A DNA stretch of 63,014 bases, filler included, from 4 parts of 4 records of this genome joined end to end with filler, not necessarily neighbours in it, one strand, 5' to 3'. Counted from the first letter of the whole stretch, positions 1-63,014 are shown. Made by a program: numbers and translations. Notes: generated from the sequence alone by a model not told the origin.

Positions 1-91
1 TGGCTTCTGTAATACCTATAGCTTCAGCTAATTCTTTTCCTTTTAAATTTTGCGCAGTAAGAATGCTATCTAAATTTATTATGATTGCCAT
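1..91 (-). CDS. Cro/C1-type (YozG-like) HTH transcriptional regulator, 5' part only (runs off the window edge)
   Basis: Manual translation from ATG at 91 gives MAIIINLDSILTAQNLKGKELAEAIGITEA; this family typically follows DUF2975 genes; not in the ORF track. Confidence 0.85.
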   Translation of the reverse strand, partial: MAIIINLDSILTAQNLKGKELAEAIGITEA

Positions 92-92
92 A

Positions 93-605
93 CTAAACTG
101 TTAGATCATTTTCAGATTTTATCTTTAATGCTTTGTCAAAAGCTTGATTGAGAAGTAAAAAGAATACTCCAATAATAAATAAGAATAAAAGTAATTGATA
201 ATTTGAGATGCCGAATTCAATGCTAACTTTAGAATCCTTTATAAGATTAAATAGAAATAAGAGCACTAAAGATGAGCCTCCAGAGATAGAAAAAAACTGT
301 CCAATTCGTTTCAAATAATTTACAGAAGTTTTACTAATTAATGACTTCTTTAAAATATGCTTAGACAATTGTCTTAGGTTATGAAAACCTGCAAAAAATA
401 AAACAAACTCTAAAAATCCTATAAACAAAGCTAGGATATATAATGCGGGAATACCGTTACTTTCAATTGGTATATTGGTTTTGAAAATAGTTTGTTGAGG
501 GAAAAATATTAGATATAATATTGTACCAGGAAAAAAGATAACAATAGGTATCATTAAGACATAAGCTATGTCTATAAGTGATTTGAATAAAGTAGTAAGT
601 CGCAT
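93..605 (-). CDS. DUF2975-family membrane protein
   Basis: About 4 hydrophobic segments, C-terminal KSENDLTV signature, coupled to the HTH gene; ATG at 605 preferred over 632 because the promoter lies at 630-637. Confidence 0.8.
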   Translation of the reverse strand: MRLTTLFKSLIDIAYVLMIPIVIFFPGTILYLIFFPQQTIFKTNIPIESNGIPALYILALFIGFLEFVLFFAGFHNLRQLSKHILKKSLISKTSVNYLKRIGQFFSISGGSSLVLLFLFNLIKDSKVSIEFGISNYQLLLFLFIIGVFFLLLNQAFDKALKIKSENDLTV

Positions 606-612
606 ATTTAAA

Positions 613-660
613 TTATCGATTAACGATAACAAATATATGCAATTTATCGAAAAACAATAA
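613..660 (-). promoter_or_regulatory. Promoter -7 box flanked by two TTATCG-N5-CGATAA operators
   Basis: TTATCGattaaCGATAA at 613-629, TTATCGaaaaaCAATAA at 644-660, and TATATTTG (minus strand) at 630-637. Confidence 0.7.
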
Positions 661-678
661 TTTAAGTTGTTAATCTGT

Positions 679-1977
679 TTATTTTGTCTTGCGTTTAAGC
701 TGTATCCTTAAAGCAAAATAACCAACAATACCTGCTCCAAATGAACCTATAAGAATACCCAATTTAGAAGCTGTTAGTAAATCGTCTTCTCTAAAGGCCA
801 GCTCTGCTACAAATAATGACATTGTGAATCCTACACCTCCTAAAATACTTACTGCAAATATGTCTTTAAACTGTATGCCTGCAGGAAGTCTGGCTATACC
901 TAATTTATAAGCCAAGTAACTAAAGAGACTAATTCCAATAACCTTACCTGCAACCATTGAAATTCCTATTTGTGAAATTAAATGCGTAGCGCTAAGAGAA
1001 TCTAAATTTATAGTGATGCCAGCATTTGCAAGAGCAAATAATGGCATGATAACAATTGCAACCCAACCACTTAAGCCATGCTCTAATTGTTGCATTGGAG
1101 ATTGTACTTGATCTGTTACAGCATTAATCTCATCTACAGCAACCTGTTGTTCTTCTGTAAGGACATGTTTTTTAGGATCACTTTCTTTTAAGCGTTTTAA
1201 GTTGTTGTTGAGGTTTGAAAATACATCCTTTAAATTCACATATCTAACTGAAGGTAGTACAAACGCAAGTAATACTCCTGCAATAGTTGGGTGCACACCA
1301 GACTTTAAAAATAATACCCAAATGGCAAGACCAAATATTAAGAATAGGTACTTGGAGAATATTTGTAAATAATTAAGTAACCATAATATGAGCAATAGGC
1401 CAATAGCAACACTTAAGTATTCAACATAAAAGCCATGACTGTAAAAAATGGCTATAACAACAATAGCTCCTATGTCATCTATTACGGCAAATGTGGTGAG
1501 GAAAACTTTTAACCCTAAAGGCACACGTTTACCAAGTAATTGTAATATTCCTAAAGAAAATGCAATATCGGTAGCCATTGGTATTCCCCAACCGTGCGTA
1601 CCTCTGTCTTCTTGGTTTAGTAAAAAGAATAATGCAATTGGTACAACAATGCCGCCTAGAGCAGCAAAGACAGGCATAGATGCTTTTTTAAAGGAGGTTA
1701 GCTCTCCATCTATTATTTCACGTTTAATTTCTAAACCTACGTATAAGAAGAATAAGGTCATAAGACCATCATTAATCCATAAGTATAGAGGTTTGGTTAT
1801 AGCAAACGTTGTATCTGTAAAACCAAGAGAAAAATCTGATGCCCAAAGTGCGTGGTAAGCATCTTGCCAAGGTGAGTTTGCCCAAATTAGTGCAATAATA
1901 GTACACGCTATAAGTATAAAACTTCCAGAAGTTGAGTGATTAATAAAATTCTCAACGGGGTTTTTTGCTATTTTCAA
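679..1977 (-). CDS. nhaA: Na+/H+ antiporter NhaA
   Basis: WINDGLM, GWGIPMATDIAF, AVIDD and GVGFTMSLF motifs; TTG start. Confidence 0.95.
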   Translation of the reverse strand: MKIAKNPVENFINHSTSGSFILIACTIIALIWANSPWQDAYHALWASDFSLGFTDTTFAITKPLYLWINDGLMTLFFLYVGLEIKREIIDGELTSFKKASMPVFAALGGIVVPIALFFLLNQEDRGTHGWGIPMATDIAFSLGILQLLGKRVPLGLKVFLTTFAVIDDIGAIVVIAIFYSHGFYVEYLSVAIGLLLILWLLNYLQIFSKYLFLIFGLAIWVLFLKSGVHPTIAGVLLAFVLPSVRYVNLKDVFSNLNNNLKRLKESDPKKHVLTEEQQVAVDEINAVTDQVQSPMQQLEHGLSGWVAIVIMPLFALANAGITINLDSLSATHLISQIGISMVAGKVIGISLFSYLAYKLGIARLPAGIQFKDIFAVSILGGVGFTMSLFVAELAFREDDLLTASKLGILIGSFGAGIVGYFALRIQLKRKTK

Positions 1978-1980
1978 GGG

Positions 1981-2406
1981 TTAGTCTTTAAGTGTGTTTT
2001 CAATTTTTGTGTCTAATAGTCCAAAGATAAAGTTTACAATGAGAACAAGCACAGTTATTGTGAGCAGTTCCCAATACATGCCAACAGCAGCCAAACAACC
2101 TGCTCCAGCACTACACCAAATAGTAGCAGCTGTAGTTAACCCTTTAATATTTGTGCCTTTTTGAATTATAGCTCCAGCACCAAGAAAACCAATGCCTGTT
2201 ACAACTTGTCCCAAAACACGCGTAAGATCTGTATAGTCTTTATTGCTAAACTCTAATGAAACCAACACGAATATTGATGCACCCAATGCAACGAGCATGT
2301 TTGTTTTAAGTCCAGCACTTTTGCTTTTAAACTCTCTTTCTAATCCTATTAGAAATCCAGATCCTAAAGCTAGACTTACTCGAATTATAAAATCTTGTAA
2401 TTCCAT
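1981..2406 (-). CDS. MgtC/SapB-family membrane protein
   Basis: GLERE...AGLKT, QVVTGIGFLGAG and GLTTAATIW motifs. Confidence 0.92.
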   Translation of the reverse strand: MELQDFIIRVSLALGSGFLIGLEREFKSKSAGLKTNMLVALGASIFVLVSLEFSNKDYTDLTRVLGQVVTGIGFLGAGAIIQKGTNIKGLTTAATIWCSAGAGCLAAVGMYWELLTITVLVLIVNFIFGLLDTKIENTLKD

Positions 2407-2449
2407 ACGCTTGTTTTTATAAATATAATAAGGATTATTAAAATGACCT

Positions 2450-2457
2450 TATCTTTG
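2450..2457 (+). promoter_or_regulatory. Bacteroidota sigma70 -7 element for bioF
   Basis: TATCTTTG matches TAnnTTTG, 4 nt before the ATG. Confidence 0.6.
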
Positions 2458-2461
2458 AGGT

Positions 2462-3607
2462 ATGTTACCAGAGCGACTACAGAAAAAAATAGATTCAAGA
2501 AAAGACAACAATAGTCTAAGAGCTTTAAGGCTACCTCAAAATTTAATAGATTTTAGCTCAAACGATTATTTAGGGTTTTCAAAATTAATTTCTGAATCTA
2601 AAATACATCTTGAAGAACACTCAATTTTAAATGGCGCTACAGGTTCTCGATTACTTTCAGGTCATTCAGCCTTATTTGAAAAAACTGAGCAACAAATTTC
2701 AGGTTTCCATAATGCAGAAGCTGCATTACTTTTTAATTCTGGATACGATGCTAATCTAGGTTTACTGTCTGCAATTTTAATGCGTGGTGATGTTGTGTTT
2801 TATGACGAATGGTCACACGCATCTATACGAGATGGTATAACAATGGGATTTGCCAAAGCAATAAAATTTAAGCACAATGATTTAGATCACTTACAACAGC
2901 TACTTAATAAATTTAAAGGTACTTCAGAGTGTTATATTGTGACAGAATCTGTTTTTTCTATGGATGGTGATCAACCAGACCTAAACCAAATTGTAAACTT
3001 AACTAAAGCATATAATGCCAACATTATTATAGATGAAGCTCATGCAATAGGTGTGTTTGGTAATAAAGGTGAAGGTTTAATTCAGGATTTAGGTTTAGAA
3101 ACACAGGTTTTTGCAAGAATTGTCACTTATGGAAAAGCTATGGGTGGTCATGGAGCTGCAATTTTAGGAAGTGTAGGCTTAAAGGAATTTCTAATAAATT
3201 TCTCAAGACCTTTTATTTATACAACGGCAATGCCACCACATTCACTTTTAGCAATTGGTTCGGCATATAATATATTACAAAACAACAAAGGGATTAATTG
3301 CCTAGAAAAGCTTCAGAACAATATTAATGCATTTAAACGTGAGGTTGCTAGGCTAAGGCTAGATAAGTTATTTATTGAGAGCTCATCTGCCATACAATCT
3401 TGTATAGTTCCTGGTAATAATAGAGTGAAGAAAGCTTCAAAATTTTTAGGCGAAAAAGGTTATGATGTACGTCCTATTTTATCTCCAACAGTTCCAGAAG
3501 GAAAAGAGCGTTTAAGGTTTTGCATACATAGTTTTAATTCTAAAGTTGAAATCACTCAAGTTCTGCAACACTTAGCTACCTTTGTGTCACATGGCAAACA
3601 ACTATAA
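2462..3607 (+). CDS. bioF: 8-amino-7-oxononanoate synthase
   Basis: DFSSNDYLG, GATGSRLLSG, DEAHA and TYGKA PLP motifs; bio cluster context. Confidence 0.93.
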   Translation: MLPERLQKKIDSRKDNNSLRALRLPQNLIDFSSNDYLGFSKLISESKIHLEEHSILNGATGSRLLSGHSALFEKTEQQISGFHNAEAALLFNSGYDANLGLLSAILMRGDVVFYDEWSHASIRDGITMGFAKAIKFKHNDLDHLQQLLNKFKGTSECYIVTESVFSMDGDQPDLNQIVNLTKAYNANIIIDEAHAIGVFGNKGEGLIQDLGLETQVFARIVTYGKAMGGHGAAILGSVGLKEFLINFSRPFIYTTAMPPHSLLAIGSAYNILQNNKGINCLEKLQNNINAFKREVARLRLDKLFIESSSAIQSCIVPGNNRVKKASKFLGEKGYDVRPILSPTVPEGKERLRFCIHSFNSKVEITQVLQHLATFVSHGKQL

Positions 3608-3995
3608 AACAATTGCAGTTTATGAATATAGCTACCAAGCCCAAATTTTAAAAGGGCGTTTGGAGGCAGATGGTATTTCTGTATACTTAGGAGATCTATA
3701 TTCTGTTGAGGCAGAGCCAGGCGCAAGCCAAGCAATGGGAGGCATTAAATTAAAAGTAAAAGCCGAAGACGTTATAAGAGCTAAGCATATACTAAGTTCT
3801 TTAAATAATAATGATGAAGATACACAATGTTTAAGTTGTCCCCAATGCGAAAGTGTGGACATAGAACATGATATTACGGTTAGTGGTACTAGAGATTTAT
3901 GGGCAAATCTTAAGCATTTTTTTTCAAACTTACTTTTAGATAATCCAAAAATGCAATACCGTTGTACCAACTGCAATACTAAATTTATACAATGA
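3591..3995 (+). CDS. DUF2007-like protein with C-terminal zinc ribbon
   Basis: N-terminal AQILKGRLEADGI...GGIKLKV...A pattern; CPQC...CTNC; overlaps bioF and bioD. Confidence 0.7.
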   Translation: MANNYKTIAVYEYSYQAQILKGRLEADGISVYLGDLYSVEAEPGASQAMGGIKLKVKAEDVIRAKHILSSLNNNDEDTQCLSCPQCESVDIEHDITVSGTRDLWANLKHFFSNLLLDNPKMQYRCTNCNTKFIQ

Positions 3996-4609
3996 CACAT
4001 ACATATTTTGTAACAGGTATAGGAACAGATGTTGGTAAAACTGTTGCTTCTGCTATTCTTACTGAAGCTTTAAAAGCAGATTATTGGAAACCCATACAAG
4101 CAGGAGATTTATCTAATAGTGATACTCATAAAGTTGCACGTTGGGTAAACAACCCTGAAACCAAATTCTTTGATAGTGCCTTTAACCTTAAAACACCTAT
4201 GAGTCCGCACGCGGCCGCAGAAATTGATGGTGTAACATTGTCTAAATCTAAAGTTAAACGACCAAAAACATCTAAAAACCTAGTAATTGAAGGTGCTGGT
4301 GGCTTATTGGTTCCTATAAGTAATACTCAAACAATTGCAGATCTTATAAGTAAAAAAGATAGAGTAGTAGTAGTGTCCAGACATTACTTAGGAAGTATAA
4401 ATCATACCTTACTAACTATTGAATCACTTAGGGCGAAAGGACTTGAAATCTTCGGTATAATCTTTAATGGACCTTCAACCAAAACCACAGAAGATATTAT
4501 AACTAAAATGACTAAAGTTCCTATTATTGGTCGCATTGAAAATGAGCCTTATATAGATAGGCATGTTGTAAAAGAATATGCAGAAAAATTTAAGAATGAG
4601 CTTAAGTAA
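3992..4609 (+). CDS. bioD: Dethiobiotin synthase
   Basis: GIGTDVGKT P-loop, EGAGG and LGSINHT motifs. Confidence 0.96.
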   Translation: MTHTYFVTGIGTDVGKTVASAILTEALKADYWKPIQAGDLSNSDTHKVARWVNNPETKFFDSAFNLKTPMSPHAAAEIDGVTLSKSKVKRPKTSKNLVIEGAGGLLVPISNTQTIADLISKKDRVVVVSRHYLGSINHTLLTIESLRAKGLEIFGIIFNGPSTKTTEDIITKMTKVPIIGRIENEPYIDRHVVKEYAEKFKNELK

Positions 4610-5864
4610 GAGAGATAGCAAAACAATTTGGCACCCATTAACACAACACAAAACAGCTAGATTGCCATTGGCAATTAGTAAAGCAAAAGCAGCTTTGCTT
4701 TATGATGAAAACGGTAAGGAGTATATAGACGCTATTGCATCATGGTACACTGCAATGTATGGCCATTGTAACGATTACATACTTGAGAGTGCTTTTAAAC
4801 AAATGCAAACTTTAGATCAAGTTGTATTTACAGGCTTTACACATGAACCAGCAGTAAAACTTGCCGAAGAACTTTTATCTATTTTGCCTAAGAACCAAGC
4901 CAAAGTAATGTTTAATGACAATGGTTCAACATCTGTTGAGATTGGTATTAAAATGGCACTGCAATTTCATCATAATAACAACGATAAAAGAGATACACTT
5001 TTAGCTTTTGAAAACGGATTTCATGGCGATACTTTTGGAGCTATGAGTGTGAGTGGTCTATCTGTTTATAATGGCCCTTTTGATGATCACTTTTTAAAAG
5101 TAGTACGTATTCCAACTCCAGACGGAACAAATAATGCTGAGGTTTTAAAACAACTAAACGCATTGATTGAAACTCATAATATTGCGGGATTTGTTTATGA
5201 ACCATTAGTACAAGGTGCTGCTGGTATGAAAATGTACGATGCACAAGGTTTAAATGAAATACTTAAGATATGTAAAACAAACAAAATTATAACTGTTGCA
5301 GATGAGGTGATGACAGGCTTTGGCAAGACAGGTACATATTTCGCATCTTTAAATATTAAAGAATTACCAGACGTTATATGTCTTTCCAAAGCACTAACAG
5401 CTGGTTTAGTTCCTATGGGTATTACAACCTGTTCTCAAGATATTTATGATGCCTTTTTAGATGATAATGTTGGTAAAGGTTTATTTCATGCACATACCTA
5501 TTCTGCAAACCCTATTGCCTGCGCAACTGCTTTAGCAGGCTTAGAGTTATTGCAATCTCAAGAAATAAAAGAACAGCAAGCTTACATAATTAAAGCTCAT
5601 GGAGAGTTTCTTAATAAAATTTCAGCCCATCCAAAGGTGCTTAATCCGAGGCAAAGCGGTGTTATTCTAGCTTTTGAAATGGATGTAGAAATGGAGCGCT
5701 ATGGCGATTTAAGAAATAAGCTTTTTCAGTTTTTTATGGATAAAGGTGTTTATTTAAGACCTCTCGGAAATACAATTTATATTTTGCCACCATTTGTAAT
5801 TACAGAAGCACAATTACAAGCTGTTTATAGTGCTATACTGGAGGCTTTAGAGTCTTTTTCTTAG
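4596..5864 (+). CDS. bioA: Adenosylmethionine-8-amino-7-oxononanoate aminotransferase
   Basis: IWHPLTQ, FHGDTFGAMS, DEVMTGFG and CLSKALT motifs; ATG at 4596 is the likelier start. Confidence 0.95.
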   Translation: MSLSKRDSKTIWHPLTQHKTARLPLAISKAKAALLYDENGKEYIDAIASWYTAMYGHCNDYILESAFKQMQTLDQVVFTGFTHEPAVKLAEELLSILPKNQAKVMFNDNGSTSVEIGIKMALQFHHNNNDKRDTLLAFENGFHGDTFGAMSVSGLSVYNGPFDDHFLKVVRIPTPDGTNNAEVLKQLNALIETHNIAGFVYEPLVQGAAGMKMYDAQGLNEILKICKTNKIITVADEVMTGFGKTGTYFASLNIKELPDVICLSKALTAGLVPMGITTCSQDIYDAFLDDNVGKGLFHAHTYSANPIACATALAGLELLQSQEIKEQQAYIIKAHGEFLNKISAHPKVLNPRQSGVILAFEMDVEMERYGDLRNKLFQFFMDKGVYLRPLGNTIYILPPFVITEAQLQAVYSAILEALESFS

Positions 5865-5938
5865 GGCATCTAAATTTTTAAGTTAAGGCCAATAAACTCG
5901 GCTACTATTCACGATATTTGCAGCATTAAATCTACGCT

Positions 5939-7102
5939 TTGCAACACCCAATATATATAAAAGGCATATCTACAGTTTCTGCTTTGGGAAGCCATCCTGA
6001 TGATATTTGGACTAATTATTTGTCTCAACGCTCTTTTTTAAAATCTAAGAAAATAGATGATATTTCAACATTTGTTGGAGAGCTTTCTAACATAGATAAA
6101 GAACGTGTTGAGCAATTAAAACAATCTGATAAATTATATGCAGAGTTAGATAACTCTGTGTTGTACGCAATGCTATGTGGAAGAGGTTTAATTTTAAAAG
6201 CACCGCTTAACACAACAGATTTTGGAATAAACGTAGGGTCATCTAGAGGTGCCACTACGTTGTTTGAAAATTATCATGAGCAATACATAAAATCTGGACA
6301 AACCTCTACATTAAGCTCACCTACTACTACTTTAGGGAATATATCCAGTTGGCTAGCTCAAGATTTACAAAGCAAAGGCCCTAGGTTTTCTCATAGTATA
6401 ACATGTTCTACAGCATTTCATGCGATATTAAATGGAGTAGCTTGGTTGCAAGCACAAATGGCTGAAGAGTTTATAGTTGGTGGTAGTGAAGCACCATTAA
6501 CTCCTTTTACCATAGCGCAAATGCGAGCTATGAAAATTTATGCTGAGGTTGGTCAGGTAAAAAACCCTAACTATCCAAACCAAGCACTTAACTTAAGTAA
6601 AACGCGAAATTCTATGATTTTAGGTGAAGGTTCTGGTTTAATAACTTTATCTAAAATACAATCTGAACAAAATGTTGGTGAGATTAAAGGGATTGGTTTT
6701 GGAACAGAGACATTAAAACATAGTGCTTCAATTTCTAAAGATGCGGCTTGTATGCAGGCTTCAATGCGTATGGCAATAAAGCAAATAAACCCGAAAGATA
6801 TAGATGTTGTGGTATGCCATGCGCCAGGAACTGTTAAAGGCGATCAAGCTGAAATAAATGCTATTAAAGATGTCTTTGGAGAACATATGCCAGCTGTAAC
6901 TTCAAATAAATGGCAACTAGGTCATACATTTGGAGCTTCAGGAATATTAAGTTTAGAAATGGCGCTTCTTATGCTAAAGCATCAAAAATTTATAGGAGTT
7001 CCTTTTATTGAAAATCAAATTCAACCTAAAAGAATTAAGAACATACTTGTAAATGCTGTAGGTTTTGGCGGAAATTCTGTTTCAATTTTGGTTTCACTTT
7101 AA
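5939..7102 (+). CDS. Beta-ketoacyl synthase (FabF/FabB-like, divergent)
   Basis: Cys-His-His triad motifs: ITCST, HAPGT and GHTFGASG; C-terminal NAVGFGG. Confidence 0.85.
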   Translation: MQHPIYIKGISTVSALGSHPDDIWTNYLSQRSFLKSKKIDDISTFVGELSNIDKERVEQLKQSDKLYAELDNSVLYAMLCGRGLILKAPLNTTDFGINVGSSRGATTLFENYHEQYIKSGQTSTLSSPTTTLGNISSWLAQDLQSKGPRFSHSITCSTAFHAILNGVAWLQAQMAEEFIVGGSEAPLTPFTIAQMRAMKIYAEVGQVKNPNYPNQALNLSKTRNSMILGEGSGLITLSKIQSEQNVGEIKGIGFGTETLKHSASISKDAACMQASMRMAIKQINPKDIDVVVCHAPGTVKGDQAEINAIKDVFGEHMPAVTSNKWQLGHTFGASGILSLEMALLMLKHQKFIGVPFIENQIQPKRIKNILVNAVGFGGNSVSILVSL

Positions 7103-7202
7103 AGCTATGTTAGCATTTAGAGAGAAACTCGTCTAACACCAAGATTATAAAAACTAACCTCTAATTTTTTAGGTAACCCACATTTTCAACTTAACAAACG
7201 TT

Positions 7203-7898
7203 TTGAAAGAACCCCATATAAAAGTCATCATTCCAGCATTTAATGAAGCCAATTCAATTGGTCGTGTTATTGCAGATATTCCCAAACATGTTAATGAGGT
7301 TATTGTGGTTAGTAACAACTCAACAGATAAAACTATTGCCATTGCAGAAAGTGCTGGAGCTACAGTTTTAGAGGAAAACCAAAGAGGTTATGGCTATGCC
7401 TGTTTAAAAGGTTTGGCTTATATAAAAGAAAGTTTGGTAAAGCCAGATATTATAGTTTTTCTAGATGGCGATTATAGTGATTACCCAGAGTATTTAGATG
7501 CCATAGTAAGGCCAATTATTAAGTGCGATGTCGATTTAGTTATTGGTGCTAGGTCAAAAGAGCTTAGAGAAGATGGTAGTATGACTACACCCCAAATCTT
7601 TGGTAACTGGCTAGCAACTCGTTTAATGAAACTCTTTTTTAAAAGTAGATTTACAGACCTTGGTCCTTTTAGAGCCATAAAATATGACACATTACTGGGT
7701 CTTGAGATGGAAGACAAAACTTATGGCTGGACAGTTGAGATGCAACTAAAGGCATTAAAGCAAAGATTGGCATATACAGAAGTTAAAGTGCCGTATAGAA
7801 ACAGAATAGGTGTCTCTAAAATATCAGGCACTTTAAAAGGTGCTATATTTGCTGGCGTTAAAATTTTAGGTTGGATCTTTAAATACAGTTTCAAGTAA
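7203..7898 (+). CDS. GT2 glycosyltransferase, polyprenol-phosphate-sugar synthase (DPM1)-like
   Basis: VIIPAFNE, RGYGYAC, FLDGDYSD and DLGPFRAI motifs. Confidence 0.88.
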   Translation: MKEPHIKVIIPAFNEANSIGRVIADIPKHVNEVIVVSNNSTDKTIAIAESAGATVLEENQRGYGYACLKGLAYIKESLVKPDIIVFLDGDYSDYPEYLDAIVRPIIKCDVDLVIGARSKELREDGSMTTPQIFGNWLATRLMKLFFKSRFTDLGPFRAIKYDTLLGLEMEDKTYGWTVEMQLKALKQRLAYTEVKVPYRNRIGVSKISGTLKGAIFAGVKILGWIFKYSFK

Positions 7899-9370
7899 TG
7901 GACTTGATTATCATTATTATCTACACATTAGCTTTACTGTTAATATTCTTCTACAGTTTGGCGCAGCTCAATCTTTATTTTAATTACTTAAAAGCAAAAA
8001 AGAGTAAACAGGATTGTGAAACCTTCAACTTAAACAATCCACACGAGGTTCCTTATGTTACTATACAACTTCCTTTGTATAATGAAAAATACGTTGTTGA
8101 ACGTTTGTTGAATAATATTGCAACTATAGAGTATCCTAAAGATAGGTTAGAAATACAAGTTTTAGATGACTCAACAGATGAATCTGTTTTGCAAACCAAA
8201 GACCAAATTGAAGAATTAAGAGCTAACGGTCTTGACATTATTCACATAACCAGAGTAAATAGAAAAGGGTTTAAAGCAGGTGCTTTAAAAGAAGGTTTAA
8301 AAATTGCAAAAGGTGAATTTATAGCCATTTTTGATGCAGATTTTTTGCCAAAACCAAACTGGTTACTAAAAACCATTCCCTACTTTAAAGATGAACAAAT
8401 TGGTGTGGTGCAAACCCGTTGGGGACATATTAATAGAAACTATTCTATGCTTACAAAGGTGCAGGCATTTGCACTCGATTTTCATTTTATATTAGAACAA
8501 GTAGGCCGAAATTTTGGAAACCATTTTATAAACTTTAATGGTACAGCAGGCGTTTGGAGAAAATCCTGCATTTTAGATGCTGGTGACTGGCAAGGCGATA
8601 CCTTAACTGAAGATTTAGATTTAAGCTATCGTGCACAGCTAAAAGATTGGAAGTTTAAGTATTTAGAAGATGTTGAGACTCCAGCAGAATTACCGGTTGT
8701 TATAAGTGCAGCAAGATCTCAACAATTTAGATGGAACAAAGGCGCTGCAGAAAACTTTCAGAAACTGTATTGGCGTTTGTTTACAGACAAAACAGTCTCT
8801 GCAAAAACTAAATTTCATAGCTTTTTTCATTTACTTAACAGTAGCATGTTTTTACTAGTATTGTTGGTGGCTATATTAAGTGTACCTGTACTATTTATAA
8901 AAAACAACAATCCAGACTTTAGCTGGTATTTTAATGTTATTGCTTTTTTTGGATTAAGTACACTTATTTTTTTTATAAGCTATTGGCTTACTTACAAAAA
9001 AATTCATGGTGGCGGATTTAAAAATTTTATAAGGTTCATTGGCATGTTCTTTACTTTCTTTTCAGTTGCAATGGGTTTTTCTGTACATAATTCGGTTGCG
9101 GTGATAGAAGGTCACTTAGGAAAGAAATCTGAGTTTGTAAGAACCCCAAAGTTTAATATTAATAGTATTAAAGATTCTTGGAAAGGCAATAAATATTTGA
9201 GTCAAAATGTATCTGGAAACACTATAATTGAGTTGGTTTTAATGCTGTATTTTGGATATGCTATTTATAGTGCATTTACCACAGGAGATTTTGGGCTTAT
9301 TATTTTTCACCTTATGCTTTTTGCAGGATTTGGGTTTGTCGGTCTAAAATCGTTATTTGCAAAAGGCTAA
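7898..9370 (+). CDS. Membrane GT2 of cellulose-synthase-like type
   Basis: QLPLYNE, DDSTD, FKAGAL, DADF, TEDLD and QQFRW motifs plus C-terminal TM helices. Confidence 0.9.
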   Translation: MDLIIIIIYTLALLLIFFYSLAQLNLYFNYLKAKKSKQDCETFNLNNPHEVPYVTIQLPLYNEKYVVERLLNNIATIEYPKDRLEIQVLDDSTDESVLQTKDQIEELRANGLDIIHITRVNRKGFKAGALKEGLKIAKGEFIAIFDADFLPKPNWLLKTIPYFKDEQIGVVQTRWGHINRNYSMLTKVQAFALDFHFILEQVGRNFGNHFINFNGTAGVWRKSCILDAGDWQGDTLTEDLDLSYRAQLKDWKFKYLEDVETPAELPVVISAARSQQFRWNKGAAENFQKLYWRLFTDKTVSAKTKFHSFFHLLNSSMFLLVLLVAILSVPVLFIKNNNPDFSWYFNVIAFFGLSTLIFFISYWLTYKKIHGGGFKNFIRFIGMFFTFFSVAMGFSVHNSVAVIEGHLGKKSEFVRTPKFNINSIKDSWKGNKYLSQNVSGNTIIELVLMLYFGYAIYSAFTTGDFGLIIFHLMLFAGFGFVGLKSLFAKG

Positions 9371-9379
9371 ATTCTAATT

Positions 9380-10765
9380 ATGAATGCTTTTGTGAAGCAC
9401 CACATACTTACTGGGTTTTTAACCTTAAGTCTCTTGGCAATGTATGCCGCTTTTGCATATGATTTAAATAGAGCAGATTTTCCTAAATTAATATCCTTAA
9501 TTGTAGGTCTTTTCTTTTTATCCTACGCTCTATATAAAAGAGCTCGTGTTTATTTCTGGTTTTTAGTTGGTGTTGCTTTCACAGCAAGACTGGTGTTTAT
9601 TGGTACGTTGCCAGGTTTATCACAAGATTTTTACAGATTTTTATGGGATGGCAGATTGCTTGCTCAAGGTATAAATCCCTATTTGCAAACTGTACAATCT
9701 TTTATAGATCAAGGTTTGCAGCCAGTAGCACAGTCTGATGCTTTATATAAAGGTATGGGCGCTTTAAATGCAGGACACTACACAAATTATCCACCAATAA
9801 ATCAACTGTTTTTTCTTATATCTGGTTGGTTATCAAAAAACTCGATACTTGGCGGAGCAGTTGTACTTCGCCTTACTATTATATTGGCAGACTTAGGTAT
9901 TCTGTATTTTGGGAGTAAGCTATTAAAATCACTTAAATTACCAAAGCATTTTATTTTTTGGTTTATATTAAATCCATTTGTCATCATTGAGTTTTCTGGG
10001 AATTTACATTTTGAGAGTGTTATGCTTTTCTTTTTTATGTGGGCCTTATATTTATTACATAACAAAAAATGGGCTTGGGCTGCTGTGTTAATAGGTGTAT
10101 CTATTTCAGTTAAATTATTGCCGTTACTTTTGTTGCCTTTATTATTAACTTATTTTAATACTAAAGACCTTAAAGAGGCTTCGTTTCTAAATCGAATAGC
10201 TTCAATAAACATTAAAACATTAGTATGTTTTTATGGTATAGTAATACTAACCACACTCGTTACTTTTCTTCCGTTTTTATCAATAGATTTCATCACTAAT
10301 TTTCTGAATACTATTGGACTTTGGTTTCAAAATTTCGAATTTAATGCTAGTGTATATTACATAATAAGATGGATTGGCTTTCAAACTATAGGTTGGAATA
10401 TTATTGGTACAGTTGGAAAAATATTACCAATAGTAGTTGTTTTAAGCATTCTTACTATTGCTACATTTAAGCGTATAGAAACCACAGCCCAATTACTGGT
10501 TGCTATGTTATTTGCTGTAAGTGTTTACTTTTTACTTTCTACAACAGTGCATCCTTGGTATGTGGCAACGCCGTTGTTGCTGTCTGTATTTACAAGGTAT
10601 AGGTTTGCAATAGTTTGGTCTCTGTTAGTTATGCTAAGCTATAGTGCATATGGCGAAGAATTTAACGAAAACTTGTGGCTGGTAGCTGTTGAGTATTTGG
10701 TTGTTATAGGAATGGCAGTATATGAAATTTGGATAGTAAAACACAAGAGGCCTTTATTAACCTAA
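9380..10765 (+). CDS. GT-C fold polytopic glycosyltransferase (GT87/DUF2029-like)
   Basis: Multi-TM; SQDFYRFLWDG and NYPP loop motifs; LNPF and HPWY motifs. Confidence 0.75.
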   Translation: MNAFVKHHILTGFLTLSLLAMYAAFAYDLNRADFPKLISLIVGLFFLSYALYKRARVYFWFLVGVAFTARLVFIGTLPGLSQDFYRFLWDGRLLAQGINPYLQTVQSFIDQGLQPVAQSDALYKGMGALNAGHYTNYPPINQLFFLISGWLSKNSILGGAVVLRLTIILADLGILYFGSKLLKSLKLPKHFIFWFILNPFVIIEFSGNLHFESVMLFFFMWALYLLHNKKWAWAAVLIGVSISVKLLPLLLLPLLLTYFNTKDLKEASFLNRIASINIKTLVCFYGIVILTTLVTFLPFLSIDFITNFLNTIGLWFQNFEFNASVYYIIRWIGFQTIGWNIIGTVGKILPIVVVLSILTIATFKRIETTAQLLVAMLFAVSVYFLLSTTVHPWYVATPLLLSVFTRYRFAIVWSLLVMLSYSAYGEEFNENLWLVAVEYLVVIGMAVYEIWIVKHKRPLLT

Positions 10766-10768
10766 GCT

Positions 10769-11746
10769 TTATTTTTTACGCTCTATCACGTAATTTACCA
10801 TAAGTTCTAAACTTTCTTTATAAGGTGAAGGCGGAAATTTTTCTAATAGTGCTAAAGCTTCTTTTTGAAACTGTTTCATTTGCATAACTGCATACTCTAA
10901 GCCTCCATTTTCTTTTACAAATTCAATAACCTTATTTACACGAGCCTTGTCCTTGTTATGGTTTTTAACGGAGTTAATTAACCAACGTTTGTCTTCTTTA
11001 CTTACAGTATTAAGTGTGTAAATAAGTGGCAGTGTCATTTTCTGTTCTTTTATATCAATTCCGGTAGGTTTACCAATAGCAGTATTTCCATAATCAAACA
11101 AATCGTCTTTAATTTGAAAAGCCATACCTATCTTCTCACCAAATAAACGCATAAGCGTAACATCATCAGAATTTGGGTTAACAGATGCAGCGCCCAAACT
11201 ACAACAAGCGGCAATTAAAGTGGCCGTTTTCTTCTTGATTATGTCGTAGTATACATCTTCAGTTATGTCTAAACGGCGCGCTTTTTCAATTTGTAAAAGT
11301 TCACCTTCACTCATTTCTCTTACTGCAACCGAAATAATTTTAAGTAAATCAAAATCATTGTTGTCAATAGATAATAATAAACCTTTAGATAGCAGATAAT
11401 CCCCTACAAGAACTGCAATTTTGTTTTTCCAAAGCGCATTAATAGAGAAAAAACCACGACGCCTATTAGAGTCGTCTACAATATCATCATGTACCAATGT
11501 GGCCGTATGTATAAGCTCAATAACAGCCGCACCACGGTAGGTACGATCGTTTACAGAACCTTCACTTACCATCTTAGCCACAAGAAACACAAACATTGGG
11601 CGCATTTGCTTTCCTTTTCTATTAACCACATAATGGGTTATGCGATTTAGGAGTGCCACTTGAGAAGACATGGATTGGCGAAAACGCTTTTCAAAGTCTT
11701 CCATTTCCTGTTCAATGGGCTGCTTTATTTTAGATATTACTTTCAC
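10769..11746 (-). CDS. Polyprenyl diphosphate synthase (IspB-like)
   Basis: GKQMRP, LVHDDIVD...RRG and FQIKDDLFD motifs. Confidence 0.93.
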   Translation of the reverse strand: MKVISKIKQPIEQEMEDFEKRFRQSMSSQVALLNRITHYVVNRKGKQMRPMFVFLVAKMVSEGSVNDRTYRGAAVIELIHTATLVHDDIVDDSNRRRGFFSINALWKNKIAVLVGDYLLSKGLLLSIDNNDFDLLKIISVAVREMSEGELLQIEKARRLDITEDVYYDIIKKKTATLIAACCSLGAASVNPNSDDVTLMRLFGEKIGMAFQIKDDLFDYGNTAIGKPTGIDIKEQKMTLPLIYTLNTVSKEDKRWLINSVKNHNKDKARVNKVIEFVKENGGLEYAVMQMKQFQKEALALLEKFPPSPYKESLELMVNYVIERKK

Positions 11747-11858
11747 TATTACAAAGATACATAAGCCAAATTGAATAATTTATATTAAAATAAAGTAAAC
11801 AAAATCCGATGAAATGTTTACATTTATAGATGAAATACTAAACTTTAAACTATTTATT

Positions 11859-12764
11859 ATGAAAAAAATTACTTTGTTAGCAGCTTTACTGGTTGCTTTC
11901 TATTCAAATGCGCAAATTGAAACCTCTTTTGAAACAGGAGAAGGATTCACAGTTGGTGCTCTAAATGGTCAAAATGGTTGGGCTAATACAACCGGTGCCG
12001 ATGCAAATTTTTCAATCTCTACAGGCCAAGCTACAGATGGAACACAATCTTTGCAATTAATTCCAACTAATGGTCAATCTAACTTAGTTGCATTAGGGCC
12101 AACAATTACATCTTCTGCAGATGTAGTAGTATTTACCGTTGATGCTTTTATTGAAGCTGCTCCAACTGGAGGTGAAAATTCAGATGTTCAGATTATCACC
12201 CAATCTCCATCTCAAGAGTTGGTTACAGCTCGTGTAAATTTTGATTTTCAAGGCAATGTTTCTGTATTAGACGATGATGGTACTGGTACTGAAACTTTAG
12301 CATTTATTCCTGCAGGTACATTTGTTAGAAATGCATTTTTCGAATTTAAAATAGAGCATAGGTTTGCTGATAATGAAATTCTATATTACATAGATGATTC
12401 TCTTATTTATACAGGAGAAGCATTTGGAGCAACTAATGTAGAGTCTGCTGTTTTCTTATTTGATAATTTTGAAAGTGGAGCATACTTTGATAATTTAACT
12501 TACGCAGAAAATCCACTTGCTGTTGAAGAATTTGCAGCTTTGAATTTCACGCAGTTTGTAGACTCAAATAATACTCTGTATATGTCTTCTAATGAAGTGT
12601 TAGAATCTGTAGAACTATATAATGTATTAGGAAAACAAGTAAAAACAATGAAGCTAGCTTCTCAAGAAGCACAAGTAAGTCTTGCAGATCTTTCTTCTGG
12701 AATTTACTTAGCTAAAGTGACTGTAAATGGTCAAAACAAATCTTTCAAGCTAATTAAGAAGTAA
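11859..12764 (+). CDS. Secreted protein with T9SS C-terminal sorting domain
   Basis: Signal peptide MKKITLLAALLVAFYSNA-Q; C-terminal YNVLGKQV...LSSGIYLAKV...SFKLIKK. Confidence 0.88.
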   Translation: MKKITLLAALLVAFYSNAQIETSFETGEGFTVGALNGQNGWANTTGADANFSISTGQATDGTQSLQLIPTNGQSNLVALGPTITSSADVVVFTVDAFIEAAPTGGENSDVQIITQSPSQELVTARVNFDFQGNVSVLDDDGTGTETLAFIPAGTFVRNAFFEFKIEHRFADNEILYYIDDSLIYTGEAFGATNVESAVFLFDNFESGAYFDNLTYAENPLAVEEFAALNFTQFVDSNNTLYMSSNEVLESVELYNVLGKQVKTMKLASQEAQVSLADLSSGIYLAKVTVNGQNKSFKLIKK

Positions 12765-12784
12765 TTTAATTAGACTTAAAATTT

Positions 12785-12815
12785 AAAAAGCGATCCTATT
12801 AGGATCGCTTTTTTT
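12785..12815. terminator. Bidirectional intrinsic terminator
   Basis: AAAAAGCGATCCTA-T-TAGGATCGCTTTTTTT between convergent genes. Confidence 0.85.
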
Positions 12816-14274
12816 ATTGAATTCGATTAATGGCTATGGTGTCCATATCAAATTTTTCATAGAGCCAAGCCCTAAGTCTTTTTTGGTCTTTTACTATAGT
12901 TTGTTGCGGAATACTATCTACCCACTTTACAGAAAAAGTAGGAATGGTGTCTAGAGTTGTATTAATAGAGTCTGTAGCAGAAAATGTACTAACCAATTCA
13001 TTTGAAAATGAAAACCGCTGAATGTTAGGGTAGTTAATTTTTGTCTCTCTACTAAGACCTTCAAAAGGGATTCCTGCACCTTTTAATTTAGAAAGTTGAT
13101 CTTCTAACAATAAGATACGTGCATCTTTACTTTGAAGTGCTTCTTGATTTTTAAGATAAAGATCTTCTAATATTCCAGCTTTTACAGAAGAGCTCAGTTG
13201 TTCTGCCAAATCACTACTTTGATCTGATCCTTGATGAATTTTAAGATTAGCATCTTTAAGCGCTTCATCTTTCTTAAGTTCAGCAATCCAACTATTTATT
13301 TTACTGCTAGGAACTGGTTGTCCTATTAAGTACACATTAATATCCTTTGATTTAAAATCTTGAGTAGATTTTACAACTTCTGTACCCTCATACTTAATAA
13401 CATTGGTTACAAAATCGTTTGTTTTAGTTTCAAAGACTTGTATTCTAAGCAAGTTTATAAATAAGTAGACACTTGGTACCATAACTATAATTGCAATTAG
13501 TGAAGCAATAAAAGCTATACGCTTACGACGTTTTTGGTTGGCATATTTTACTAATGGAAAACCAAGTAACTTAGATACTAAAAATGTAGATAATGCTATA
13601 AATACTGCATTTATAGAAAATAAATACATAGCACCACTAGCATAGCTCCAATTACCAATAGCTAAGCCATAACCTACAGTACATAATGGTGGCATTAAAG
13701 CTGTAGCAATAGCAACACCAAATATCACACTTGCAATGGTTCCTTTTTTAGTTTTAGCTACAATAAGAGCCAAACCACCAAATAAGGCAACAAGTACGTC
13801 TAAAATTGTTGGGTAAATTCGAGCCAATAATTCTGGAGTAGCCTTGGTTATAGGTGATATTTTAAAATAGATAAATGCAGTAATAACACTTAGGAAAATC
13901 ATAACACCTAAGTTTACTAAAGATCGTCTTAAGGTGTCAATATCATTAATAGCAACAGACAACCCAATACCTACAATTGGTCCCATTAATGGAGAAATAA
14001 GCATTGCTCCTATAACAACAGCAGTACTGCTAACGTTAAGCCCGATAGAAGCTACAAATATTGAAAAGATAAGAATCCAAGCGTTATGCCCTTTAAAAGG
14101 TATGTCTTTCTTAACGGCTTCAATAGTCGAATCCCGATCGGTATCATTTTTTATATTCAGAAGCTCTGAAACAAAAATTTTAATTTGTTGCCAAAGACCT
14201 TGTGCCTCTTTGCGTAAGTCTTTGTTTTCCTCATCTAAAGGAGGATTGCTACCTATATTAGGTTCGTTTGCCAT
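12814..14274 (-). CDS. DUF389 (TIGR00341-like) membrane protein
   Basis: SSTAVVIGAMLISPLMGP and GVAIATALMPP motifs. Confidence 0.9.
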   Translation of the reverse strand: MANEPNIGSNPPLDEENKDLRKEAQGLWQQIKIFVSELLNIKNDTDRDSTIEAVKKDIPFKGHNAWILIFSIFVASIGLNVSSTAVVIGAMLISPLMGPIVGIGLSVAINDIDTLRRSLVNLGVMIFLSVITAFIYFKISPITKATPELLARIYPTILDVLVALFGGLALIVAKTKKGTIASVIFGVAIATALMPPLCTVGYGLAIGNWSYASGAMYLFSINAVFIALSTFLVSKLLGFPLVKYANQKRRKRIAFIASLIAIIVMVPSVYLFINLLRIQVFETKTNDFVTNVIKYEGTEVVKSTQDFKSKDINVYLIGQPVPSSKINSWIAELKKDEALKDANLKIHQGSDQSSDLAEQLSSSVKAGILEDLYLKNQEALQSKDARILLLEDQLSKLKGAGIPFEGLSRETKINYPNIQRFSFSNELVSTFSATDSINTTLDTIPTFSVKWVDSIPQQTIVKDQKRLRAWLYEKFDMDTIAINRIQ

Positions 14275-15356
14275 TAATTTAAGTTTTTACCTAATTTTTG
14301 CTGTACAGATTTACTAATAGATTTTATGTCTTGTTCTTTCTCCTTTGGAACAATCATTAAAACATCATCTCTATCTACAATGATATAATCTTCTAAACCA
14401 TCTATTACCACAGCTTTGTTAGACTGTGTGTGTATCATATTTCCTTGACTGTTGGGTGCAAATGTTTCAGCATTTACAATTGCATTATTCTGAAAATCTT
14501 TGGTAAGCTTTTCATATAAAGATCCCCAAGTACCAAGGTCATTCCAGTCAAAAGTAGCGGGTAGTACTCTTACATCAGCAGCATTTTCCATTATACCAAA
14601 ATCTATAGAAATGTTATCTGCTTTAGGATAAGTTCTTGAAAGGAATTTTGTTTCACGTTCTGTATTTAAAGCATCAATTCCTCTAAAAAACAGATGATGC
14701 ATATCTGGCATTTGTTTTTCAAAAGCTTCGACAATAGTATTAGCACTCCAAATAAAAATTCCGGCATTCCATAAGTAATTGCCGTCAGCTAAAAATTGTT
14801 TTGCAAGCTCTTTATTTGGTTTTTCGGTAAAACGCTTAACTTTCTTTATTGGTGTAGAAGAGTCTTCTATATAATTTATATAACCATAACCAGTATTTGC
14901 AAAAGTTGGCTCAATACCAAGAGTCATAAGAATAGGTTGTCTTTGGCAAGCATCAAAAGCTGTACGAATATTATCGTTAAAAGCATTTTCATCTTCTATC
15001 CAATGATCACTAGGAGCTACGAGCATTAATGCATCAGGATTTTCTTTCTGAATTTTTAAAGCTGCCAATAATATACAAGGTGCCGTATTTCTCATTGCAG
15101 GCTCTAGGACTATTTGTCTATCTGTTACATTAGGTAACTGCTCCTTTACCAGGTCTTCATATTTTGAGTTGGTGAGTATAAAAATATTCTCTTCTGGGAC
15201 AGTTTTAGAAAGCCTTGCAAAGGTTTTTTGTATTAATGAAGAGCCAGTGCCTAGCATATCATGAAATTGCTTTGGGAAACTAGTAGTGCTTACAGGCCAA
15301 AATCTTGATCCAATACCACCAGCCATTAGCACAGCATAGTAATTTTTATTTTCCAT
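14274..15356 (-). CDS. manC: Mannose-1-phosphate guanylyltransferase
   Basis: MAGGIGSRFWP...PKQF, RNTAP, FTEKP and WNDLGTW motifs. Confidence 0.92.
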   Translation of the reverse strand: MENKNYYAVLMAGGIGSRFWPVSTTSFPKQFHDMLGTGSSLIQKTFARLSKTVPEENIFILTNSKYEDLVKEQLPNVTDRQIVLEPAMRNTAPCILLAALKIQKENPDALMLVAPSDHWIEDENAFNDNIRTAFDACQRQPILMTLGIEPTFANTGYGYINYIEDSSTPIKKVKRFTEKPNKELAKQFLADGNYLWNAGIFIWSANTIVEAFEKQMPDMHHLFFRGIDALNTERETKFLSRTYPKADNISIDFGIMENAADVRVLPATFDWNDLGTWGSLYEKLTKDFQNNAIVNAETFAPNSQGNMIHTQSNKAVVIDGLEDYIIVDRDDVLMIVPKEKEQDIKSISKSVQQKLGKNLN

Positions 15357-15362
15357 TAATAG

Positions 15363-15962
15363 TTAGTTTTTAATAAATTCAACTTCTGCATTAGGTTGAA
15401 ACAGATATACTTTTCCTGTTGCTATTTCAACACATTCATAGCGTTTTACACGCTGTAATCCTTTTTTGAAAACTTTACCATTGTAAATTTTGAAGATACT
15501 TCCGGTAGGTATTTCAAATATATAATTTTTATCAGTTGGAGGATCGTAAGACTTCAGTTTAATAGCTAGTTGCGCATCTGTATCACTACTTGCTTTGGGG
15601 TTTTTAAAATGTCTTGCGAGATAGGGTAGCAGCTCTTGAGGAAAAATATTAGGATTAATAAAGGGTAACATTAACAAAGTAAATGTACGTTTCCACTCTT
15701 TGCCGTGTGGCTTTATTTGAAATCCAAATTCCTGAAATGCTTTTAAATGAGCAATTTCATGTATTAAAGTAATTAAAAACCGATATGGGTTTAAGTTGGC
15801 ATTAACAGTAATCTGTAAGGTGCCATCTGGCATTTTCCTATAATCGCCGTGGCGCGTCTTACGTTCGTTTACAATTTTAAGGTGTACGCCATAATTTTTT
15901 ATAAGATTAAACGCAGGCTCGACAGCCATTGGTGGTAAATATTTAGTTAAAACATTAGCCAT
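15363..15962 (-). CDS. SprT-like metalloprotease domain protein
   Basis: HEIAH zinc motif followed by PHGKEWK. Confidence 0.85.
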   Translation of the reverse strand: MANVLTKYLPPMAVEPAFNLIKNYGVHLKIVNERKTRHGDYRKMPDGTLQITVNANLNPYRFLITLIHEIAHLKAFQEFGFQIKPHGKEWKRTFTLLMLPFINPNIFPQELLPYLARHFKNPKASSDTDAQLAIKLKSYDPPTDKNYIFEIPTGSIFKIYNGKVFKKGLQRVKRYECVEIATGKVYLFQPNAEVEFIKN

Positions 15963-16645
15963 TAAGGTGTGGTGCTTGAAACCTGTAATATTTTTCCATT
16001 ATAAAACTGTTGTCCAGTTAAAGCAAAATTAGCAATATATTCTGCCATTTCTTCTGCAGTTACTGGAGCTTGAAAACCAGGAAAAGCTTGCTCTAACATT
16101 TCGGTTTGTACAGCACCTAAAGCCAATACATTAAACGACGGTCCTGTTTCCTTATACTCTTCTGCTAAAAGCTCTGTTAATGTAATGAGTGCACCTTTGC
16201 TAGAACTATAGGCAGATAATCCTGCAAATTTCATACTTCCTTGTATACCGCCCATACTACTTATATTAACAACATGGCTTTTGTTATTCATATAAGGTAG
16301 TGCTTGTTGGGTCATATTTACAACTCCATAAACATTAGTATTGTAAACACTTTTAAACGTATCTAAAGAAGTAGTGTTGAAAGATGAATTTGCTAACAGG
16401 CCTGCATTGTTTATTAATATGTCTACACGATTATTAAACACATTTTTTATAGCATTGTTAAGAATGTTGTTTTGCTCTTCTTTTGTAATATCAAGATCTA
16501 AACAAGTAACATTATCTAGGGATAAAGACTTAAGGTGAGATGTGTTTCTAGATAGCGCAATAACCTTGTGATTTTGTATGGAAAATAGTTTTGCCAACTC
16601 TAAGCCAATACCTTTACTTGCGCCAGTAATTATTATGTGTTTCAT
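15962..16645 (-). CDS. SDR-family oxidoreductase
   Basis: TGASKGIG, NNAG and YSSSK motifs; ATG at 16645. Confidence 0.92.
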   Translation of the reverse strand: MKHIIITGASKGIGLELAKLFSIQNHKVIALSRNTSHLKSLSLDNVTCLDLDITKEEQNNILNNAIKNVFNNRVDILINNAGLLANSSFNTTSLDTFKSVYNTNVYGVVNMTQQALPYMNNKSHVVNISSMGGIQGSMKFAGLSAYSSSKGALITLTELLAEEYKETGPSFNVLALGAVQTEMLEQAFPGFQAPVTAEEMAEYIANFALTGQQFYNGKILQVSSTTP

Positions 16646-16741
16646 GTATGATAATTTTACAAAAAATAAACATTCTAGAATTAAAAACCTGATGTTGTAA
16701 TTATTAATATCAGATAGTAATATTATATGAGTTAAGAGCAT

Positions 16742-16776
16742 AAAAAAAGGTCCGTAAAAATTACAGACCTTTTTTT
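16742..16776 (-). terminator. Intrinsic terminator after pdhC
   Basis: AAAAAAAGGTCCGTAA/TTACAGACCTTTTTTT inverted repeat. Confidence 0.75.
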
Positions 16777-16791
16777 ATTTACCCAAAAGAG

Positions 16792-18435
16792 TTAGGCCAG
16801 CATTGTAACTGGGTTCTCCATATAAGTTTTAAAGGTTTGTAAGAATTGTGCTCCTGTTGCACCATCCACAGTTCTATGATCATTTGCCATAGTAACTTTC
16901 ATAGTATGTCCAACAACAATCTCACCGTTCTTAACTACAGGCTTTTCAACGATTGCACCTATAGATAGAATAGAAGAATTAGGCTGATTAATAATACTAG
17001 TAAATTCTGTAATACCAAACATTCCTAAGTTAGACACTGTAAAAGTGCTGCCAGACATCTCATCTGGAGTGATTTTCTTGTTTCTAGCTTTGCCAGCTAA
17101 AGATTTTACATTACCACCAATTTGGGTTAGAGACATTTGGTCTGCAAATTTAAGTACAGGCACCAATAGGCCTTCATCTACAGCAACAGCAACGCCCATA
17201 TGTATGTGGTTAGCTACTTTTGTTTTGTCGCCATCCCATTGAGAATTAACTTGTGGATGTTTGCGTAACGCCATAGCAGCAGCTTTTATAACCATATCGT
17301 TATAAGATACTTTTACATCTGGCATTTGATTAATTTGAGATCTAGAAGACATTGCGTGCTCCATATTTATCTCTACAGTTAAGTAGTAATGTGGCGCAGA
17401 GAATTTAGATTCGCCTAAGCGTTTTGCAATTGTCTTACGCATTTGAGAATTCTTAGTTTCCTCAAAAGACTCCTCACCAGCAGATACATAAGGTTGTACT
17501 GTTGGTACCTCATTAGTTTGAGACTCTTTAGCTTGAGCAGTGTCTTTTTTAGATGTTGCTGAAGGTTTAAAGTTCTCTATATCTTTCTTTACAATACGGC
17601 CATTGTCTCCACTACCATCTACTTCAGATAAATCTATTCCTTTTTCCTCTGCCATTTTCTTAGCTAAAGGAGATACGAAAATTCGTTTTCCGTCTGAAGT
17701 TTTACTGCTTTTAGATGAAGTTTCTTCTTTGTCGGTATCAGCCTTTGCGTCTTTTTCTTCTTTAGAAGATTTTGTTTCTGCTTTAGAAGCTTTAGGGCTG
17801 TCTCCAGAAATTCCAGATACATCTGTTCCTTCAGGTCCTATGATAGCTAATAACTTATCTACTTTTGCAGTTTCACCTTCTGCTACGCCAATTTTTAAAA
17901 GGGTACCAGAGTAAAAAGATTCAAACTCCATTGTAGCTTTATCGGTTTCTATTTCTGCAAGGATATCACCTTCTTCAATAGTATCGCCTTCTTGTTTCAA
18001 CCAAGTTGCAACAGTACCTTCTTCCATAGTATCAGAAAGGCGAGGCATTGTGATTATTTCTACACCTTCTGGTATGCCTGAATCGTCTGAAGAAGACTCT
18101 TCTTTCTCGTCAGTTTTCTCCTCATCATTTGATTCTTCATTATCGCTTTCAGAACCTGAAGCACTAGAACCATTTAGTAGGTCTGAAATATCTTCACCTT
18201 TTTCACCGATAATTGCCAAGAGTTGGTCTACAGGAGCAGTTTCGCCTTCTTCAACACCTATATGAAGTAATACGCCTTCATAAAAAGACTCAAACTCCAT
18301 AGTAGCTTTATCTGTCTCTATTTCAGCAAGAATATCACCTTCTTCAACTTTGTCTCCTTTTTGCTTTAGCCATTTAGCAACAACACCTTCTTCCATGGTG
18401 TCACTTAATCTTGGCATATTTATTACTTCGGCCAT
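16792..18435 (-). CDS. pdhC: Pyruvate dehydrogenase E2 (dihydrolipoamide acetyltransferase) with two lipoyl domains
   Basis: Two ETDKATME lipoyl motifs, E3-binding domain and DHRTVDG catalytic motif. Confidence 0.96.
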   Translation of the reverse strand: MAEVINMPRLSDTMEEGVVAKWLKQKGDKVEEGDILAEIETDKATMEFESFYEGVLLHIGVEEGETAPVDQLLAIIGEKGEDISDLLNGSSASGSESDNEESNDEEKTDEKEESSSDDSGIPEGVEIITMPRLSDTMEEGTVATWLKQEGDTIEEGDILAEIETDKATMEFESFYSGTLLKIGVAEGETAKVDKLLAIIGPEGTDVSGISGDSPKASKAETKSSKEEKDAKADTDKEETSSKSSKTSDGKRIFVSPLAKKMAEEKGIDLSEVDGSGDNGRIVKKDIENFKPSATSKKDTAQAKESQTNEVPTVQPYVSAGEESFEETKNSQMRKTIAKRLGESKFSAPHYYLTVEINMEHAMSSRSQINQMPDVKVSYNDMVIKAAAMALRKHPQVNSQWDGDKTKVANHIHMGVAVAVDEGLLVPVLKFADQMSLTQIGGNVKSLAGKARNKKITPDEMSGSTFTVSNLGMFGITEFTSIINQPNSSILSIGAIVEKPVVKNGEIVVGHTMKVTMANDHRTVDGATGAQFLQTFKTYMENPVTMLA

Positions 18436-18438
18436 CTC

Positions 18439-19399
18439 TTAAACTGGTTTATGTGATAAAAATGGATAGTCTTCTTGCTCGTAAACAACGTCATACATCA
18501 CGTTCTTTTCTGGGAAGTCTGAGTTTTCTGCAAACTCTTCACATTCCTTAACAAGATCTTTAACTCTCTGATCTATTTCTTTAACTTCATCTTCTGTAGC
18601 ATATTTTTTATCTAAGATAATCTCTTTTACTTGCGTTATAGGATCTATCTTTTGGTATTCTGCTACTTCGTCTTTAGTTCTATATTTTTGAGCATCACTC
18701 ATTGAGTGTCCTCTATATCTGTATGTTTTTAACTCTAAGAAAGTTGGGCCACCACCAGTTCTTGCACGCTCAATTGCTTCAGACATTGCTTCTGCAACCT
18801 TAACAGGGTTCATAGCATCTACTGGTCCGCAAGGCATTTCATATCCTAAACCAAGTTTCCAGATATCTGTATGGTTTGCTGTTCTTGCAACAGATGTTCC
18901 CATGGCGTATCCATTGTTTTCAACACAAAATACTACAGGTAAATTCCATAGCATAGCCAAGTTAAAGGTTTCATGAAGTGAACCTTGTCTTGCAGCACCA
19001 TCTCCAAAATAAGTGATGGTAACATTGTCTCTATCATGATACTGGTCTGCAAATGCTAAACCTGCACCTAGAGGAATTTGACCACCAACAATACCGTGAC
19101 CACCATAAAAACGGTGTTCTTTAGAGAAAATATGCATAGACCCACCAAGACCTTGTGAGGTACCTGTGCCTTTACCATATAATTCTGCCATTACACGTTT
19201 AGGGTCTACACCCATACCAATTGGTTGTACGTGGTTTCTGTAAGCGGTTATTAAACGATCCTTATCTGTATCCATAGCATGCAATGTACCTGCAAGGATA
19301 GCTTCTTGACCGTTGTAAAGGTGTAAAAACCCTCTAACTTTTTGTTGTATATATACTTGTGCTAGTTTGTCTTCAAACTTTCTCCAAAATAGCATGTCT
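18439..19399 (-). CDS. pdhA: Pyruvate dehydrogenase E1 alpha, 5' end cut by the contig gap
   Basis: GFLHLYNGQE, FGDGAARQG (TPP-binding) and YRGHSMSD motifs. Confidence 0.95.
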
Positions 19400-19499
19400 N
19401 NNNNNNNNNNNNNNNNNNNNNNNNNNNNNNNNNNNNNNNNNNNTTAATTAATTAANNNNNNNNNNNNNNNNNNNNNNNNNNNNNNNNNNNNNNNNNNNN
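19400..19499. other. Artificial contig linker
   Basis: N44-TTAATTAATTAA-N44, stop codons in all six frames. Confidence 0.98.
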
Positions 19500-19541
19500 T
19501 AAAACGGGATTCAAGATGAAAACAGTTTCGTAATGATTCAT
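19500..19541 (-). CDS. rpsF: 30S ribosomal protein S6, first 14 codons only (cut by the gap)
   Basis: Manual translation gives MNHYETVFILNPVL. Confidence 0.85.
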
Positions 19542-19750
19542 AAAAATAGTTTATTAAAAAAATGAGTGCAAAAGTAACCTTAATTTCTCACACAACAAAA
19601 CAGATTTCCATTAAATCGATTATCAACTCATTATTTTTCAAATAGCTGCTCAAATATTGAAAAAAATATCGATGAACTACACAAAAAAGTTGGTTAATAC
19701 ATTTATTGTAAGTAGTTTTGGTAAACTAACGCTATCTCAAAACTTTACCT

Positions 19751-20452
19751 TTGGAAGAATTAATTTTAGACTGTGCGGTTGTTGACGATTCTAGTTTACA
19801 ACGCCTAGCTATAGTAAAAATGATCAAAGATCATCCCAACTTACGATTGGCTGCACAATACAACAACGCTATCGAAACTAAGAATGGCTTATTAGAAACT
19901 AAGGTTGACCTTATTTTTCTTGATATTGAAATGCCAATTCTTACCGGTTTTGACCTTCTTGATGATTTGGTTCACAAACCACAAATCATTTTTGTTACCG
20001 GAAAAACCAAATATGCTTACAAAGCCTTTAATTACAATGCGATCGATTATTTAAGGAAACCTCTTACTAAAGATCGTTTCTTAAATGCGGTACACAAAGC
20101 CATTAATTTACATCGCCTTAAAACCGAAGGAAGTGTTGAGGATGATGACTATATTTTTGTAAAGAGTAATCTTAAGAAGAAAAAGGTATTTCTTAATGAT
20201 TTAAAATTTATCGAAGCGTTAGGTGACTATGTAAAACTGGTTACTTACAATGAACCCATTATTGTTCTTTCTACAATGAAAGCTTTTGAAGCGCAGCTTC
20301 CGGCAGATCGATTTATGCGTATTCATAAATCGTATATCATCAATATGGATAAAGTAGAAAAATACAATAGTAGAAATATCGAGATCGAAGGTGATAAAAT
20401 TCCATTGAGTCGTCATAAGAAAACAAAACTTATGGAAGCTCTATCTAAATAA
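19751..20452 (+). CDS. LytTR-family response regulator
   Basis: Receiver domain (VVDD, FLDIEMP, KP) plus LytTR domain (EALGDY, FMRIHKSY). Confidence 0.93.
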   Translation: MEELILDCAVVDDSSLQRLAIVKMIKDHPNLRLAAQYNNAIETKNGLLETKVDLIFLDIEMPILTGFDLLDDLVHKPQIIFVTGKTKYAYKAFNYNAIDYLRKPLTKDRFLNAVHKAINLHRLKTEGSVEDDDYIFVKSNLKKKKVFLNDLKFIEALGDYVKLVTYNEPIIVLSTMKAFEAQLPADRFMRIHKSYIINMDKVEKYNSRNIEIEGDKIPLSRHKKTKLMEALSK

Positions 20453-20470
20453 GAACTGTAAATCAAGTAA

Positions 20471-20563
20471 ACTTCCACGTGGCAAGCCCAATCGGCACTC
20501 GTTGGAAACAAATTTTCTATTTCGAGGCCAGCCTCAGAGTATTCAACCCTTTGGCGGTGCCAA
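20471..20563. repeat. Candidate REP/MITE-like structured intergenic element
   Basis: Relatively GC-rich stretch with two related hairpin cores (GGCAAGCC and GAGGCCAGCCTC) and complementary GGCAC/GTGCC arms; only one copy in the window. Confidence 0.35.
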
Positions 20564-20596
20564 CAAAAAATCCCGCAAATTGCGGGATTTTTTGTT
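20562..20596. terminator. Bidirectional terminator between the LytTR gene and priA
   Basis: AACAAAAAATCCCGCAA-A-TTGCGGGATTTTTTGTT perfect inverted repeat. Confidence 0.88.
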
Positions 20597-20597
20597 T

Positions 20598-23054
20598 TTA
20601 GTAGTTATCTACGTTCAATACAATTTTAACGCTTCGGTACTGTGAAATGCTTAAAAACGTCGTACGCACTTTTAGTATCGCTTTTTTAGTTTTTTCTAAG
20701 CTTTGCTTCCGCGGAATTTTAATGAGTATATTTCGATAATATTCATTTCTAATTCGGGAAACCGGCGGAGGCTCAGGTCCTAAAACCTGATCTTTAAATA
20801 CATTTTTCAGCGCTTGACCCATCCACATCGAAGCTTCTTCTATTTTCTGAAAATCTCTATGTTTTAACGTGATCTTTATAAGTCGGCAAAACGGCGGATA
20901 TTTGTAAATATGCCGTTCTTCAAGTTGTTCTTTATACATCGCTTCAAAGTCATTCATCGAGACTTGCTGCAAAATCTGATGATGCGGATTAAAGCTTTGA
21001 ATCAAAACGTTTCCTCTCTTTTCGGTACGTCCTGCCCTACCCGAAACTTGCTGAATCAACTGAAAGCTACGCTCGTGTGCTCTAAAATCAGGAATATTAA
21101 GCATACTGTCTGCATTGAGAATTCCTACAAGGGTGACATTTCTAAAATCTAAGCCTTTTGTAAGCATTTGCGTTCCTACAAGAATATCTAATTCACCCTG
21201 TTCAAAAGCGGTAATTATCTTTTCAAAACCGTGTTTACCCCGAGTAGTATCACTATCCATCCTGCCAATATTATGATCAGGATACAGTTCTTTAAGTTCA
21301 GCTTCAACCTGTTCAGTACCAAATCCCTTAGTATCCAGTTCTTCGCTTCCGCAGGCTATACATTTTTGCGGCATTGCGATATGATAGCCACAGTAATGAC
21401 AACGCAGCTGCCCACGATGCCGGTGATAAGTTAAACTCACATCACAATTAGGACATTGCGGCGCGTGGCCACACGTGTTGCATTCAACAATTGGGGAATA
21501 CCCTCTTCGGTTTTGAAATAAAATGACTTGTTCTCCGAGTTCAAGCGTATCTGTAATGGCGCGTAACAAATCGTCACTAAAATGTCCCGTCATCCGTTTC
21601 TTACGATGCTTTTCCTGAATGTCTATGATCGTATTTTCGGGAAGTAGAATATTGCCGAAGCGCTTTTTCATCGTTACGAGTGCATATTTGCCGATACTCG
21701 CATTGTAAAAGGTCTCTAAAGCCGGTGTGGCCGAACCTAATAGGACTTTTGCGCCTTGCTGATGCGCTAATACAATACTGGAATCTCTCGCCTGATAACG
21801 AGGTGCAGGGTCGTATTGCTTAAAACTGCTCTCATGTTCCTCATCAACAACCACGAGTCCCAAATTTTCAAAAGGCAGAAAAAGCGCACTGCGGGCTCCT
21901 AAGATCAGCTGCGCTTTAGGTGCTTTATTCAAGACGTTATTCCATACTTCAACGCGCTCGTGTACCGAATATTTACTGTGATATACCGAAAGTTGATTAC
22001 CAAAATATGCCTTGAGACGGGCTACCAGCTGCGTGGTCAATGCAATTTCCGGAAGTAAATACAGTACTTGCTTTCCTTCGGCTAAATAATCTTTTATAAG
22101 ATTCACATAAACCTCTGTCTTTCCCGAAGCAGTGACGCCATGCAACAGGCAAACATCGTGATTGTTAAAGCTCGATTTTACTTCAGTTAAAGCGCGCGCC
22201 TGCTCTTCATTTAGCGCCTTAACTTGATCCTGCTCCTTTCCTGAATAAGAAATTCGATCCTGCTGAATTTTATAAATTTCAAAAATTCCTTTATCTACAA
22301 GTGCTTTTAATTGCGAGCTCGTGGCATCACTTTGCTTCTGTAATTCCTTTGCTTTTATCGGCTTTTGTGACCGTGCTTTTTGCGTAAAATAATTGAGAAG
22401 TAATTCGCGCTGTTTGGGAGCCCTACCAAGATCATCTAATGCTTCGTGCATTTTTTCTTCCTGCTCGTAAATCGAGGTAAGCCGCACATATTTTACCAGT
22501 TTTGGTTTATATGACTCATAAATTTCCTGATCAATTGCAACCAAGTCTAAATCAATCAGTTTATTGATACTTGGCAATACCTTTTTTTTATTCAAGGCAT
22601 TCATCACTTCGCTGATGCGCAAAATAGAACTCCCCTCAAACGCATTAAGTATCGTCAGACCGTCCTCATCAATTTCATCTAAATACGGCTCAAAATCATT
22701 CTTTAGAATACGCTTGATAATGGTTTCACTTTCTAACAAAAAAGCTCCCGGTAGCGCCGCGCGCATCACGTCACCTAAAGTGCACATATAGTAATTAGCC
22801 ATCCATTTCCAGAAATTCAATTGTGCCAGATTTACAATAGGAATCTCGTCAAGAATTTGCTCAATTTCTTTAGCCTCGTAGATACGAGGTTCAACTTGGT
22901 GCACAGCAATGGCCAGGGCAGTATAAATCTTACTTTTACCAAAAGGAACCGCGAGCCGCATCCCTGGTTTTATAAAAGCATATTCGGCCTCACTAATGCG
23001 ATAGGTAAACGCATTTTCGACTGGAATGGGTAAGATTACATCAACAAAATACAC
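20598..23054 (-). CDS. priA: Primosomal protein N'
   Basis: GVTASGKT, DEEH, four CxxC pairs and QVSGRAGR. Confidence 0.97.
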   Translation of the reverse strand: MYFVDVILPIPVENAFTYRISEAEYAFIKPGMRLAVPFGKSKIYTALAIAVHQVEPRIYEAKEIEQILDEIPIVNLAQLNFWKWMANYYMCTLGDVMRAALPGAFLLESETIIKRILKNDFEPYLDEIDEDGLTILNAFEGSSILRISEVMNALNKKKVLPSINKLIDLDLVAIDQEIYESYKPKLVKYVRLTSIYEQEEKMHEALDDLGRAPKQRELLLNYFTQKARSQKPIKAKELQKQSDATSSQLKALVDKGIFEIYKIQQDRISYSGKEQDQVKALNEEQARALTEVKSSFNNHDVCLLHGVTASGKTEVYVNLIKDYLAEGKQVLYLLPEIALTTQLVARLKAYFGNQLSVYHSKYSVHERVEVWNNVLNKAPKAQLILGARSALFLPFENLGLVVVDEEHESSFKQYDPAPRYQARDSSIVLAHQQGAKVLLGSATPALETFYNASIGKYALVTMKKRFGNILLPENTIIDIQEKHRKKRMTGHFSDDLLRAITDTLELGEQVILFQNRRGYSPIVECNTCGHAPQCPNCDVSLTYHRHRGQLRCHYCGYHIAMPQKCIACGSEELDTKGFGTEQVEAELKELYPDHNIGRMDSDTTRGKHGFEKIITAFEQGELDILVGTQMLTKGLDFRNVTLVGILNADSMLNIPDFRAHERSFQLIQQVSGRAGRTEKRGNVLIQSFNPHHQILQQVSMNDFEAMYKEQLEERHIYKYPPFCRLIKITLKHRDFQKIEEASMWMGQALKNVFKDQVLGPEPPPVSRIRNEYYRNILIKIPRKQSLEKTKKAILKVRTTFLSISQYRSVKIVLNVDNY

Positions 23055-23066
23055 GGATGTAAAGAT

Positions 23067-23102
23067 AAAAAAAAGGCTGTCTCAGAAATTAGAAACAGCC
23101 TT
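23067..23102 (-). terminator. Intrinsic terminator after the DUF2147 gene
   Basis: AAGGCTGT...ACAGCCTT stem followed by a U-tract on the minus strand. Confidence 0.7.
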
Positions 23103-23122
23103 AGTTTTAATAGGAAGTATTG

Positions 23123-23551
23123 TTATTTTACTCGGTGCCAATATTGGGTTCTTCCGATGAGTGAAAAACCAATATAACCACGAACTTTTAATTTGTCTGC
23201 GTTCTCTAGCTCGATAAGGCATTTGTATAATTTTCCACTTTGCGGATCTAGGATCTTACCATCATTATACTCGTCTCCATCTTTCTCAAGACCCTTAATA
23301 ATAACCAAACCATTAATAGGTTTACCTTTATCTGCTCCCGGACAGTCTACACATTTTGCATCCTGACGATCTTTGTTTAAAATTTCAACAATTTTACCAT
23401 AAACCTTACCATCTTGCTTGTAAATCTCAACAATAGACTTTGCGTCACCGGTCTCATCATCAATTGTCTTCCACTTTCCGGTTACATCTTGAGCAAAAAC
23501 TCCTGCTGTGCACACAAGCATCATAATTAAAAAAGCGCTAATCTTTTTCAT
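23123..23551 (-). CDS. DUF2147 secreted protein
   Basis: Signal peptide; GKWKTIDD, GKILDP and RGYIG...GRTQYW motifs. Confidence 0.9.
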   Translation of the reverse strand: MKKISAFLIMMLVCTAGVFAQDVTGKWKTIDDETGDAKSIVEIYKQDGKVYGKIVEILNKDRQDAKCVDCPGADKGKPINGLVIIKGLEKDGDEYNDGKILDPQSGKLYKCLIELENADKLKVRGYIGFSLIGRTQYWHRVK

Positions 23552-23632
23552 ATTCGTTATTTAAGGGGTTAATAAATTTTTAATTCTTAATTAAAGTATA
23601 TCAATAATAAGATATTTTCAACACTATTGAAA

Positions 23633-24583
23633 TTAATTTGAAGATAATTGCGCTTTTTTATAATCTCTTCTGCGTTTTAGCCTGTACAAACTTGCATTGA
23701 GTTCAAAACCTAGCAACAATAAGTTTGCGTTTAGCCAGATGTAAACCATCATAATCAATAAGGCTCCAATAGAACCGTATAACTGGTTATAGGTTGCAAA
23801 ATTATTGATGTAAATCCCAAATAAATAGGTTGTCACAATAAACAATATTGTCGTCAAGGTCGCGCCTATAGATAAAAACCGCGTGTCTTTACCCTCTTTG
23901 GTTCCAAAATAATACAAGGTTGCCACTACAGTATAGATCAAAACGATCAAAGCAATATAACTTCCTAATTGGGAAATCCACAAATTATCTTCATTAACTA
24001 TGCCGCGCCTTTTGAGTTCTGTTATACTAAACTGCAAATAAAGCACAGCTATAACTACCAATAACAACAACAATGCCAACATTATAGAAACTCCTAAGGC
24101 AACAGCATATTGCCTAAAAATACTGCGATTGGTAATGGAATGAAAACTATATTCAAACCCTGTAAAAATCGCATTGACGCCGTTTGCCATTAAAAAAATA
24201 GCGAAAATCAAAGTGAATGATAGAAGTCCGCCACGTTGGTTCGCTGCAATATCTAAAAGAATAGGATCAAAAAACTCCTGTGTTTGCGGCGGTAGTAAAT
24301 TATTTATAAAAGAAAGAAAGTCGCTTTGAAAACCGTTAATGGGAACATAAGGTATAAGGTTGAGCACAAATAAAAAAAACGGAAAAAGCGCCATAAAAAA
24401 GCTGAAAGCAATGGCACTGGCTCTTGTAGCAAAAGTACCCTTAAGGATGCCTATCGCATACATTTCCCAGAAATCGTACAACGACAGCCCTTCAAAACCA
24501 GGAAGAATAATTCCTTTGGCCCACTTCACTACCGGGAGTAAAAATGGAATAGTTTTAAGTTTATCGTCCCACTCTTCAGCCAT
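23633..24583 (-). CDS. YihY/virulence factor BrkB family membrane protein
   Basis: RASAIAF...ALFP and YNQLYGSIG...LLLGFELN motifs. Confidence 0.9.
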   Translation of the reverse strand: MAEEWDDKLKTIPFLLPVVKWAKGIILPGFEGLSLYDFWEMYAIGILKGTFATRASAIAFSFFMALFPFFLFVLNLIPYVPINGFQSDFLSFINNLLPPQTQEFFDPILLDIAANQRGGLLSFTLIFAIFLMANGVNAIFTGFEYSFHSITNRSIFRQYAVALGVSIMLALLLLLVVIAVLYLQFSITELKRRGIVNEDNLWISQLGSYIALIVLIYTVVATLYYFGTKEGKDTRFLSIGATLTTILFIVTTYLFGIYINNFATYNQLYGSIGALLIMMVYIWLNANLLLLGFELNASLYRLKRRRDYKKAQLSSN

Positions 24584-25440
24584 TAAACTGCTTTTAAGCT
24601 TAAATCCATATTATAGACCGAATGGGTTAACGCCCCGCTTGAAATATAATCTACTCCGCATTTTGCATATTCGGCAAGCGTTTCCTCGTTGATGTTACCT
24701 GAAGATTCAGTAAGACATTGATCACCTATGATCTTTACAGCAGTTTTAGTATCCTCATAATTAAAATTATCAAGCAATATGCGATACACTCCGCCTGCTT
24801 TTAAGATAGCATTCACTTCGTCAAGATCACGCGCTTCAACAATAATCTTAAGATCCAGATTATTACCGGCTAGATAGTTTTTTGTTTTTTCGATCGCCTG
24901 ATCAATTCCACCAGCAAAATCGATATGATTGTCTTTAAGCATCACCATATCGTAAAGCGCAAAACGATGATTTTCACCACCACCAATCTTTACCGCCATT
25001 TTTTCTAAAGCTCTAAAACCAGGAGTAGTTTTTCTGGTGTCTAAAATTTTTGCTTTAGTTCCTTCTAACAGCTTGGTATAGGCATTGGTTTTAGTCGCAA
25101 TAGCACTCATTCGCTGCATTCCGTTTAAAACAAGGCGCTCAGCTTTTAAAATACTTTGAGAACTACCAGAAACATAAAGTACAATATCTCCTACTTTAAC
25201 TTCTGCCCCATCCTGAATCTTCACCTCAACTTCAAGCTGATCGTCTACGTACGCAAAAACCTTCTGAGCAAAGGCAACCCCCGCGATTATGCCTTTTTCT
25301 TTAACTAAAAGTTTAGCCTTACCTGTTGCCGTTTCCGGAATACATGCAAGCGAACTGTAGTCTCCGGGACCAACATCTTCTCTAATGGCATTGGCTATTA
25401 TTGCAGCTATTTCTTCATTCAGCTTTGCTTCAGAAATCAT
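24583..25440 (-). CDS. nadC: Nicotinate-nucleotide diphosphorylase (carboxylating)
   Basis: DTRKTTPG, HRFAL, LKDNH and LLDN motifs. Confidence 0.96.
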   Translation of the reverse strand: MISEAKLNEEIAAIIANAIREDVGPGDYSSLACIPETATGKAKLLVKEKGIIAGVAFAQKVFAYVDDQLEVEVKIQDGAEVKVGDIVLYVSGSSQSILKAERLVLNGMQRMSAIATKTNAYTKLLEGTKAKILDTRKTTPGFRALEKMAVKIGGGENHRFALYDMVMLKDNHIDFAGGIDQAIEKTKNYLAGNNLDLKIIVEARDLDEVNAILKAGGVYRILLDNFNYEDTKTAVKIIGDQCLTESSGNINEETLAEYAKCGVDYISSGALTHSVYNMDLSLKAV

Positions 25441-25564
25441 AAAGTCTAGTAATTTAAGCTTAGTTCTCGTTACAGCCGGTTAATTTACAACACCGGGGTG
25501 CAAATATCGTGAAGATATAGGCTTTTATAAAACACTCAAAATTGAAATGATGTAATTTTGAATT

Positions 25565-26038
25565 ATGAATATAAAATTACTTTGCATAGGCAAAACCGAT
25601 GATCGCAATCTTGAGTCGCTAATTTCGGTTTACACCAACCGTTTAAAGCATTATGTGAATTTTGAGCTCGAAATTATTCCTGATCTCAAGAAAACTAAAA
25701 ACCTTTCGGAAGAACAGCAAAAAGAAAAAGAAGGCGAACTTATATTAAACAAGATCACGCCTCAAGACCAACTTATTCTATTAGACGAAAACGGAAAAGA
25801 GTTAAGCAGCGTAAAATTTGCCGATTATCTTCAAAAGAAAATGAACAGCGGCATCAAAACATTAGTCTTTGTTATTGGTGGGCCATATGGTTTTTCTGAA
25901 GCGGTTTATGCCAAAGCTCAAGGCAAAGTTTCTTTATCAAAAATGACCTTTTCGCATCAGATGATTCGGCTTTTTATCACCGAACAAATCTATCGTGGCT
26001 TTACGATATTACGCAACGAGCCTTATCACCATCGTTAA
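25565..26038 (+). CDS. rlmH: 23S rRNA m3-pseudouridine-1915 methyltransferase
   Basis: FVIGGPYG, SLSKMTFSHQ and EQIYR...PYHH motifs. Confidence 0.96.
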   Translation: MNIKLLCIGKTDDRNLESLISVYTNRLKHYVNFELEIIPDLKKTKNLSEEQQKEKEGELILNKITPQDQLILLDENGKELSSVKFADYLQKKMNSGIKTLVFVIGGPYGFSEAVYAKAQGKVSLSKMTFSHQMIRLFITEQIYRGFTILRNEPYHHR

Positions 26039-26523
26039 GACTTGGCGCTTATAGGTACCCAAATTTCTTCCTCAGACTCTGGGTGCTCAGGCCCGTAGTA
26101 CTTAGCTCCTAAACGCTCAAAATGTGCTCGATCATCGAGTTTATAATCTGATTGCGGTAACCACGTATCAAAAATATAGTTAGAGGTTTCTACAAATTTC
26201 TTTACCGGACCAACGTGGGTGAATACAGCATAAAGTCCGCCGGCAATGGTTTTAGTTTGCATTCCTTCTGGAACCAAATCAAAAGAAGTCACTTCAACCG
26301 CAGCCCAACGTTCAAATTCTGTTTCCCGATCAAAACGTTCAAAATTCATCCCAAAAGGATAGACTTGCATCGAGTAAAAGCCGGAGTCTATTCTATTTTT
26401 CACTTCTTTGTGCCTACTCATAAATTCTTTCCACAGTGCGGCAGTATCATCAAATGAAAGTGTAGTCGTCAAACATTTACCAATGATCTTTCGTGGCTCG
26501 ATTTCAAGTAATTCTGGCTGCAT
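26035..26523 (-). CDS. GyrI-like small-molecule-binding protein
   Basis: GGLYAVFTHVG, WLPQSDY and EIWVP motifs. Confidence 0.85.
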   Translation of the reverse strand: MQPELLEIEPRKIIGKCLTTTLSFDDTAALWKEFMSRHKEVKNRIDSGFYSMQVYPFGMNFERFDRETEFERWAAVEVTSFDLVPEGMQTKTIAGGLYAVFTHVGPVKKFVETSNYIFDTWLPQSDYKLDDRAHFERLGAKYYGPEHPESEEEIWVPISAKS

Positions 26524-26616
26524 GGAATAGAGTAGATTTTATAAATAATCTTAAAAATAAGAATTCTTTAACCCATCGAACAAAGAACATTGGTAATCCT
26601 TGGGAAAACTAATGTT

Positions 26617-26742
26617 ATGAAACCAAGAAAACTAATCAAGAGATTTTTCCTATTCAAAAGCGCAATGCAAGTAGGCTATTATGCTGTTGTGTATGCTGAT
26701 AAGTATAAAGAAGATATTAAGCGTGTGGTTAAAAAGTCTTAA
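26617..26742 (+). CDS. Putative 41-aa basic peptide
   Basis: Manual translation gives MKPRKLIKRFFLFKSAMQVGYYAVVYADKYKEDIKRVVKKS; fills the gap, and its stop overlaps the ATPase stop. Confidence 0.35.
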   Translation: MKPRKLIKRFFLFKSAMQVGYYAVVYADKYKEDIKRVVKKS

Positions 26743-29700
26743 TTCTTTCTAAGAAAGCCTTGTTGCAAAACATTTTTAATTCCTTCCAGATTATCTGAAA
26801 ATTGCATGAGTTGCCCGAGTAACTGAGCCATTTCGTTAGCATCACCAAAACCTTTGAGCTTGTTGTTTTTAACAAATGTCTCCTTTATAGTCTCCCAGCG
26901 CCTAGCATCCTCATTTTGCAAATTACCTATAAGTTCTTTGTACTTTAAAAGGTTTGCTTCTGCGGCTGCAGTCAAGGTTTGCGACTCGCTTTCATAATGT
27001 GATAACAGCATGGTTTGCAACTCGTTTTCATTCATAACCGGCACCACTTTAGCTACCAATTTATTCATATCACGATATGAACCTTGTAGTTTAAAAGCCG
27101 GCTCCGTGCGGTATGCGTCGTCCATCGCTGCAGATTTAATATAAGCTGCGTTCACTTTAAGAACAGTGTTCCTGATTTTTAATACTTTTTTCAAGATCAA
27201 AGTATACTCTTCCAGTTCTCTGCTGCTGTGATTGCCTTTCAATTGCAATTCGTCATTGCCGGTTTCTAAACGTTGAAGTAACGTATATACATCGTCAAAA
27301 TTTTTACTGCTCAATTGCTGAAGAATTGGATTTGCAGTCAATGCATTTTCTATCAAACTCAGTTTGAAGAGGTCTTCGGTGTCGCCAATAATGTCTCCCA
27401 AATTGTAAATATCTGCTCGGTTTGCTAACATATCCGGGATTTGAAATTTAGCACCACTTTCTGTGTACGGGTTACCCGCCATAATCACACAAAACTTTTT
27501 CCCTCTAAGATCATAGGTTTTAGGCTTTTCCTTATAAACACCTTCTACCCTACGCGTCCCATCAGAAAGCGAAATGAATTTCTGTAAAAACTCGGGGTTA
27601 CAATGCTGAATATCATCCAGATAAAGCATAACATTATTTCCCATTTCAAACGCAAGATTCAACTTTTTTAATTCTTCGCGCGAAGCAGAATTGGTAGCCG
27701 CTGAAGGATCTACTGAAGTCACCTCATGCCCAATTGCCGGGCCGTTGATTTTCATAAAAACCAACCCCAATCGATTGGCGATATACTCCATCAAAGTGGT
27801 TTTACCATATCCCGGTGGAGAGATCAAGAGTAATAAGCCCATGCGGTCTGTGCGTGATTTGTCTCCAACAGTCCCTAATTGCTTGGCTAAATTATCTCCG
27901 AATAATGGGAAATAAACCTGATCAATCAACTTATTACGCACAAATGAGGTCAAGACTTTTGGCTTGAATTCCTCCAGTTTTAATTCTTCCTTTAAATCCT
28001 CTGTAACTTTATGTTTCGCTTTGCGAAAAGCTTCAAACGCCGGTACCGCTTCAGCAAAATAATGTTCTAAAGTCTGGGTAAAAGAATGGAAGTTCAAATC
28101 ATAAACCCCTTCAGAAATGCTAGAATGATCACCTTTCAAATCGGTGATTTTCTCAGATGCCTGAATGGTATTGACTTTAGAAACCGATTCATCATCAAAC
28201 AGCAATAAACATACTGCTTCGTCTAAATAATTCAGCGCAAACTGTGTTTTCTCGCTTTTCAGAAAGGCTTTTACCCATTGGCGCACCAAAGCAATTCTAG
28301 ACTCATAATCAGCCTGTGCTTCCAGACTTGTTTTATACTTTATATCTGCTTGTCGCTCCCTTAGGTCTGTTAAGAAAGATTCTTGTATCTCAATTGCAAT
28401 AGTGCTCCGCGTAAAACTGTCATCATTTTGAAGTTCAGCAAATAAATAGTTGGCCGTGGTAATAGGATCTTGAATTTCTAATAATTCATTTTGAACCGAA
28501 AACGTTTCGATTCTTTTAGCCAATGCATCCACAACAAAATTAGAAGTGGTTTCCTCCGGGAAATACTGTAGTATTTCGCCAGAAGCTTTCAATTTTTGAT
28601 TTAAAAGATTTTGCTCTTCACTTGCTAAGCTTTTCCAAAAGAATTGCGCATAAGAACGTACCTGCGGACTAAACCTCAACAGTCCCAGGTCAACATGCTT
28701 TTGTACTAAAACTCTTAAGATTTTTGCAGCATCACTATCGTGAACTCCTTTTACGTAACCTTCACTGTAATTAGAGCTGCTATGCTCTTGCACAAGCTTA
28801 AGCAATTTGTCATCAGTTGCCTCATGTAGCGTATCAACAGGCGCTGATTTATAAATTTTATAAGCTAAATAAGCTGATCGATACACTATATCATTTTCTG
28901 AAACAAACTCCTGATTCCAGATCTGACGCGAATTCAAAAGAATAGGATCGTCAAGTTTTTGGTAAAAATCGGTGCCTGTAAGATGGTAAGAAAGCTCGCC
29001 GTCTTTGAGCACTATAGTTAGATCAAGCGGTTGCCTGTTAACTCCAAACTTATGATTCCCAAAGCGGATGATATTCTCCCCGTCTTCATACAAATCGAGT
29101 TTATCCTTGAGTTTGCGCAAAGCATCCTCACGCGCAACTTTGAGCGCAGTTTCTAATTCTTCGGCTTTACCGCTATCTTCAAGTTCATTGAGCTGCCCGA
29201 TGATATCCCGCAACTTATTGATCATAAGATCAGAGGCAAAATAACCATTAATCTCATCTGCAGATCCCAAACTTTGAGCGCGTTTAGCGATTCCTTTTAA
29301 GATGCGTTCAGAAGCATTTTGTAAAGAAAGTGCACGTTTATTACGTTTTTCAACCAAAGCATTTTTGCGCGCTTCAAAGGCAGCATAAACTTCCTCCCGT
29401 TTTTCTAAGATGACGGAAATAAAATCTTCAAAATCTGCGAATTTCCCTTCGAGCTCCTCAAGCTGAATAGATATCTTATTTTGGAATTCGTCACATTTCT
29501 CCGGGGTTGAAGCAATATCTATATAATTGATGATGCTTTGATCAATCAGCTTTAGTTGTGCTGAAAAATCAGCCTGAGCTTCAGCACTTCCGAGTGCTTT
29601 TTTCTTATTCTTAAGCGCTGCTTTTAATTGATTTATAGTAGCAAAAATCAACGAAATATTGTCAACGATCTTTGTAGCGTGCGCAGTATCTTCAATATCA

Positions 29701-31637
29701 AGATTGGTAACAATGTCAATCAACAATTCTAAATCTGCAGCGATTTGATTGACTTCCTCTTCTAGCTTTTTTGCTTCAATTACTTTCTTGACGCCTTCAA
29801 GTTGATGATTCTTCTCAGCTACTTGATCGTGATACGGTTGTAATGCTTTATCATCAAGTAAAAACTGAACACAGCGCCTTGATATTTTTTGCGTTTGCTC
29901 ACCTATTTCAGCTTCTAACTCGTTTAGAAAATCAAGATTTACATAACGCACTTCGCGAAGGCTAATCACCTTCCCTCGCAGACTGCGCAACTGGGTTAGA
30001 AGAATGACAAAATCATTTATCGATTTAAAAGACGAACTCTTGATCTTAGAGAATATTTGCTCTGCTTCCTCGCGTAACGCTTTAGTTTGAGCTGCGGCGT
30101 GACGACGTAATTCTGTTACTTTTTCAAACTCATCGATCGCAGCATTAGCTGCTTTATTGATTTCGCCAAGCGGAAGATCTAAGCGTTCAGTTTCCTCTTC
30201 GGCTAACCAGTAATACGAATCCTGAATATCTTTAGCCGACTTTGCAATATCAGCGTAAAGTCCGTCATAGTTATCCTCTTTGTTAAGCAGTGTAATCAAG
30301 GCTTGCGACTCTGCCATCGCTTTTACAATGTCCTTGTTTCCTATTTTATACAGCATCGATTCGGTATGCTGTGAAGGCATAAAATCTCCTTTCAAAAATG
30401 GAGTTTGCCAGATTTGAACCACGTGATGTTTAGTCTGATTATCTTCAGCGGTAAAATAGCAAAGCTCGCCATTCTCAAGAATCGTAAAACCGCTACAAAT
30501 GATGGGTGTTTTGATTTCTTGACTAATGATGTTGTACGACATCAATTTATAGAGACCGGCTTTTGCCTCATAAAAAACGTACATAAAATCTTCTCCATTA
30601 GGAGAGACGATCTTTTGCTGAAATTTTAAATCGAGATGCCCGTCATCAAAAATTTTGTATTCTCCGGTCTGCAAGTAATATCCATTAGGAAAAATGATTC
30701 CCTGATCATCGGGAAGTAAAACTGCCGCAACACCTATACTTTGAATCTTATGAACCTGCTTAATTTTATGGTTGTAAACAAAATAGCGCGAAGCTTCTTG
30801 AAAGGGTTTTATATCAAGCACGATCAGGTTGCCCAAATCTGCAAAGCGATATTGCCCATCATCCAGTGTCTGATCAAAATGTGCTACAGGTTCAGAAAAA
30901 ATACCTTTTCCGTCCTCGGTATTATCTTCAATCTTAATAGTAAGATCACCACCTATGGTCTCTACAAATACTCTGTCTAAAATAGAAACGTGAGAATGCA
31001 CACCATAACGATGCATGTCGCGACTCACCTCTTGCCACTTAAACTCATGCTGCGGCGGAAAACGGTATTCGTGATCGCTGCGATTATCAACATATTCAAG
31101 CGCATTTTCATTAATAAGCCACTTGAATGTCTTAATATCAGTTACACTTTCACTCAGCTGAAAAACCATATGCAGGTAATTACCTATGATCGCAAAGCGT
31201 GCAAAAATGGTATTTCGGTAATATTTATAAAGGTTTGAAAAGTCTGTTTGAAAAGTTGAATCATCAAGCAAGTCTAAAGTGACCGGCTCAAACCTATTTT
31301 CTGTAAACTGATAAATACTAAAAACATCTGAAAGAACAATTTCGGTACGCAAACCAAAATGAACGTTATAACCAAAAATACAGGTATTTCCCAGCGAAAC
31401 AATATCTCTGGCAATGCAGTTGTTCTCGGTACTGATGCGGTCATTAGCAATAAGCTTTGTCTCTAATGAACCAAAGACTGTCTTACGCGCTTCGTTTAAA
31501 GATGTTAACTTATCCTGCAGCTCTTGCTTTTGCTTTTGAAGTCTTCCACGAATGATAGCATATGTGCCGCCATCCAGCGTTTCTTGCACAGGATTTTCTT
31601 CAGGATTATTTATAGTGGTTTGTGACGTTTTTGCCAT
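26739..31637 (-). CDS. Large AAA+ ATPase (DUF3686/'DNA repair ATPase'-type): beta-rich N-terminus, coiled coil, C-terminal AAA+ domain
   Basis: Walker A SPPGYGKTT, Walker B MLYLDD, sensor-1 AGNP, Arg finger LANRAD; N-terminal GGTYAIIRGRL. Confidence 0.85.
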   Translation of the reverse strand: MAKTSQTTINNPEENPVQETLDGGTYAIIRGRLQKQKQELQDKLTSLNEARKTVFGSLETKLIANDRISTENNCIARDIVSLGNTCIFGYNVHFGLRTEIVLSDVFSIYQFTENRFEPVTLDLLDDSTFQTDFSNLYKYYRNTIFARFAIIGNYLHMVFQLSESVTDIKTFKWLINENALEYVDNRSDHEYRFPPQHEFKWQEVSRDMHRYGVHSHVSILDRVFVETIGGDLTIKIEDNTEDGKGIFSEPVAHFDQTLDDGQYRFADLGNLIVLDIKPFQEASRYFVYNHKIKQVHKIQSIGVAAVLLPDDQGIIFPNGYYLQTGEYKIFDDGHLDLKFQQKIVSPNGEDFMYVFYEAKAGLYKLMSYNIISQEIKTPIICSGFTILENGELCYFTAEDNQTKHHVVQIWQTPFLKGDFMPSQHTESMLYKIGNKDIVKAMAESQALITLLNKEDNYDGLYADIAKSAKDIQDSYYWLAEEETERLDLPLGEINKAANAAIDEFEKVTELRRHAAAQTKALREEAEQIFSKIKSSSFKSINDFVILLTQLRSLRGKVISLREVRYVNLDFLNELEAEIGEQTQKISRRCVQFLLDDKALQPYHDQVAEKNHQLEGVKKVIEAKKLEEEVNQIAADLELLIDIVTNLDIEDTAHATKIVDNISLIFATINQLKAALKNKKKALGSAEAQADFSAQLKLIDQSIINYIDIASTPEKCDEFQNKISIQLEELEGKFADFEDFISVILEKREEVYAAFEARKNALVEKRNKRALSLQNASERILKGIAKRAQSLGSADEINGYFASDLMINKLRDIIGQLNELEDSGKAEELETALKVAREDALRKLKDKLDLYEDGENIIRFGNHKFGVNRQPLDLTIVLKDGELSYHLTGTDFYQKLDDPILLNSRQIWNQEFVSENDIVYRSAYLAYKIYKSAPVDTLHEATDDKLLKLVQEHSSSNYSEGYVKGVHDSDAAKILRVLVQKHVDLGLLRFSPQVRSYAQFFWKSLASEEQNLLNQKLKASGEILQYFPEETTSNFVVDALAKRIETFSVQNELLEIQDPITTANYLFAELQNDDSFTRSTIAIEIQESFLTDLRERQADIKYKTSLEAQADYESRIALVRQWVKAFLKSEKTQFALNYLDEAVCLLLFDDESVSKVNTIQASEKITDLKGDHSSISEGVYDLNFHSFTQTLEHYFAEAVPAFEAFRKAKHKVTEDLKEELKLEEFKPKVLTSFVRNKLIDQVYFPLFGDNLAKQLGTVGDKSRTDRMGLLLLISPPGYGKTTLMEYIANRLGLVFMKINGPAIGHEVTSVDPSAATNSASREELKKLNLAFEMGNNVMLYLDDIQHCNPEFLQKFISLSDGTRRVEGVYKEKPKTYDLRGKKFCVIMAGNPYTESGAKFQIPDMLANRADIYNLGDIIGDTEDLFKLSLIENALTANPILQQLSSKNFDDVYTLLQRLETGNDELQLKGNHSSRELEEYTLILKKVLKIRNTVLKVNAAYIKSAAMDDAYRTEPAFKLQGSYRDMNKLVAKVVPVMNENELQTMLLSHYESESQTLTAAAEANLLKYKELIGNLQNEDARRWETIKETFVKNNKLKGFGDANEMAQLLGQLMQFSDNLEGIKNVLQQGFLRKN

Positions 31638-31740
31638 GGAGTTTTCGTCTAAAAAATAAAACGAGTGAATTCGGTTTCAATTCAAAAGTGAATCAAATGA
31701 AGTACGCTTAACTTCCAAATTGGAAATCTAGCAATCTTTA

Positions 31741-31774
31741 AATACACACGCTCGAGTCAAAGAGCGTGTGCATT
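31741..31774 (-). terminator. Intra-operon stem-loop between the flotillin and ATPase genes
   Basis: CACACGCTC/GAGCGTGTG stem, extendable with a G-U pair; weak U-tract. Confidence 0.5.
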
Positions 31775-31791
31775 TTAAATTTATTGAAGTC

Positions 31792-33858
31792 TTACTTCAA
31801 CTTCTTGTTGTCTAATCCTAGACCTTTCGCCAAGTTGAATAGATTACTGAACAAGGTCTGCTCTTCAGAATCGTGAGAACGTTCTTTAAGATGCATCAGC
31901 AAGTTCGCTATGGTCAAGTTTTTAATGTCCTCGGAAGAAACACCATACTTGTCTGCAAATTCTTTTACTTTTTCAAGCAAATTTCCTTTGACATCATCGC
32001 TACCCAGAATTGCATTTTTTACATCCTGAATATTACTACTATTCTCTACTAAACGATCGTATCCTTTAGCTTTTGTGATCTGACCAATGATCTGATCGAA
32101 GAACATCGTCTCGCCACCAACAATATCAATTTTAGCAGCTTTAAGAGCATCTCCTATCACCTGAGCCTGAGCATCGGCAATATCTTTTTGAATGTTAATA
32201 TGCGCTAAATCAACTTGCAATTCTTTATCCAGACGTAGTTTGAACTCTTCGTGTTCTTTACCTACACCGTCTAGTTTCTTCATTGCATTTGCTTTTTCTT
32301 CGATACCGGCTGCATCTGCCATCGCTTTTTCTTTGATCACTGCAGCTTCGGCAAGACCGTCTTTGCGCTTCGCTTCCGCTTTAGCTTCCATACCGGCAGC
32401 TTCCGCCTTCATTTTCTTCTCAATGATTGAAGCTTCAACAACTCCCTGACGCTCATTGGCATCTGCCTTGGCGTGCATTACTTGCGCTTCAGACATACCC
32501 ACAGTTGCTTCTTCTTTTGCTTGCGCTTCTGCAAGAATCTTACGAGCCTGTGCTTCTTTCTCAGAAGCTTCTTTATGCGCAAGTGCCTCGATATTGATTT
32601 CTTCCGCTTTTTGCTTAGCCGCTTCTTTTTGAGCTTCTGCAGCTTTTATCGTCTTAATAAGATCTTCTTGAGCACTAGCTTCTGCGATGGTGATTTTCAC
32701 CTGTTTCTCACGATCTGCAGTTTTAAAAGCCTGAATATCCTTCATACTCTCCTGCTCTTCAACCACGCCTTTTTCTAGCATTACGCGATCACGAATCACA
32801 TCTTGAATATTCTTCTTCTCCACTTCAACAACCTTCTCTTTCTCAATCTGAGCCAAGGTTACTACGCGCTCTCTTTCGGTAGCTTCGAGTAGACGATCTT
32901 TTTCAACGCGCTCAGTTTCTACAGCATCGGTACGTTGCTTGTTTTTAGCAGCGACAATGATCTGGCGCTCCATATTTTCTTCGGCAACTTTTACCTTTTC
33001 CTGCGTCGCAATACGTGCAGTTTCTGACTTGAGACGTTCTTCTTCTGCAACTTTCATCGTTTCAGCCTCTTCGCGCGCTTTGATATTTGCAATTTCACGT
33101 TTTTGCTGCTCTTCTTTTTCAGCCAATTGCTTATCAAGCTCTAAGATCGCTTCACGCGCTTCTACGTCCTGCTTTCGGATGGTTTTTTCCTCATCGCGTT
33201 TGATCAGGTTTGCTTTTACATTTTGAACCGCAGTTAACTCAGTGATTTTCTTGATCCCTTCAGCATCGAGAATATTGTCTGGTTTAAGGTGAGTAACCGG
33301 TGTTTGCTCTAAAAAGTCAATGGCGCAATCTTCTAAGGTATATCCGTTAAGATCTGTACCAATGATATCTACAATCTCATCACGAAATTCCCGTCGTGCC
33401 TCATACAGTTCTATAAACTGAAATTTCTTACCTACGGTTTTCAATGCTTCAGAAAACTTGGCTTCAAAAAGATCTTCAAGGGTTTCTATACGAGAAGCAC
33501 GGGCTACACCAATGGTCTGCGCTACTTTTTTGATGTATGAAATGTCGTTATTTACTCTAACGAAGAACGCCACTTTAATGTCGGCCCGCATATTATCTTT
33601 ACAGATAAGCCCTTCTACGCCCAATCTTTCGATCTGGATTTTCTTTACGGAAACATCCATAATTTCCACTCTGTGAAAAACCGGAACAACATAAAGTCCT
33701 TTATCTGTAGCCACTTTAGTACCTCCAAAACCGGTACGGATAAGTGCCTGTCCTTGATGGACTTTTTTGTAAAACATCGCGATAATCGCGAAATAAACGA
33801 TGATTAAGAACAAAAGCACTCCTAATCCAATTCCAATAATTGGTAAAACTTGATTCAT
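31792..33858 (-). CDS. Flotillin/SPFH (YqiK-like) protein
   Basis: N-terminal TM helix, SPFH domain (ALIRTG, GLICKDNMRAD), long Ala/Glu/Lys coiled coil with EA repeats. Confidence 0.9.
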   Translation of the reverse strand: MNQVLPIIGIGLGVLLFLIIVYFAIIAMFYKKVHQGQALIRTGFGGTKVATDKGLYVVPVFHRVEIMDVSVKKIQIERLGVEGLICKDNMRADIKVAFFVRVNNDISYIKKVAQTIGVARASRIETLEDLFEAKFSEALKTVGKKFQFIELYEARREFRDEIVDIIGTDLNGYTLEDCAIDFLEQTPVTHLKPDNILDAEGIKKITELTAVQNVKANLIKRDEEKTIRKQDVEAREAILELDKQLAEKEEQQKREIANIKAREEAETMKVAEEERLKSETARIATQEKVKVAEENMERQIIVAAKNKQRTDAVETERVEKDRLLEATERERVVTLAQIEKEKVVEVEKKNIQDVIRDRVMLEKGVVEEQESMKDIQAFKTADREKQVKITIAEASAQEDLIKTIKAAEAQKEAAKQKAEEINIEALAHKEASEKEAQARKILAEAQAKEEATVGMSEAQVMHAKADANERQGVVEASIIEKKMKAEAAGMEAKAEAKRKDGLAEAAVIKEKAMADAAGIEEKANAMKKLDGVGKEHEEFKLRLDKELQVDLAHINIQKDIADAQAQVIGDALKAAKIDIVGGETMFFDQIIGQITKAKGYDRLVENSSNIQDVKNAILGSDDVKGNLLEKVKEFADKYGVSSEDIKNLTIANLLMHLKERSHDSEEQTLFSNLFNLAKGLGLDNKKLK

Positions 33859-33874
33859 TTTTTGATTGATTTAT

Positions 33875-34594
33875 TTAGTCGTTATAATTCTGTACGAGGT
33901 AAAAATTCTGATCTTCAGAATGTTTAATAATTAATACGGTGCTGCCGTAAGTCAAGGGCTCTCCTGTAAGGGATTTCACATAAATGGACATAGAATTGCC
34001 GTCTGCAAGCACTTCGGCATTGCCCATTTTTTCACCGCTAATACTAGAAAGTAAAGTTGCTTTACGTCCCAAATAGTCCACAGCCACGTCACCGTCTTTA
34101 TTAAGATGTCTGAAAAAACCTTTAAATGGTGTCGTGAATAATTTGTTGACTATTAACGCCGGAAAAAACGCAATTAACATTATCGCAAAGCCAAAAACCG
34201 AATCGTAGGTCATTGTAAGGGCCGTTGTTAATGTCGTCATCAACCACCAGATAAATATCCAGCAGGTGAACGTAAACATAAACGGAAGCCCAACGAAATT
34301 GAAATAGATCAGAAAAATCTGCCAACCTTTAAGCGGCTTACGGCGTTTGCCTACAACATTTTCTTTAGTCACCTCAACATTTGAGACATCTTCAAAATCC
34401 ATATTGCCGCCTTCTAAACCGGTATCAAGATCTACATCGGCGTCGACATCTACATCGACATCTACGTCAATATCTAAGTCAAAGTCGATCCCGCCGATCA
34501 TCGTAACGATCCAATACAGGATTAAGATAATAAGCAAAATAGACAGTACAATATTGACTTCTGAAAAGAGTACTTCTGTTAAGGTTGCATTCAA
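33875..34594 (-). CDS. YqiJ/NfeD-like membrane protein with C-terminal OB fold
   Basis: TM helix, acidic Asp-alternating linker, two more TM helices, beta-rich C-terminus; immediately upstream of flotillin; TTG start. Confidence 0.75.
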   Translation of the reverse strand: MNATLTEVLFSEVNIVLSILLIILILYWIVTMIGGIDFDLDIDVDVDVDVDADVDLDTGLEGGNMDFEDVSNVEVTKENVVGKRRKPLKGWQIFLIYFNFVGLPFMFTFTCWIFIWWLMTTLTTALTMTYDSVFGFAIMLIAFFPALIVNKLFTTPFKGFFRHLNKDGDVAVDYLGRKATLLSSISGEKMGNAEVLADGNSMSIYVKSLTGEPLTYGSTVLIIKHSEDQNFYLVQNYND

Positions 34595-34596
34595 TG

Positions 34597-35316
34597 TTAT
34601 CCCTGGTTTTTAGAGTCATCAAGACCCAATTGTGATTTCAATTTTTCTAGTTCATTATCAGCTTTAGCCGTAGTCGTATCAGCGGCCTTATCCAGCTCAT
34701 CATCAATAGATTTTGAAGCATCTGCAATATCCCCATAAGCTTCGGCCAGCGCTTCTTCCTGAGCTACTTTATCTTTCATACGCTCTAGCATAGAAACAGT
34801 TCCTGTACTGTCTAATTCTGCCATTTGCTTATTTAAATTCTTTGTAGCGTTACTTACTTTTACGCGTGCTTTAAGCGTTTTAAGTTCGTTTTCCCATTTG
34901 CTGATATTCGATTTTATATTTTGAATATTCTTTTGCAACTGTGCTACATTTCCGTCAAACTTTTCAGATTCAGCCTTGGCTTGATCAACTTGTTTTTGCG
35001 CCTCTTCCTTTTTCATTAATGCTTCCTTTGCAAGGCGATCTGCTTCAGCTGCATCCATTTGCTTGTTATGCGCTTTTTTAAGAATCACGATTGCTTTGCT
35101 CTGATAATCTTCAGCCTTATCTTGAAATTGTTCCTGATCATTTTTTGCTCTGATTGCAAGTGCTTTTACTTGCGCCAGCGCCTCAAGACTTTTATCTAGA
35201 TCTTTCTTCATATCGCGAATTCCCTGCTCAGTTAATTTGATCGGGTCTTCCATATTATCGATTGCGGAGTTGGCTTCTGCTTCCCCTATTTTGAATAAGC
35301 GTTTAAATATGTTCAT
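34597..35316 (-). CDS. pspA: PspA/IM30 family protein
   Basis: N-terminal amphipathic MNIFKRLFKI, EDP motif, long coiled coils, LKAR, ERMKDKV...EALAEA and terminal ELEKLK. Confidence 0.92.
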   Translation of the reverse strand: MNIFKRLFKIGEAEANSAIDNMEDPIKLTEQGIRDMKKDLDKSLEALAQVKALAIRAKNDQEQFQDKAEDYQSKAIVILKKAHNKQMDAAEADRLAKEALMKKEEAQKQVDQAKAESEKFDGNVAQLQKNIQNIKSNISKWENELKTLKARVKVSNATKNLNKQMAELDSTGTVSMLERMKDKVAQEEALAEAYGDIADASKSIDDELDKAADTTTAKADNELEKLKSQLGLDDSKNQG

Positions 35317-35328
35317 GATTTCTAAAGT

Positions 35329-35724
35329 TTAATATTTTGAAAATTCTATTATTTTATCTGAATATTCACTCATCAATAAACTGAGTGAATTAAGGGAGCC
35401 TTCGAGTTCGTTTAAGTCCATATTCTCGATTTGAAGCGTATCTCTAAAGATTACTTTATCACCACTTTCATTTAAAACAAAAGCGCCGTGAATGATATCT
35501 CTATTCTTTTGCAACAGGCTTTTTAGGACTTTATCTGAGTGATTATTTATTTTGAAAATAAATTGCTCCAGAATGAGAATGGGTGGAGCAACTCCCAAAA
35601 TCAGGTTTTTAATTCCTGAATTTTCTTTCTGAACTACAAGTATTCCATCTTCAGGATTTTGAAAACTGATATTGAAGTCCAGTTCGAGTAAATAATCTTT
35701 GGTTATATGAAAATGATCTTTCAT
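35329..35724 (-). CDS. YbjN/CesT-like chaperone-fold protein
   Basis: LLQKNRDIIHGAFVL...VIFRDTLQIENMDLNE pattern; 131 aa; precedes pspA. Confidence 0.75.
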   Translation of the reverse strand: MKDHFHITKDYLLELDFNISFQNPEDGILVVQKENSGIKNLILGVAPPILILEQFIFKINNHSDKVLKSLLQKNRDIIHGAFVLNESGDKVIFRDTLQIENMDLNELEGSLNSLSLLMSEYSDKIIEFSKY

Positions 35725-35894
35725 CTCTTTGGTTACAAGTTGTTAAGAATTTCTAAAAGTTAATAATACGAAAACTAGTTTTTAATTGTTCATATTAAGC
35801 TAATTATTATTGTTAACAATGAATGAATTAATACTACCATAATGTTCGATTTTTTTGATTAGAGATTTTTGATTGTCTGCAAAATTGAAATGAA

Positions 35895-35984
35895 TACTAA
35901 AAAGAATAGCAGACATTATATTTTTTTGCTAATATTGTTAGGTAAATATAGTGATTATTTTATTTTTTGCAAATATTATTAGCA
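35895..35984. promoter_or_regulatory. Cluster of TGCTAA-N5-TTAGCA-like operator sites
   Basis: TACTAAaaagaATAGCA at 35895-35911, TGCTAAtattgTTAGGT at 35927-35943 and TGCAAAtattaTTAGCA at 35968-35984; perfect copy at 36141-36157. Confidence 0.6.
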
Positions 35985-35988
35985 ATAT

Positions 35989-36744
35989 ATGTCATTTTTC
36001 GGAAAAAACATTAGAAAGATTCGTAGCGTAAAAACGCTAAGTCAGCAGGCTTTTGCAGAGCTATTTAACTTAAAAAGAGGCACTTTAGGCGCATATGAAG
36101 AAGGAAGAAGTGAACCAAAGATCGAAACTATAATCAAGATTGCTAATTATTTTAGCATACCTATAGATGATCTGTTAACACGGGACCTTACCGTCAATGA
36201 ATTGCTGAAGTTTAAAAGTTCGTTATCAGAAATGCACGAGTTATCCCATCCGGAAAGCCTTGTTCAAATACCTTGTATTACAGAAAAAAATAAGGACGAG
36301 TATCTCGATAATTATAAGAACAAAAAATTCTTAGAAGAAATGATTCAGGTTACTTTACCCATAGAAAGCACCGAAACTATGCGCGCTTTTGCGGTAACTA
36401 ACCTAGAAATGACCAATCAAAACCAGGGCTTCTTTCCTAAAGACATAGTTTTTGGAACCTTAGTAAAAAAAGACCATTACAAAAATATCGAAGACGGCAC
36501 TGTTGTATTAGTACATACAAAAAGTCAACTCATATTGCGTAAAGCCTATTTATTGGATAGCACACTTGTTTTGAAGGCAGAACATCAAAACATTGACGAC
36601 TTGACCTTTGCTCTTTCTGAAATACTAGAACTATGGCAAATTATGTCAGTATATCAAAGACGGATTACCCCTATTAATTCCGGTATTGAAGACAAACTGA
36701 CTATGCTCGAAAAAGAATTTGCCAAATTAAGAAGTCAAATATAA
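35989..36744 (+). CDS. XRE-family HTH regulator with degenerate S24/LexA-like C-terminal domain
   Basis: LSQQAFAE...GAYEEGRSEPK HTH; divergent from the pspA operon. Confidence 0.88.
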   Translation: MSFFGKNIRKIRSVKTLSQQAFAELFNLKRGTLGAYEEGRSEPKIETIIKIANYFSIPIDDLLTRDLTVNELLKFKSSLSEMHELSHPESLVQIPCITEKNKDEYLDNYKNKKFLEEMIQVTLPIESTETMRAFAVTNLEMTNQNQGFFPKDIVFGTLVKKDHYKNIEDGTVVLVHTKSQLILRKAYLLDSTLVLKAEHQNIDDLTFALSEILELWQIMSVYQRRITPINSGIEDKLTMLEKEFAKLRSQI

Positions 36745-36760
36745 AAGGACGTAAGCTAGT

Positions 36761-37726
36761 TTACTCGGCAACCTCAAGTTCTAGTTTACGCTGTTTTTGT
36801 TGCTGTACGCGTTCTTCTTTTAATTTTTGACGCATTTGTTTGATGGTCAGCGTGCTTCCGTCGTGGCTCCATCCCGGTGGCCCAAAGGCATACATAAACT
36901 TATGTTTCAGCTTTGGTGAGCGCTTTATATCCTTCCAAATATCCTTGTACTCGTGGGTTAATATAACTAAAGGATTGTAGCTGTCTGGCGATTTTGTCAC
37001 TCCATATTCAATCTCTATTTCCTCATCGAGTTCTTTAAATGTACCAAACATTCGATCGAAAATATTCAAGAATCCACCGTGATTTTTGTCCATATATTCC
37101 AAATTTCGGGCGTGATGCACTTGGTGCATCGTGTGAGTATTGAAGATCTTATCAATAATACCCAGCTTCGGCACATATTGTGAATGCAGCTGAAATTGCC
37201 ATAAAGCTTCGATACCCAGACAGACCACGAGCATTTCTGGCGGAAAGCCTATAGCGACGATCCAAACATAGAATAATGGTTTGTAAAAAATAGTAAACCA
37301 GCCGTTTCGTACCGCGGTACCTAAATTAAAATTCTCTGAAGAATGATGCACAATATGGGCAGCCCAAAAAAAGCGAACCATATGGTTTTGTCGATGAAAC
37401 CAGTAATATGAAAAGTCATCGGCCAGTTGACAAAGAATCCAGACGTACCAGGCATAGCCGAAGGATTCCCATCCAAAAATATTGGTGCGTACATCATCAA
37501 CCACCGGATTAAAAATATCGTAAACCCAATTGAACAAAAGAATGACCGTAACGGTCTTGATCAACGGGGCTATTAAAGTAGAGCCAATTCCCATCGTAAG
37601 GCTTGCTCCTAAATCCTTCCAGTGATAGAGTTCATCGTTATCGTGATGCTTGCTGTAAGTAAGCTCCACGAGGATCAGGCCTAGAAAACATGGTACTCCG
37701 TAAATCAACGGGTTTGTAAAATCCAT
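36761..37726 (-). CDS. Sterol desaturase/fatty-acid hydroxylase family protein (alkylglycerol monooxygenase-like)
   Basis: His boxes HRQNH, HIVHH and HQVHH. Confidence 0.9.
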   Translation of the reverse strand: MDFTNPLIYGVPCFLGLILVELTYSKHHDNDELYHWKDLGASLTMGIGSTLIAPLIKTVTVILLFNWVYDIFNPVVDDVRTNIFGWESFGYAWYVWILCQLADDFSYYWFHRQNHMVRFFWAAHIVHHSSENFNLGTAVRNGWFTIFYKPLFYVWIVAIGFPPEMLVVCLGIEALWQFQLHSQYVPKLGIIDKIFNTHTMHQVHHARNLEYMDKNHGGFLNIFDRMFGTFKELDEEIEIEYGVTKSPDSYNPLVILTHEYKDIWKDIKRSPKLKHKFMYAFGPPGWSHDGSTLTIKQMRQKLKEERVQQQKQRKLELEVAE

Positions 37727-37957
37727 AAAGTTGGTTTACTCGATAATCGAGATTTATATTTTTGAAACGATTTCCATCGGAAATTCTAGAAATACTTTAG
37801 GAATTTCTGATGCAACACCTATTAAAATCAGGCGTTTGTTCCAAAAATAACCTTTAGAAGATACAAACCAAGAGAAATAAGGTTAAACCCCGAAAAATTG
37901 CGATAAATCGCCCAATTTGATCAGAAATTCACCGAAAACGAACTATTCTGAGCAGAT

Positions 37958-38731
37958 TTAGAGATTTTTGGCTTCTTCCCAAAACACATCCATCTCACGT
38001 AAAGTCATATCGCGTAATGCTTTATTATTCTCTTTTGCTTTTTGTTCTAAGTATTGAAAACGCTTAATAAACTTCTTATTGGTACGCTCCAGAGCACTTT
38101 CGGCATCTACTTTTAAAAACCGCGCGTAGTTGATCATAGAAAACATCACGTCACCAAATTCCGCCTCAATTTTCTCTTGATCTCTGGCTTCAACCTCTTC
38201 TTGAAGCTCTGCGAGCTCTTCCTGCAATTTCTCGAAAACCTGCTGTGGCTCTTCCCAATCAAATCCTACTCCGGCAACTTTATCTTGAATTCGGCTTGCT
38301 TTTACAAGAGCCGGCAAAGAACGCGGGACACCTTCTAAAACTGACTTTTTACCTTCCTTCAATTTTAGATTCTCCCAATTGCGCTTGACGTCCTCTTCGT
38401 CTTCGACAGCAACATCGCCATAAATATGAGGATGTCGCGAAATGAGTTTTTCGCAAATTCCGTTAGCGACATCAGCAATGTCAAAATCTTCGGTCTCGCT
38501 TGCTATTTTAGCATAGAAAACGATATGAAGCAGCAAATCGCCCAGCTCCTTTTTTACTTCCTCAAGATCATTATCAAGAATCGCATCGCCCAGCTCATAG
38601 GTTTCTTCGATTGTAAGGTGCCTAAGACTTTGTAAGGTTTGCTTGCGGTCCCAGGGGCACTGTTCCCGAAGTTCATTCATAATAGTTAACAATCTGTCTA
38701 TGGCTTTAAGCTGGCTTGCTCTGTTGTTCAT
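37958..38731 (-). CDS. mazG: Nucleoside triphosphate pyrophosphohydrolase
   Basis: CPWD, EETYE, ELGD and RHPH motifs plus a second MazG domain. Confidence 0.96.
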   Translation of the reverse strand: MNNRASQLKAIDRLLTIMNELREQCPWDRKQTLQSLRHLTIEETYELGDAILDNDLEEVKKELGDLLLHIVFYAKIASETEDFDIADVANGICEKLISRHPHIYGDVAVEDEEDVKRNWENLKLKEGKKSVLEGVPRSLPALVKASRIQDKVAGVGFDWEEPQQVFEKLQEELAELQEEVEARDQEKIEAEFGDVMFSMINYARFLKVDAESALERTNKKFIKRFQYLEQKAKENNKALRDMTLREMDVFWEEAKNL

Positions 38732-38761
38732 AAGGCGTTTTTTTTCGATGCAATAGGTTGA

Positions 38762-38797
38762 AATAAAAAATCCTTCAGTAAAAGTACCGAAGGATTT
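38762..38797 (-). terminator. Intrinsic terminator after the DUF5606 gene
   Basis: AAATCCTTC/GAAGGATTT stem with a U-tract on the minus strand. Confidence 0.7.
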
Positions 38798-38820
38798 CTA
38801 TATTTTAGTTGTATTTGCGA

Positions 38821-39246
38821 CTATTCTTCTTCATCTGCTTTTGCAGTTTCAGAAGGTGCTTCAGCAGTTTCTAGTAAATCATTTGCTTGTAAAAGATTAT
38901 ACCACTGAATCACTTTTTTCATATCGCTTGCGTACACGCGATCTTCATCAAAATTAGGTAGCACATCAAAAAAATAGGCTTCTAACTCATCTTTAGCAAC
39001 CTTGTGGCTAATCGCCTTCTCGCCGTTTTCTTTTTCAGCAATTTTTGCAAAAACATCACGTAAAGGTGCCTCGCCATCTAAAGTATAAATAGAAATTTCT
39101 GAAAGCACACTCACATTATGACGCAATCCTACCGGTATTTTTTTTCCGTCAGTTAATGATTCTGCAATAAAACCAGAACGTGTTTGCGCTCGCAAATGAT
39201 ATAATCCCGGTTTTCCTGAAATTGAAACTATTTTATCTAGACTCAT
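38821..39246 (-). CDS. DUF5606-family conserved Bacteroidota protein
   Basis: SISGKPGLY and RVYASDMKK...WYN motifs; typical position next to def. Confidence 0.8.
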   Translation of the reverse strand: MSLDKIVSISGKPGLYHLRAQTRSGFIAESLTDGKKIPVGLRHNVSVLSEISIYTLDGEAPLRDVFAKIAEKENGEKAISHKVAKDELEAYFFDVLPNFDEDRVYASDMKKVIQWYNLLQANDLLETAEAPSETAKADEEE

Positions 39247-39360
39247 AGTATGTATTTTATCCTTAAACGGATTTTTAAGTGGTTTATTCTAATTTTAAAG
39301 GCGGCAAATATCTAGGCTCTTTTTGAATTTTCAAAATTTAAACTGCCTGCAACATCTTTT

Positions 39361-39951
39361 TTAACGTCCTTTTTTTACTGCCGGAAATCGCATACGGTAA
39401 TCTGCATTCACTTTTCCTTTACTAATCCCGGCGAGCTTACTTTTAATAATGCGCTTTTTAAGACTGCTCAATTTATCAGTAAACAAGATTCCTTCAATAT
39501 GATCATACTCGTGCTGAATCACGCGCGCAAGCAAACCATCAAATTCTTCAACGTGCTCATTAAAATCTTCATCCTGATATTTGATCTTGATATTGGGACA
39601 TCTAAACACATCTTCATTAATCCCGGGAATACTTAGACAACCTTCGCTAAAGGCCCATTCATCCCCGGTTTCTTCTAAAATCTGCGGATTTATAAATGCT
39701 TTTTTGAATGTTTTTAAACGCTCTTGTTCTTCATCAGAAAGATCTTCGTCGTCTGCAAAAGGTGTCGCGTCAACTACAAATAATCTAATCGCTTTGCCTA
39801 TTTGCGGAGCGGCAAGGCCCACGCCACTGGCGCCATACATAGTTTCAAACATATTGTCTACAAGCTCCTTTAGCTCAGGATAATCTTGAGGAATTTCTAC
39901 TGCTTTTTTGCGTAAAACCGGATCGCCGTAAGCAACTATAGGTAAAATCAT
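39361..39951 (-). CDS. def: Peptide deformylase
   Basis: GVGLAAPQ, EGCLS and QHEYDH motifs. Confidence 0.97.
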   Translation of the reverse strand: MILPIVAYGDPVLRKKAVEIPQDYPELKELVDNMFETMYGASGVGLAAPQIGKAIRLFVVDATPFADDEDLSDEEQERLKTFKKAFINPQILEETGDEWAFSEGCLSIPGINEDVFRCPNIKIKYQDEDFNEHVEEFDGLLARVIQHEYDHIEGILFTDKLSSLKKRIIKSKLAGISKGKVNADYRMRFPAVKKGR

Positions 39952-39977
39952 GTTCTTATGTTTAGTATAAATTCAGC

Positions 39978-40382
39978 CTATTGATACAAATAGGTTTGAA
40001 GTATTATTGTTGCGCTGATCTCGTCAAGAAGCGCTTTATTTTTTCGTTGTTTTTTCTTCAAGCCGCTGTCAAACATCGTTTGTGCAGCCATCTTTGAGGT
40101 AAACCGCTCATCTACTCTTTTGATTGGGATCGAAGTAATTTTTTCTAAGCTTTTGCGAAATTTTAAAATCTCGGTCTCCACGTGAGAGGCTTCGTTATTC
40201 ATGCGCTTAGGCTCGCCAAGGAGAATGAGTTCGACGTTTTCTTCAGAAAAATACTTCTTAAGAAAATCAAGCAGGTCAGTCGTGTTTACTGTTGTTAAAC
40301 CGGAAGCAATAAGCTGAAGCTCATCGGTCACTGCGATGCCCGTACGTTTGGTTCCAAAATCTAATGCCAGTATGCGACCCAT
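39978..40382 (-). CDS. ruvX: RuvX/YqgF pre-16S rRNA nuclease
   Basis: ALDFGTKRTGIA, DERFTS and DEISA motifs. Confidence 0.94.
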   Translation of the reverse strand: MGRILALDFGTKRTGIAVTDELQLIASGLTTVNTTDLLDFLKKYFSEENVELILLGEPKRMNNEASHVETEILKFRKSLEKITSIPIKRVDERFTSKMAAQTMFDSGLKKKQRKNKALLDEISATIILQTYLYQ

Positions 40383-40667
40383 TTTGCTCAATACTCAAGA
40401 GGTTTCTTCTATAACTTATAGAACCCAAAATCGACTTCCTAAAAGTTACCTAAACCTGCCTTAAAAATTTATTTTGGCAAAAATAAGATTTTAGATGCAT
40501 ATAGTATCAAAGGCCATAGTATTCTTTAGAACTTGAAAACCTCACCATTGGGTTTTGTGAATGCTGAATAAAGAAAACAAATGATGGTATTTTCGTTTTT
40601 TACACACGCCTAAACTATATTTGAAGCCGCAAAAATTTGGACTAATCAACAAAAACAAGTTTAGAAT

Positions 40668-41111
40668 ATGCAACAAGTTAAAAACCTTATTGAAGCAGCT
40701 TGGGAAGACAGATCGCTACTTTCAGATAAAGTAACTCAAGAAGCCATACGCGAAGTCATTGAGCTTATAGACGGCGGTACGCTGCGCGTTGCAGAACCTA
40801 AAGGTGACGACTGGCAGGTGAATGAATGGGTAAAAAAAGCAGTAGTGCTGTATTTCCCAATTCAAAAAATGGAAAAATTAGAAGTTGGTATTTTTGAATA
40901 TCACGATAAAATGCCCCTTAAGAAAGGCTATCAGGATAAAGGAATTCGTGTAGTTCCTAATGCTGTCGCACGTCACGGAGCTTTTATTTCTAAGGGTGTG
41001 ATTATGATGCCTAGTTATGTAAACATCGGTGCTTATGTAGACGAAGGTACTATGGTTGACACTTGGGCAACCGTAGGAAGCTGTGCACAAATTGGTAAAA
41101 ATGTACACCTA
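40668..41111 (+). CDS. dapD: Tetrahydrodipicolinate N-succinyltransferase, 3' end cut by the gap
   Basis: WQVNEWVKKAV, RVVP, MPSYVNIGAYVD and TVGSCAQIG motifs. Confidence 0.95.
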
Positions 41112-41211
41112 NNNNNNNNNNNNNNNNNNNNNNNNNNNNNNNNNNNNNNNNNNNNTTAATTAATTAANNNNNNNNNNNNNNNNNNNNNNNNNNNNNNNNN
41201 NNNNNNNNNNN
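41112..41211. other. Artificial contig linker
   Basis: N44-TTAATTAATTAA-N44. Confidence 0.98.
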
Positions 41212-41212
41212 T

Positions 41213-41791
41213 TTAGGGTATCCATTTTCTATTTCTGAAAACTTTCAAATGCGGAATACACACAAAACAATTTCGGAGTCCTTAGAGATACTTCAGGAAA
41301 TATTAAACCTCGCCAATAAAAATGATAAAGAAGTGGTTGCTTACTTATCTATGGGCTTTGGAAATCCGTATGGCGATCCTTGGAATGTAGCAATAGTAGG
41401 GGAGTGGACCGAAAAACTTTCGGCAATGGGGGTAAAAATCCTTTCGCTTAGCGATACAGTTGGAACGTCTACGCCAGATATTATTTCATATTTATTCTCA
41501 AATTTAATTCCAATGTATCCTCATATAGAATTTGGTGCACATCTGCATACTACACCAAGCGCTTGGCATGAAAAAGTGGATGCTGCTTTTAAGGCAGGAT
41601 GTACAAGATTTGATGGAGCTATTCAAGGTTTTGGTGGTTGCCCTATGGCTAAGGATGAGTTAACAGGAAATATGCCAACCGAAAAAATGCTAAGTTATTT
41701 TACTACCGAAAAAATTTCAAGCAATATAAACCCCATGTCTTTTGAAAGCTCCTATAATGAAGCGACAAAAATTTTCACTAAATATCATTAA
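41213..41791 (+). CDS. Hydroxymethylglutaryl-CoA lyase, 5' end cut by the gap
   Basis: SLSDTVG, HLH and GFGGCPMA...GNMPTE motifs; frame is open from 41213. Confidence 0.9.
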   Translation, partial: LGYPFSISENFQMRNTHKTISESLEILQEILNLANKNDKEVVAYLSMGFGNPYGDPWNVAIVGEWTEKLSAMGVKILSLSDTVGTSTPDIISYLFSNLIPMYPHIEFGAHLHTTPSAWHEKVDAAFKAGCTRFDGAIQGFGGCPMAKDELTGNMPTEKMLSYFTTEKISSNINPMSFESSYNEATKIFTKYH

Positions 41792-41792
41792 G

Positions 41793-43316
41793 ATGAATAG
41801 AGTATTGCTCTGTCTTGTTTCTGCAATTTTTTTTAGTAGCTGTTCAACTTTAGATGCAACTAAAGAAACCCAATCTAAAAGTGACGGACTTGTAACCATA
41901 AAGTTTGTACAAGTTAATGATGTGTATGAAATTGCTCCACTAAATGGTGGGGAATACGGAGGAATGGCGCGTGTTGCTCATATTCGCGATTCTATAAAAG
42001 AACAATTTCCAAATACCTATTTGTATATGGCTGGAGATTTTCTAAATCCGTCGCTGTTAGGAACTTTAAAGGTTGACGGAGAAAGGCTTTATGGTAAACA
42101 AATGGTTGAAGTAATGAACGCCATGGAATTTGATTTGGTGGCTTTTGGAAATCATGAATTTGACCTTAGCGAAGCCGATTTACAAAAAAGATTGAATGAA
42201 TCTACCTTTAAATGGACCTCTGCAAATGTGCGTCATGTAACTGAAGAAGGACTTAAGCCTTTTTCAACCAAGGAGCCAATTTCTGATTATGAAATTTTTC
42301 ATGTAAAAGAACCAGACGGGGATGAAATGAAATTTGGAATGATTAGCGTAACATTACCTTCTAATCCAAAAGATTATGTGCATTATGGCGATGTATATAA
42401 AGAAGCTGTTCGCGCAAATAAACTGGCAAGTGAAAAAGCAGATGTGGTTTTTGGTCTTACGCATGTAAGTATTGCAGAGGATAAGGAAATTGCACGCATT
42501 ATCTCGACTATTCCTTTAATTATGGGAGGTCATGAACATAATGCTACGCTTGTTACGGTAGGTGAAACAGCCATTGCAAAGGCAGATGCTAATGCTAAAA
42601 GCGTTTATGTACATACTATTGTTTATAATACAAACACTAAAAAACATAGCCTCCATTCACAACTTGTATTTGTTGATGAAAACACTGCCTCTAATGCAAA
42701 TGTGGAAAAAATTGTTTCTAAATGGAATAATATGTTGGATGAGAAATTAAAGGAGGTTATTGACGATCCCAATAGGATAATATATATGCCTGAAATACCG
42801 TTAGACGGTACAGACAGTGCAAGTAGAGGTATTCAAACAAATTTGGGCGATATTATTACACAAGCAATGGCGTATTCTTTTCAAAATGAGGTAGCTGCAG
42901 CATTGGTAAATGGCGGCTCCATTAGGATTGACGATATGCTTTCTGGTTCAATTACAGCCAAAGATATTTTTAGGGTGTTGCCTTTTGGGGGGGGCATTCT
43001 AAAGGTAGATTTAAAAGGAAGTCTTTTAAAAGAAGTTCTTGATTATGGTGAAGAAAAACGTGGAACTGGAGCTTACTTACAAAGAGATAGTGTTTCTCAA
43101 GATTTAAATGGTGAATGGTTAATTCAAGGAGAGCGAATTTTAGAAGAAAAAGTTTATAGTGTTGCTTTTAGCGATTATTTATTGAAAGGTCTTGATATTC
43201 CTTTTTTAACACCTGATAATAAAGGTGTCGTAAACATTTATTCACCAAAACAAACTGAAATTGCTGCCGATATTCGCAAAGCAATTATTTTCTTTTTAAA
43301 TTCACAAAAAAAGTAA
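41793..43316 (+). CDS. Bifunctional metallophosphatase/5'-nucleotidase lipoprotein
   Basis: Lipobox FFSSC; GDF, GNHEFD, GGHEH and NGGSIR motifs. Confidence 0.92.
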   Translation: MNRVLLCLVSAIFFSSCSTLDATKETQSKSDGLVTIKFVQVNDVYEIAPLNGGEYGGMARVAHIRDSIKEQFPNTYLYMAGDFLNPSLLGTLKVDGERLYGKQMVEVMNAMEFDLVAFGNHEFDLSEADLQKRLNESTFKWTSANVRHVTEEGLKPFSTKEPISDYEIFHVKEPDGDEMKFGMISVTLPSNPKDYVHYGDVYKEAVRANKLASEKADVVFGLTHVSIAEDKEIARIISTIPLIMGGHEHNATLVTVGETAIAKADANAKSVYVHTIVYNTNTKKHSLHSQLVFVDENTASNANVEKIVSKWNNMLDEKLKEVIDDPNRIIYMPEIPLDGTDSASRGIQTNLGDIITQAMAYSFQNEVAAALVNGGSIRIDDMLSGSITAKDIFRVLPFGGGILKVDLKGSLLKEVLDYGEEKRGTGAYLQRDSVSQDLNGEWLIQGERILEEKVYSVAFSDYLLKGLDIPFLTPDNKGVVNIYSPKQTEIAADIRKAIIFFLNSQKK

Positions 43317-43795
43317 TGTTGAAAAAAGTTATAAAAATCACCCTTGTCGTGGCATTAATTGCGTTAGTTGCCATACAATTTTGTCGCCCTGAAAAAAATA
43401 GTGAAGGGTATAAAAGTGTAGCCTTGTTTGAAACTGAAACCAAACCTACACCCGAGGTTGCGGCAATTTTAAAAACAAATTGCTACGATTGTCATAGCAA
43501 TCAAACTACATACCCATGGTATTCTGAAATTGCACCTTTTTCATTTTTCTTAGAGGATCATATTAAAGATGGAAAAAAACATTTTAATGTTTCCGACTGG
43601 AAAAGTTATTCAGTAAAAAAGAAAGAGCACAAACTAGAAGAATTTTTAGAAATGGTGGAAGACGATGAAATGCCATTGCAATCTTACACCTTAATTCATG
43701 GAAATTTATCGGAAGAAGATAAAAAATTATTGCTTCAATGGGCTGGCGTTGCAAGATTGCAATACAAACATCTGCTAGAAGTTTCTTCAAAATAA
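43316..43795 (+). CDS. Haem-binding domain protein (monoheme cytochrome c-like)
   Basis: N-terminal anchor, CYDCH, YPWY and EMP motifs. Confidence 0.88.
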   Translation: MLKKVIKITLVVALIALVAIQFCRPEKNSEGYKSVALFETETKPTPEVAAILKTNCYDCHSNQTTYPWYSEIAPFSFFLEDHIKDGKKHFNVSDWKSYSVKKKEHKLEEFLEMVEDDEMPLQSYTLIHGNLSEEDKKLLLQWAGVARLQYKHLLEVSSK

Positions 43796-43814
43796 AGCAT
43801 ACTACCCACTCCTG

Positions 43815-43912
43815 AAATTTATTTAAATTAAATCTAAATAAATTTGTGAGGTTTCATTCTGACCATTATTTTTGCCGCTGAAAACAAACCTATTTTAATT
43901 CAGTCTAAATAA
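43815..43912 (+). promoter_or_regulatory. Promoter flanked by two Fur-like palindromes
   Basis: Near-perfect 31-bp palindrome at 43815-43845; TTTG at 43843-43846, a 20-nt spacer and TATTTTTG at 43867-43874; second site ATTTTAATTCAGTCTAAAT at 43892-43910. Confidence 0.7.
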
Positions 43913-43919
43913 TATATTG

Positions 43920-45137
43920 ATGAAAAACTTAGTTATTGCAACACTTTTAAGTTCCCTATTTTTTATATCCTGCTCATCTGATGACGATACCCTAGTAGAA
44001 GATAATCTAGTTGAAGCGCCTGCAACATATACATTTTTGAGAGGCGATGAATCTACAGTAAGTTTTAGTGGGCAAACTACTCGAATTTTAATGGCAGGTG
44101 AACTTGCAAATGCGTTTAATGATTTTGATAATGCTACTGAAGCTTCCTTAAAAGCTATGTTTGATCATCAAACTGGCGACAATGACTTTTCGGATGCAGA
44201 TTTAAATGCTTCAGATAAAAACATTCGAAGCAAAACAGCTGCTTCTTATGATTATTTCGCTACAAACACAACTGAAAGTGCTCAGATAAAAGCCACTTTC
44301 GAAAATTATATTTCTTCTCAAATAAATGAAGTTTTCCCTAATACAATGGTTGCAGCAGCACCCGGAGTTGCAGGACAAATTGCTGATGGTACTAAAACGC
44401 GTTACGTAAGTGCAAAAGGGTTAGAGTACAATCAAGCGTTTGCAAAAAGCCTTTTAGGTGCTTTAATGACCGACCAGATTTTAAACAATTATTTAAGCAC
44501 AGCTGTGCTTGATGAGGCAAATAATCGTGAAAATAATGACAACGGAATCACCGAGGAAAACAAACCTTATACAACGATGGAGCATAAGTGGGATGAAGCA
44601 TATGGTTATCTTTATGGAACTTCTGTGAATCCAGAGAATCCAAATTTAACGATTGGTGAGGACGATAAATTTTTAAATGAATATGTAGGTAGAGTAAATG
44701 ATGACTCTGATTTTTCAACCATTGCTGCTGAAATTTTTGATGCTTTTAAATTAGGTAGAGCTGCAATTGTTGCAAAAAACTATGAGGTACGTGATGCACA
44801 AGTTCAGATTATTCGTGAAAAAATTTCTGAAGTAATCGCAATCCGTGGTATTTATTACTTACAAGCTGGTAAGGCAAAAATTAATGAAGGAAACCCTGAA
44901 GGAGCATTCCACGCTTTGTCTGAAGCTTATGGTTTTGTGTATAGTCTTCGTTTTACTAGAAACGCACAAAATACAACACCACTTTTCTCAAAAACGGAAG
45001 TTGATGCGCTTTTAGATATGCTAATGAATTCTGCCGATAATGGTTTTTGGAACATTACACCTGAAACTTTAGATGCTGTATCTGAAGCTATGGCTGCAAA
45101 GTTTAACTTTACTGTGGTTCAAGCGACTAGCATTTAA
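43920..45137 (+). CDS. DUF4856-family lipoprotein
   Basis: Lipobox FISC followed by SSDDD; TVSFSGQTTR and MEHKWDEAYGY motifs. Confidence 0.75.
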   Translation: MKNLVIATLLSSLFFISCSSDDDTLVEDNLVEAPATYTFLRGDESTVSFSGQTTRILMAGELANAFNDFDNATEASLKAMFDHQTGDNDFSDADLNASDKNIRSKTAASYDYFATNTTESAQIKATFENYISSQINEVFPNTMVAAAPGVAGQIADGTKTRYVSAKGLEYNQAFAKSLLGALMTDQILNNYLSTAVLDEANNRENNDNGITEENKPYTTMEHKWDEAYGYLYGTSVNPENPNLTIGEDDKFLNEYVGRVNDDSDFSTIAAEIFDAFKLGRAAIVAKNYEVRDAQVQIIREKISEVIAIRGIYYLQAGKAKINEGNPEGAFHALSEAYGFVYSLRFTRNAQNTTPLFSKTEVDALLDMLMNSADNGFWNITPETLDAVSEAMAAKFNFTVVQATSI

Positions 45138-45158
45138 TTTATATTTGAAAAATATTTT

Positions 45159-45196
45159 AACCAACCGATTTCAAAAATAAAATCGGTTGGTTTTTT
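45159..45196 (+). terminator. Intra-operon terminator-like hairpin after the DUF4856 gene
   Basis: AACCAACCGATTT/AAATCGGTTGGTT stem followed by TTTT. Confidence 0.75.
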
Positions 45197-45216
45197 GAAT
45201 TTTAAAACTATTTAAA

Positions 45217-46338
45217 ATGAATTATATAAAATTTGGAGTACTATGTATTGCAGTGCTAATTTTGGGAGCTTCCTGTTCAACAGATAGCGATAACCCAGAA
45301 GAAGTTCCAAATAATTACGACCGCGGAGCCATGCTTACCAATTGGGCAGATAATATTATTGTCCCTGCGTATACCAGCTTTAACTCTAAAGCTGCTGAAA
45401 TGCAAACAGCAACTGCAAACTTTACAAATTCTCCTTCTTTAGAAAGTTTGCAAAGCCTTCGTAGTGCATGGAAAGATGCGTATGTTTCCTTTCAAAGTGT
45501 TTCTATGTTTGAAATTGGTAAAGCAGAAGAAATTCGTTTTAGAAATAGATTAAACGTATATCCTACCAATTCGTCCAAAATTCAGGAAACAATATTGAAT
45601 GGCACCTATAATTTTGCACTGCCTTCAAATATTGACATTCAAGGATTCCCAGCATTAGATTTTATGCTTAACGGTCTTGCGGAAACTGATGCTGAAATAA
45701 TAGCTTTTTATGTTTCAAACAGCGATGCGGAAGCTTATAAAGCCTATTTAAATTCACTTTCACAAACTATTTTAGATTTAAATACTGAAGTACTTGCTGA
45801 CTGGACAGAAGGATTTCGCGATGCTTTTATAGCGAACATCAGTTCATCTGCTTCTGGTGCTGTTGATAAATTAACTAACGATTATATTTTTTACTTTGAA
45901 AAAGCCCTTCGCGCTGGAAAAGTTGGGATTCCTGCTGGAATTTTCTCGGGAAGTCCGTTGCCAGGAAACGTTGAGGCATTCTATAAAAAAGATATTTCGA
46001 AAGAATTACTTTTGAAAGCAATTGAAGCCAGCGCAAATTTTTTCAATGGAAAAAGCTTTAACGGTACCTCAAACGGAGCAGGATTTAAAACCTATTTAGA
46101 TTATTTGAATACCACCAAAAATGGTGAAAACTTAAGCGGACTTATTAATAGTCAATTTACAATTGCAACTAATAAAGCTAACGAGTTGAATACTAATTTT
46201 GTATCTCAAATTGAAACAGATAATTCAAAAATGCTTGCTGCTTACGATGAACTTCAGCGAATTGTAATTTACTTAAAAGTAGATATGATTCAAGCAATGG
46301 ATATAAGTATAGATTATGTAGATGCAGACGGGGACTAA
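45217..46338 (+). CDS. Imelysin (M75)-like lipoprotein
   Basis: Lipobox GASC; NIIVPAY, LRSAW and QGFPALD motifs; terminal DADGD. Confidence 0.8.
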   Translation: MNYIKFGVLCIAVLILGASCSTDSDNPEEVPNNYDRGAMLTNWADNIIVPAYTSFNSKAAEMQTATANFTNSPSLESLQSLRSAWKDAYVSFQSVSMFEIGKAEEIRFRNRLNVYPTNSSKIQETILNGTYNFALPSNIDIQGFPALDFMLNGLAETDAEIIAFYVSNSDAEAYKAYLNSLSQTILDLNTEVLADWTEGFRDAFIANISSSASGAVDKLTNDYIFYFEKALRAGKVGIPAGIFSGSPLPGNVEAFYKKDISKELLLKAIEASANFFNGKSFNGTSNGAGFKTYLDYLNTTKNGENLSGLINSQFTIATNKANELNTNFVSQIETDNSKMLAAYDELQRIVIYLKVDMIQAMDISIDYVDADGD

Positions 46339-47702
46339 TGTTTGCAACCGTTTCAAAATATCTGAATAAAAACACTGAGGCCGCACCATTAGCGGTCTTT
46401 CGTGTTTTTTTTGGAATTATGATGTTTGCTAGTATCCTACGCTTTTGGGCGAATGGGTGGATTGAAAAACTTTATATCCAGCCAATTTTTTTTTTTAGTT
46501 ATTACGGTTTTGAATGGATTAAACCTATAGGCGATTATACCTATATGTTATTTATTGTCTGCGGAGTTGCATCCCTTTTTGTTGCTATAGGCTATAAATA
46601 CAGAATTTCCATTATCCTCTTTTTTTTAAGTTTTACCTATATAGAGTTGATGGATAAAACCACTTATCTTAATCATTATTATTTTATAAGTTGTATAGGT
46701 TTTTTAATGATTTTTCTTCCTGCCAACGCTTACTTTTCTATTGATGCTTATAAAAATCCGTCTAAAGCTTTTCAGAAAATTCCAAGATGGACAATAGACA
46801 GTATAAAGCTATTATTAGGCATTGTATATTTTTATGCAGGTCTTGCTAAATTAAATAGCGAATGGCTATTTAAGGCAATGCCTCTTAAAATATGGCTTCC
46901 TTCAAAATACGACATACCTTTTTTAGGAAATCTGCTTCAGCAAGAATGGATGCATTATGCCTTTAGTTGGAGTGGTGTAATTTACGATTTAACAATTCCA
47001 TTTCTCCTGCTTTACAAGCCAACACGCTGGTTTGCTTTTGCTTTTGTGGTGATTTTTCATGTGCTTACTCGGGTTTTGTTTCCTATCGGGATGTTTCCGT
47101 TTATTATGATTGTTAGTGCCCTCATTTTCTTTGATGCAGGTATTCATCAGCGAATTATTAAATTTATTTCAAAGCTATTTCGAATAAATTATTTGAAGAT
47201 TTCAGCGATTTCTGAAGGGAAAAATTATAAAATAAAAAGAAATTTTTTATTGCCAATTCTAGCGCTATTTTTTATAGTACAGTTACTTTTGCCGTGGCGT
47301 TATTTAGCGTATCCAAGCGAGCTTTTTTGGAGCGAAGAAGGGTATCGGTTTTCATGGCGCGTAATGTTAATGGAGAAAGCAGGCTATGTTCAATTTAAAG
47401 TTGTGGATAGTAAAAGTGGGAATCGATTTTATGTTGATAACAGCGATTTTCTGTCTCCATTTCAAGAAAAACAAATGAGCACACAGCCTGATTTTATTTT
47501 GGAATATGCACATTATTTAGGAGAGCATTTTGCTTCTCAAGGGCATGAAAATATAGCAATTTATGCAGAGAGTTATGTTGCGCTCAACGGAAGATTAAGT
47601 GAACCATACATAGACCCAACGGTAGATTTGTTGAAAGAAGAAGAGTCTTTTCAACAAAAAAAATGGATTTTACCATTTGGAGGCATAATTAAAGGATTAT
47701 AA
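46338..47702 (+). CDS. HTTM-domain protein, vitamin-K-dependent gamma-carboxylase homologue
   Basis: LAVFR, DKTTYLNHYY, YFYAGLAKLNSEWL and GYRFSWRVML motifs; C-terminal SLNGR-like ALNGR...IDP. Confidence 0.88.
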   Translation: MFATVSKYLNKNTEAAPLAVFRVFFGIMMFASILRFWANGWIEKLYIQPIFFFSYYGFEWIKPIGDYTYMLFIVCGVASLFVAIGYKYRISIILFFLSFTYIELMDKTTYLNHYYFISCIGFLMIFLPANAYFSIDAYKNPSKAFQKIPRWTIDSIKLLLGIVYFYAGLAKLNSEWLFKAMPLKIWLPSKYDIPFLGNLLQQEWMHYAFSWSGVIYDLTIPFLLLYKPTRWFAFAFVVIFHVLTRVLFPIGMFPFIMIVSALIFFDAGIHQRIIKFISKLFRINYLKISAISEGKNYKIKRNFLLPILALFFIVQLLLPWRYLAYPSELFWSEEGYRFSWRVMLMEKAGYVQFKVVDSKSGNRFYVDNSDFLSPFQEKQMSTQPDFILEYAHYLGEHFASQGHENIAIYAESYVALNGRLSEPYIDPTVDLLKEEESFQQKKWILPFGGIIKGL

Positions 47703-47724
47703 AAGAAGTTTTAAGAAAAGTAAA

Positions 47725-50166
47725 ATGATTGGATTTTATAAAAATTGCATACGGATTATTTTCTTTTTTATCAGTATTTCAGCAGTTGCGCAATTTTCTG
47801 TTTCAGGAAAAGTTGTTTCTGAAATAGGGAATAAGCCTATTGCATATGCCGAAATTTATATTATTTCCATAGGAAAATCTACCATTGCAGATGCTTCTGG
47901 GAATTATGAATTCACAAAGATTCCTACTGGAACTTATGAATTTGCCATTTTCAATATGGAATATGAAGTCTTGAAAAAGAATTTAACAATATCGCAAAAC
48001 ACAACACTAAATTTTGAATTGAAACTTTTAGGCGAGCAACTTTCTGAAGTAGTTATTACAAAAAGGAAAGAAGAAATTTTTGCAATTCGAAGTTTAAAAC
48101 AAGTAGAAGGCACCGCTATTTACGCAGGAAAAAAGAGCGAAGTTGTGATGATGGATAATCTTACAACAAACACGGCTACAAATAATGCGCGTCAAATTTA
48201 TGCGCAAGTAGTGGGCTTAAATATTTATGAAAATAACGATGGCGGTTTACAGCTTAATATTGGCGGTCGTGGATTGAACCCGAATAGGACTTCAAATTTT
48301 AACACACGCCAAAATGGATACGATATTTCGGCAGATGTTTTGGGTTATCCGGAGAGTTATTACACCCCTCCAGCCGATGCAATTAGCGAGATTGAAGTGG
48401 TTCGTGGCGCGGCTTCACTGCAATATGGAACACAATTTGGTGGCCTTATAAATTTTAAATTAAAAGAACCGAATAAAAACAAAAAGATTGAGTTGATTTC
48501 ACGTCAGTCGTTGGGTTCGTATGAGCTTTACAACAGTTTTAATAGTTTAAGCGGAACGGTTGGAAAAGTTGGTTATTACGCCTATTACAATTATAAAACG
48601 GGTAAAGATTTTCGTCCAAACTCACAATTTGATTCACATAATGCGTATGCACATATAGATTATAGTTTTTCTGAAGCTACAAAAATTGCTTTTGAAATGA
48701 GCTATCTGGATTATTTGGCACAGCAACCTGGTGGCTTAACCGATAAGCTATTTGAAGAAGATCCAACGTTTAGCAATCGTACCCGAAACTGGTTTAAAAT
48801 AGATTGGAAGCTGTATTCATTGCGTTTGGATCATTCTTTTTCTGAAAAAACAGATTTTAGTATAAATTTATTTGCGCTTGATGCTGCTCGAGAATCAGTT
48901 GGTTTTCGTGAAAACCGTGTTTCTCAAGAAGACAATTTGGAGGAACCAAGAGAATTAATTTCAGGAAAATTTAAAAATTGGGGAGCGGAAGTTAGATTGT
49001 TAACGCGCTATACTTTATTCAACAAAGAAAATACAATTCTTTTCGGTGGAAAATACTATCAATCTAACAATAGTGAACGTCAAGGTCCAGGAACCAATGG
49101 GGTTGATGCCGATTTCAGTTTTGCTTCAGAAGAATTTCCTAATTATGCACGCCAAAGCGATTTTACGTTTCCAAACCTAAATTTTGCTCTTTTTGGTGAA
49201 AATATTTTCAATATAACTTCAAAATTTTCAATTACGCCAGGATTTCGTTTCGAATACATAAAAACAAAAAGCGAGGGGGAATACAAAAATATTATACTTG
49301 ATTTGGCTGGGAATCCTATTTTAAATGAAACCCTTACTGATAATCGTGATTTTCCGCGTGCCTTTATGTTATTGGGTGTTGGGTTAAGTTATAAAGCAAC
49401 AAAATATGTAGAGGTTTATGGAAATTTGAGTTTAAATTACCGCTCCGTAACCTTCAATGATATACGTGTGGTTAGCCCAACATTTGTGGTGGATCCAAAT
49501 ATTACGGACGAAAATGGGTTTACATTTGATCTTGGTGCTCGCGGAAGGTTGGGCAAGTATGTTTCGTATGATGTTGGTGGTTTTTTTCTCAGTTATAACA
49601 ACCGTCTAGGTGTTATTGGCCGTGCAGGAAGTATAAATCCGTATGAACGCTTTCGCACCAATATTGGTGATGCCGTAACTTATGGATTGGAAAGCTTTGT
49701 GGATTGGAATATATTAGAAACTTTTAATGGAGGAAACAATTTTAGGCTAAATACCTTTGTGAATCTTGCGTATACTGAAAGCGAATATATTTCTTCAAAA
49801 GAAGAAAATGTAGTTGGAAAGCAAGTTGAGTTTATTCCGAAGATAAATTTAAAAACTGGGTTGCATTTTGGGTATAAAAATTTCTTAGGAAGTTTTCAGT
49901 ATACCTATTTGAGTGAGCAATTTACCGATGCTACAAATGCAGAGCGGGACTTCACCGATCAAAGTGGAATTAAAGGCGAAATACCTGCTTATGATATTTT
50001 AGACCTTTCATTATCATACAGTTTTAGCCGTTTTAAAATTGAAAGCGGAGTAAATAATGTTTTAGATAATAGTTATTTTACTCGTAGAGCTACAGGATAC
50101 CCTGGCCCAGGAATACTCCCTAGCCAACCACGAACATGGTATGCTACGCTACAAATAAAAATTTAA
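47725..50166 (+). CDS. TonB-dependent receptor (FecA-like) with N-terminal carboxypeptidase-regulatory-like domain
   Basis: LSEVVI TonB-box region, IEVVRGAASLQYG plug motif, C-terminal NNVLD..YF beta strand. Confidence 0.93.
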   Translation: MIGFYKNCIRIIFFFISISAVAQFSVSGKVVSEIGNKPIAYAEIYIISIGKSTIADASGNYEFTKIPTGTYEFAIFNMEYEVLKKNLTISQNTTLNFELKLLGEQLSEVVITKRKEEIFAIRSLKQVEGTAIYAGKKSEVVMMDNLTTNTATNNARQIYAQVVGLNIYENNDGGLQLNIGGRGLNPNRTSNFNTRQNGYDISADVLGYPESYYTPPADAISEIEVVRGAASLQYGTQFGGLINFKLKEPNKNKKIELISRQSLGSYELYNSFNSLSGTVGKVGYYAYYNYKTGKDFRPNSQFDSHNAYAHIDYSFSEATKIAFEMSYLDYLAQQPGGLTDKLFEEDPTFSNRTRNWFKIDWKLYSLRLDHSFSEKTDFSINLFALDAARESVGFRENRVSQEDNLEEPRELISGKFKNWGAEVRLLTRYTLFNKENTILFGGKYYQSNNSERQGPGTNGVDADFSFASEEFPNYARQSDFTFPNLNFALFGENIFNITSKFSITPGFRFEYIKTKSEGEYKNIILDLAGNPILNETLTDNRDFPRAFMLLGVGLSYKATKYVEVYGNLSLNYRSVTFNDIRVVSPTFVVDPNITDENGFTFDLGARGRLGKYVSYDVGGFFLSYNNRLGVIGRAGSINPYERFRTNIGDAVTYGLESFVDWNILETFNGGNNFRLNTFVNLAYTESEYISSKEENVVGKQVEFIPKINLKTGLHFGYKNFLGSFQYTYLSEQFTDATNAERDFTDQSGIKGEIPAYDILDLSLSYSFSRFKIESGVNNVLDNSYFTRRATGYPGPGILPSQPRTWYATLQIKI

Positions 50167-50170
50167 AACA

Positions 50171-50419
50171 TTAGGCTGAAGCATTTTGCGGAGCCCAATG
50201 CGAACACAACATTCCAGGAGCTGCTTTTTGCGGATTTGCACATGTTGGTCCTTGGTATCGTGCACAGCTTACACAGTTTGGGTCGTCTTTTAACGCAGCT
50301 TTCATATTAAAACTATCGCATGTATAACTTGTGTCTACTTGTACTCCATGTACTTTGCAAAGTTTGTTTTCAAGTAAATTTTCGCAGTTTATACAACTAT
50401 TTCCTAATCTGATAGACAT
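50171..50419 (-). CDS. Small 8-Cys protein with two CxxC-x7/8-C-x11/12-C repeats
   Basis: 82-aa ORF with internal duplication; convergent with the TonB receptor gene. Confidence 0.7.
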   Translation of the reverse strand: MSIRLGNSCINCENLLENKLCKVHGVQVDTSYTCDSFNMKAALKDDPNCVSCARYQGPTCANPQKAAPGMLCSHWAPQNASA

Positions 50420-50631
50420 AATTTTTTCTTTAAGTTTTCACTAAAATAGCAATTGTTGATTTTGGAAACAATATAAATAGCCGTATACACTGTAATCTAT
50501 GCTTAGATTTAATTAAAATAGTTGCTGTTTATTTAATTTTTATGTGGGCTACATTCTTATTAATTTGTAGTATATTTGCACGCAATTAATCCATAATCAC
50601 TTTCGGAACTCCGTTAGCTAAATTAATTGCA

Positions 50632-51786
50632 ATGACTGCACACAATGACAAAATTCTAGGGGAAGGCCTTACTTACGACGACGTACTTTTAGTGCCTGCC
50701 TATTCAGAAATTTTACCACGCGAAGTTTCTATCGCCACTAAGTTTTCACGAAATATAACACTTAACGTTCCTATTGTTTCCGCAGCAATGGATACAGTTA
50801 CTGAAAGCGCTATGGCTATTGCCATTGCTCGTGAAGGAGGTATTGGTGTGCTTCACAAAAACATGTCTATTGAAGAGCAAGCGGCTGAAGTTCGGAAGGT
50901 GAAACGTGCCGAAAGCGGGATGATTATTGATCCGGTTACACTAAAAAAGGAAAATACTGTTGGAGATGCTCAAAAAACAATGCGTGAATATAGCATTGGT
51001 GGAATTCCTATAATTAATGATGATGGAAAATTAATAGGAATCGTTACAAACCGTGATTTACGTTTTGAAAAAAACCTGCAACGACCATTAATTGAAGTTA
51101 TGACTTCAGAAAATCTGGTTACAGTAGCGCAAGGAACTTCTTTAAAGGAAGCAGAGATAATACTTCAACAGAATAAAATTGAAAAGTTACCTGTAGTAAA
51201 TGACGCTGGGAAATTATTGGGATTAATTACTTTTCGAGATATTACAAAACTTACTCAAAAACCAATTGCCAATAAAGATAAATACGGAAGGCTCCGCGTT
51301 GCTGCTGCACTTGGCGTAACCGCTGATGCTGTAGAAAGAGCTGAAGCGCTCGTTAATGCACAAATAGATGCAGTAATAATTGATACTGCACATGGGCATA
51401 CAAAAGGTGTGGTAGAGGTATTAAAGCAAGTTAAGCATAGATTCCCAGATTTAGACGTTGTCGTTGGAAATATTGCAACTGCAGCTGCTGCCAAGTATCT
51501 TGTTGATGCAGGTGCTGATGCTGTGAAAGTGGGGATAGGGCCTGGTTCTATTTGTACTACACGAGTTGTTGCAGGTGTCGGTTTTCCTCAGTTTTCTGCT
51601 GTGCTTGAAGTGGCAGCAGCTATAAAAGGGAGCGGCGTTCCTGTTATTGCTGACGGTGGAATTCGTTATACTGGCGATATTCCGAAGGCAATTGCAGCTG
51701 GAGCAGATTGTGTGATGCTTGGTTCATTATTGGCTGGCACAAAAGAATCTCCCGGAGAAACTATTATTTACGAAGGAAGAAAGTTT
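50632..51786 (+). CDS. guaB: IMP dehydrogenase, 3' end cut by the gap
   Basis: [11 protein letters not shown] domains, [11 protein letters not shown] and ADGG motifs. Confidence 0.97.
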
Positions 51787-51886
51787 NNNNNNNNNNNNNN
51801 NNNNNNNNNNNNNNNNNNNNNNNNNNNNNNTTAATTAATTAANNNNNNNNNNNNNNNNNNNNNNNNNNNNNNNNNNNNNNNNNNNN
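51787..51886. other. Artificial contig linker
   Basis: N44-TTAATTAATTAA-N44; abrupt GC increase afterwards. Confidence 0.98.
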
Positions 51887-53338
51887 CATCAGGCCGATAT
51901 TGCCTTCCTGAATCAGGTCGAGGAACTGAAGGCCACGATTGGTGTATTTCTTCGCAATCGAAATCACCAGACGGAGATTGGCTTCCACCATTTCCTTCTT
52001 GGCAATGCGGGCTTCGCGTTCGCCCTTCTTGACCATGTGCACAATGCGACGGAATTCGGCAATCGAAATGCCGGTTTCAGTCGCAAGACTCTGAATCTCG
52101 CCCCTTAGAACCTTGATATCGGCACTGTCTTTGCTGGCGAATTCCTTCCAGCCTTTGCCGGAAAGATTCCCGATCGACTTCATCCAGTTCGGGTCCAGTT
52201 CGGCACCGTGATAATGCTCCAGGAAGTCATCGCGCTTGACGCCGCGATGTACGGCAAGACGCAACAGCTTGCCTTCGTTTTCAACGAGACGCTTGTTAAT
52301 GTCGTAAAGCTGCTCCACCAGAAGATCGATACGGTTCTGGTTCAGTGAAAGCGACTTCACCGCCTTGATCAGAGTCTCTTTCAGCTCTTTGTAACGACGC
52401 TCCTGAGCATTGGTCAGCGTGCCGGTCGCAGCCAGACGCGCTTCCACCTGCTGATCCTGAAGTCTACGAAGCTTGACATAAGTCTCAGCAATCAGATCAA
52501 GTGTTTCCATGACCTGAGGGCGCAACTCCGCTTCCATAGCCGCCAGCGATAGGTTGGACTCGTCGTCATCTTCGTCCTCATCGTCTTCGGACATATCCAC
52601 GCCGTCGCCGCCAACATCCGTGACGTCGTCTGAGCGCTTCTTGCGAGCCTGCTCTTTTTCTTCTGCCTTCTTGCGATCAGCTTCGATCTTCTCCGGGCTC
52701 TGGAACTGCGGAGCTGCCTTGGCCTCGGGACCAGAATATGTGGTTTCCAGATCGATAATTTCGCGAAGGAGGGTCGTGCCTTCATTCAACTCGTCACGCC
52801 AGATGATTAGCGCCTGAAAGGTCAGCGGGCTCTCGCAAAGCCCTGCGATCATCGTCTCGCGACCGGACTCGATCCGTTTCGCAATGGCGATTTCGCCTTC
52901 ACGTGAAAGAAGTTCGACTGAACCCATTTCACGTAAATACATACGCACCGGGTCATCGGTCCGATCGGTCGGCTCTTTCTTCTTCGTCTGTGCAACGGCT
53001 GTTCCGGTGGTGGTCGCAACTTCGGTGCTGTCGCTGCCGCCATCTGCGTCACCATCGGATTCGTCGTCCGAACCACTGTCCTGATCGACTTCGTCTTCGT
53101 CCTCGATCACATTGATGCCCATATCGGAGAGCATGGCCATCGTGTCCTCGATCTGCTCGGAAGTAACTTCCGAAGACGGGAGCACTGAGTTCAGCTCATC
53201 CATCGTGACATAGCCGCGCTTCTTGGCAGCTTTGATCATCTTCTTAACGGCATCGTCGGAAAGATCCAGAAGAGGGCCGTCAGTTCCGCCTTCGCGTTCG
53301 GTTTCGGCTTCTTCGTTTTCTTTGACTTTGGTTGCCAT
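51887..53338 (-). CDS. rpoD: RNA polymerase sigma factor RpoD, 3' end cut by the gap
   Basis: [14 protein letters not shown] and [28 protein letters not shown] motifs. Confidence 0.97.
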
Positions 53339-53778
53339 AGATTTCGCTTTCCTGACGCTCTTGCCGCTTTACTTGTGCAAGCGGCTTACCGGCGAAACTT
53401 TAAAAAGACCTTTTCATTCCAGAAAAGGTTTGGTCCGTCCGGCCAAAAACTGCAATTCTGACACACGGAAAACGACATGCCTGAGCTGCCTTGCTCAAGG
53501 ACAACGCCGTGTTAATCGTGAATTTGTGCTGCGCTCTTCCATTCAGACTGGTGATTCCCAGATTTTCATCGTCAGTCAAGCGTCAAATCGTGTTTCAAGC
53601 GATTTACTTTCAAAAATTCGCTTCTCAAGACGCCTGTTTCAATGATCGGACCGATGCAGCCACCTTTTTCGTCCGCGAACCTACAATTTAGAATGCGAAC
53701 GCCCAATTGCAAGTGGCAGCGCAACTGATTCTTTTTTCTCTGTGTTTTCCCGGTCGCATTTGCGGCTCTGCACGATCA

Positions 53779-55728
53779 TTAACCGGCCTTGCCATTGCGA
53801 CCGGACATTACGCCGAAACCGTCAATATCAGCCTCCTGATTCTCTATTCGTGCGATCTCGTTTTGCACGGCGTTCAGTGCCTCGTTCAAAATTGCGAGTC
53901 TTGCCTCATCCATATCTTCGGTTGCCTGAGCCATCTCCTGCTCCACTTCGGATTTTTGCCGCATAAGAGAGCGGGCGCGATTGTGAAAGGACAACCGCTG
54001 ATGAAAAACCTCCCGGATATCTTCCAGCGCAGTATCGGGGCTTGCAAGCCAGGCAACGGCGCGGCCCACGTGACTATAGAAATAGACAATCAATTCCTTG
54101 AATCCGGCATCCTCCAGCTTCTCGCGAAGCCGGGCACGATCTATGCCCGGTCGTGATGCCGCGGACAGGAGCGCTGGCCAAAAGGTTCGCATCTCTGCGC
54201 TTTCGAATGAAAGTGCTGCAATGCTGTCAAAGTCCTCACGCAGAAGATCAGGATGACTTAACAGGCAAAGCGCCATCTGACATTCGCCTAGACTCGGGCG
54301 CGGCCCCGCTCTCATGCTGGCAAAGGGAGAACGGCTCAGCCGGTCAGATGCGGCAATGCGTGCCTGCGCTCCGGAACGCGGGCCGCCACTTCTGTAGGAA
54401 AAATTCCCTTGCCGGTTTTGCATACCGCCTCCACCGCCACGAAAACGCTGGTAAAGCCGGTTTCGAAAATCCTGCTGATAATAACGGCGAACGCTTTCAT
54501 CGCCAATCGTCTGCACCAGGGCATTAATGCGAGCCTCGATTGCTGCGCGTTCCTCCGGCGTCGGATTTTCGCTTGCGCCAAGTTCGCGTTCAAACAGCGT
54601 ATCGGCCAGCGGCCGAGCCTGCTCCAGGACCGCCTGAAAAGCAGAGCGCCCGCCTTCCCGGACCAGATCATCCGGATCCCGCCCTTCGGGCAGATGGGCA
54701 ATTTTCAGTGAGTAGCCGGGCTTGAGCATCGGAAGCGCCACACCCGCTGCCCGCTCGGCTGCGCGCATACCTGCGTTATCACCGTCGAAACACAGAACAG
54801 GCTCGTTGGCTATCCGCCACAGGAGCTTTAGCTGGTTTTCCGTCATCGCCGTGCCAAGTGGTGCAACCGCATTCTCAACACCTGCCTGATGCAAAGCGAT
54901 CACATCCATATAGCCTTCGACAGCAACGATGGTTTTTGCCCCATCAGCCCCGGAAAGCGATTTGCGCGCCCGTGCGAAATTGAACAGAACATTGCTCTTG
55001 TGAAACAGTTCCGTGTCGTTGGAGTTGAGATACTTGGCCAGCGCATCGGAACGCATCGCCCGACCACCAAACGCAATCACCTGCTCGCGCGATGACAGGA
55101 TGGGAAACATGATGCGATCACGGAAACGGTCATAGGAAACAGCGATGTCCTGCCCGTGTACCACAAGGCCGCAGGCCTCGATCTGCTCCTTTTCCACGCC
55201 TTTCGACGCCAGATGTTCCTTGAGTGCATTGCGACTTTCCGGCGCATAGCCGAGGCGAAATGTGTCGATGGTGCGCGCCGTCAGGCCACGTTCGCGCAGA
55301 TAGGCACGTGCGCGTGTTCCGTTGGAAGACTGGAGCTGATCCTGAAAGAACGCAGTCGCCATCTCCATGACATCGGTCAGCGAACGCCGCTTTTCCTCGC
55401 GCCGCTCGGCCTCGGGGTCGCGCGCAGGCATTGGTAACCCGGCCATATCTGCAATACGCTCAACAGCTTCGGGAAAGCTCAATCCATCGAGATCTGTCAG
55501 AAATCGGAAATGATCTCCCGTCACACCACAGCCGAAGCAGTGATAGCGCCCCTTGCGATCTTCACAATGAAAGCTTGGCGTCTTTTCACCATGAAACGGG
55601 CAACAGGCCCAGTAGTCACCGCGTGGCGCATTGGTTTTCCTGCGGTCCCAGGAAACGCGCTGGCCGATCACATCGGAAATCGGCACGCGATCACGGATTT
55701 CATCCAGAAAGGACGGTGGAAAACGCAT
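53779..55728 (-). CDS. dnaG: DNA primase
   Basis: CPFH...CFGC zinc finger, DRFRDRIMFP, EGYMD and FDGD TOPRIM motifs. Confidence 0.97.
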   Translation of the reverse strand: MRFPPSFLDEIRDRVPISDVIGQRVSWDRRKTNAPRGDYWACCPFHGEKTPSFHCEDRKGRYHCFGCGVTGDHFRFLTDLDGLSFPEAVERIADMAGLPMPARDPEAERREEKRRSLTDVMEMATAFFQDQLQSSNGTRARAYLRERGLTARTIDTFRLGYAPESRNALKEHLASKGVEKEQIEACGLVVHGQDIAVSYDRFRDRIMFPILSSREQVIAFGGRAMRSDALAKYLNSNDTELFHKSNVLFNFARARKSLSGADGAKTIVAVEGYMDVIALHQAGVENAVAPLGTAMTENQLKLLWRIANEPVLCFDGDNAGMRAAERAAGVALPMLKPGYSLKIAHLPEGRDPDDLVREGGRSAFQAVLEQARPLADTLFERELGASENPTPEERAAIEARINALVQTIGDESVRRYYQQDFRNRLYQRFRGGGGGMQNRQGNFSYRSGGPRSGAQARIAASDRLSRSPFASMRAGPRPSLGECQMALCLLSHPDLLREDFDSIAALSFESAEMRTFWPALLSAASRPGIDRARLREKLEDAGFKELIVYFYSHVGRAVAWLASPDTALEDIREVFHQRLSFHNRARSLMRQKSEVEQEMAQATEDMDEARLAILNEALNAVQNEIARIENQEADIDGFGVMSGRNGKAG

Positions 55729-55842
55729 CAGTTCCTCGCTTGCGCCGGTAGAGTTGAACCGGCAGGCGTCACATACACCAGCATGGCCGCGAAATGTATA
55801 CTGTTTGCGCGACAGGTGCAGATTTTGGACAGGCGTGCGGAG

Positions 55843-55869
55843 TTATCCGCGATATCACCGTTATCCACA
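55843..55869 (+). promoter_or_regulatory. DnaA box pair upstream of dnaG
   Basis: TTATCCACA (perfect) at 55861-55869 and TTATCCGCG (7/9) at 55843-55851. Confidence 0.5.
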
Positions 55870-55949
55870 GGGACAATTAAAGCTGGGACAACGGCAGAAC
55901 GCAACAGACCGTGACGTGGGTAGAAACGGCTTCCAGGTCGTAAAAAGAC

Positions 55950-56402
55950 CTACTTCAGCATATCCTTGACCACGCCCGAGGCCTTGGAGAAATCCATCTG
56001 ACCGGAATATCGGTCTTTCAGGGTGTTGATGCATTTCCCCATATCGCGAAGGCCCTGCGCTCCCGTTTCTTCCACGACGGAAGCGCACACTTCCCTGATT
56101 TTATCTTCCGGCAGCTGGGCCGGCAGGAATTCACGAATCACAGAAATTTCGGCACGTTCCTGCTCGGCAAGTTCCGGACGACCCTTTTCGTTGTAAAGCT
56201 GAACGGATTCCTTGCGCTGCTGAACCATCTGAATCAGCATACAGGTGATATCTTCATCGCTGACCGGGTCCTTACCGCTTGCACGGTGCGCCAGATCGCG
56301 GTCCTTGATCGCGGCCTGAACGAGACGAAGAGTCGAGAAACGGACAGGATCTTCTTCCTTCGAAGAATCCTTCAGTGCGAGAACGAGTTTATCGCGCAAC
56401 AT
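55950..56402 (-). CDS. GatB/YqeY domain protein
   Basis: STLRL, QRKES, E.AEISVI...LP and DMGK motifs. Confidence 0.9.
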   Translation of the reverse strand: MLRDKLVLALKDSSKEEDPVRFSTLRLVQAAIKDRDLAHRASGKDPVSDEDITCMLIQMVQQRKESVQLYNEKGRPELAEQERAEISVIREFLPAQLPEDKIREVCASVVEETGAQGLRDMGKCINTLKDRYSGQMDFSKASGVVKDMLK

Positions 56403-56556
56403 GAACCTTTAACTCCTGGAAACGCCGTTTTCCTTAAAACCAGACCGACATTCATTCAATGGCGGCGGCGTTTACCGAATCCGGGAACTGCAATCAAACT
56501 AAAAATGAATCTGCATCGAGAATTTCATATATTCGTGCAGTCTGCACCGTGAGCGA

Positions 56557-56585
56557 TTGACCCGCAAGCCGCGTTTGACTATTTT
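56557..56585 (+). promoter_or_regulatory. Sigma70-like promoter for carA
   Basis: TTGACC-N17-TATTTT. Confidence 0.5.
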
Positions 56586-56726
56586 CCCGCAACCGCATGA
56601 CAGACTGGCCGCTCAATACGGCACTTGCCCGGCAAGTGCAAACCCATTTCTGTGGCAGCTATATGGGGTGACTGACGCCGCCCTTCAATCGGCATGGCCC
56701 GCAAGACGAACGACAGAAGGATAGAA

Positions 56727-57935
56727 ATGACAACCCCATCCGCATGGACAACGGAAAAACCGACGGCGGTTTTGGTACTGGCCGACGGCACTGTGATTTA
56801 TGGCAAAGGCGTTGGCGCAACCGGACGCGTTCAGGCGGAAGTCTGCTTCAACACGGCGCTGACCGGTTATCAGGAAATCCTGACTGACCCTTCCTATCTG
56901 GGCCAGATTGTCACCTTCACCTTCCCGCATATCGGCAATATAGGTACCAACAGCGAAGATATCGAAGACCTCACACCAGCGGCCCGCCGCGGCGCAGTTG
57001 GCACCATCTTCAAGGCTGATATCACCAACCCTTCCAACTACCGCTCTGCCGAACATCTCGACCAGTGGCTGAAAGCACGCGGCATTATCGGCCTCTCCGG
57101 CATCGATACCCGTGCCCTGACCGCATGGATCCGCGAAAACGGTGCACCGAACGCGGTCATCGCCCACGATCCGAGTGGCGCGTTCGATCTTGAAACACTG
57201 AAGGCCGAAGCAAAGGCATGGAGCGGACTTGAAGGCCTTGATCTGGCGATCGAAGCAACCTCTGGCCAATCCTCACAGTGGGATCAGAAACCGTGGGTCT
57301 GGAATGAAGGTTATGGCACGCTTTCGCCGGAAGATGCGCAGCATCACATCGTATGTGTCGACTATGGTGTAAAGCGCAACATCCTGCGTCTGTTTTCAGG
57401 CCTTGACTGCAAAGTCACTGTCGTTTCAGCCCAGACATCTGCCGATGATATTCTGGCGCTCGGGCCGGACGGCATTTTCCTCTCCAATGGCCCGGGAGAC
57501 CCCGCAGCGACGGGAAAATACGCGATTCCGGTTATTCAGCAGTTGATTGAAAGTGGAAAACCGGTCTTCGGCATCTGCCTCGGTCACCAGCTTCTCGGTC
57601 TGGCGCTTGGTGCGCATACGACAAAGATGCATCAGGGCCATCACGGTGCCAATCATCCGGTCAAGGATCACACCACCGGCAAGGTTGAAATCGTATCGAT
57701 GAACCATGGCTTTGCGGTCAATGCCGATACGCTGCCCGATGGCGTCGAGGAAACCCATGTTTCGCTGTTCGATGGCTCGAATTGCGGCCTGCGCCTCGCC
57801 GGGCGTCCGGTCTTTTCCGTGCAGCATCACCCGGAAGCGTCGCCGGGCCCGCAGGATAGCCACTACCTGTTCCGCCGCTTCATCAATATGGTGCGCGAAC
57901 AAAAAGGCGAGGCACTTCTGGTTGAGCGCGCCTGA
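56727..57935 (+). CDS. carA: Carbamoyl-phosphate synthase small subunit
   Basis: FNTALTGYQE, SNGPGDP, GICLGHQ and HPE motifs; RBS GAAGGA. Confidence 0.97.
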   Translation: MTTPSAWTTEKPTAVLVLADGTVIYGKGVGATGRVQAEVCFNTALTGYQEILTDPSYLGQIVTFTFPHIGNIGTNSEDIEDLTPAARRGAVGTIFKADITNPSNYRSAEHLDQWLKARGIIGLSGIDTRALTAWIRENGAPNAVIAHDPSGAFDLETLKAEAKAWSGLEGLDLAIEATSGQSSQWDQKPWVWNEGYGTLSPEDAQHHIVCVDYGVKRNILRLFSGLDCKVTVVSAQTSADDILALGPDGIFLSNGPGDPAATGKYAIPVIQQLIESGKPVFGICLGHQLLGLALGAHTTKMHQGHHGANHPVKDHTTGKVEIVSMNHGFAVNADTLPDGVEETHVSLFDGSNCGLRLAGRPVFSVQHHPEASPGPQDSHYLFRRFINMVREQKGEALLVERA

Positions 57936-57964
57936 GATTGCGTTTCCGCATAAGATTTTGATTG

Positions 57965-57991
57965 AAAGGGCGCTTAACGGCGCCCTTTTTT
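57965..57991 (+). terminator. Intrinsic terminator after carA
   Basis: AAAGGGCGC-TTAACG-GCGCCCTTTTTT. Confidence 0.85.
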
Positions 57992-58058
57992 ATGACAGAT
58001 TTCCCAGTTCCTGATTCAGCAGAACCAGCGGTCAGACCGGCCGCGTTCAAATACTCTG

Positions 58059-59435
58059 TCACTCAGCCCTCAAAAGCCTCCAGAAACGCCAGCCAAGCAT
58101 CACGGCGGCAGCGCCGAGACCGATCAGAAATCCGACCCAGATCCCCACGCCTTCAAGGCCCACCGGAAAGGCGAGAAACCATGCAATTGGCAAACCGACG
58201 ATCCAATAGGCAACCAACACCAGAAACATAGGGATGCGCGTATCTTTCAATCCGCGCAAAAGGCCGTTCATCATGACCTGAGTGGTGTCCATCAACTGGA
58301 ACAGACCTGCTATCATGATCAGCGGCACTGAATAGGCAAGAACAGCCGCGGCCTGCGGCAATGTGCGGTCCATGAAGAAACCGGCCAAGAATTTCGGCGC
58401 AACGGCAAAACTGAGGCCTCCGGCCAGCGCAAAGAAAAGCGCTATTGCCGAAACCATCACGGATGCACGAACAAGATCTGCCCGGTTGCCGAGGCCATGA
58501 AAAAGCCCGATGCGAACGGTTGCCGCCTGTGACAGACCAAGCGGCACCATGAAGGCGATAGAGGAAAGCTGGATCGCGATACCGTGGGCGGCGAGCGGCA
58601 CAGCCCCGAACTGTCCCATCAGGACCGAGGATACGGTGAACATCGACACTTCCGCCAGCACCGCAACCCCGATCGGAAGGCCGAGCAGCACCACCTCTTT
58701 CAGCGCCAGCCAGTCCGGCTTCCAGAAGCGTACGAACAGTTGATAGCGCACAAGCTCCCGATCGCGTTCGATATAAATCGCGAGATAGACAAACCCGAAA
58801 AGCTGGCCGACGAACGCAGCAACCGCCGCCCCGCGAATACCGAGTTGCGGCATTCCGAAATGCCCGAAAACAAGCACGTAGTCGATCACGGCATTGATCA
58901 CCAGCATCATCAGCGTGACCCACAAGATGACATTGGCACGCCCTGTGGCACTCACCAGAGAGCGCAGCACACCAAACAAAAGCGCGGGAAAGATCGCAAA
59001 TCCGACGATGTGGAGATATTGCGCGGATTTGAGCGCAACGTCGGCCTCCTGCCCCAGAGCCAGAAGGATCGGCTGCGAATAAAGGAAAAGCGGCAGAACC
59101 AGGACGCCGTATATGATCGATGACCACATGCCCATTCGCATCGACCGGCGAACGGCGATTTCATCGCCACGTCCATAGGCCTGAGCGACCATGGGAATAA
59201 CCGCGATTGCCAAGCCTGCACCAAAGATGAAAATGGTGAAGAAATACTGGGTTGCCAGAACGGCAGCAGCGAGATCGACAGCACTCAACTGCCCCAGAAA
59301 GAAAATATCCGTGGCATTGATACCCTGCTGGGCAAGCTGCGCTCCGATGAGCGGAATTCCAAGAAGAAGCGTTTCCCTGAAATGGGAAAGCCACGAATGA
59401 CCGGCTGCTTGCGCAGGAGGCATTGCGACAGACAT
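58059..59435 (-). CDS. MATE-family efflux transporter (NorM-like)
   Basis: About 12 TM helices; GIRGAAVA, LAAHGIA, FMVPLG and LRGLKDT motifs. Confidence 0.92.
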   Translation of the reverse strand: MSVAMPPAQAAGHSWLSHFRETLLLGIPLIGAQLAQQGINATDIFFLGQLSAVDLAAAVLATQYFFTIFIFGAGLAIAVIPMVAQAYGRGDEIAVRRSMRMGMWSSIIYGVLVLPLFLYSQPILLALGQEADVALKSAQYLHIVGFAIFPALLFGVLRSLVSATGRANVILWVTLMMLVINAVIDYVLVFGHFGMPQLGIRGAAVAAFVGQLFGFVYLAIYIERDRELVRYQLFVRFWKPDWLALKEVVLLGLPIGVAVLAEVSMFTVSSVLMGQFGAVPLAAHGIAIQLSSIAFMVPLGLSQAATVRIGLFHGLGNRADLVRASVMVSAIALFFALAGGLSFAVAPKFLAGFFMDRTLPQAAAVLAYSVPLIMIAGLFQLMDTTQVMMNGLLRGLKDTRIPMFLVLVAYWIVGLPIAWFLAFPVGLEGVGIWVGFLIGLGAAAVMLGWRFWRLLRAE

Positions 59436-59558
59436 GAATTTCACCAGAAGTTGACACGCCGGAGCCAAACAACAGCGGGGCTGCGGCGGCGAATCTATCT
59501 AGCTCAGTTTTAAGGCAATAGCCAGAGTGAATGCCTTAAATTCGGGCAATTTTACCTG

Positions 59559-60239
59559 TCATGAGATCGGGTTGCCGCCATAACGATAAGCGCCACCACG
59601 CTGGAGCGCACGCTTATAAGCCGGGCGCGCATGGATCGCCTCAAGATAGCGGTAAACCGCTTTTGGCCGTTTCTCAAAATCGATTCGCTCAAGACCCGTT
59701 TCCACAGGAAAGCTCATCATGATGTCGGCGGCGGTAAAGTCAGAACCGGCAAACCAGCCATCCCGTTCCAGTTCTGCATTCCAGAATTCACCGTGTCTCT
59801 TCAGCTGCGGGTCAGTGAGCTTTTGCCGAACGGCTCTGGAAACGGCATTGACAAGCGGTCGAACAAGTGCCGGAGCCTGTTCCGGAATTTTAAGAAAAAC
59901 CAGCTTCATGACCAGAAGCGGCATCGCAGAACCTTCCGAATAGTGCATCCAATAGCGATATCGGAGCACCTCGTCGGTTCCCGGCTCAGGCCTCAAGTTG
60001 CTTTCGGCGCCATATTTATCGATCAGATATTCAATAATCGCAGCACTTTCAGCGATCGCCGTTCCGTCATCTTCAATCACCGGGGATTTTCCGAGCGGAT
60101 GCACTTCTTTCAGGCTTTGCGGTGCACTCATGTCTTTGCAACGCTTATAGGTCTTGACCTCATAATTGACCCCGAGCTCCTCCAGCAACCAGAGAATACG
60201 GTGGGCGCGGGAATCCTCAAGATAGTGAACCAGCAGCAT
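59559..60239 (-). CDS. Glutathione S-transferase
   Basis: SRAHRILWLLEEL, HPLGKSP, AESAAI and FTAADI motifs. Confidence 0.93.
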   Translation of the reverse strand: MLLVHYLEDSRAHRILWLLEELGVNYEVKTYKRCKDMSAPQSLKEVHPLGKSPVIEDDGTAIAESAAIIEYLIDKYGAESNLRPEPGTDEVLRYRYWMHYSEGSAMPLLVMKLVFLKIPEQAPALVRPLVNAVSRAVRQKLTDPQLKRHGEFWNAELERDGWFAGSDFTAADIMMSFPVETGLERIDFEKRPKAVYRYLEAIHARPAYKRALQRGGAYRYGGNPIS

Positions 60240-60321
60240 GATGACCTTTCAGATTGAATGAACCGTACGGTTCGATATAATATATATACGGTGTTTCGCC
60301 AGCATTGGATCAAAAGAACGA

Positions 60322-61350
60322 TCAGAATGCGGCAAGCGCAATGGCCCCAAGATAAAGAAACAGAATCCCCGCGCTTTCAAATCCAATACTGCCCGGCCCG
60401 GATTTCTGCCGCACGATCAGCCCCAGTAGCAGCACGGCGGTCACACAAAGACCGACAGCGAGCCACAACATGTCATCCTTTGTAAGGGCCGCGTAGAGTG
60501 AGCCGTCGCGATATGCGACATCCGACAGCGTTAAAAACAGTGTATCAAAGGTGTTGCCGCCGATAATACCGCCGACCGCCAGCTGCAGAGCGCCACGCCT
60601 TACCGCTGCAAGCGTTGTGACGAGTTCGGGCAGGGAAGTTACGACCGCGGTCATCAATGCACCGACCAGCGAGGCAGACAATCCGTAGCGATCTGTAATG
60701 ACACCTGCAACCTGTGAGATCAGATAACCCGCAATGCCCATCAACAGCATCAACGCAAAGAAGACAGCGAAAATCTGAGCATTGCCTCGTGCATCGCGTG
60801 TATCTTCTTCCGGTGTATCAGATCGGGTTTCGTGCGTGCCGACAGGCCGCCACATCGGATCATCCCTGACCCGTTTCGAGGCGACAACGCCGGCTATGTA
60901 AACACCAAACAGTGCAAGGGAAATCGGGCTGACAGCAAGGATAGAGATATCCGGGCCGAGATATCCGATCAGAGGAAGGCTGAGCAACAGGACAAGCAGT
61001 GCGCCCTGAAACAGGTTGGAAAGATCCGCTGCGGCGTGCTCAAGATTAACGCGGCGATAGATCATATCGGCCAGAGCAAGAAATGCCGTTTGGGCGGCAA
61101 TTCCGCCGATGGCATTCGAGAAGCTCAAAGACGCCCTGCCCTCAAGCGCTGCGGTAACGGAAACCACTGTTCCCGACAGCGAGGTCGCAGCCCCCAGAAG
61201 AAGGCCCCCGATCAGCGCCTCGCCCAGACCGGTTCGATCGGCAATGCGATCGGCGACATCTGTGATTTTCACACCGCTGCCGAGAATAACAAAGCCCGCC
61301 AGCGCGAAGATGGCTACGAGCCAGACAAGAGACAGGTTTTCGAAACTCAT
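60322..61350 (-). CDS. Sodium:calcium (CaCA) antiporter
   Basis: Two alpha repeats (GAATSLS and AVVTSLPE...GGN). Confidence 0.88.
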   Translation of the reverse strand: MSFENLSLVWLVAIFALAGFVILGSGVKITDVADRIADRTGLGEALIGGLLLGAATSLSGTVVSVTAALEGRASLSFSNAIGGIAAQTAFLALADMIYRRVNLEHAAADLSNLFQGALLVLLLSLPLIGYLGPDISILAVSPISLALFGVYIAGVVASKRVRDDPMWRPVGTHETRSDTPEEDTRDARGNAQIFAVFFALMLLMGIAGYLISQVAGVITDRYGLSASLVGALMTAVVTSLPELVTTLAAVRRGALQLAVGGIIGGNTFDTLFLTLSDVAYRDGSLYAALTKDDMLWLAVGLCVTAVLLLGLIVRQKSGPGSIGFESAGILFLYLGAIALAAF

Positions 61351-61433
61351 TCAGTTCTCCGTGTTGCCAACGTCAACGCGCTGGCAGCACGTTTGTTTCT
61401 GGCCGCTTTTCGATAGGTGTGAACGTAGCGGGC

Positions 61434-61622
61434 TTACGCAACCGGCGCGCTACGGCGGCGCACACCGGCACGGTCGGACTTTCCGAAAAGGTCTCGCCGT
61501 GTATGGGTCAGTCCTTCGATATGCTCACTCAAAGGCTTACCGCGAACAATCCGGTAAAGAATGGTCAGCCCTGCAGCTGCAAATGCAAGCTGAAATGCAA
61601 TAAGAGGCAGATACTCAAACAT
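61434..61622 (-). CDS. Putative 62-aa single-TM protein
   Basis: RBS AGGAGG upstream of ATG at 61622; hydrophobic N-terminus and basic tail. Confidence 0.5.
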   Translation of the reverse strand: MFEYLPLIAFQLAFAAAGLTILYRIVRGKPLSEHIEGLTHTRRDLFGKSDRAGVRRRSAPVA

Positions 61623-61865
61623 CACGAACCCTCCTGTTTGCAAAGTAAACGTTGCTAAAGTCAAAAAAGTTCATTTTCATTTAGAAAAAAGTAATATTTG
61701 ATAAAGTGGAAACACAAGCTGGATGGTGCATTTTCGGGGTTCCGTTCCGGACGCAATTTGCCTATAAGGCCCACCTAGCCTAAATGATCAAACGCCTGTC
61801 CCCGGCCCGGTTTTCCGCGCCGGTTTTTGATGCAGGCAGAAAACCAGAATTGACGGATTACGCCC

Positions 61866-63014
61866 ATGCCCAAGCGCCAAGACCTAAAGTCCATCCTCAT
61901 CATCGGCGCGGGGCCGATTGTTATTGGTCAGGCCTGTGAGTTTGACTATTCCGGCGCTCAGGCCTGCAAGGCGCTCAGGCAAGAAGGCTACCGGGTAATT
62001 CTGGTCAACTCCAACCCGGCCACGATCATGACCGATCCGGAGCTGGCGGATGCCACCTATGTAGAGCCGATCACGCCGGAAGTCGTTGCCAAGATCATCG
62101 CCAAGGAGCGTCCAGATGCGCTGTTGCCGACCATGGGCGGACAAACGGCGCTGAACACGGCACTTTCGTTGCGCCGCATGGGCGTTCTCGAACGCTACAA
62201 TGTTGAAATGATCGGCGCCAAACCGGAGGCCATAGACAAGGCGGAGGATCGGGCACTCTTCCGCGAGGCGATGGCAAAAATCGGCCTGGAAACGCCGCGT
62301 TCGATGCTGGCCAATGCCACCGAGATCAAGGATGTGGATCGCCAGAAGCATGAAGCTAAGCGCGCAGAACTGAAGAAATCGCTTTCCGGTGAAGCGCTCG
62401 ATACTGCGCTTGATGAACTGGAAAACGAGTGGAACCTCGGCAATACCGACCGCAAGCAGCGTTATATGTCTCACGCCATGGCGGTTGCCGCACAGGCACT
62501 GGATTTTGTCGGCCTGCCCGCGATCATCCGTCCGTCCTTCACATTGGGTGGCACGGGTGGCGGCATCGCCTTCAACCGTTCGGAATTCTTCGAGATCGTC
62601 GGCTCGGGCCTAGATGCCTCGCCAACGACCGAAGTTCTGATCGAAGAATCGGTGCTTGGCTGGAAGGAATATGAAATGGAGGTCGTCCGCGACCACGCGG
62701 ACAACTGCATCATCATCTGCTCGATTGAAAATATCGATCCGATGGGTGTTCACACTGGCGATTCGATTACAGTCGCTCCGGCACTGACGCTGACGGACAA
62801 AGAATACCAGATGATGCGCAATGCCTCGCTGGCCGTGCTGCGCGAAATCGGCGTTGAAACCGGCGGCTCGAATGTTCAGTTCGCGGTCAACCCGGCTGAC
62901 GGGCGTCTTGTCGTTATCGAGATGAACCCGCGCGTTTCCCGCTCCTCCGCGCTGGCCTCGAAAGCCACCGGCTTTCCGATTGCAAAGGTCGCGGCCAAGC
63001 TGGCCGTCGGCTAC
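61866..63014 (+). CDS. carB: Carbamoyl-phosphate synthase large subunit, runs off the window end
   Basis: Manual translation gives [30 protein letters not shown]...HTGDS...[19 protein letters not shown]; missing from the ORF track because it has no stop codon in the window. Confidence 0.97.

Follow-up and report, generated by a model that had tools for sequence, protein, structure and literature searches.

A proposed repressor-controlled six-gene membrane-stress cassette with predicted PspA, flotillin and giant MoxR-like AAA+ ATPase genes

Introduction

Operons that combine CesT/Tir, PspA, flotillin, AAA+ and YqiJ genes were described computationally as a class by Ravi et al. (2024, mSystems, PMC11237479), whose text also reports abbreviated flotillin-YqiJ operons, with or without the ATPase, as more widespread. 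The same text proposes that the membrane around PspA undergoes dynamics that are ATP-dependent or of a chaperone-like kind. Among the sources cited here, the only relative with bench data is the Pseudomonas aeruginosa bac operon (bacA-F, PA3732-PA3727 or PA14_16140-16200), for which RT-PCR operon mapping, biofilm, rhamnolipid and virulence phenotypes, and de-repression in a bacA mutant have been reported (PMC10948618, PMC13086221). As these sources describe it, the bac operon has the same start as the locus studied here, with a CesT-fold BacA (crystal structure) and a PspA, BacB, followed by a short NfeD protein, BacC (PA14_16160), the SPFH protein BacD/PaFlo3 and two more co-transcribed genes. 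BacA is assigned there to the DUF2170/YjfI family, whereas the chaperone of the present locus belongs to CesT_Tir_1, and a sigma-54 promoter is proposed for bac in contrast to the XRE repressor found here. The product of PA3728 is listed only as an 'ATPase' in PMC8190622.

The QmcA-YbbJ complex (8z5g) resembles the present locus in pairing a flotillin/SPFH protein with an NfeD-type protein, and Scholz et al. reportedly found in 2021, for B. subtilis YdjI and PspA, that PspA depends on an SPFH protein to reach the membrane. Published accounts of HflK/C describe cages that hold the AAA+ protease FtsH; the proposal made below shares with them an SPFH cage and an AAA+ enzyme, but the AAA+ partner in the present locus is a soluble, very large protein that lacks a protease domain. 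According to a 2025 review, the triggers that activate PspA and LiaH include cup-like SPFH oligomers, and an ATPase of the Vps4 kind 'appears absent in bacteria', which would leave that niche open (PMC7619361).

Results and Discussion

Gene content and order

The window, the whole 63,014-nucleotide stretch of DNA that was analysed, contains a genuine cassette of six genes (Table 1), probably under repressor control and with a putative role in membrane stress; its flanks are housekeeping genes. All five protein types of the Ravi et al. class are encoded by co-directional genes, and the same order was seen in 12 + 30 relatives; the gene arrangement is not new, and the window is a further member of that class with nothing essential different. 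An earlier note on this DNA had pointed to such a comparative-genomics precedent without experiments, correctly so as far as the text of PMC11237479 goes. That text does not state the XRE regulator and its operator, the MoxR-like AAA+ type, the flotillin extension or the hairpin spacer, although its supplementary tables may hold some of these. Added here are the constant trio of genes, the linkage between ATPase, flotillin extension and PspA, the ATPase type, and the operator and hairpin.

Table 1. Features of the cassette, with positions counted from the first letter of the window
Feature	Coordinates	Strand	Basis
XRE-type regulator, 251 aa	35989-36744	+	HTH_3
Candidate operator palindrome	35967-35985		motif statistics
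CesT/Tir-like small chaperone, 131 aa, operon gene 1	35329-35724	-	PF22550
PspA/IM30, 239 aa	34597-35316	-	PF04012
YqiJ/YuaF-type (short NfeD-like) membrane protein, 239 aa, TTG start	33875-34594	-	orthologue-profile hhalign
YqiK-type flotillin, 688 aa	31792-33858	-	orthologue-profile hhalign
Structured spacer, flotillin-ATPase	31638-31791	-	folding energy vs shuffles
Giant ATPase, 1632 aa	26739-31637	-	Pfam DUF3686, DUF7902, AAA_5/AAA; AF2

In the ORF listing, five co-oriented minus-strand genes encode the CesT-like protein, PspA, the YqiJ-type protein, the YqiK-type flotillin and the giant ATPase in this order, separated by 12, 2, 16 and 154 nt; these coordinates agree with the five genes and the first three gaps claimed earlier. 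The divergent XRE regulator of the earlier note corresponds to the plus-strand ORF of Table 1, and the stated lack of pspB, pspC and pspF holds within the operon, where the intergenic gaps are too small for them.

The spacer between flotillin and ATPase genes is highly structured, with a minimum free energy of -43.9 kcal/mol (z -6.6) that none of 200 shuffles equalled. A 14-bp hairpin without a U-tract starts about 17 nt past the flotillin stop and is followed by two more hairpins; the terminator scan picked up its G+C-rich 9-bp core (31745-31770) on the plus strand but not on the minus strand. Strong hairpins were also present in 41 of 55 flotillin-ATPase spacers of at least 25 nt at other loci, and in related strains 555 other letters replace the spacer between exactly 31637 and 31793. 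The hairpin is a candidate attenuator or RNA-stabilising element. Metatranscriptome contigs from four studies cover the operon from CesT to ATPase, as assembled contigs for which a single transcript is not provable and DNA is possible. A 3713-nt contig runs from the 5' end of the ATPase gene through the spacer and the flotillin gene into YqiJ, and a second spans YqiJ, PspA and CesT, both being assembled and possibly containing DNA. With respect to the claim that the ATPase is co-transcribed rather than independent, the bridging of YqiJ, flotillin and the ATPase 5' end by an RNA-library contig speaks in its favor, whereas the spacer, which is larger than the other gaps, structured and variable between strains, would allow the ATPase to be controlled in part on its own.

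Distribution and conserved core

Neighborhoods were surveyed for the best 80 ATPase loci in genome contigs, of which 62 were assessable (at least 6 kb of upstream sequence present). The YqiJ-type and flotillin genes lie directly upstream of the ATPase at 59 of these, in several phyla; one further locus has flotillin without YqiJ, and two (L060, L083) have neither nearby. The ATPase gene truly belongs to the unit, adjoining the flotillin gene at 60/62 loci. The CesT-PspA-regulator set was found at only 30/62 loci, and 31/62 carry ATPase, flotillin and YqiJ without PspA or CesT nearby. No further conserved neighbor emerged around the 80 loci, the largest other cluster comprising nine loci at varying positions. 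Across Bacteroidota, Planctomycetota, Verrucomicrobiota, Desulfobacterales and Clostridia, the constant unit consists of the YqiJ-type gene, the YqiK-type flotillin gene and the giant ATPase gene; in Bacteroidota, a CesT-like/PspA pair and a divergent XRE repressor with a palindromic operator are set before this core. The survey supports the earlier view of one conserved unit with a membrane theme.

A phylum sample of 401 Bacteroidota genomes, roughly 100 of them from the window's own class, was also surveyed. All 12 Bacteroidota loci recovered using only DUF3686 have the full set of six genes, identically ordered, an arrangement which is for this reason far beyond chance. DUF3686 occurs in 12 of the 401 genomes and in 0/14 control genomes, and the flotillin C-terminal extension occurs in the same 12. 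The SPFH part was detected in 27 genomes, namely these 12 and 15 with shorter proteins (31-43% identity); when the extension was used as a query, it gave no match in the 15 genomes with ATPase-less YqiK-like flotillins. As the flotillins linked to the ATPase form one clade, common descent confounds the co-occurrence of extension and ATPase. In the window's class, represented by roughly 100 genomes, PspA matches above the Pfam cut-off were likewise confined to the same 12. The cassette is absent from the nearest genome in the sample, G001, and 13 PLSDB records of plasmids or plasmid-labelled replicons hold copies, one of them a complete cassette on a 169-kb Hymenobacter plasmid.

Membrane proteins and chaperone

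The flotillin and YqiJ identities claimed earlier were recovered through orthologue profiles and not through scans of the window's own proteins, which gave no Pfam match up to E 10 except one at 0.22, no NCBIfam match and no PDB sequence match. A flotillin profile (A2, 29 sequences) aligned with E. coli YqiK in hhalign at probability 100 (E 9.9e-42, 32% identity over 384 columns, profile columns 24-431) and with QmcA (8z5g) at E 0.001; Band_7 was matched by four of the 29 orthologues (best E 8.8e-15). The protein combines an N-terminal TM segment, an SPFH domain, a long Ala/Glu-rich coiled coil, an 'IDIVGGE' motif and a C-terminal extension of about 110 aa, a layout which, together with the YqiK homology, identifies it as a YqiK-type flotillin/SPFH protein. 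The extension is conserved in 29/29 aligned orthologues, is specific to ATPase-linked flotillins, and has no BLAST similarity to YqiK. The YqiJ profile (A3) matched E. coli YqiJ at probability 96.5 (E 9.8e-10, 184 columns) and B. subtilis YuaF (2k14) at E 0.021. With an N-terminal TM helix, an acidic D-x repeat loop, two more TM segments and a C-terminal beta-domain, and with its gene placed before flotillin, this protein is of the YqiJ/YuaF type, with three TM segments (counted by eye) and an OB-like domain. Atlas neighbors agree with both identities, clusters with YqiJ_N/YqiJ_OB/NfeD_TM scoring 0.92-0.95 for the YqiJ-type protein.

The first two operon products were assigned directly by Pfam. 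The CesT-like protein matches PF22550 (CesT_Tir_1) at E 1.7e-55 over positions 1-130 of 131, a full-length match that places it among the CesT/Tir-like chaperones, and its orthologues, present in 12/12 and 30/62 loci, always directly precede PspA. The PspA match to PF04012 (PspA_IM30; residues 2-230, E 1.2e-41) scores 143.2 bits, where the cut-off is 33.9, and places the protein in PspA/IM30, of the bacterial ESCRT-III superfamily. In 13 aligned orthologues, a variable linker leads to a conserved tail at the C-terminus, E-L-x-x-L-K-x-x-L-G.

The giant ATPase

Pfam matches in the ATPase comprise DUF3686 (residues 39-476, E 1.6e-179), DUF7902 (597-680) and AAA_5/AAA (1269-1393). Single-chain AF2 models covered residues 1-520 (pLDDT 86.9, pTM 0.85) and 880-1632 (pLDDT 84.3, pTM 0.65). 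The N-terminal part consists of a helix (20-55), a beta-propeller (about 60-411) and helices (428-519) bundling with the first one; a predicted helical/coiled-coil arm carrying DUF7902 and a helical domain (about 880-1217) form the middle, and a single MoxR/dynein-like AAA+ module (about 1218-1572) is followed by C-terminal helices. Foldseek and VIA structure matches back the assignment of propeller, helical bundle and AAA+ module. The Walker A (SPPGYGKT, K1279) and Walker B (LDD, D1341-D1342) motifs are invariant in an alignment of 24 diverse relatives, and Walker B is DD rather than the usual DE in 24/24, so the enzyme may be a slow ATPase or act as a switch and not as a motor.

The best AAA match in Pfam was AAA_5 (E 7.5e-9, 36.2 bits, cut-off 22), and the nearest structure was CbbQ2 (VIA Z 15.8, 250 aligned, rmsd 3.8), followed by NorQ (Z 15.4), Rea1 (13.7), dynein (12.7) and Vps4 (11.1/10.5), all of these being AAA+ folds compared with a 753-residue model. 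Profile and closest modelled fold together indicate a MoxR-type AAA+ protein. The MoxR chaperones CbbQ, NorQ and RavA, along with the AAA modules of Rea1/midasin and dynein, are accordingly its best AAA+ structural relatives; unlike MoxR types, it has about 1200 extra N-terminal residues, a DD Walker B and no VWA/MIDAS partner nearby, such a partner being absent from the six cassette proteins and from any further conserved neighbor at the 80 loci. ATPases of the MoxR type usually act together with a VWA-domain protein, and its absence counts against the mechanism proposed below.

Proposed mechanism and alternatives

The ATPase fits better as a protein tied first to the flotillin membrane scaffold than to PspA, as the genomic linkage suggests. 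We propose an accessory, horizontally spread envelope-stress cassette built round this scaffold, a reading that, mechanism included, we consider evenly balanced between right and wrong. Flotillin and its NfeD-type partner YqiJ would build a cup- or cage-like assembly at the cytoplasmic side of the inner membrane, an idea modelled on the solved SPFH-NfeD and HflK/C assemblies. The ATPase would assemble into a ring through its single MoxR-like module, with long helical arms ending in beta-propellers that could reach the family-specific flotillin extension at the cage apex, and ATP turnover would open, move or dismantle the cage or its clients. RavA docks on a large cage-like partner, and the giant ATPase may do likewise. 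In this lineage, the CesT-like chaperone would keep PspA in solution, possibly by way of the conserved PspA tail, and PspA would be delivered to the flotillin membrane patch to close or remodel damaged membrane there. The XRE repressor would hold itself and the operon off until a signal arrives, and the hairpin after the flotillin gene would lower ATPase expression relative to the structural proteins. Only tentatively do we suggest that the DUF3686 ATPase is the first dedicated ATP-driven flotillin/SPFH-cage remodeller, a six-armed ring that grips the flotillin crown and opens or dismantles the cage, coupled in Bacteroidota to chaperone-controlled release of PspA. If true, the cassette would be a bacterial, non-homologous counterpart of the ESCRT-III plus ATPase membrane-repair machine.

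The earlier note had instead cast the ATPase as a possible functional analogue of Vps4. On this reading, it would recognise PspA, perhaps at its tail, and spend ATP to disassemble or recycle the PspA polymers, with flotillin and YqiJ only marking the site. As in the Vps4/ESCRT-III systems of archaea and eukaryotes, an AAA+ ATPase gene lies beside a gene of the ESCRT-III superfamily whose product has a conserved tail; here the tail is helix-like, and its arrangement may resemble that by which ESCRT-III tails recruit Vps4. Every above-cut-off PspA in the sampled genomes of the window's class sits in an ATPase cassette (12 genomes). The 31 loci without PspA or CesT mean that PspA cannot be its general substrate, and across phyla the ATPase, four times larger than Vps4, co-occurs with flotillin rather than PspA. 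Further points speak against this reading: no MIT or Vps4_C domain was found at E <=0.01 in Pfam, the AAA+ module appears closer to MoxR/dynein proteins (Z values above), and no aromatic pore-loop motif was seen between Walker A and B in the 24-sequence alignment. With its constant flotillin core and MoxR/dynein-like AAA+ module lacking MIT, the Vps4 reading is only partly supported, and we consider it unlikely. Functional separateness of the ATPase, with its own transcription unit and only the neighborhood conserved, would agree with the flotillin-ATPase gap being the largest here and in most relatives (16-1121 nt), with this gap holding a very stable hairpin and being swapped for unrelated sequence in related strains, and with the two loci carrying the ATPase alone. 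Adjacency to flotillin at 60/62 loci across phyla, gaps below 25 nt or overlaps at six loci (-11 nt in L099 and L104), the RNA-library contig bridging the junction, and the RT-PCR that in P. aeruginosa joins bacD to PA14_16190, the putative counterpart in PMC10948618, make this very improbable.

An anti-phage role was also raised earlier and appears quite unlikely; in it, the XRE repressor and the ATPase would serve as infection sensors and PspA and flotillin as membrane effectors. Its patchy distribution (12/401 genomes, missing from G001) and plasmid copies would suit such a system, and in P. aeruginosa the 17 genes reported as up-regulated in all phage-infected samples include the 'phage shock proteins (PA3728-PA3732)' (PMC12041424), an induction expected, however, of any envelope-stress system. 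In PADLOC 2.0, the five operon proteins lacked a meaningful match: CesT, YqiJ and flotillin gave none, PspA matched only coiled-coil parts of JetC/LmuB (E 4e-4 or weaker), and the ATPase matched mad8 through its AAA core (E 5.9e-4), while the HTH regulator alone matched generic regulator models. No PADLOC family occurred more than twice among 137 nearest-neighbor ORFs from 80 loci, the flanks are housekeeping genes, and Pfam detected no nuclease, protease or toxin domain in the cassette proteins; the claim thus found no PADLOC or neighbor support beside the reported phage induction. The database label, finally, would make the protein a DNA-repair ATPase, perhaps SOS-controlled through a LexA-like regulator: the Pfam text for DUF3686 reads 'ATPase involved in DNA repair', RefSeq homologues are named 'DNA repair ATPase', weak RuvB P-loop matches exist, and the C-terminal domain of the regulator is distantly LexA-like. 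The RuvB likeness is limited to about 45 residues round the P-loop, the constant partners are membrane proteins, a DNA-binding domain was not found in the ATPase, the LexA-like domain is without conserved catalytic residues, and a full-text literature search for 'DUF3686' returned no paper, hence no published basis for the label; we regard this reading as scarcely credible.

Regulator and operator

The regulator has an XRE-type HTH (residues 5-64) and a C-terminal beta-domain with distant LexA/CI likeness; family matches were HTH_3 (E 6e-11), an RstR family (E 8e-14) and, weakly, lexA (E 0.043). Its hhalign match to E. coli LexA residues 101-183 (probability 67.5, E 5e-5) is a modest, fold-level likeness. 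The columns of the LexA Ser/Lys catalytic pair, which we take to be Ser119 and Lys156 for the mapping, vary across 17 regulator orthologues (alignment A6), and assignment as a LexA/CI-type self-cleaving repressor (peptidase S24) was rejected on these variable columns. The Hymenobacter plasmid copy is annotated 'LexA family transcriptional regulator'. The divergent regulator gene itself was found at 12/12 Bacteroidota and 30/62 survey loci.

The candidate operator, TTGCWAA-N5-TTWGCAA, lies 4 nt ahead of the regulator ATG. A weaker second copy falls within a 28-nt direct repeat (35922-35949), the direct repeat at the operator region (D1) having 41 nt spacing, and a third copy, with one mismatch, lies inside the regulator gene (36140-36158). 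Allowing at most one mismatch, three sites occur in the window against 0.23 expected, a number reached by none of 100 shuffles. Exact copies were present at 26 of 42 regulator-bearing loci vs. 0 of 73 other loci, and 24 of 29 sites are centered 12-114 nt upstream of the regulator start.

Results and Discussion

Genes of the cassette

The ORF coordinates, the intergenic gaps within the operon (12, 2, 16 and 154 nt) and the Pfam matches bear out the arrangement described in the earlier note, namely five co-oriented genes with a divergent regulator.

Coordinates of the cassette genes and of other features discussed in the text
Feature	Position	Strand	Description
GyrI-like/Cass2 effector-binding protein	26035-26523
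ATPase ORF	26739-31637	-	1632 aa; Pfam DUF3686, DUF7902, AAA_5/AAA
Walker B of ATPase	27613-27618		D1341-D1342
Flotillin ORF	31792-33858	-	688 aa; profile vs E. coli YqiK
YqiJ-type ORF	33875-34594	-	239 aa, TTG start; profile vs E. coli YqiJ
YqiJ acidic loop	34420-34500
PspA ORF	34597-35316	-	239 aa; Pfam PspA_IM30 E 1.2e-41
PspA C-terminal end	34597-34640
CesT-like ORF	35329-35724	-	131 aa; Pfam CesT_Tir_1 E 1.7e-55
Divergent regulator ORF	35989-36744	+	251 aa; Pfam HTH_3 E 6e-11
Fatty-acid hydroxylase-family membrane enzyme	36761-37726
IMPDH ORF	50632-51834	+
RpoD-like ORF	51839-53338	-
G+C junction	51835-51950

Identifying the flotillin and the YqiJ-type protein required profiles built from orthologues; searched singly, the two proteins of the window gave no match in Pfam (to E 10), in NCBIfam or, with phmmer, among PDB sequences. 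The flotillin orthologue profile matches E. coli YqiK with an hhalign probability of 100 (E 9.9e-42), and the YqiJ orthologue profile matches E. coli YqiJ with a probability of 96.5 (E 9.8e-10) and B. subtilis YuaF weakly (E 0.021). Band_7 is matched by 4 of 29 flotillin orthologues, and the Atlas neighbours of the two proteins are flotillin clusters and YqiJ/NfeD clusters, respectively. The names "flotillin" and "YqiJ/NfeD", originally given from the sequence alone, are upheld by the profile matches to E. coli YqiK and YqiJ.

Two local features of these proteins were also observed. The PspA of the cassette ends, after a variable linker, in a tail of the form E-L-x-x-L-K-x-x-L-G(L) that is present in 13/13 aligned orthologues; the tail, which we take to resemble the MIM motifs of ESCRT-III, could be a peptide onto which the CesT-like chaperone or the ATPase docks. 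The YqiJ loop following the first TM helix carries an alternating Asp run (DFDLDIDVDVDVDADVDLD); this acidic D-x repeat is retained among orthologues at variable length, and possibly binds cations.

A probable flotillin-centred core

At least 590 ATPase loci were confirmed in a scan of species-representative genomes. The best 80 were analysed by running HMMs from 13 Bacteroidota orthologue sets on all of their ORFs; 62 of these had 6 kb or more of sequence before the ATPase gene and were assessable. YqiJ and flotillin lie directly upstream of the ATPase in 59 of the 62 loci, flotillin only in one and neither in two (L060 and L083, homologous loci from other genomes). A separate breakdown of the same 62 loci found CesT, PspA and regulator together upstream in 30, PspA alone of the three in one, and none of the three in 31, a count in which the Bacteroidota-derived HMMs could have overlooked a very divergent PspA; in one of the 31, a PspA gene lies downstream on the opposite strand. 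The PspA-bearing loci belong to Flavobacteriia, Sphingobacteriia, Cytophagia and Bacteroidia, and the PspA-less loci to Planctomycetota, Verrucomicrobiota, Desulfobacterales, Clostridia and Saprospiraceae. Because the 80 loci are the most query-similar of the at least 590, PspA probably accompanies a smaller fraction of the family than these counts show.

Among these best 80 loci, no further conserved neighbour was found except for a four-gene set downstream of the ATPase, shared by four loci (L033, L056, L064 and L097) and taken to be the polyamine-type PspA module as characterised in the relevant passages of Ravi et al. 2024. On the plasmid pQBR103 (L107), a set of PspA, DUF2491, DUF350, DUF1190 and glutathionylspermidine-synthase genes precedes YqiJ-like, SPFH and ATPase genes. 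Together, the four-locus set and the gene order on pQBR103 suggest that the flotillin-ATPase core has repeatedly been joined to polyamine-type PspA modules in the sense of that description. In two other loci (L080 and L090), the ATPase frame is broken into two or three ORFs, which may be pseudogenes or sequencing errors.

The ATPase-linked flotillins carry a distinctive C-terminal extension: the last 109 residues, following the motif IDIVGGE, are conserved in 29/29 aligned orthologues from several phyla and have no BLAST similarity to YqiK. In the 401-genome sample of the phylum, taken around the nearest genome, the 12 genomes with the extension are exactly those with DUF3686. The SPFH part of the protein was found in 27 genomes, comprising those 12 (63-92% identical, with ORFs of 674-743 aa) and 15 that lack the ATPase (31-43% identical, with ORFs of 414-625 aa, the shortest of which lies at the end of a contig), and the extension query had no match in these 15. 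The extension therefore goes with the ATPase, an association that calls for caution, as the ATPase-linked flotillins form one clade. PspA_IM30 is present in 155/401 genomes; within the window's own class (about 100 genomes, summed family tallies), PspA rises above the Pfam cut-off only in the 12 cassette genomes, and within this class PspA, the ATPase-linked flotillin and the ATPase are gained or lost together.

Architecture of the ATPase

Pfam places DUF3686 at residues 39-476 (E 1.6e-179), DUF7902 at 597-680 and AAA_5/AAA at 1269-1393 of the ATPase, with AAA_5 the top-scoring AAA family. AF2 models were made for residues 1-520 (35-sequence alignment; pLDDT 86.9, pTM 0.85) and 880-1632 (pLDDT 84.3, pTM 0.65). 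In the first, a long helix (20-55) is followed by a beta-propeller of about 26 strands (approximately 60-411), which would correspond to six or seven blades, and by helices at 428-519; in the second, a single AAA+ module with its lid lies between a helical domain and the C-terminal helices. Residues 520-880 are, at the sequence level, coiled coil and DUF7902. Structural searches with the N-terminal model gave only generic WD40 propellers in Foldseek (E about 1e-7, TM 0.28/0.43), and four-helix bundles and propellers not above background in VIA (Z 9-10). Foldseek with the C-terminal model gave only generic AAA+ proteins (E about 1e-5), and a search of PDB sequences with the whole ATPase gave only P-loop stretches (E 1e-4 or weaker).

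VIA ranked the matches of the AAA+ model, with the MoxR-type AAA+ protein CbbQ2 highest (Z 15.8, 250 aligned, rmsd 3.8), followed by NorQ (15.4), Rea1 (13.7), Dynein (12.7), Mdn1 (12.0), ClpA (11.8), Vps4 (11.1 and 10.5) and RuvB (10.2). Across 24 diverse relatives the Walker A motif SPPGYGKT, N1389, R1407 and a lid motif QGSYR are invariant; the lid motif resembles GxSxR, the sensor-2 motif found in MoxR proteins. In 24/24 of these relatives the Walker B motif is LDD where DE is usual, which could indicate slow hydrolysis or a switch-like ATPase. Taken together, the modelled folds, the VIA ranking and the motifs suggest a propeller, a long helical arm and a single MoxR-like motor.

The earlier note had suggested that the ATPase could be a functional analogue of Vps4 acting on PspA and flotillin. 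This proposal is partly supported. A conserved unit that includes the ATPase is borne out, but the analogy to Vps4 is weak: the AAA+ module is closer to CbbQ2 and NorQ than to Vps4, no MIT domain was found in the ATPase, no aromatic pore-loop motif was seen in the alignment of 24 relatives, and PspA was not found upstream of the ATPase in 31/62 loci. On its modelled fold the ATPase appears MoxR-like rather than Vps4-like. The best-supported reading places YqiJ, flotillin and a MoxR-like giant ATPase in a core centred on flotillin, which in Bacteroidota gained a CesT-PspA pair and an XRE repressor. Most likely the ATPase would act on the assembled flotillin, and PspA would be an effector specific to the lineage.

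A role in phage defence, one of the two named in the earlier note, was also considered. PADLOC gave nothing meaningful on the operon proteins, and on the 137 nearest-neighbour ORFs of the best 80 of at least 590 loci it found no defence family in more than two. The patchiness and plasmid carriage of the cassette are compatible with defence and equally with any accessory stress module. The database label of the ATPase family is "DNA repair ATPase"; a DNA-repair reading was considered and rejected.

Regulator, operator and transcripts

The spacer between regulator and operon contains a 28-nt direct repeat with the core palindrome TTGCWAA-N5-TTWGCAA, an exact copy of which ends 4 nt 5' of the regulator ATG. 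Allowing at most one mismatch, the window holds three copies against 0.23 expected, and the exact palindrome occurs in 26/42 regulator-bearing loci versus 0/73 other loci. Its centres lie 12-114 nt upstream of the regulator start in 24 of 29 cases, at +9 in one and inside the gene (325-390 nt) in four. The palindrome is a strong candidate for an operator serving autoregulation and repression of the operon. The C-terminal domain of the regulator has a modest likeness to LexA (hhalign probability 67.5, E 5e-5), and the columns at the LexA catalytic residues vary among orthologues, suggesting a dimerisation or sensor domain that would not be self-cleaving.

The 154-nt spacer between flotillin and ATPase folds far better than its shuffles (-43.9 kcal/mol, z -6.6), with a 14-bp hairpin shortly 3' of the flotillin stop and no U-tract. 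Among the 55 spacers that reach 25 nt, 41 hold a comparable hairpin, and six further loci have a gap below 25 nt or an overlap, all of these gaps being approximate as starts were assigned from the longest ORFs. In related strains (95-99% identical; runs X2 and X3), the spacer is swapped for about 555 unrelated letters exactly between the coding regions (31637/31793), and in other genera it ranges from an overlap to 1667 nt; the spacer is an insertion hot spot.

Metatranscriptome contigs from four studies cover CesT through the ATPase, although contigs are not proof of a single transcript, and the libraries may contain DNA. One 3713-nt contig links the ATPase 5' end, the 555-letter spacer replacement, flotillin and YqiJ, another links YqiJ, PspA and CesT, and one stops at 35919, upstream of CesT. 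No metatranscriptome cover was found for the regulator gene or for 36276-37000, which is no evidence of silence. A scan for sigma-70-type promoters was near background (36 sites vs 28.0, sd 5.3) and does not cover Bacteroidota promoters; therefore, no promoter was assigned.

Distribution of the cassette

The 401-genome sample was searched with the DUF3686 profile alone, which found the ATPase in 12 genomes, including 6 of the 29 from the window's family, but not in the nearest genome. All 12 loci have divergent regulator, CesT, PspA, YqiJ, flotillin and ATPase in identical order. The N-terminal 520 residues of the ATPase match 757 clusters at 50% identity (1.84 billion representatives searched), and full-length family members have about 1600-1930 aa. 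ATPase homologues occur on 13 plasmid-collection records, among them a 169-kb Hymenobacter plasmid that carries the whole cassette and pQBR103 with its variant; none was found in the phage records searched. The cassette is thus conserved and accessory. On either side of it in the window lie a GyrI-like protein and a fatty-acid hydroxylase, local neighbours only, as tblastn with the two proteins gave no match in the 12 phylum-sample loci. The wider flanks are housekeeping (nadC-type QRPTase, SPOUT methyltransferase, MazG, deformylase, RuvX).

Comparison with published systems

The operon class described in the relevant passages of Ravi et al. 2024 (PMC11237479) is the cassette of the window, and the neighbourhood counts (trio in 59/62, no PspA upstream in 31/62) agree with the statement there that shortened flotillin-YqiJ(-ATPase) operons occur more widely. 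The bac operon of P. aeruginosa, as outlined in portions of two reports (PMC10948618; PMC13086221), begins with the same four protein types and continues with two more co-transcribed genes. Passages of other papers give PA3728 as "ATPase" (PMC8190622) and report PA3728-PA3732 as raised in phage-infected cells (PMC12041424). A section of a 2025 review (PMC7619361) states that bacteria appear to lack a Vps4-like ATPase, and lists SPFH cup-like oligomers among the triggers activating PspA and LiaH. A full-text literature search for "DUF3686" found no paper, and at title/abstract level no experimental study of the ATPase family was found. The operon class is already described computationally and experimentally untouched.

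As the gene arrangement is already published, the value of the window lies in a sharper hypothesis rather than discovery: flotillin first and PspA second, a MoxR-like rather than a Vps4-like motor, and an operator and a hairpin. The findings touch on the disassembly or regulation of PspA/Vipp1 polymers and flotillin cages in bacteria. Of candidate energy-using partners for the flotillin scaffold, and for PspA in Bacteroidota, the DUF3686 ATPase is the most obvious. This idea can be tested directly, since the cassette is compact, repressor-controlled and present in culturable marine flavobacteria.

Elsewhere in the window, the G+C content rises from 0.30-0.44 to 0.52-0.57 at a junction and stays there to 63014. 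The IMPDH ORF before the junction covers only profile positions 1-257 of 345 and is abutted by a convergent RpoD-like ORF with regions 1.1 and 1.2, the non-essential region and, of region 2, just the initial 35 positions. Farther on lie DnaG, CarA, MatE, GST, a Na/Ca exchanger and CarB. The DNA of two different organisms seems to have been joined here, in an assembly chimera or by concatenation of contigs, with no bearing on the cassette.

Follow-up and report, generated by a model that had tools for sequence, protein, structure and literature searches.

A four-gene operon, probably induced by iron starvation and serving outer-membrane iron capture, was confirmed at positions 43917-50166 of the DNA of a marine flavobacterium, including the gene for a membrane enzyme that resembles human GGCX. 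From the sequence, the cassette is best read as a Fur-repressed, TonB-dependent system for iron acquisition that would be widespread in Bacteroidota. We consider its role in iron uptake very probable and an enzymatic activity of the GGCX-like protein likely. More tentatively, we propose that this protein is a menaquinol/O2-dependent enzyme which modifies exported lipoproteins in transit. The window, i.e. the whole stretch of 63,014 nucleotides analysed, consists of four contigs joined by runs of N, and the contig of the operon covers 41212-51786. The following features were assigned:

43316..43795, plus strand, membrane-anchored Haem_bd (CxxCH) protein (PF14376, E 1.2e-44), outside the Fur-boxed unit in the window
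43821..43839, no strand, Fur-box-like 19-bp palindrome, putative operator, with a 15-16/19 match to the Riemerella Fur-box consensus
43839..43846, plus strand, putative promoter-like -7 element abutting the Fur-like box
43917..45137, plus strand, DUF4856 lipoprotein (PF16148, E 1e-146) with lipobox and mature start C-SSDDD
45159..45192, plus strand, terminator-like hairpin with 13-15 pairs and a T-run in the DUF4856-imelysin intergenic region
45217..46338, plus strand, IPPA-type imelysin-like lipoprotein (PF09375, E 1.4e-24) with lipobox
46338..47702, plus strand, inner-membrane HTTM/GGCX homologue (HTTM PF05090, E 2.7e-81; VKGC_lumenal_dom PF22777, E 4.6e-61)
47725..50166, plus strand, TonB-dependent receptor (Pfam CarboxypepD_reg, Plug and beta-barrel domains)

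ORF listing and Pfam searches placed all four cassette genes (DUF4856, imelysin, HTTM, TonB-dependent receptor) on the plus strand, in agreement with the four-gene operon described in an earlier note made from the sequence alone. The overlap of the HTTM start with the imelysin stop, also described there, was found as TAATG. In 20 of 23 homologous DUF4856-imelysin intergenic regions, a hairpin stem with 10 or more uninterrupted pairs was present. The HTTM protein is the sole inner-membrane protein encoded by the cassette; ORFs and Pfam revealed neither a di-haem DUF1111/EfeB gene nor EfeU on contig 41212-51786.

The palindrome which the earlier note had seen flanking a promoter proved to be a conserved Fur-like box. 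Its arms (43815-43825 and 43835-43845) lie around the 19-mer 43821-43839. With at least 15/19 matching positions required, 22 of 23 cassettes had such a box in the 160 bp before the DUF4856 start; among 880 random 160-bp segments drawn from these loci, 20 had one. The candidate -7 element at 43839..43846 was assigned by likeness to the Bacteroidetes -7 consensus; a scan for sigma-70-type promoters yielded 33 sites with 28.3 expected and was hence uninformative here. Measured against the consensus, which is that of Riemerella as given in the excerpted report (PMC5609570), the 19-mer matched at 15/19 positions on the forward and 16/19 on the reverse strand. In the same excerpt, Riemerella anatipestifer RAYM_09779-09794 encode, consecutively, a TonB-dependent receptor, a vitamin K-dependent gamma-carboxylase, an imelysin lipoprotein and a hypothetical protein. 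Expression of all four genes went up both when iron was restricted and in the fur mutant; the article counts them among the Fur-regulated genes, and in the fur mutant they still responded to iron (PMC5609570, Table 4). In the excerpted text they appear in that table alone, and the carboxylase is not discussed. The iron-uptake context suggested from the window agrees with this iron- and Fur-responsive gene string, whose hypothetical protein may correspond to DUF4856.

The order imelysin, HTTM, receptor was observed in 25/25 family loci, 45/47 loci of a phylum sample and 77/80 named loci, and many families keep the synteny even where identity falls to 42%, so that the HTTM gene is conserved together with its partners, as the co-occurrence survey proposed earlier had asked. 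A second architecture, IrpA-DHOR-imelysin-HTTM, with an IPPA-type imelysin before HTTM, was found at 3 loci. The slot between imelysin and receptor was empty in the cassette of G050, and G004, which has the cassette, yielded no HTTM. In G022 and G082 the slot holds an FA_hydroxylase (PF04116, a membrane di-iron protein); these cassettes share lipoproteins, receptor and slot with the window and differ in the slot's content. The order in G022 (locus L203) is DUF4856, imelysin, FA_hydroxylase, receptor; the locus in G082 is L120. These cassettes are divergent, with an imelysin 27% and a DUF4856 38% identical to those of the window in L203. Tenacibaculum finnmarkense has an FA_hydroxylase in the slot and HTTM after the receptor. 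The contexts of the hydroxylase were imelysin, X, receptor or IrpA-DHOR-imelysin, X. No other fetched locus among the 170 searched, nearly all with imelysin-HTTM adjacency, contained an FA_hydroxylase.

By sequence and predicted fold, the HTTM protein is a member of the GGCX family. Both Pfam domains of the 454-residue protein scored far above the cutoff (273.4 and 205.7 bits versus 27.7). HMMER aligned residues 8-447 with residues 54-505 (full-length numbering) of the solved human GGCX chains at E 3e-44 and 24-26% identity. Foldseek with the AF2 model (pLDDT 90.7) returned GGCX for all of the best 16 matches (E down to 2.8e-22; TM 0.83, query-normalised). The residue equivalences given here were counted by hand on the HMMER alignment. 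The three motifs singled out in the earlier note (residues 106-115, 164-177 and 335-344) fall on the GGCX segments it had named: H113 corresponds to His160, K171 to Lys218, and GYRFSWRVML to residues 394-403 with Y336 as Tyr395. Alignment with GGCX, a check that it had proposed, found the catalytic residues in register.

Human GGCX (e.g. PDB 9l6q, 9bvk, 9wfc) has the HTTM plus luminal-domain architecture in common with the window protein, and Lys218, Asn159, His160, Trp223, Asp263, Phe286, Phe294, Phe299, Tyr395 and Arg476 are retained. The Glu/CO2 pocket consists of N112, H113, W176, F253 and Y336 (Asn159, His160, Trp223, Phe299 and Tyr395), residues whose roles in GGCX have been described (PMC12589487, PMC12647623, both as excerpted). 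The GGCX mutants N159A, H160A, W223A, F299A and Y395A are reported in the excerpted text to lose carboxylase activity (PMC12647623); the window protein retains each of the five. The naphthoquinone pocket (Phe286, Phe294, Phe299, Val210, Trp223, Met401) retains 5 of 6 residues, the exception being Met401, where the cassette clades have Val. In 154 distinct cassette-type homologues of at least 41% identity, the equivalents of K218, W223, D263, F294, F299 and W399 were present in 154/154 and those of N159 and H160 in 153/154 each; the Tyr395 position was occupied by Y (114), F (39) or C (1), and Tyr425 was retained in 99/154. K171 and D217 (Lys218, Asp263) were also found in 11/11 sequences of a paralogue. 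The sole homologue without N159, H160, G259, H287 and M402 (L056) is an orphan copy that has no cassette partners.

Clear differences from human GGCX were also visible. GGCX has 758 residues instead of 454, and the equivalents of Lys217, Asn158, Arg436, Asn290, Met401 and His404 are changed, the three substrate contacts K217, N158 and R436 to A, L and Q. The alignment stops at GGCX residue 505 with 7 residues of the HTTM protein left, so that its end lies near GGCX residue 512 and it has no counterpart to what remains of the propeptide-binding and Arch region; in the alignment, the luminal region past about 505 (S510/R513, I532 and the propeptide-clamping Arch helices) is absent from the HTTM protein. 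The cofactor would be menaquinol, and the gene belongs to a probable iron operon of Fur type. menA was present in 5/5 related genomes. In the vitamin K cycle, VKOR recycles the epoxide; VKOR (PF07884) was found in 0/5 related genomes with the cassette, each 99% complete, and in 3/14 known genomes used as control.

For the imelysin-like lipoprotein, PF09375 scored 87.6 bits (cutoff 23.5), and its profile aligned end to end with PDB 3pf0 (IPPA; positions 36-372, E 2.8e-18), both ending in DGD. E228, K235 and the C-terminal D371-G372-D373 were invariant in 29 sequences, and the motif region G143/A146 has no His, a variant of GxHxxE. These features place the protein in the IPPA family of the imelysin-like superfamily. 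The C-terminal DGD is family-wide: HTTM-less cassettes and the IPPA of Psychrobacter have it too. The operons P. aeruginosa PA4370-PA4373 and V. cholerae VC1264-VC1266 and the EfeUOB system resemble the cassette in having a second imelysin of IPPA type, in which another residue replaces the His of GxHxxE and the C-terminus carries DGD; the excerpted source describes them as controlled by Fur and active in iron uptake (PMC3143127), as the cassette probably is. The window cassette differs by lacking di-haem DUF1111/EfeB and EfeU; in their place it encodes the HTTM enzyme, DUF4856 and a TonB-dependent receptor.

In the DUF4856 protein, E222-H223-x-W225-D226-E227 and H332/E336 were invariant in 23 sequences. 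The model for FEA1-related lipoproteins (NF038033) gave 23.3 bits with the window protein, below the cutoff of 250, and sub-threshold matches in 15 of the 23 members (best E 1.2e-8), a distant likeness only. An hhalign comparison with the imelysin profile yielded a probability of 90% (E 1.6e-6, 84 columns). The AF2 model (pLDDT 90.4) had no clear match among solved folds. The protein is probably surface-exposed and, because it is FEA1-like with a conserved His/Glu/Asp cluster, likely the candidate Fe(III) binder of the cassette. The receptor scored 134.2 bits with the siderophore receptor model TIGR01783 (cutoff 223.5) and E 9e-31 with a FecA model, below its cutoff; with Plug and barrel Pfam domains found, it is a TonB-dependent receptor without assigned ligand.

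How the enzyme may contribute to iron capture can be outlined as follows. The DUF4856 and IPPA-type imelysin lipoproteins, with N-termini of the surface-export type, would serve the TonB-dependent receptor, and an inner-membrane enzyme could meet such lipoproteins only in transit. The GGCX-family enzyme, in which the catalytic Lys, the Asp263 equivalent and the pockets for quinol and for carboxylate/CO2 are intact, would consume menaquinol and O2, together with CO2 or bicarbonate, at the periplasmic face and thereby form the strong base that characterises this family. The cassette's exported proteins would be its substrates as they cross the inner membrane, much as secretory proteins are for GGCX in the ER. 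The translationally coupled imelysin would be the first candidate substrate, and the carboxylate of a Glu or Asp side chain would become a malonate-type chelating residue. This step would be accessory and not indispensable. We regard such protein carboxylation as possible, short of an even chance.

In its favor are the retention of active-site residues in 153-154 of 154 homologues, the TAATG coupling to imelysin, the recurrent gene order, the Fur-like boxes and menA. A bacterial precedent exists in MloH of the Streptomyces malonomycin pathway, an HTTM enzyme that carboxylates an aspartyl residue (PMC12647623; bioRxiv 10.64898/2026.08.19.745780, as excerpted). MloH differs from the window protein in that it comes from an antibiotic gene cluster and acts on a PKS-NRPS intermediate; it is described as fused to a DUF5819-like region (bioRxiv 10.64898/2026.08.19.745780). 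PMC4555120 mentions an L. interrogans protein solely as a homologue of glutamyl carboxylase. Against protein carboxylation stand the missing C-terminal luminal part, the loss of Lys217, Asn158 and Arg436, the Phe at Y395 in 39/154 homologues and the absence of VKOR from 5/5 genomes. The Leptospira orthologue of GGCX, also bacterial and equipped with the catalytic Lys, reportedly epoxidises vitamin K without carboxylating the test substrates, a result attributed to Rishavy et al. in 2005. Furthermore, the cassette occurs without HTTM (G050, G004), the DGD terminus also in HTTM-less cassettes, and the slot can hold an FA_hydroxylase, which cannot carboxylate. A conserved Glu-rich disordered segment was found in neither lipoprotein (23 DUF4856 and 29 imelysin sequences). 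Their acidic N-termini, without conserved Glu, fit the Bacteroidetes surface-export signal of the SDDDD/SDDFE type (PMC5080379, as excerpted). The earlier interpretation of a Gla system acting on acidic lipoproteins is therefore kept in part: operon, iron-uptake context and catalytic-residue alignment stand, while the acidic N-termini of the lipoproteins match an export signal, and the truncated luminal domain, the changed substrate contacts, the missing VKOR and the alternative slot contents count against Gla formation.

A rather doubtful alternative is that the HTTM protein oxygenates or carboxylates a small molecule, a membrane lipid or the quinone itself that iron capture requires, working like the Leptospira-type epoxidase or MloH, with the FA_hydroxylase of sister cassettes being analogous. 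FA_hydroxylase enzymes act on lipid substrates, and they fill the same slot in G022, G082 and T. finnmarkense and occur in none of the other fetched loci (170 searched). The absent propeptide clamp points in the same direction, as does a housekeeping paralogue of the HTTM protein (33-39% identical), common in the family beside ribF with no iron genes nearby, which also speaks against protein carboxylation. The substrate of MloH is a non-protein intermediate according to the excerpted text (PMC12647623). However, ORFs, Pfam and the family loci revealed no chelator biosynthesis or export genes in the cassette, the tight translational coupling to imelysin is left unexplained, and no candidate substrate can be named.

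We consider it unlikely that the HTTM protein catalyses a quinol-linked redox step, the second option of the earlier note, in which it would bind menaquinol at the periplasmic face and pass electrons to imported iron or a carrier, possibly via a neighbouring Haem_bd cytochrome or di-haem DHOR, so that iron would be released by reduction and handed to a generic Fe(II) importer. The HTTM protein would thereby supply the inner-membrane component otherwise missing from EfeU-less imelysin operons; such outer-membrane operons without EfeU have been described (Xu et al., PMC3143127, as excerpted). Its position as the cassette's only inner-membrane protein and the conserved quinol pocket and Lys218 agree with this, and the absence of VKOR is no obstacle if no epoxide is formed. 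Haem_bd homologues adjoin 9/25 family and 14/80 named loci (4-kb flanks). DHOR (PF06537) was found only in the second architecture, where HTTM follows IrpA, di-haem DHOR and imelysin, and as a neighbour at other loci, with IrpA-DHOR clusters beside several cassettes. Nevertheless, we know of no member of the GGCX family that is a reductase, and there would be no reason for the CO2/carboxylate pocket (N159, H160, F299, Y395) to stay conserved. The slot alternative is an O2-activating di-iron hydroxylase, likewise not of a reductase type, and a stable inner-membrane complex is unlikely because the lipoproteins carry surface-export-type signals. Finally, a scaffold or hitch-hiking HTTM gene without catalytic role in iron uptake is highly improbable: the cassette does survive without it in G050 and G004, yet the catalytic residues persist in 153-154/154 cassette copies, with decay only in the orphan copy, and the synteny extends to 42% identity across many families.

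Returning to modification in transit, a broader and improbable generalisation would be that Bacteroidota install chelating residues post-translationally in surface iron-capture lipoproteins: Gla or carboxy-Asp by a menaquinol-dependent GGCX-type enzyme, and hydroxylated acidic residues by the di-iron hydroxylase in sister cassettes. If true, this would provide the first natural protein substrate for a bacterial vitamin-K-dependent carboxylase and a new route to Fe(III) sites.

ORF calls, Pfam searches and the sequence bore out all operon elements described in the earlier note, namely the four genes, the TAATG in which the imelysin stop overlaps the HTTM start, and the palindrome. They are located on the contig at 41212-51786, which has a GC content of about 0.32-0.37.

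Arms at 43815-25 and 43835-45: palindrome upstream of the DUF4856 gene, with a 19-mer inside at 43821-43839
43917-45137, + strand: DUF4856 lipoprotein (PF16148, E 1e-146)
45159-45192: hairpin of 13-15 bp with a T-run, between the DUF4856 and imelysin genes
45217-46338, + strand: imelysin-like lipoprotein (PF09375, E 1.4e-24)
46338-47702, + strand: HTTM protein of 454 aa (PF05090, E 2.7e-81; VKGC_lumenal_dom PF22777, E 4.6e-61)
47725-50166, + strand: TonB-dependent receptor (CarboxypepD_reg, Plug and barrel domains)

Directly upstream (41742-43795), genes for a 5'-nucleotidase-like lipoprotein and a Haem_bd CxxCH membrane protein were found, the stop of the former overlapping the next start. 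In several genera this pair, or Haem_bd alone, adjoins the cassette as well, on its upstream side or behind the receptor gene. Just past the receptor gene, an 82-aa Cys-rich ORF (50171-50419, - strand) gave no Pfam match; homologues of 38-83% identity were detected by tblastn near the cassette in 11 of the 170 fetched loci. The window consists of four contigs, with N-runs joining them at 19400-19499, 41112-41211 and 51787-51886. Its last contig (from 51887) has a GC content of 0.53-0.57 versus 0.32-0.41 in the other contigs, and its translations include proteins resembling RpoD and DnaG, so that a different organism may be its source.

All genome-level statements rest on relatives of the window's organism. 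In a family sample of 101 genomes, one per genus, 81 contained an HTTM match: a copy at least 53% identical was present in 28 genomes (two as fragments), a 44-46% identical copy in 3, and a paralogue of 33-39% identity in most. Using the loci of the at least 53% group with long flanks, the order DUF4856-imelysin-HTTM-receptor was observed in 24 of 25, with DUF4856 alone absent from the remaining one; the genomes G027, G045 and G014 were outside this set (short contig or fragments). In the 44-46% group HTTM came last, after an IrpA-type imelysin, a di-haem DHOR and an IPPA-type imelysin in this order. Without iron genes in its surroundings, the 33-39% paralogue (L060, L061, L064 and L069, e.g. 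L069:6998-8341) overlaps the end of ribF and is often near serS or T9SS-tailed metalloproteases. In a phylum sample of 301 genomes, all at least 90% complete, 55 matched at E <= 1e-90, spread over many families. At 47 further loci from this sample imelysin-HTTM was found in 46 and imelysin-HTTM-receptor in 45, while tblastn detected DUF4856 in 34, 27 of the loci having only 1.5-kb flanks. Named genome contigs yielded at least 593 related stretches; among the best 80 of these, 77 had imelysin-HTTM-receptor and 71 the full four-gene order. Sources of these 80 were Aequorivita, Mesonia, Salegentibacter, Aquimarina, Polaribacter, Tenacibaculum, Kordia, Zobellia and Flavobacterium, further Gracilimonas and Rhodohalobacter, Ekhidna, Roseivirga and Cyclobacteriaceae, as well as Saprospirales and Chitinophagales. 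Christiangramia and Kordia algicida, too, are represented among the named loci. By these orders the HTTM gene is conserved with the other three, as the joint system proposed in the earlier note presupposed. Cassette HTTMs of Balneolales type (L150, L154 and L161, loci of Rhodohalobacter and Gracilimonas; family f27) were 65-68% identical to that of the window and thus as close to it as many from Flavobacteriaceae, which hints that the cassette may have moved by lateral transfer.

For Riemerella anatipestifer, a published study (PMC5609570) lists four consecutive genes annotated as TonB-dependent receptor, vitamin K-dependent gamma-carboxylase, imelysin lipoprotein and hypothetical protein. All four were raised by iron restriction and listed by the authors as Fur-regulated, and according to the same table they kept their response to iron in the fur mutant. 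The 19-bp Fur-box consensus printed there was matched by the 19-mer of the window at 15/19 positions on the forward and 16/19 on the reverse strand. Of 23 cassettes, 22 had a match to this consensus of at least 15/19 within 160 bp upstream of DUF4856, and for 20 of the 23 the match was 16/19 or better, compared to 20 of 880 random 160-bp windows from the same loci reaching 15/19. Two loci, L041 and L043, were excluded from this count and from the DUF4856 alignment, as their start-codon call gave an N-terminal extension. Given the difference between cassettes and random windows, the “palindrome-flanked promoter” of the earlier note can be specified as a conserved, putative Fur-type operator. 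A sigma-70 promoter scan was uninformative (33 sites versus 28.3 expected). Overall, the four genes very probably form an iron-starvation uptake cassette. The hairpin 3' of DUF4856 was kept: its stem has 10 pairs or more in 20 of 23 homologous intergenic regions (45138-45216 in the window). After it, a motif like the Bacteroidetes -7 box was present in 14 of 23 loci, the window not among these, and in 4 of 23 the hairpin was followed by another Fur-like match of at least 15/19. Kept hairpin, -7-like motifs and second Fur-like sites suggest that DUF4856 can be transcribed as a unit of its own, apart from imelysin-HTTM-receptor. At one locus (L051:9592-10058) the DUF4856-imelysin spacer is enlarged to 467 bp, strongly folding, GC-rich and made of internally repeated units; it looks like a repeat-element insertion.

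The sole match among solved structures in a phmmer search with the HTTM protein was human gamma-glutamyl carboxylase (GGCX; E 3e-44), with HTTM residues 8-447 aligned to GGCX 54-505. Foldseek was run with an AF2 model for which 40 homologues were used (pLDDT 90.7), and the 16 best matches were all GGCX chains (best E 2.8e-22; TM 0.83, normalised to the query; identities of 24-26%). Counted along the HMMER alignment, His160 of GGCX is H113 inside DKTTYLNHYY, Lys218 is K171 inside YFYAGLAKLNSEWL, and GYRFSWRVML covers GGCX 394-403 with Tyr395 as Y336; the correspondence of these motifs given in the earlier note was right. Residue roles were taken from two cryo-EM studies (PMC12589487; PMC12647623). 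The residue table comprised 154 distinct homologues of cassette type that share at least 41% identity with the window protein. From alignment A1, L036 was excluded, a locus where the start call shortened the protein. Equivalents of Lys218, Trp223, Asp263, Phe294, Phe299 and Trp399 were found in all 154, those of Asn159, His160, Gly259, Phe286, His287 and Met402 in 153, and the Tyr395 position was occupied by Tyr in 114 sequences, by Phe in 39 and by Cys in 1. The single homologue without N159, H160, G259, H287 and M402 was the orphan L056 (G019:C17, 6995-8365; 54% identical), which has no cassette partners. Neither lipoproteins nor a receptor adjoin it, the active site has degenerated (N159S, H160A, G259F, H287Q, M402S), and it lies between IMPDH and HMGL-like genes, which also flank on the window's contig. 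The ribF-linked paralogue retains Lys218, Asn158, Asn159 and His160 and has His at the Tyr395 position. Changed in the HTTM protein were Lys217 to Ala, Asn158 to Leu, Arg436 to Gln, Asn290 to Thr, Met401 to Val and His404 to Met. Its chain ends at about GGCX residue 512, hence the region with S510/R513 and I532 and the Arch helices, which closes over propeptide and substrate in GGCX (PMC12589487), is missing. Judged from the alignments, the protein retains an intact catalytic core, with the parts that deprotonate quinol, trap CO2 and bind the carboxylate, but not the apparatus by which the vertebrate enzyme docks its substrate. Conservation of the CO2-fixing residues in bacterial orthologues, with MloH cited, is also stated in PMC12647623. 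From the residue conservation in the cassette copies and the decay of the same residues in the orphan copy, we predict that the HTTM protein is probably an active quinol- and O2-dependent enzyme.

The position between imelysin and receptor genes, held by HTTM in the window, was empty in the relative G050, and the 99%-complete genome G004, where an FA_hydroxylase adjoins the cassette, had no HTTM match anywhere. A PF04116 FA_hydroxylase, a membrane di-iron enzyme, occupied this slot in the relatives G022 (DUF4856-imelysin-FA_hydroxylase-receptor) and G082 (IrpA-DHOR-imelysin-FA_hydroxylase). Tenacibaculum finnmarkense has FA_hydroxylase between imelysin and receptor and HTTM after the receptor; all others of the 170 loci searched were without FA_hydroxylase. 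Across loci the slot thus contains an enzyme of one of two unrelated kinds, both bound to the membrane and both using O2, or it is empty.

The imelysin profile aligned end to end with PDB 3pf0 (E 2.8e-18), its motif region contains no His and its C-terminus is an invariant DGD as in IPPA; by sequence, we assign it to the IPPA family. The DUF4856 model was helical and confident (pLDDT 90.4). Foldseek found no PDB match for it at E <= 0.001, its profile gave nothing below E 3 against PDB sequences, and a wide VIA search returned catenin/vinculin-type helical bundles as best (Z 6.9) and imelysin 3n8u at rank 45 (Z 4.5), values uninformative for a helical protein. Invariant DUF4856 residues were E222-H223-x-W225-D226-E227 and H332/E336. 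A distant likeness to the imelysin profile was obtained with hhalign (probability 90%, E 1.6e-6, 84 columns), and 15 of 23 members gave sub-threshold matches to the NCBIfam FEA1-related lipoprotein model, so that DUF4856 is likely an iron-binding lipoprotein. Both lipoproteins have C-S-(S/T)-D-rich mature starts. These fit the Bacteroidetes surface-export signals SDDDD and SDDFE given in PMC5080379, which explains the acidic N-termini without Gla; the linkers past the signal showed no conserved Glu in the alignments, and the N-termini were ruled out as Gla sites on both grounds. The DxDGD tail of imelysin was rejected as an HTTM-specific target, because the same tail is present in HTTM-less cassettes and in Psychrobacter IPPA 3pf0. 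Comparing 29 HTTM-linked with 3 HTTM-less imelysins, no conserved acidic residue differed, the HTTM-less ones retaining all of them, including E228 and the DGD tail.

VKOR (PF07884) was found in none of 5 related cassette-bearing genomes by a search with a positive control, and menA in 5 of 5 related genomes. The absence of VKOR, the HTTM-less cassettes, their kept acidic residues and the hydroxylase in the slot count against the simple Gla system suggested in the earlier note. We tentatively rank first that HTTM would modify cassette proteins in transit across the inner membrane. The conserved carboxylate/CO2 pocket speaks for a carboxylate as the substrate, the HTTM gene is translationally coupled to imelysin, lipoproteins destined for the surface can reach an inner-membrane enzyme only during export, and acidic residues would become better Fe(III) ligands by either carboxylation or hydroxylation, which would account for the two alternative slot enzymes. 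The HTTM protein is a GGCX family member by domain, fold and catalytic residues, but lacks features tied to propeptide-directed protein carboxylation and the VKOR-driven cycle. Action on a lipid, a quinone or a small molecule is somewhat less probable than protein modification, and a quinol-redox role, also raised in the earlier note, ranks close behind. A non-catalytic role is most improbable in view of the conserved active-site residues.

The cassette is similar to the Fur-regulated imelysin operons described for Pseudomonas and Vibrio (PMC3143127), but it is without their di-haem partner and has DUF4856, receptor and HTTM added. In the literature searched, with most subscription journals and supplements outside its coverage, no paper contained “DUF4856” or combined “HTTM” with “imelysin”, none on “HTTM domain” dealt with an iron-cassette context, and “gamma-carboxylase” with “imelysin” led only to the Riemerella table in PMC5609570; a broader search brought up nothing else of relevance. 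As PMC12647623 treats bacterial orthologues and MloH and no iron-context paper was found, bacterial carboxylases as a general idea are already in print, while the iron-cassette context is not, within this coverage. Homologues of the vitamin-K-dependent carboxylase occur commonly in bacteria; in the papers covered, a reaction is assigned for MloH alone and a protein substrate for none. The mode of action of imelysin-type iron systems is likewise unsolved (PMC3143127). Both problems, the substrate of the bacterial carboxylase and imelysin iron uptake, come together in a single small cassette that is probably iron-regulated and found across the phylum. Its candidate substrates are few, and the versions with di-iron hydroxylase or empty slot provide a natural control, so that marine flavobacteria that can be cultured allow a direct test of the question. 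Since the cassette is frequent in marine Flavobacteriaceae, the answer may bear on iron acquisition in the sea.
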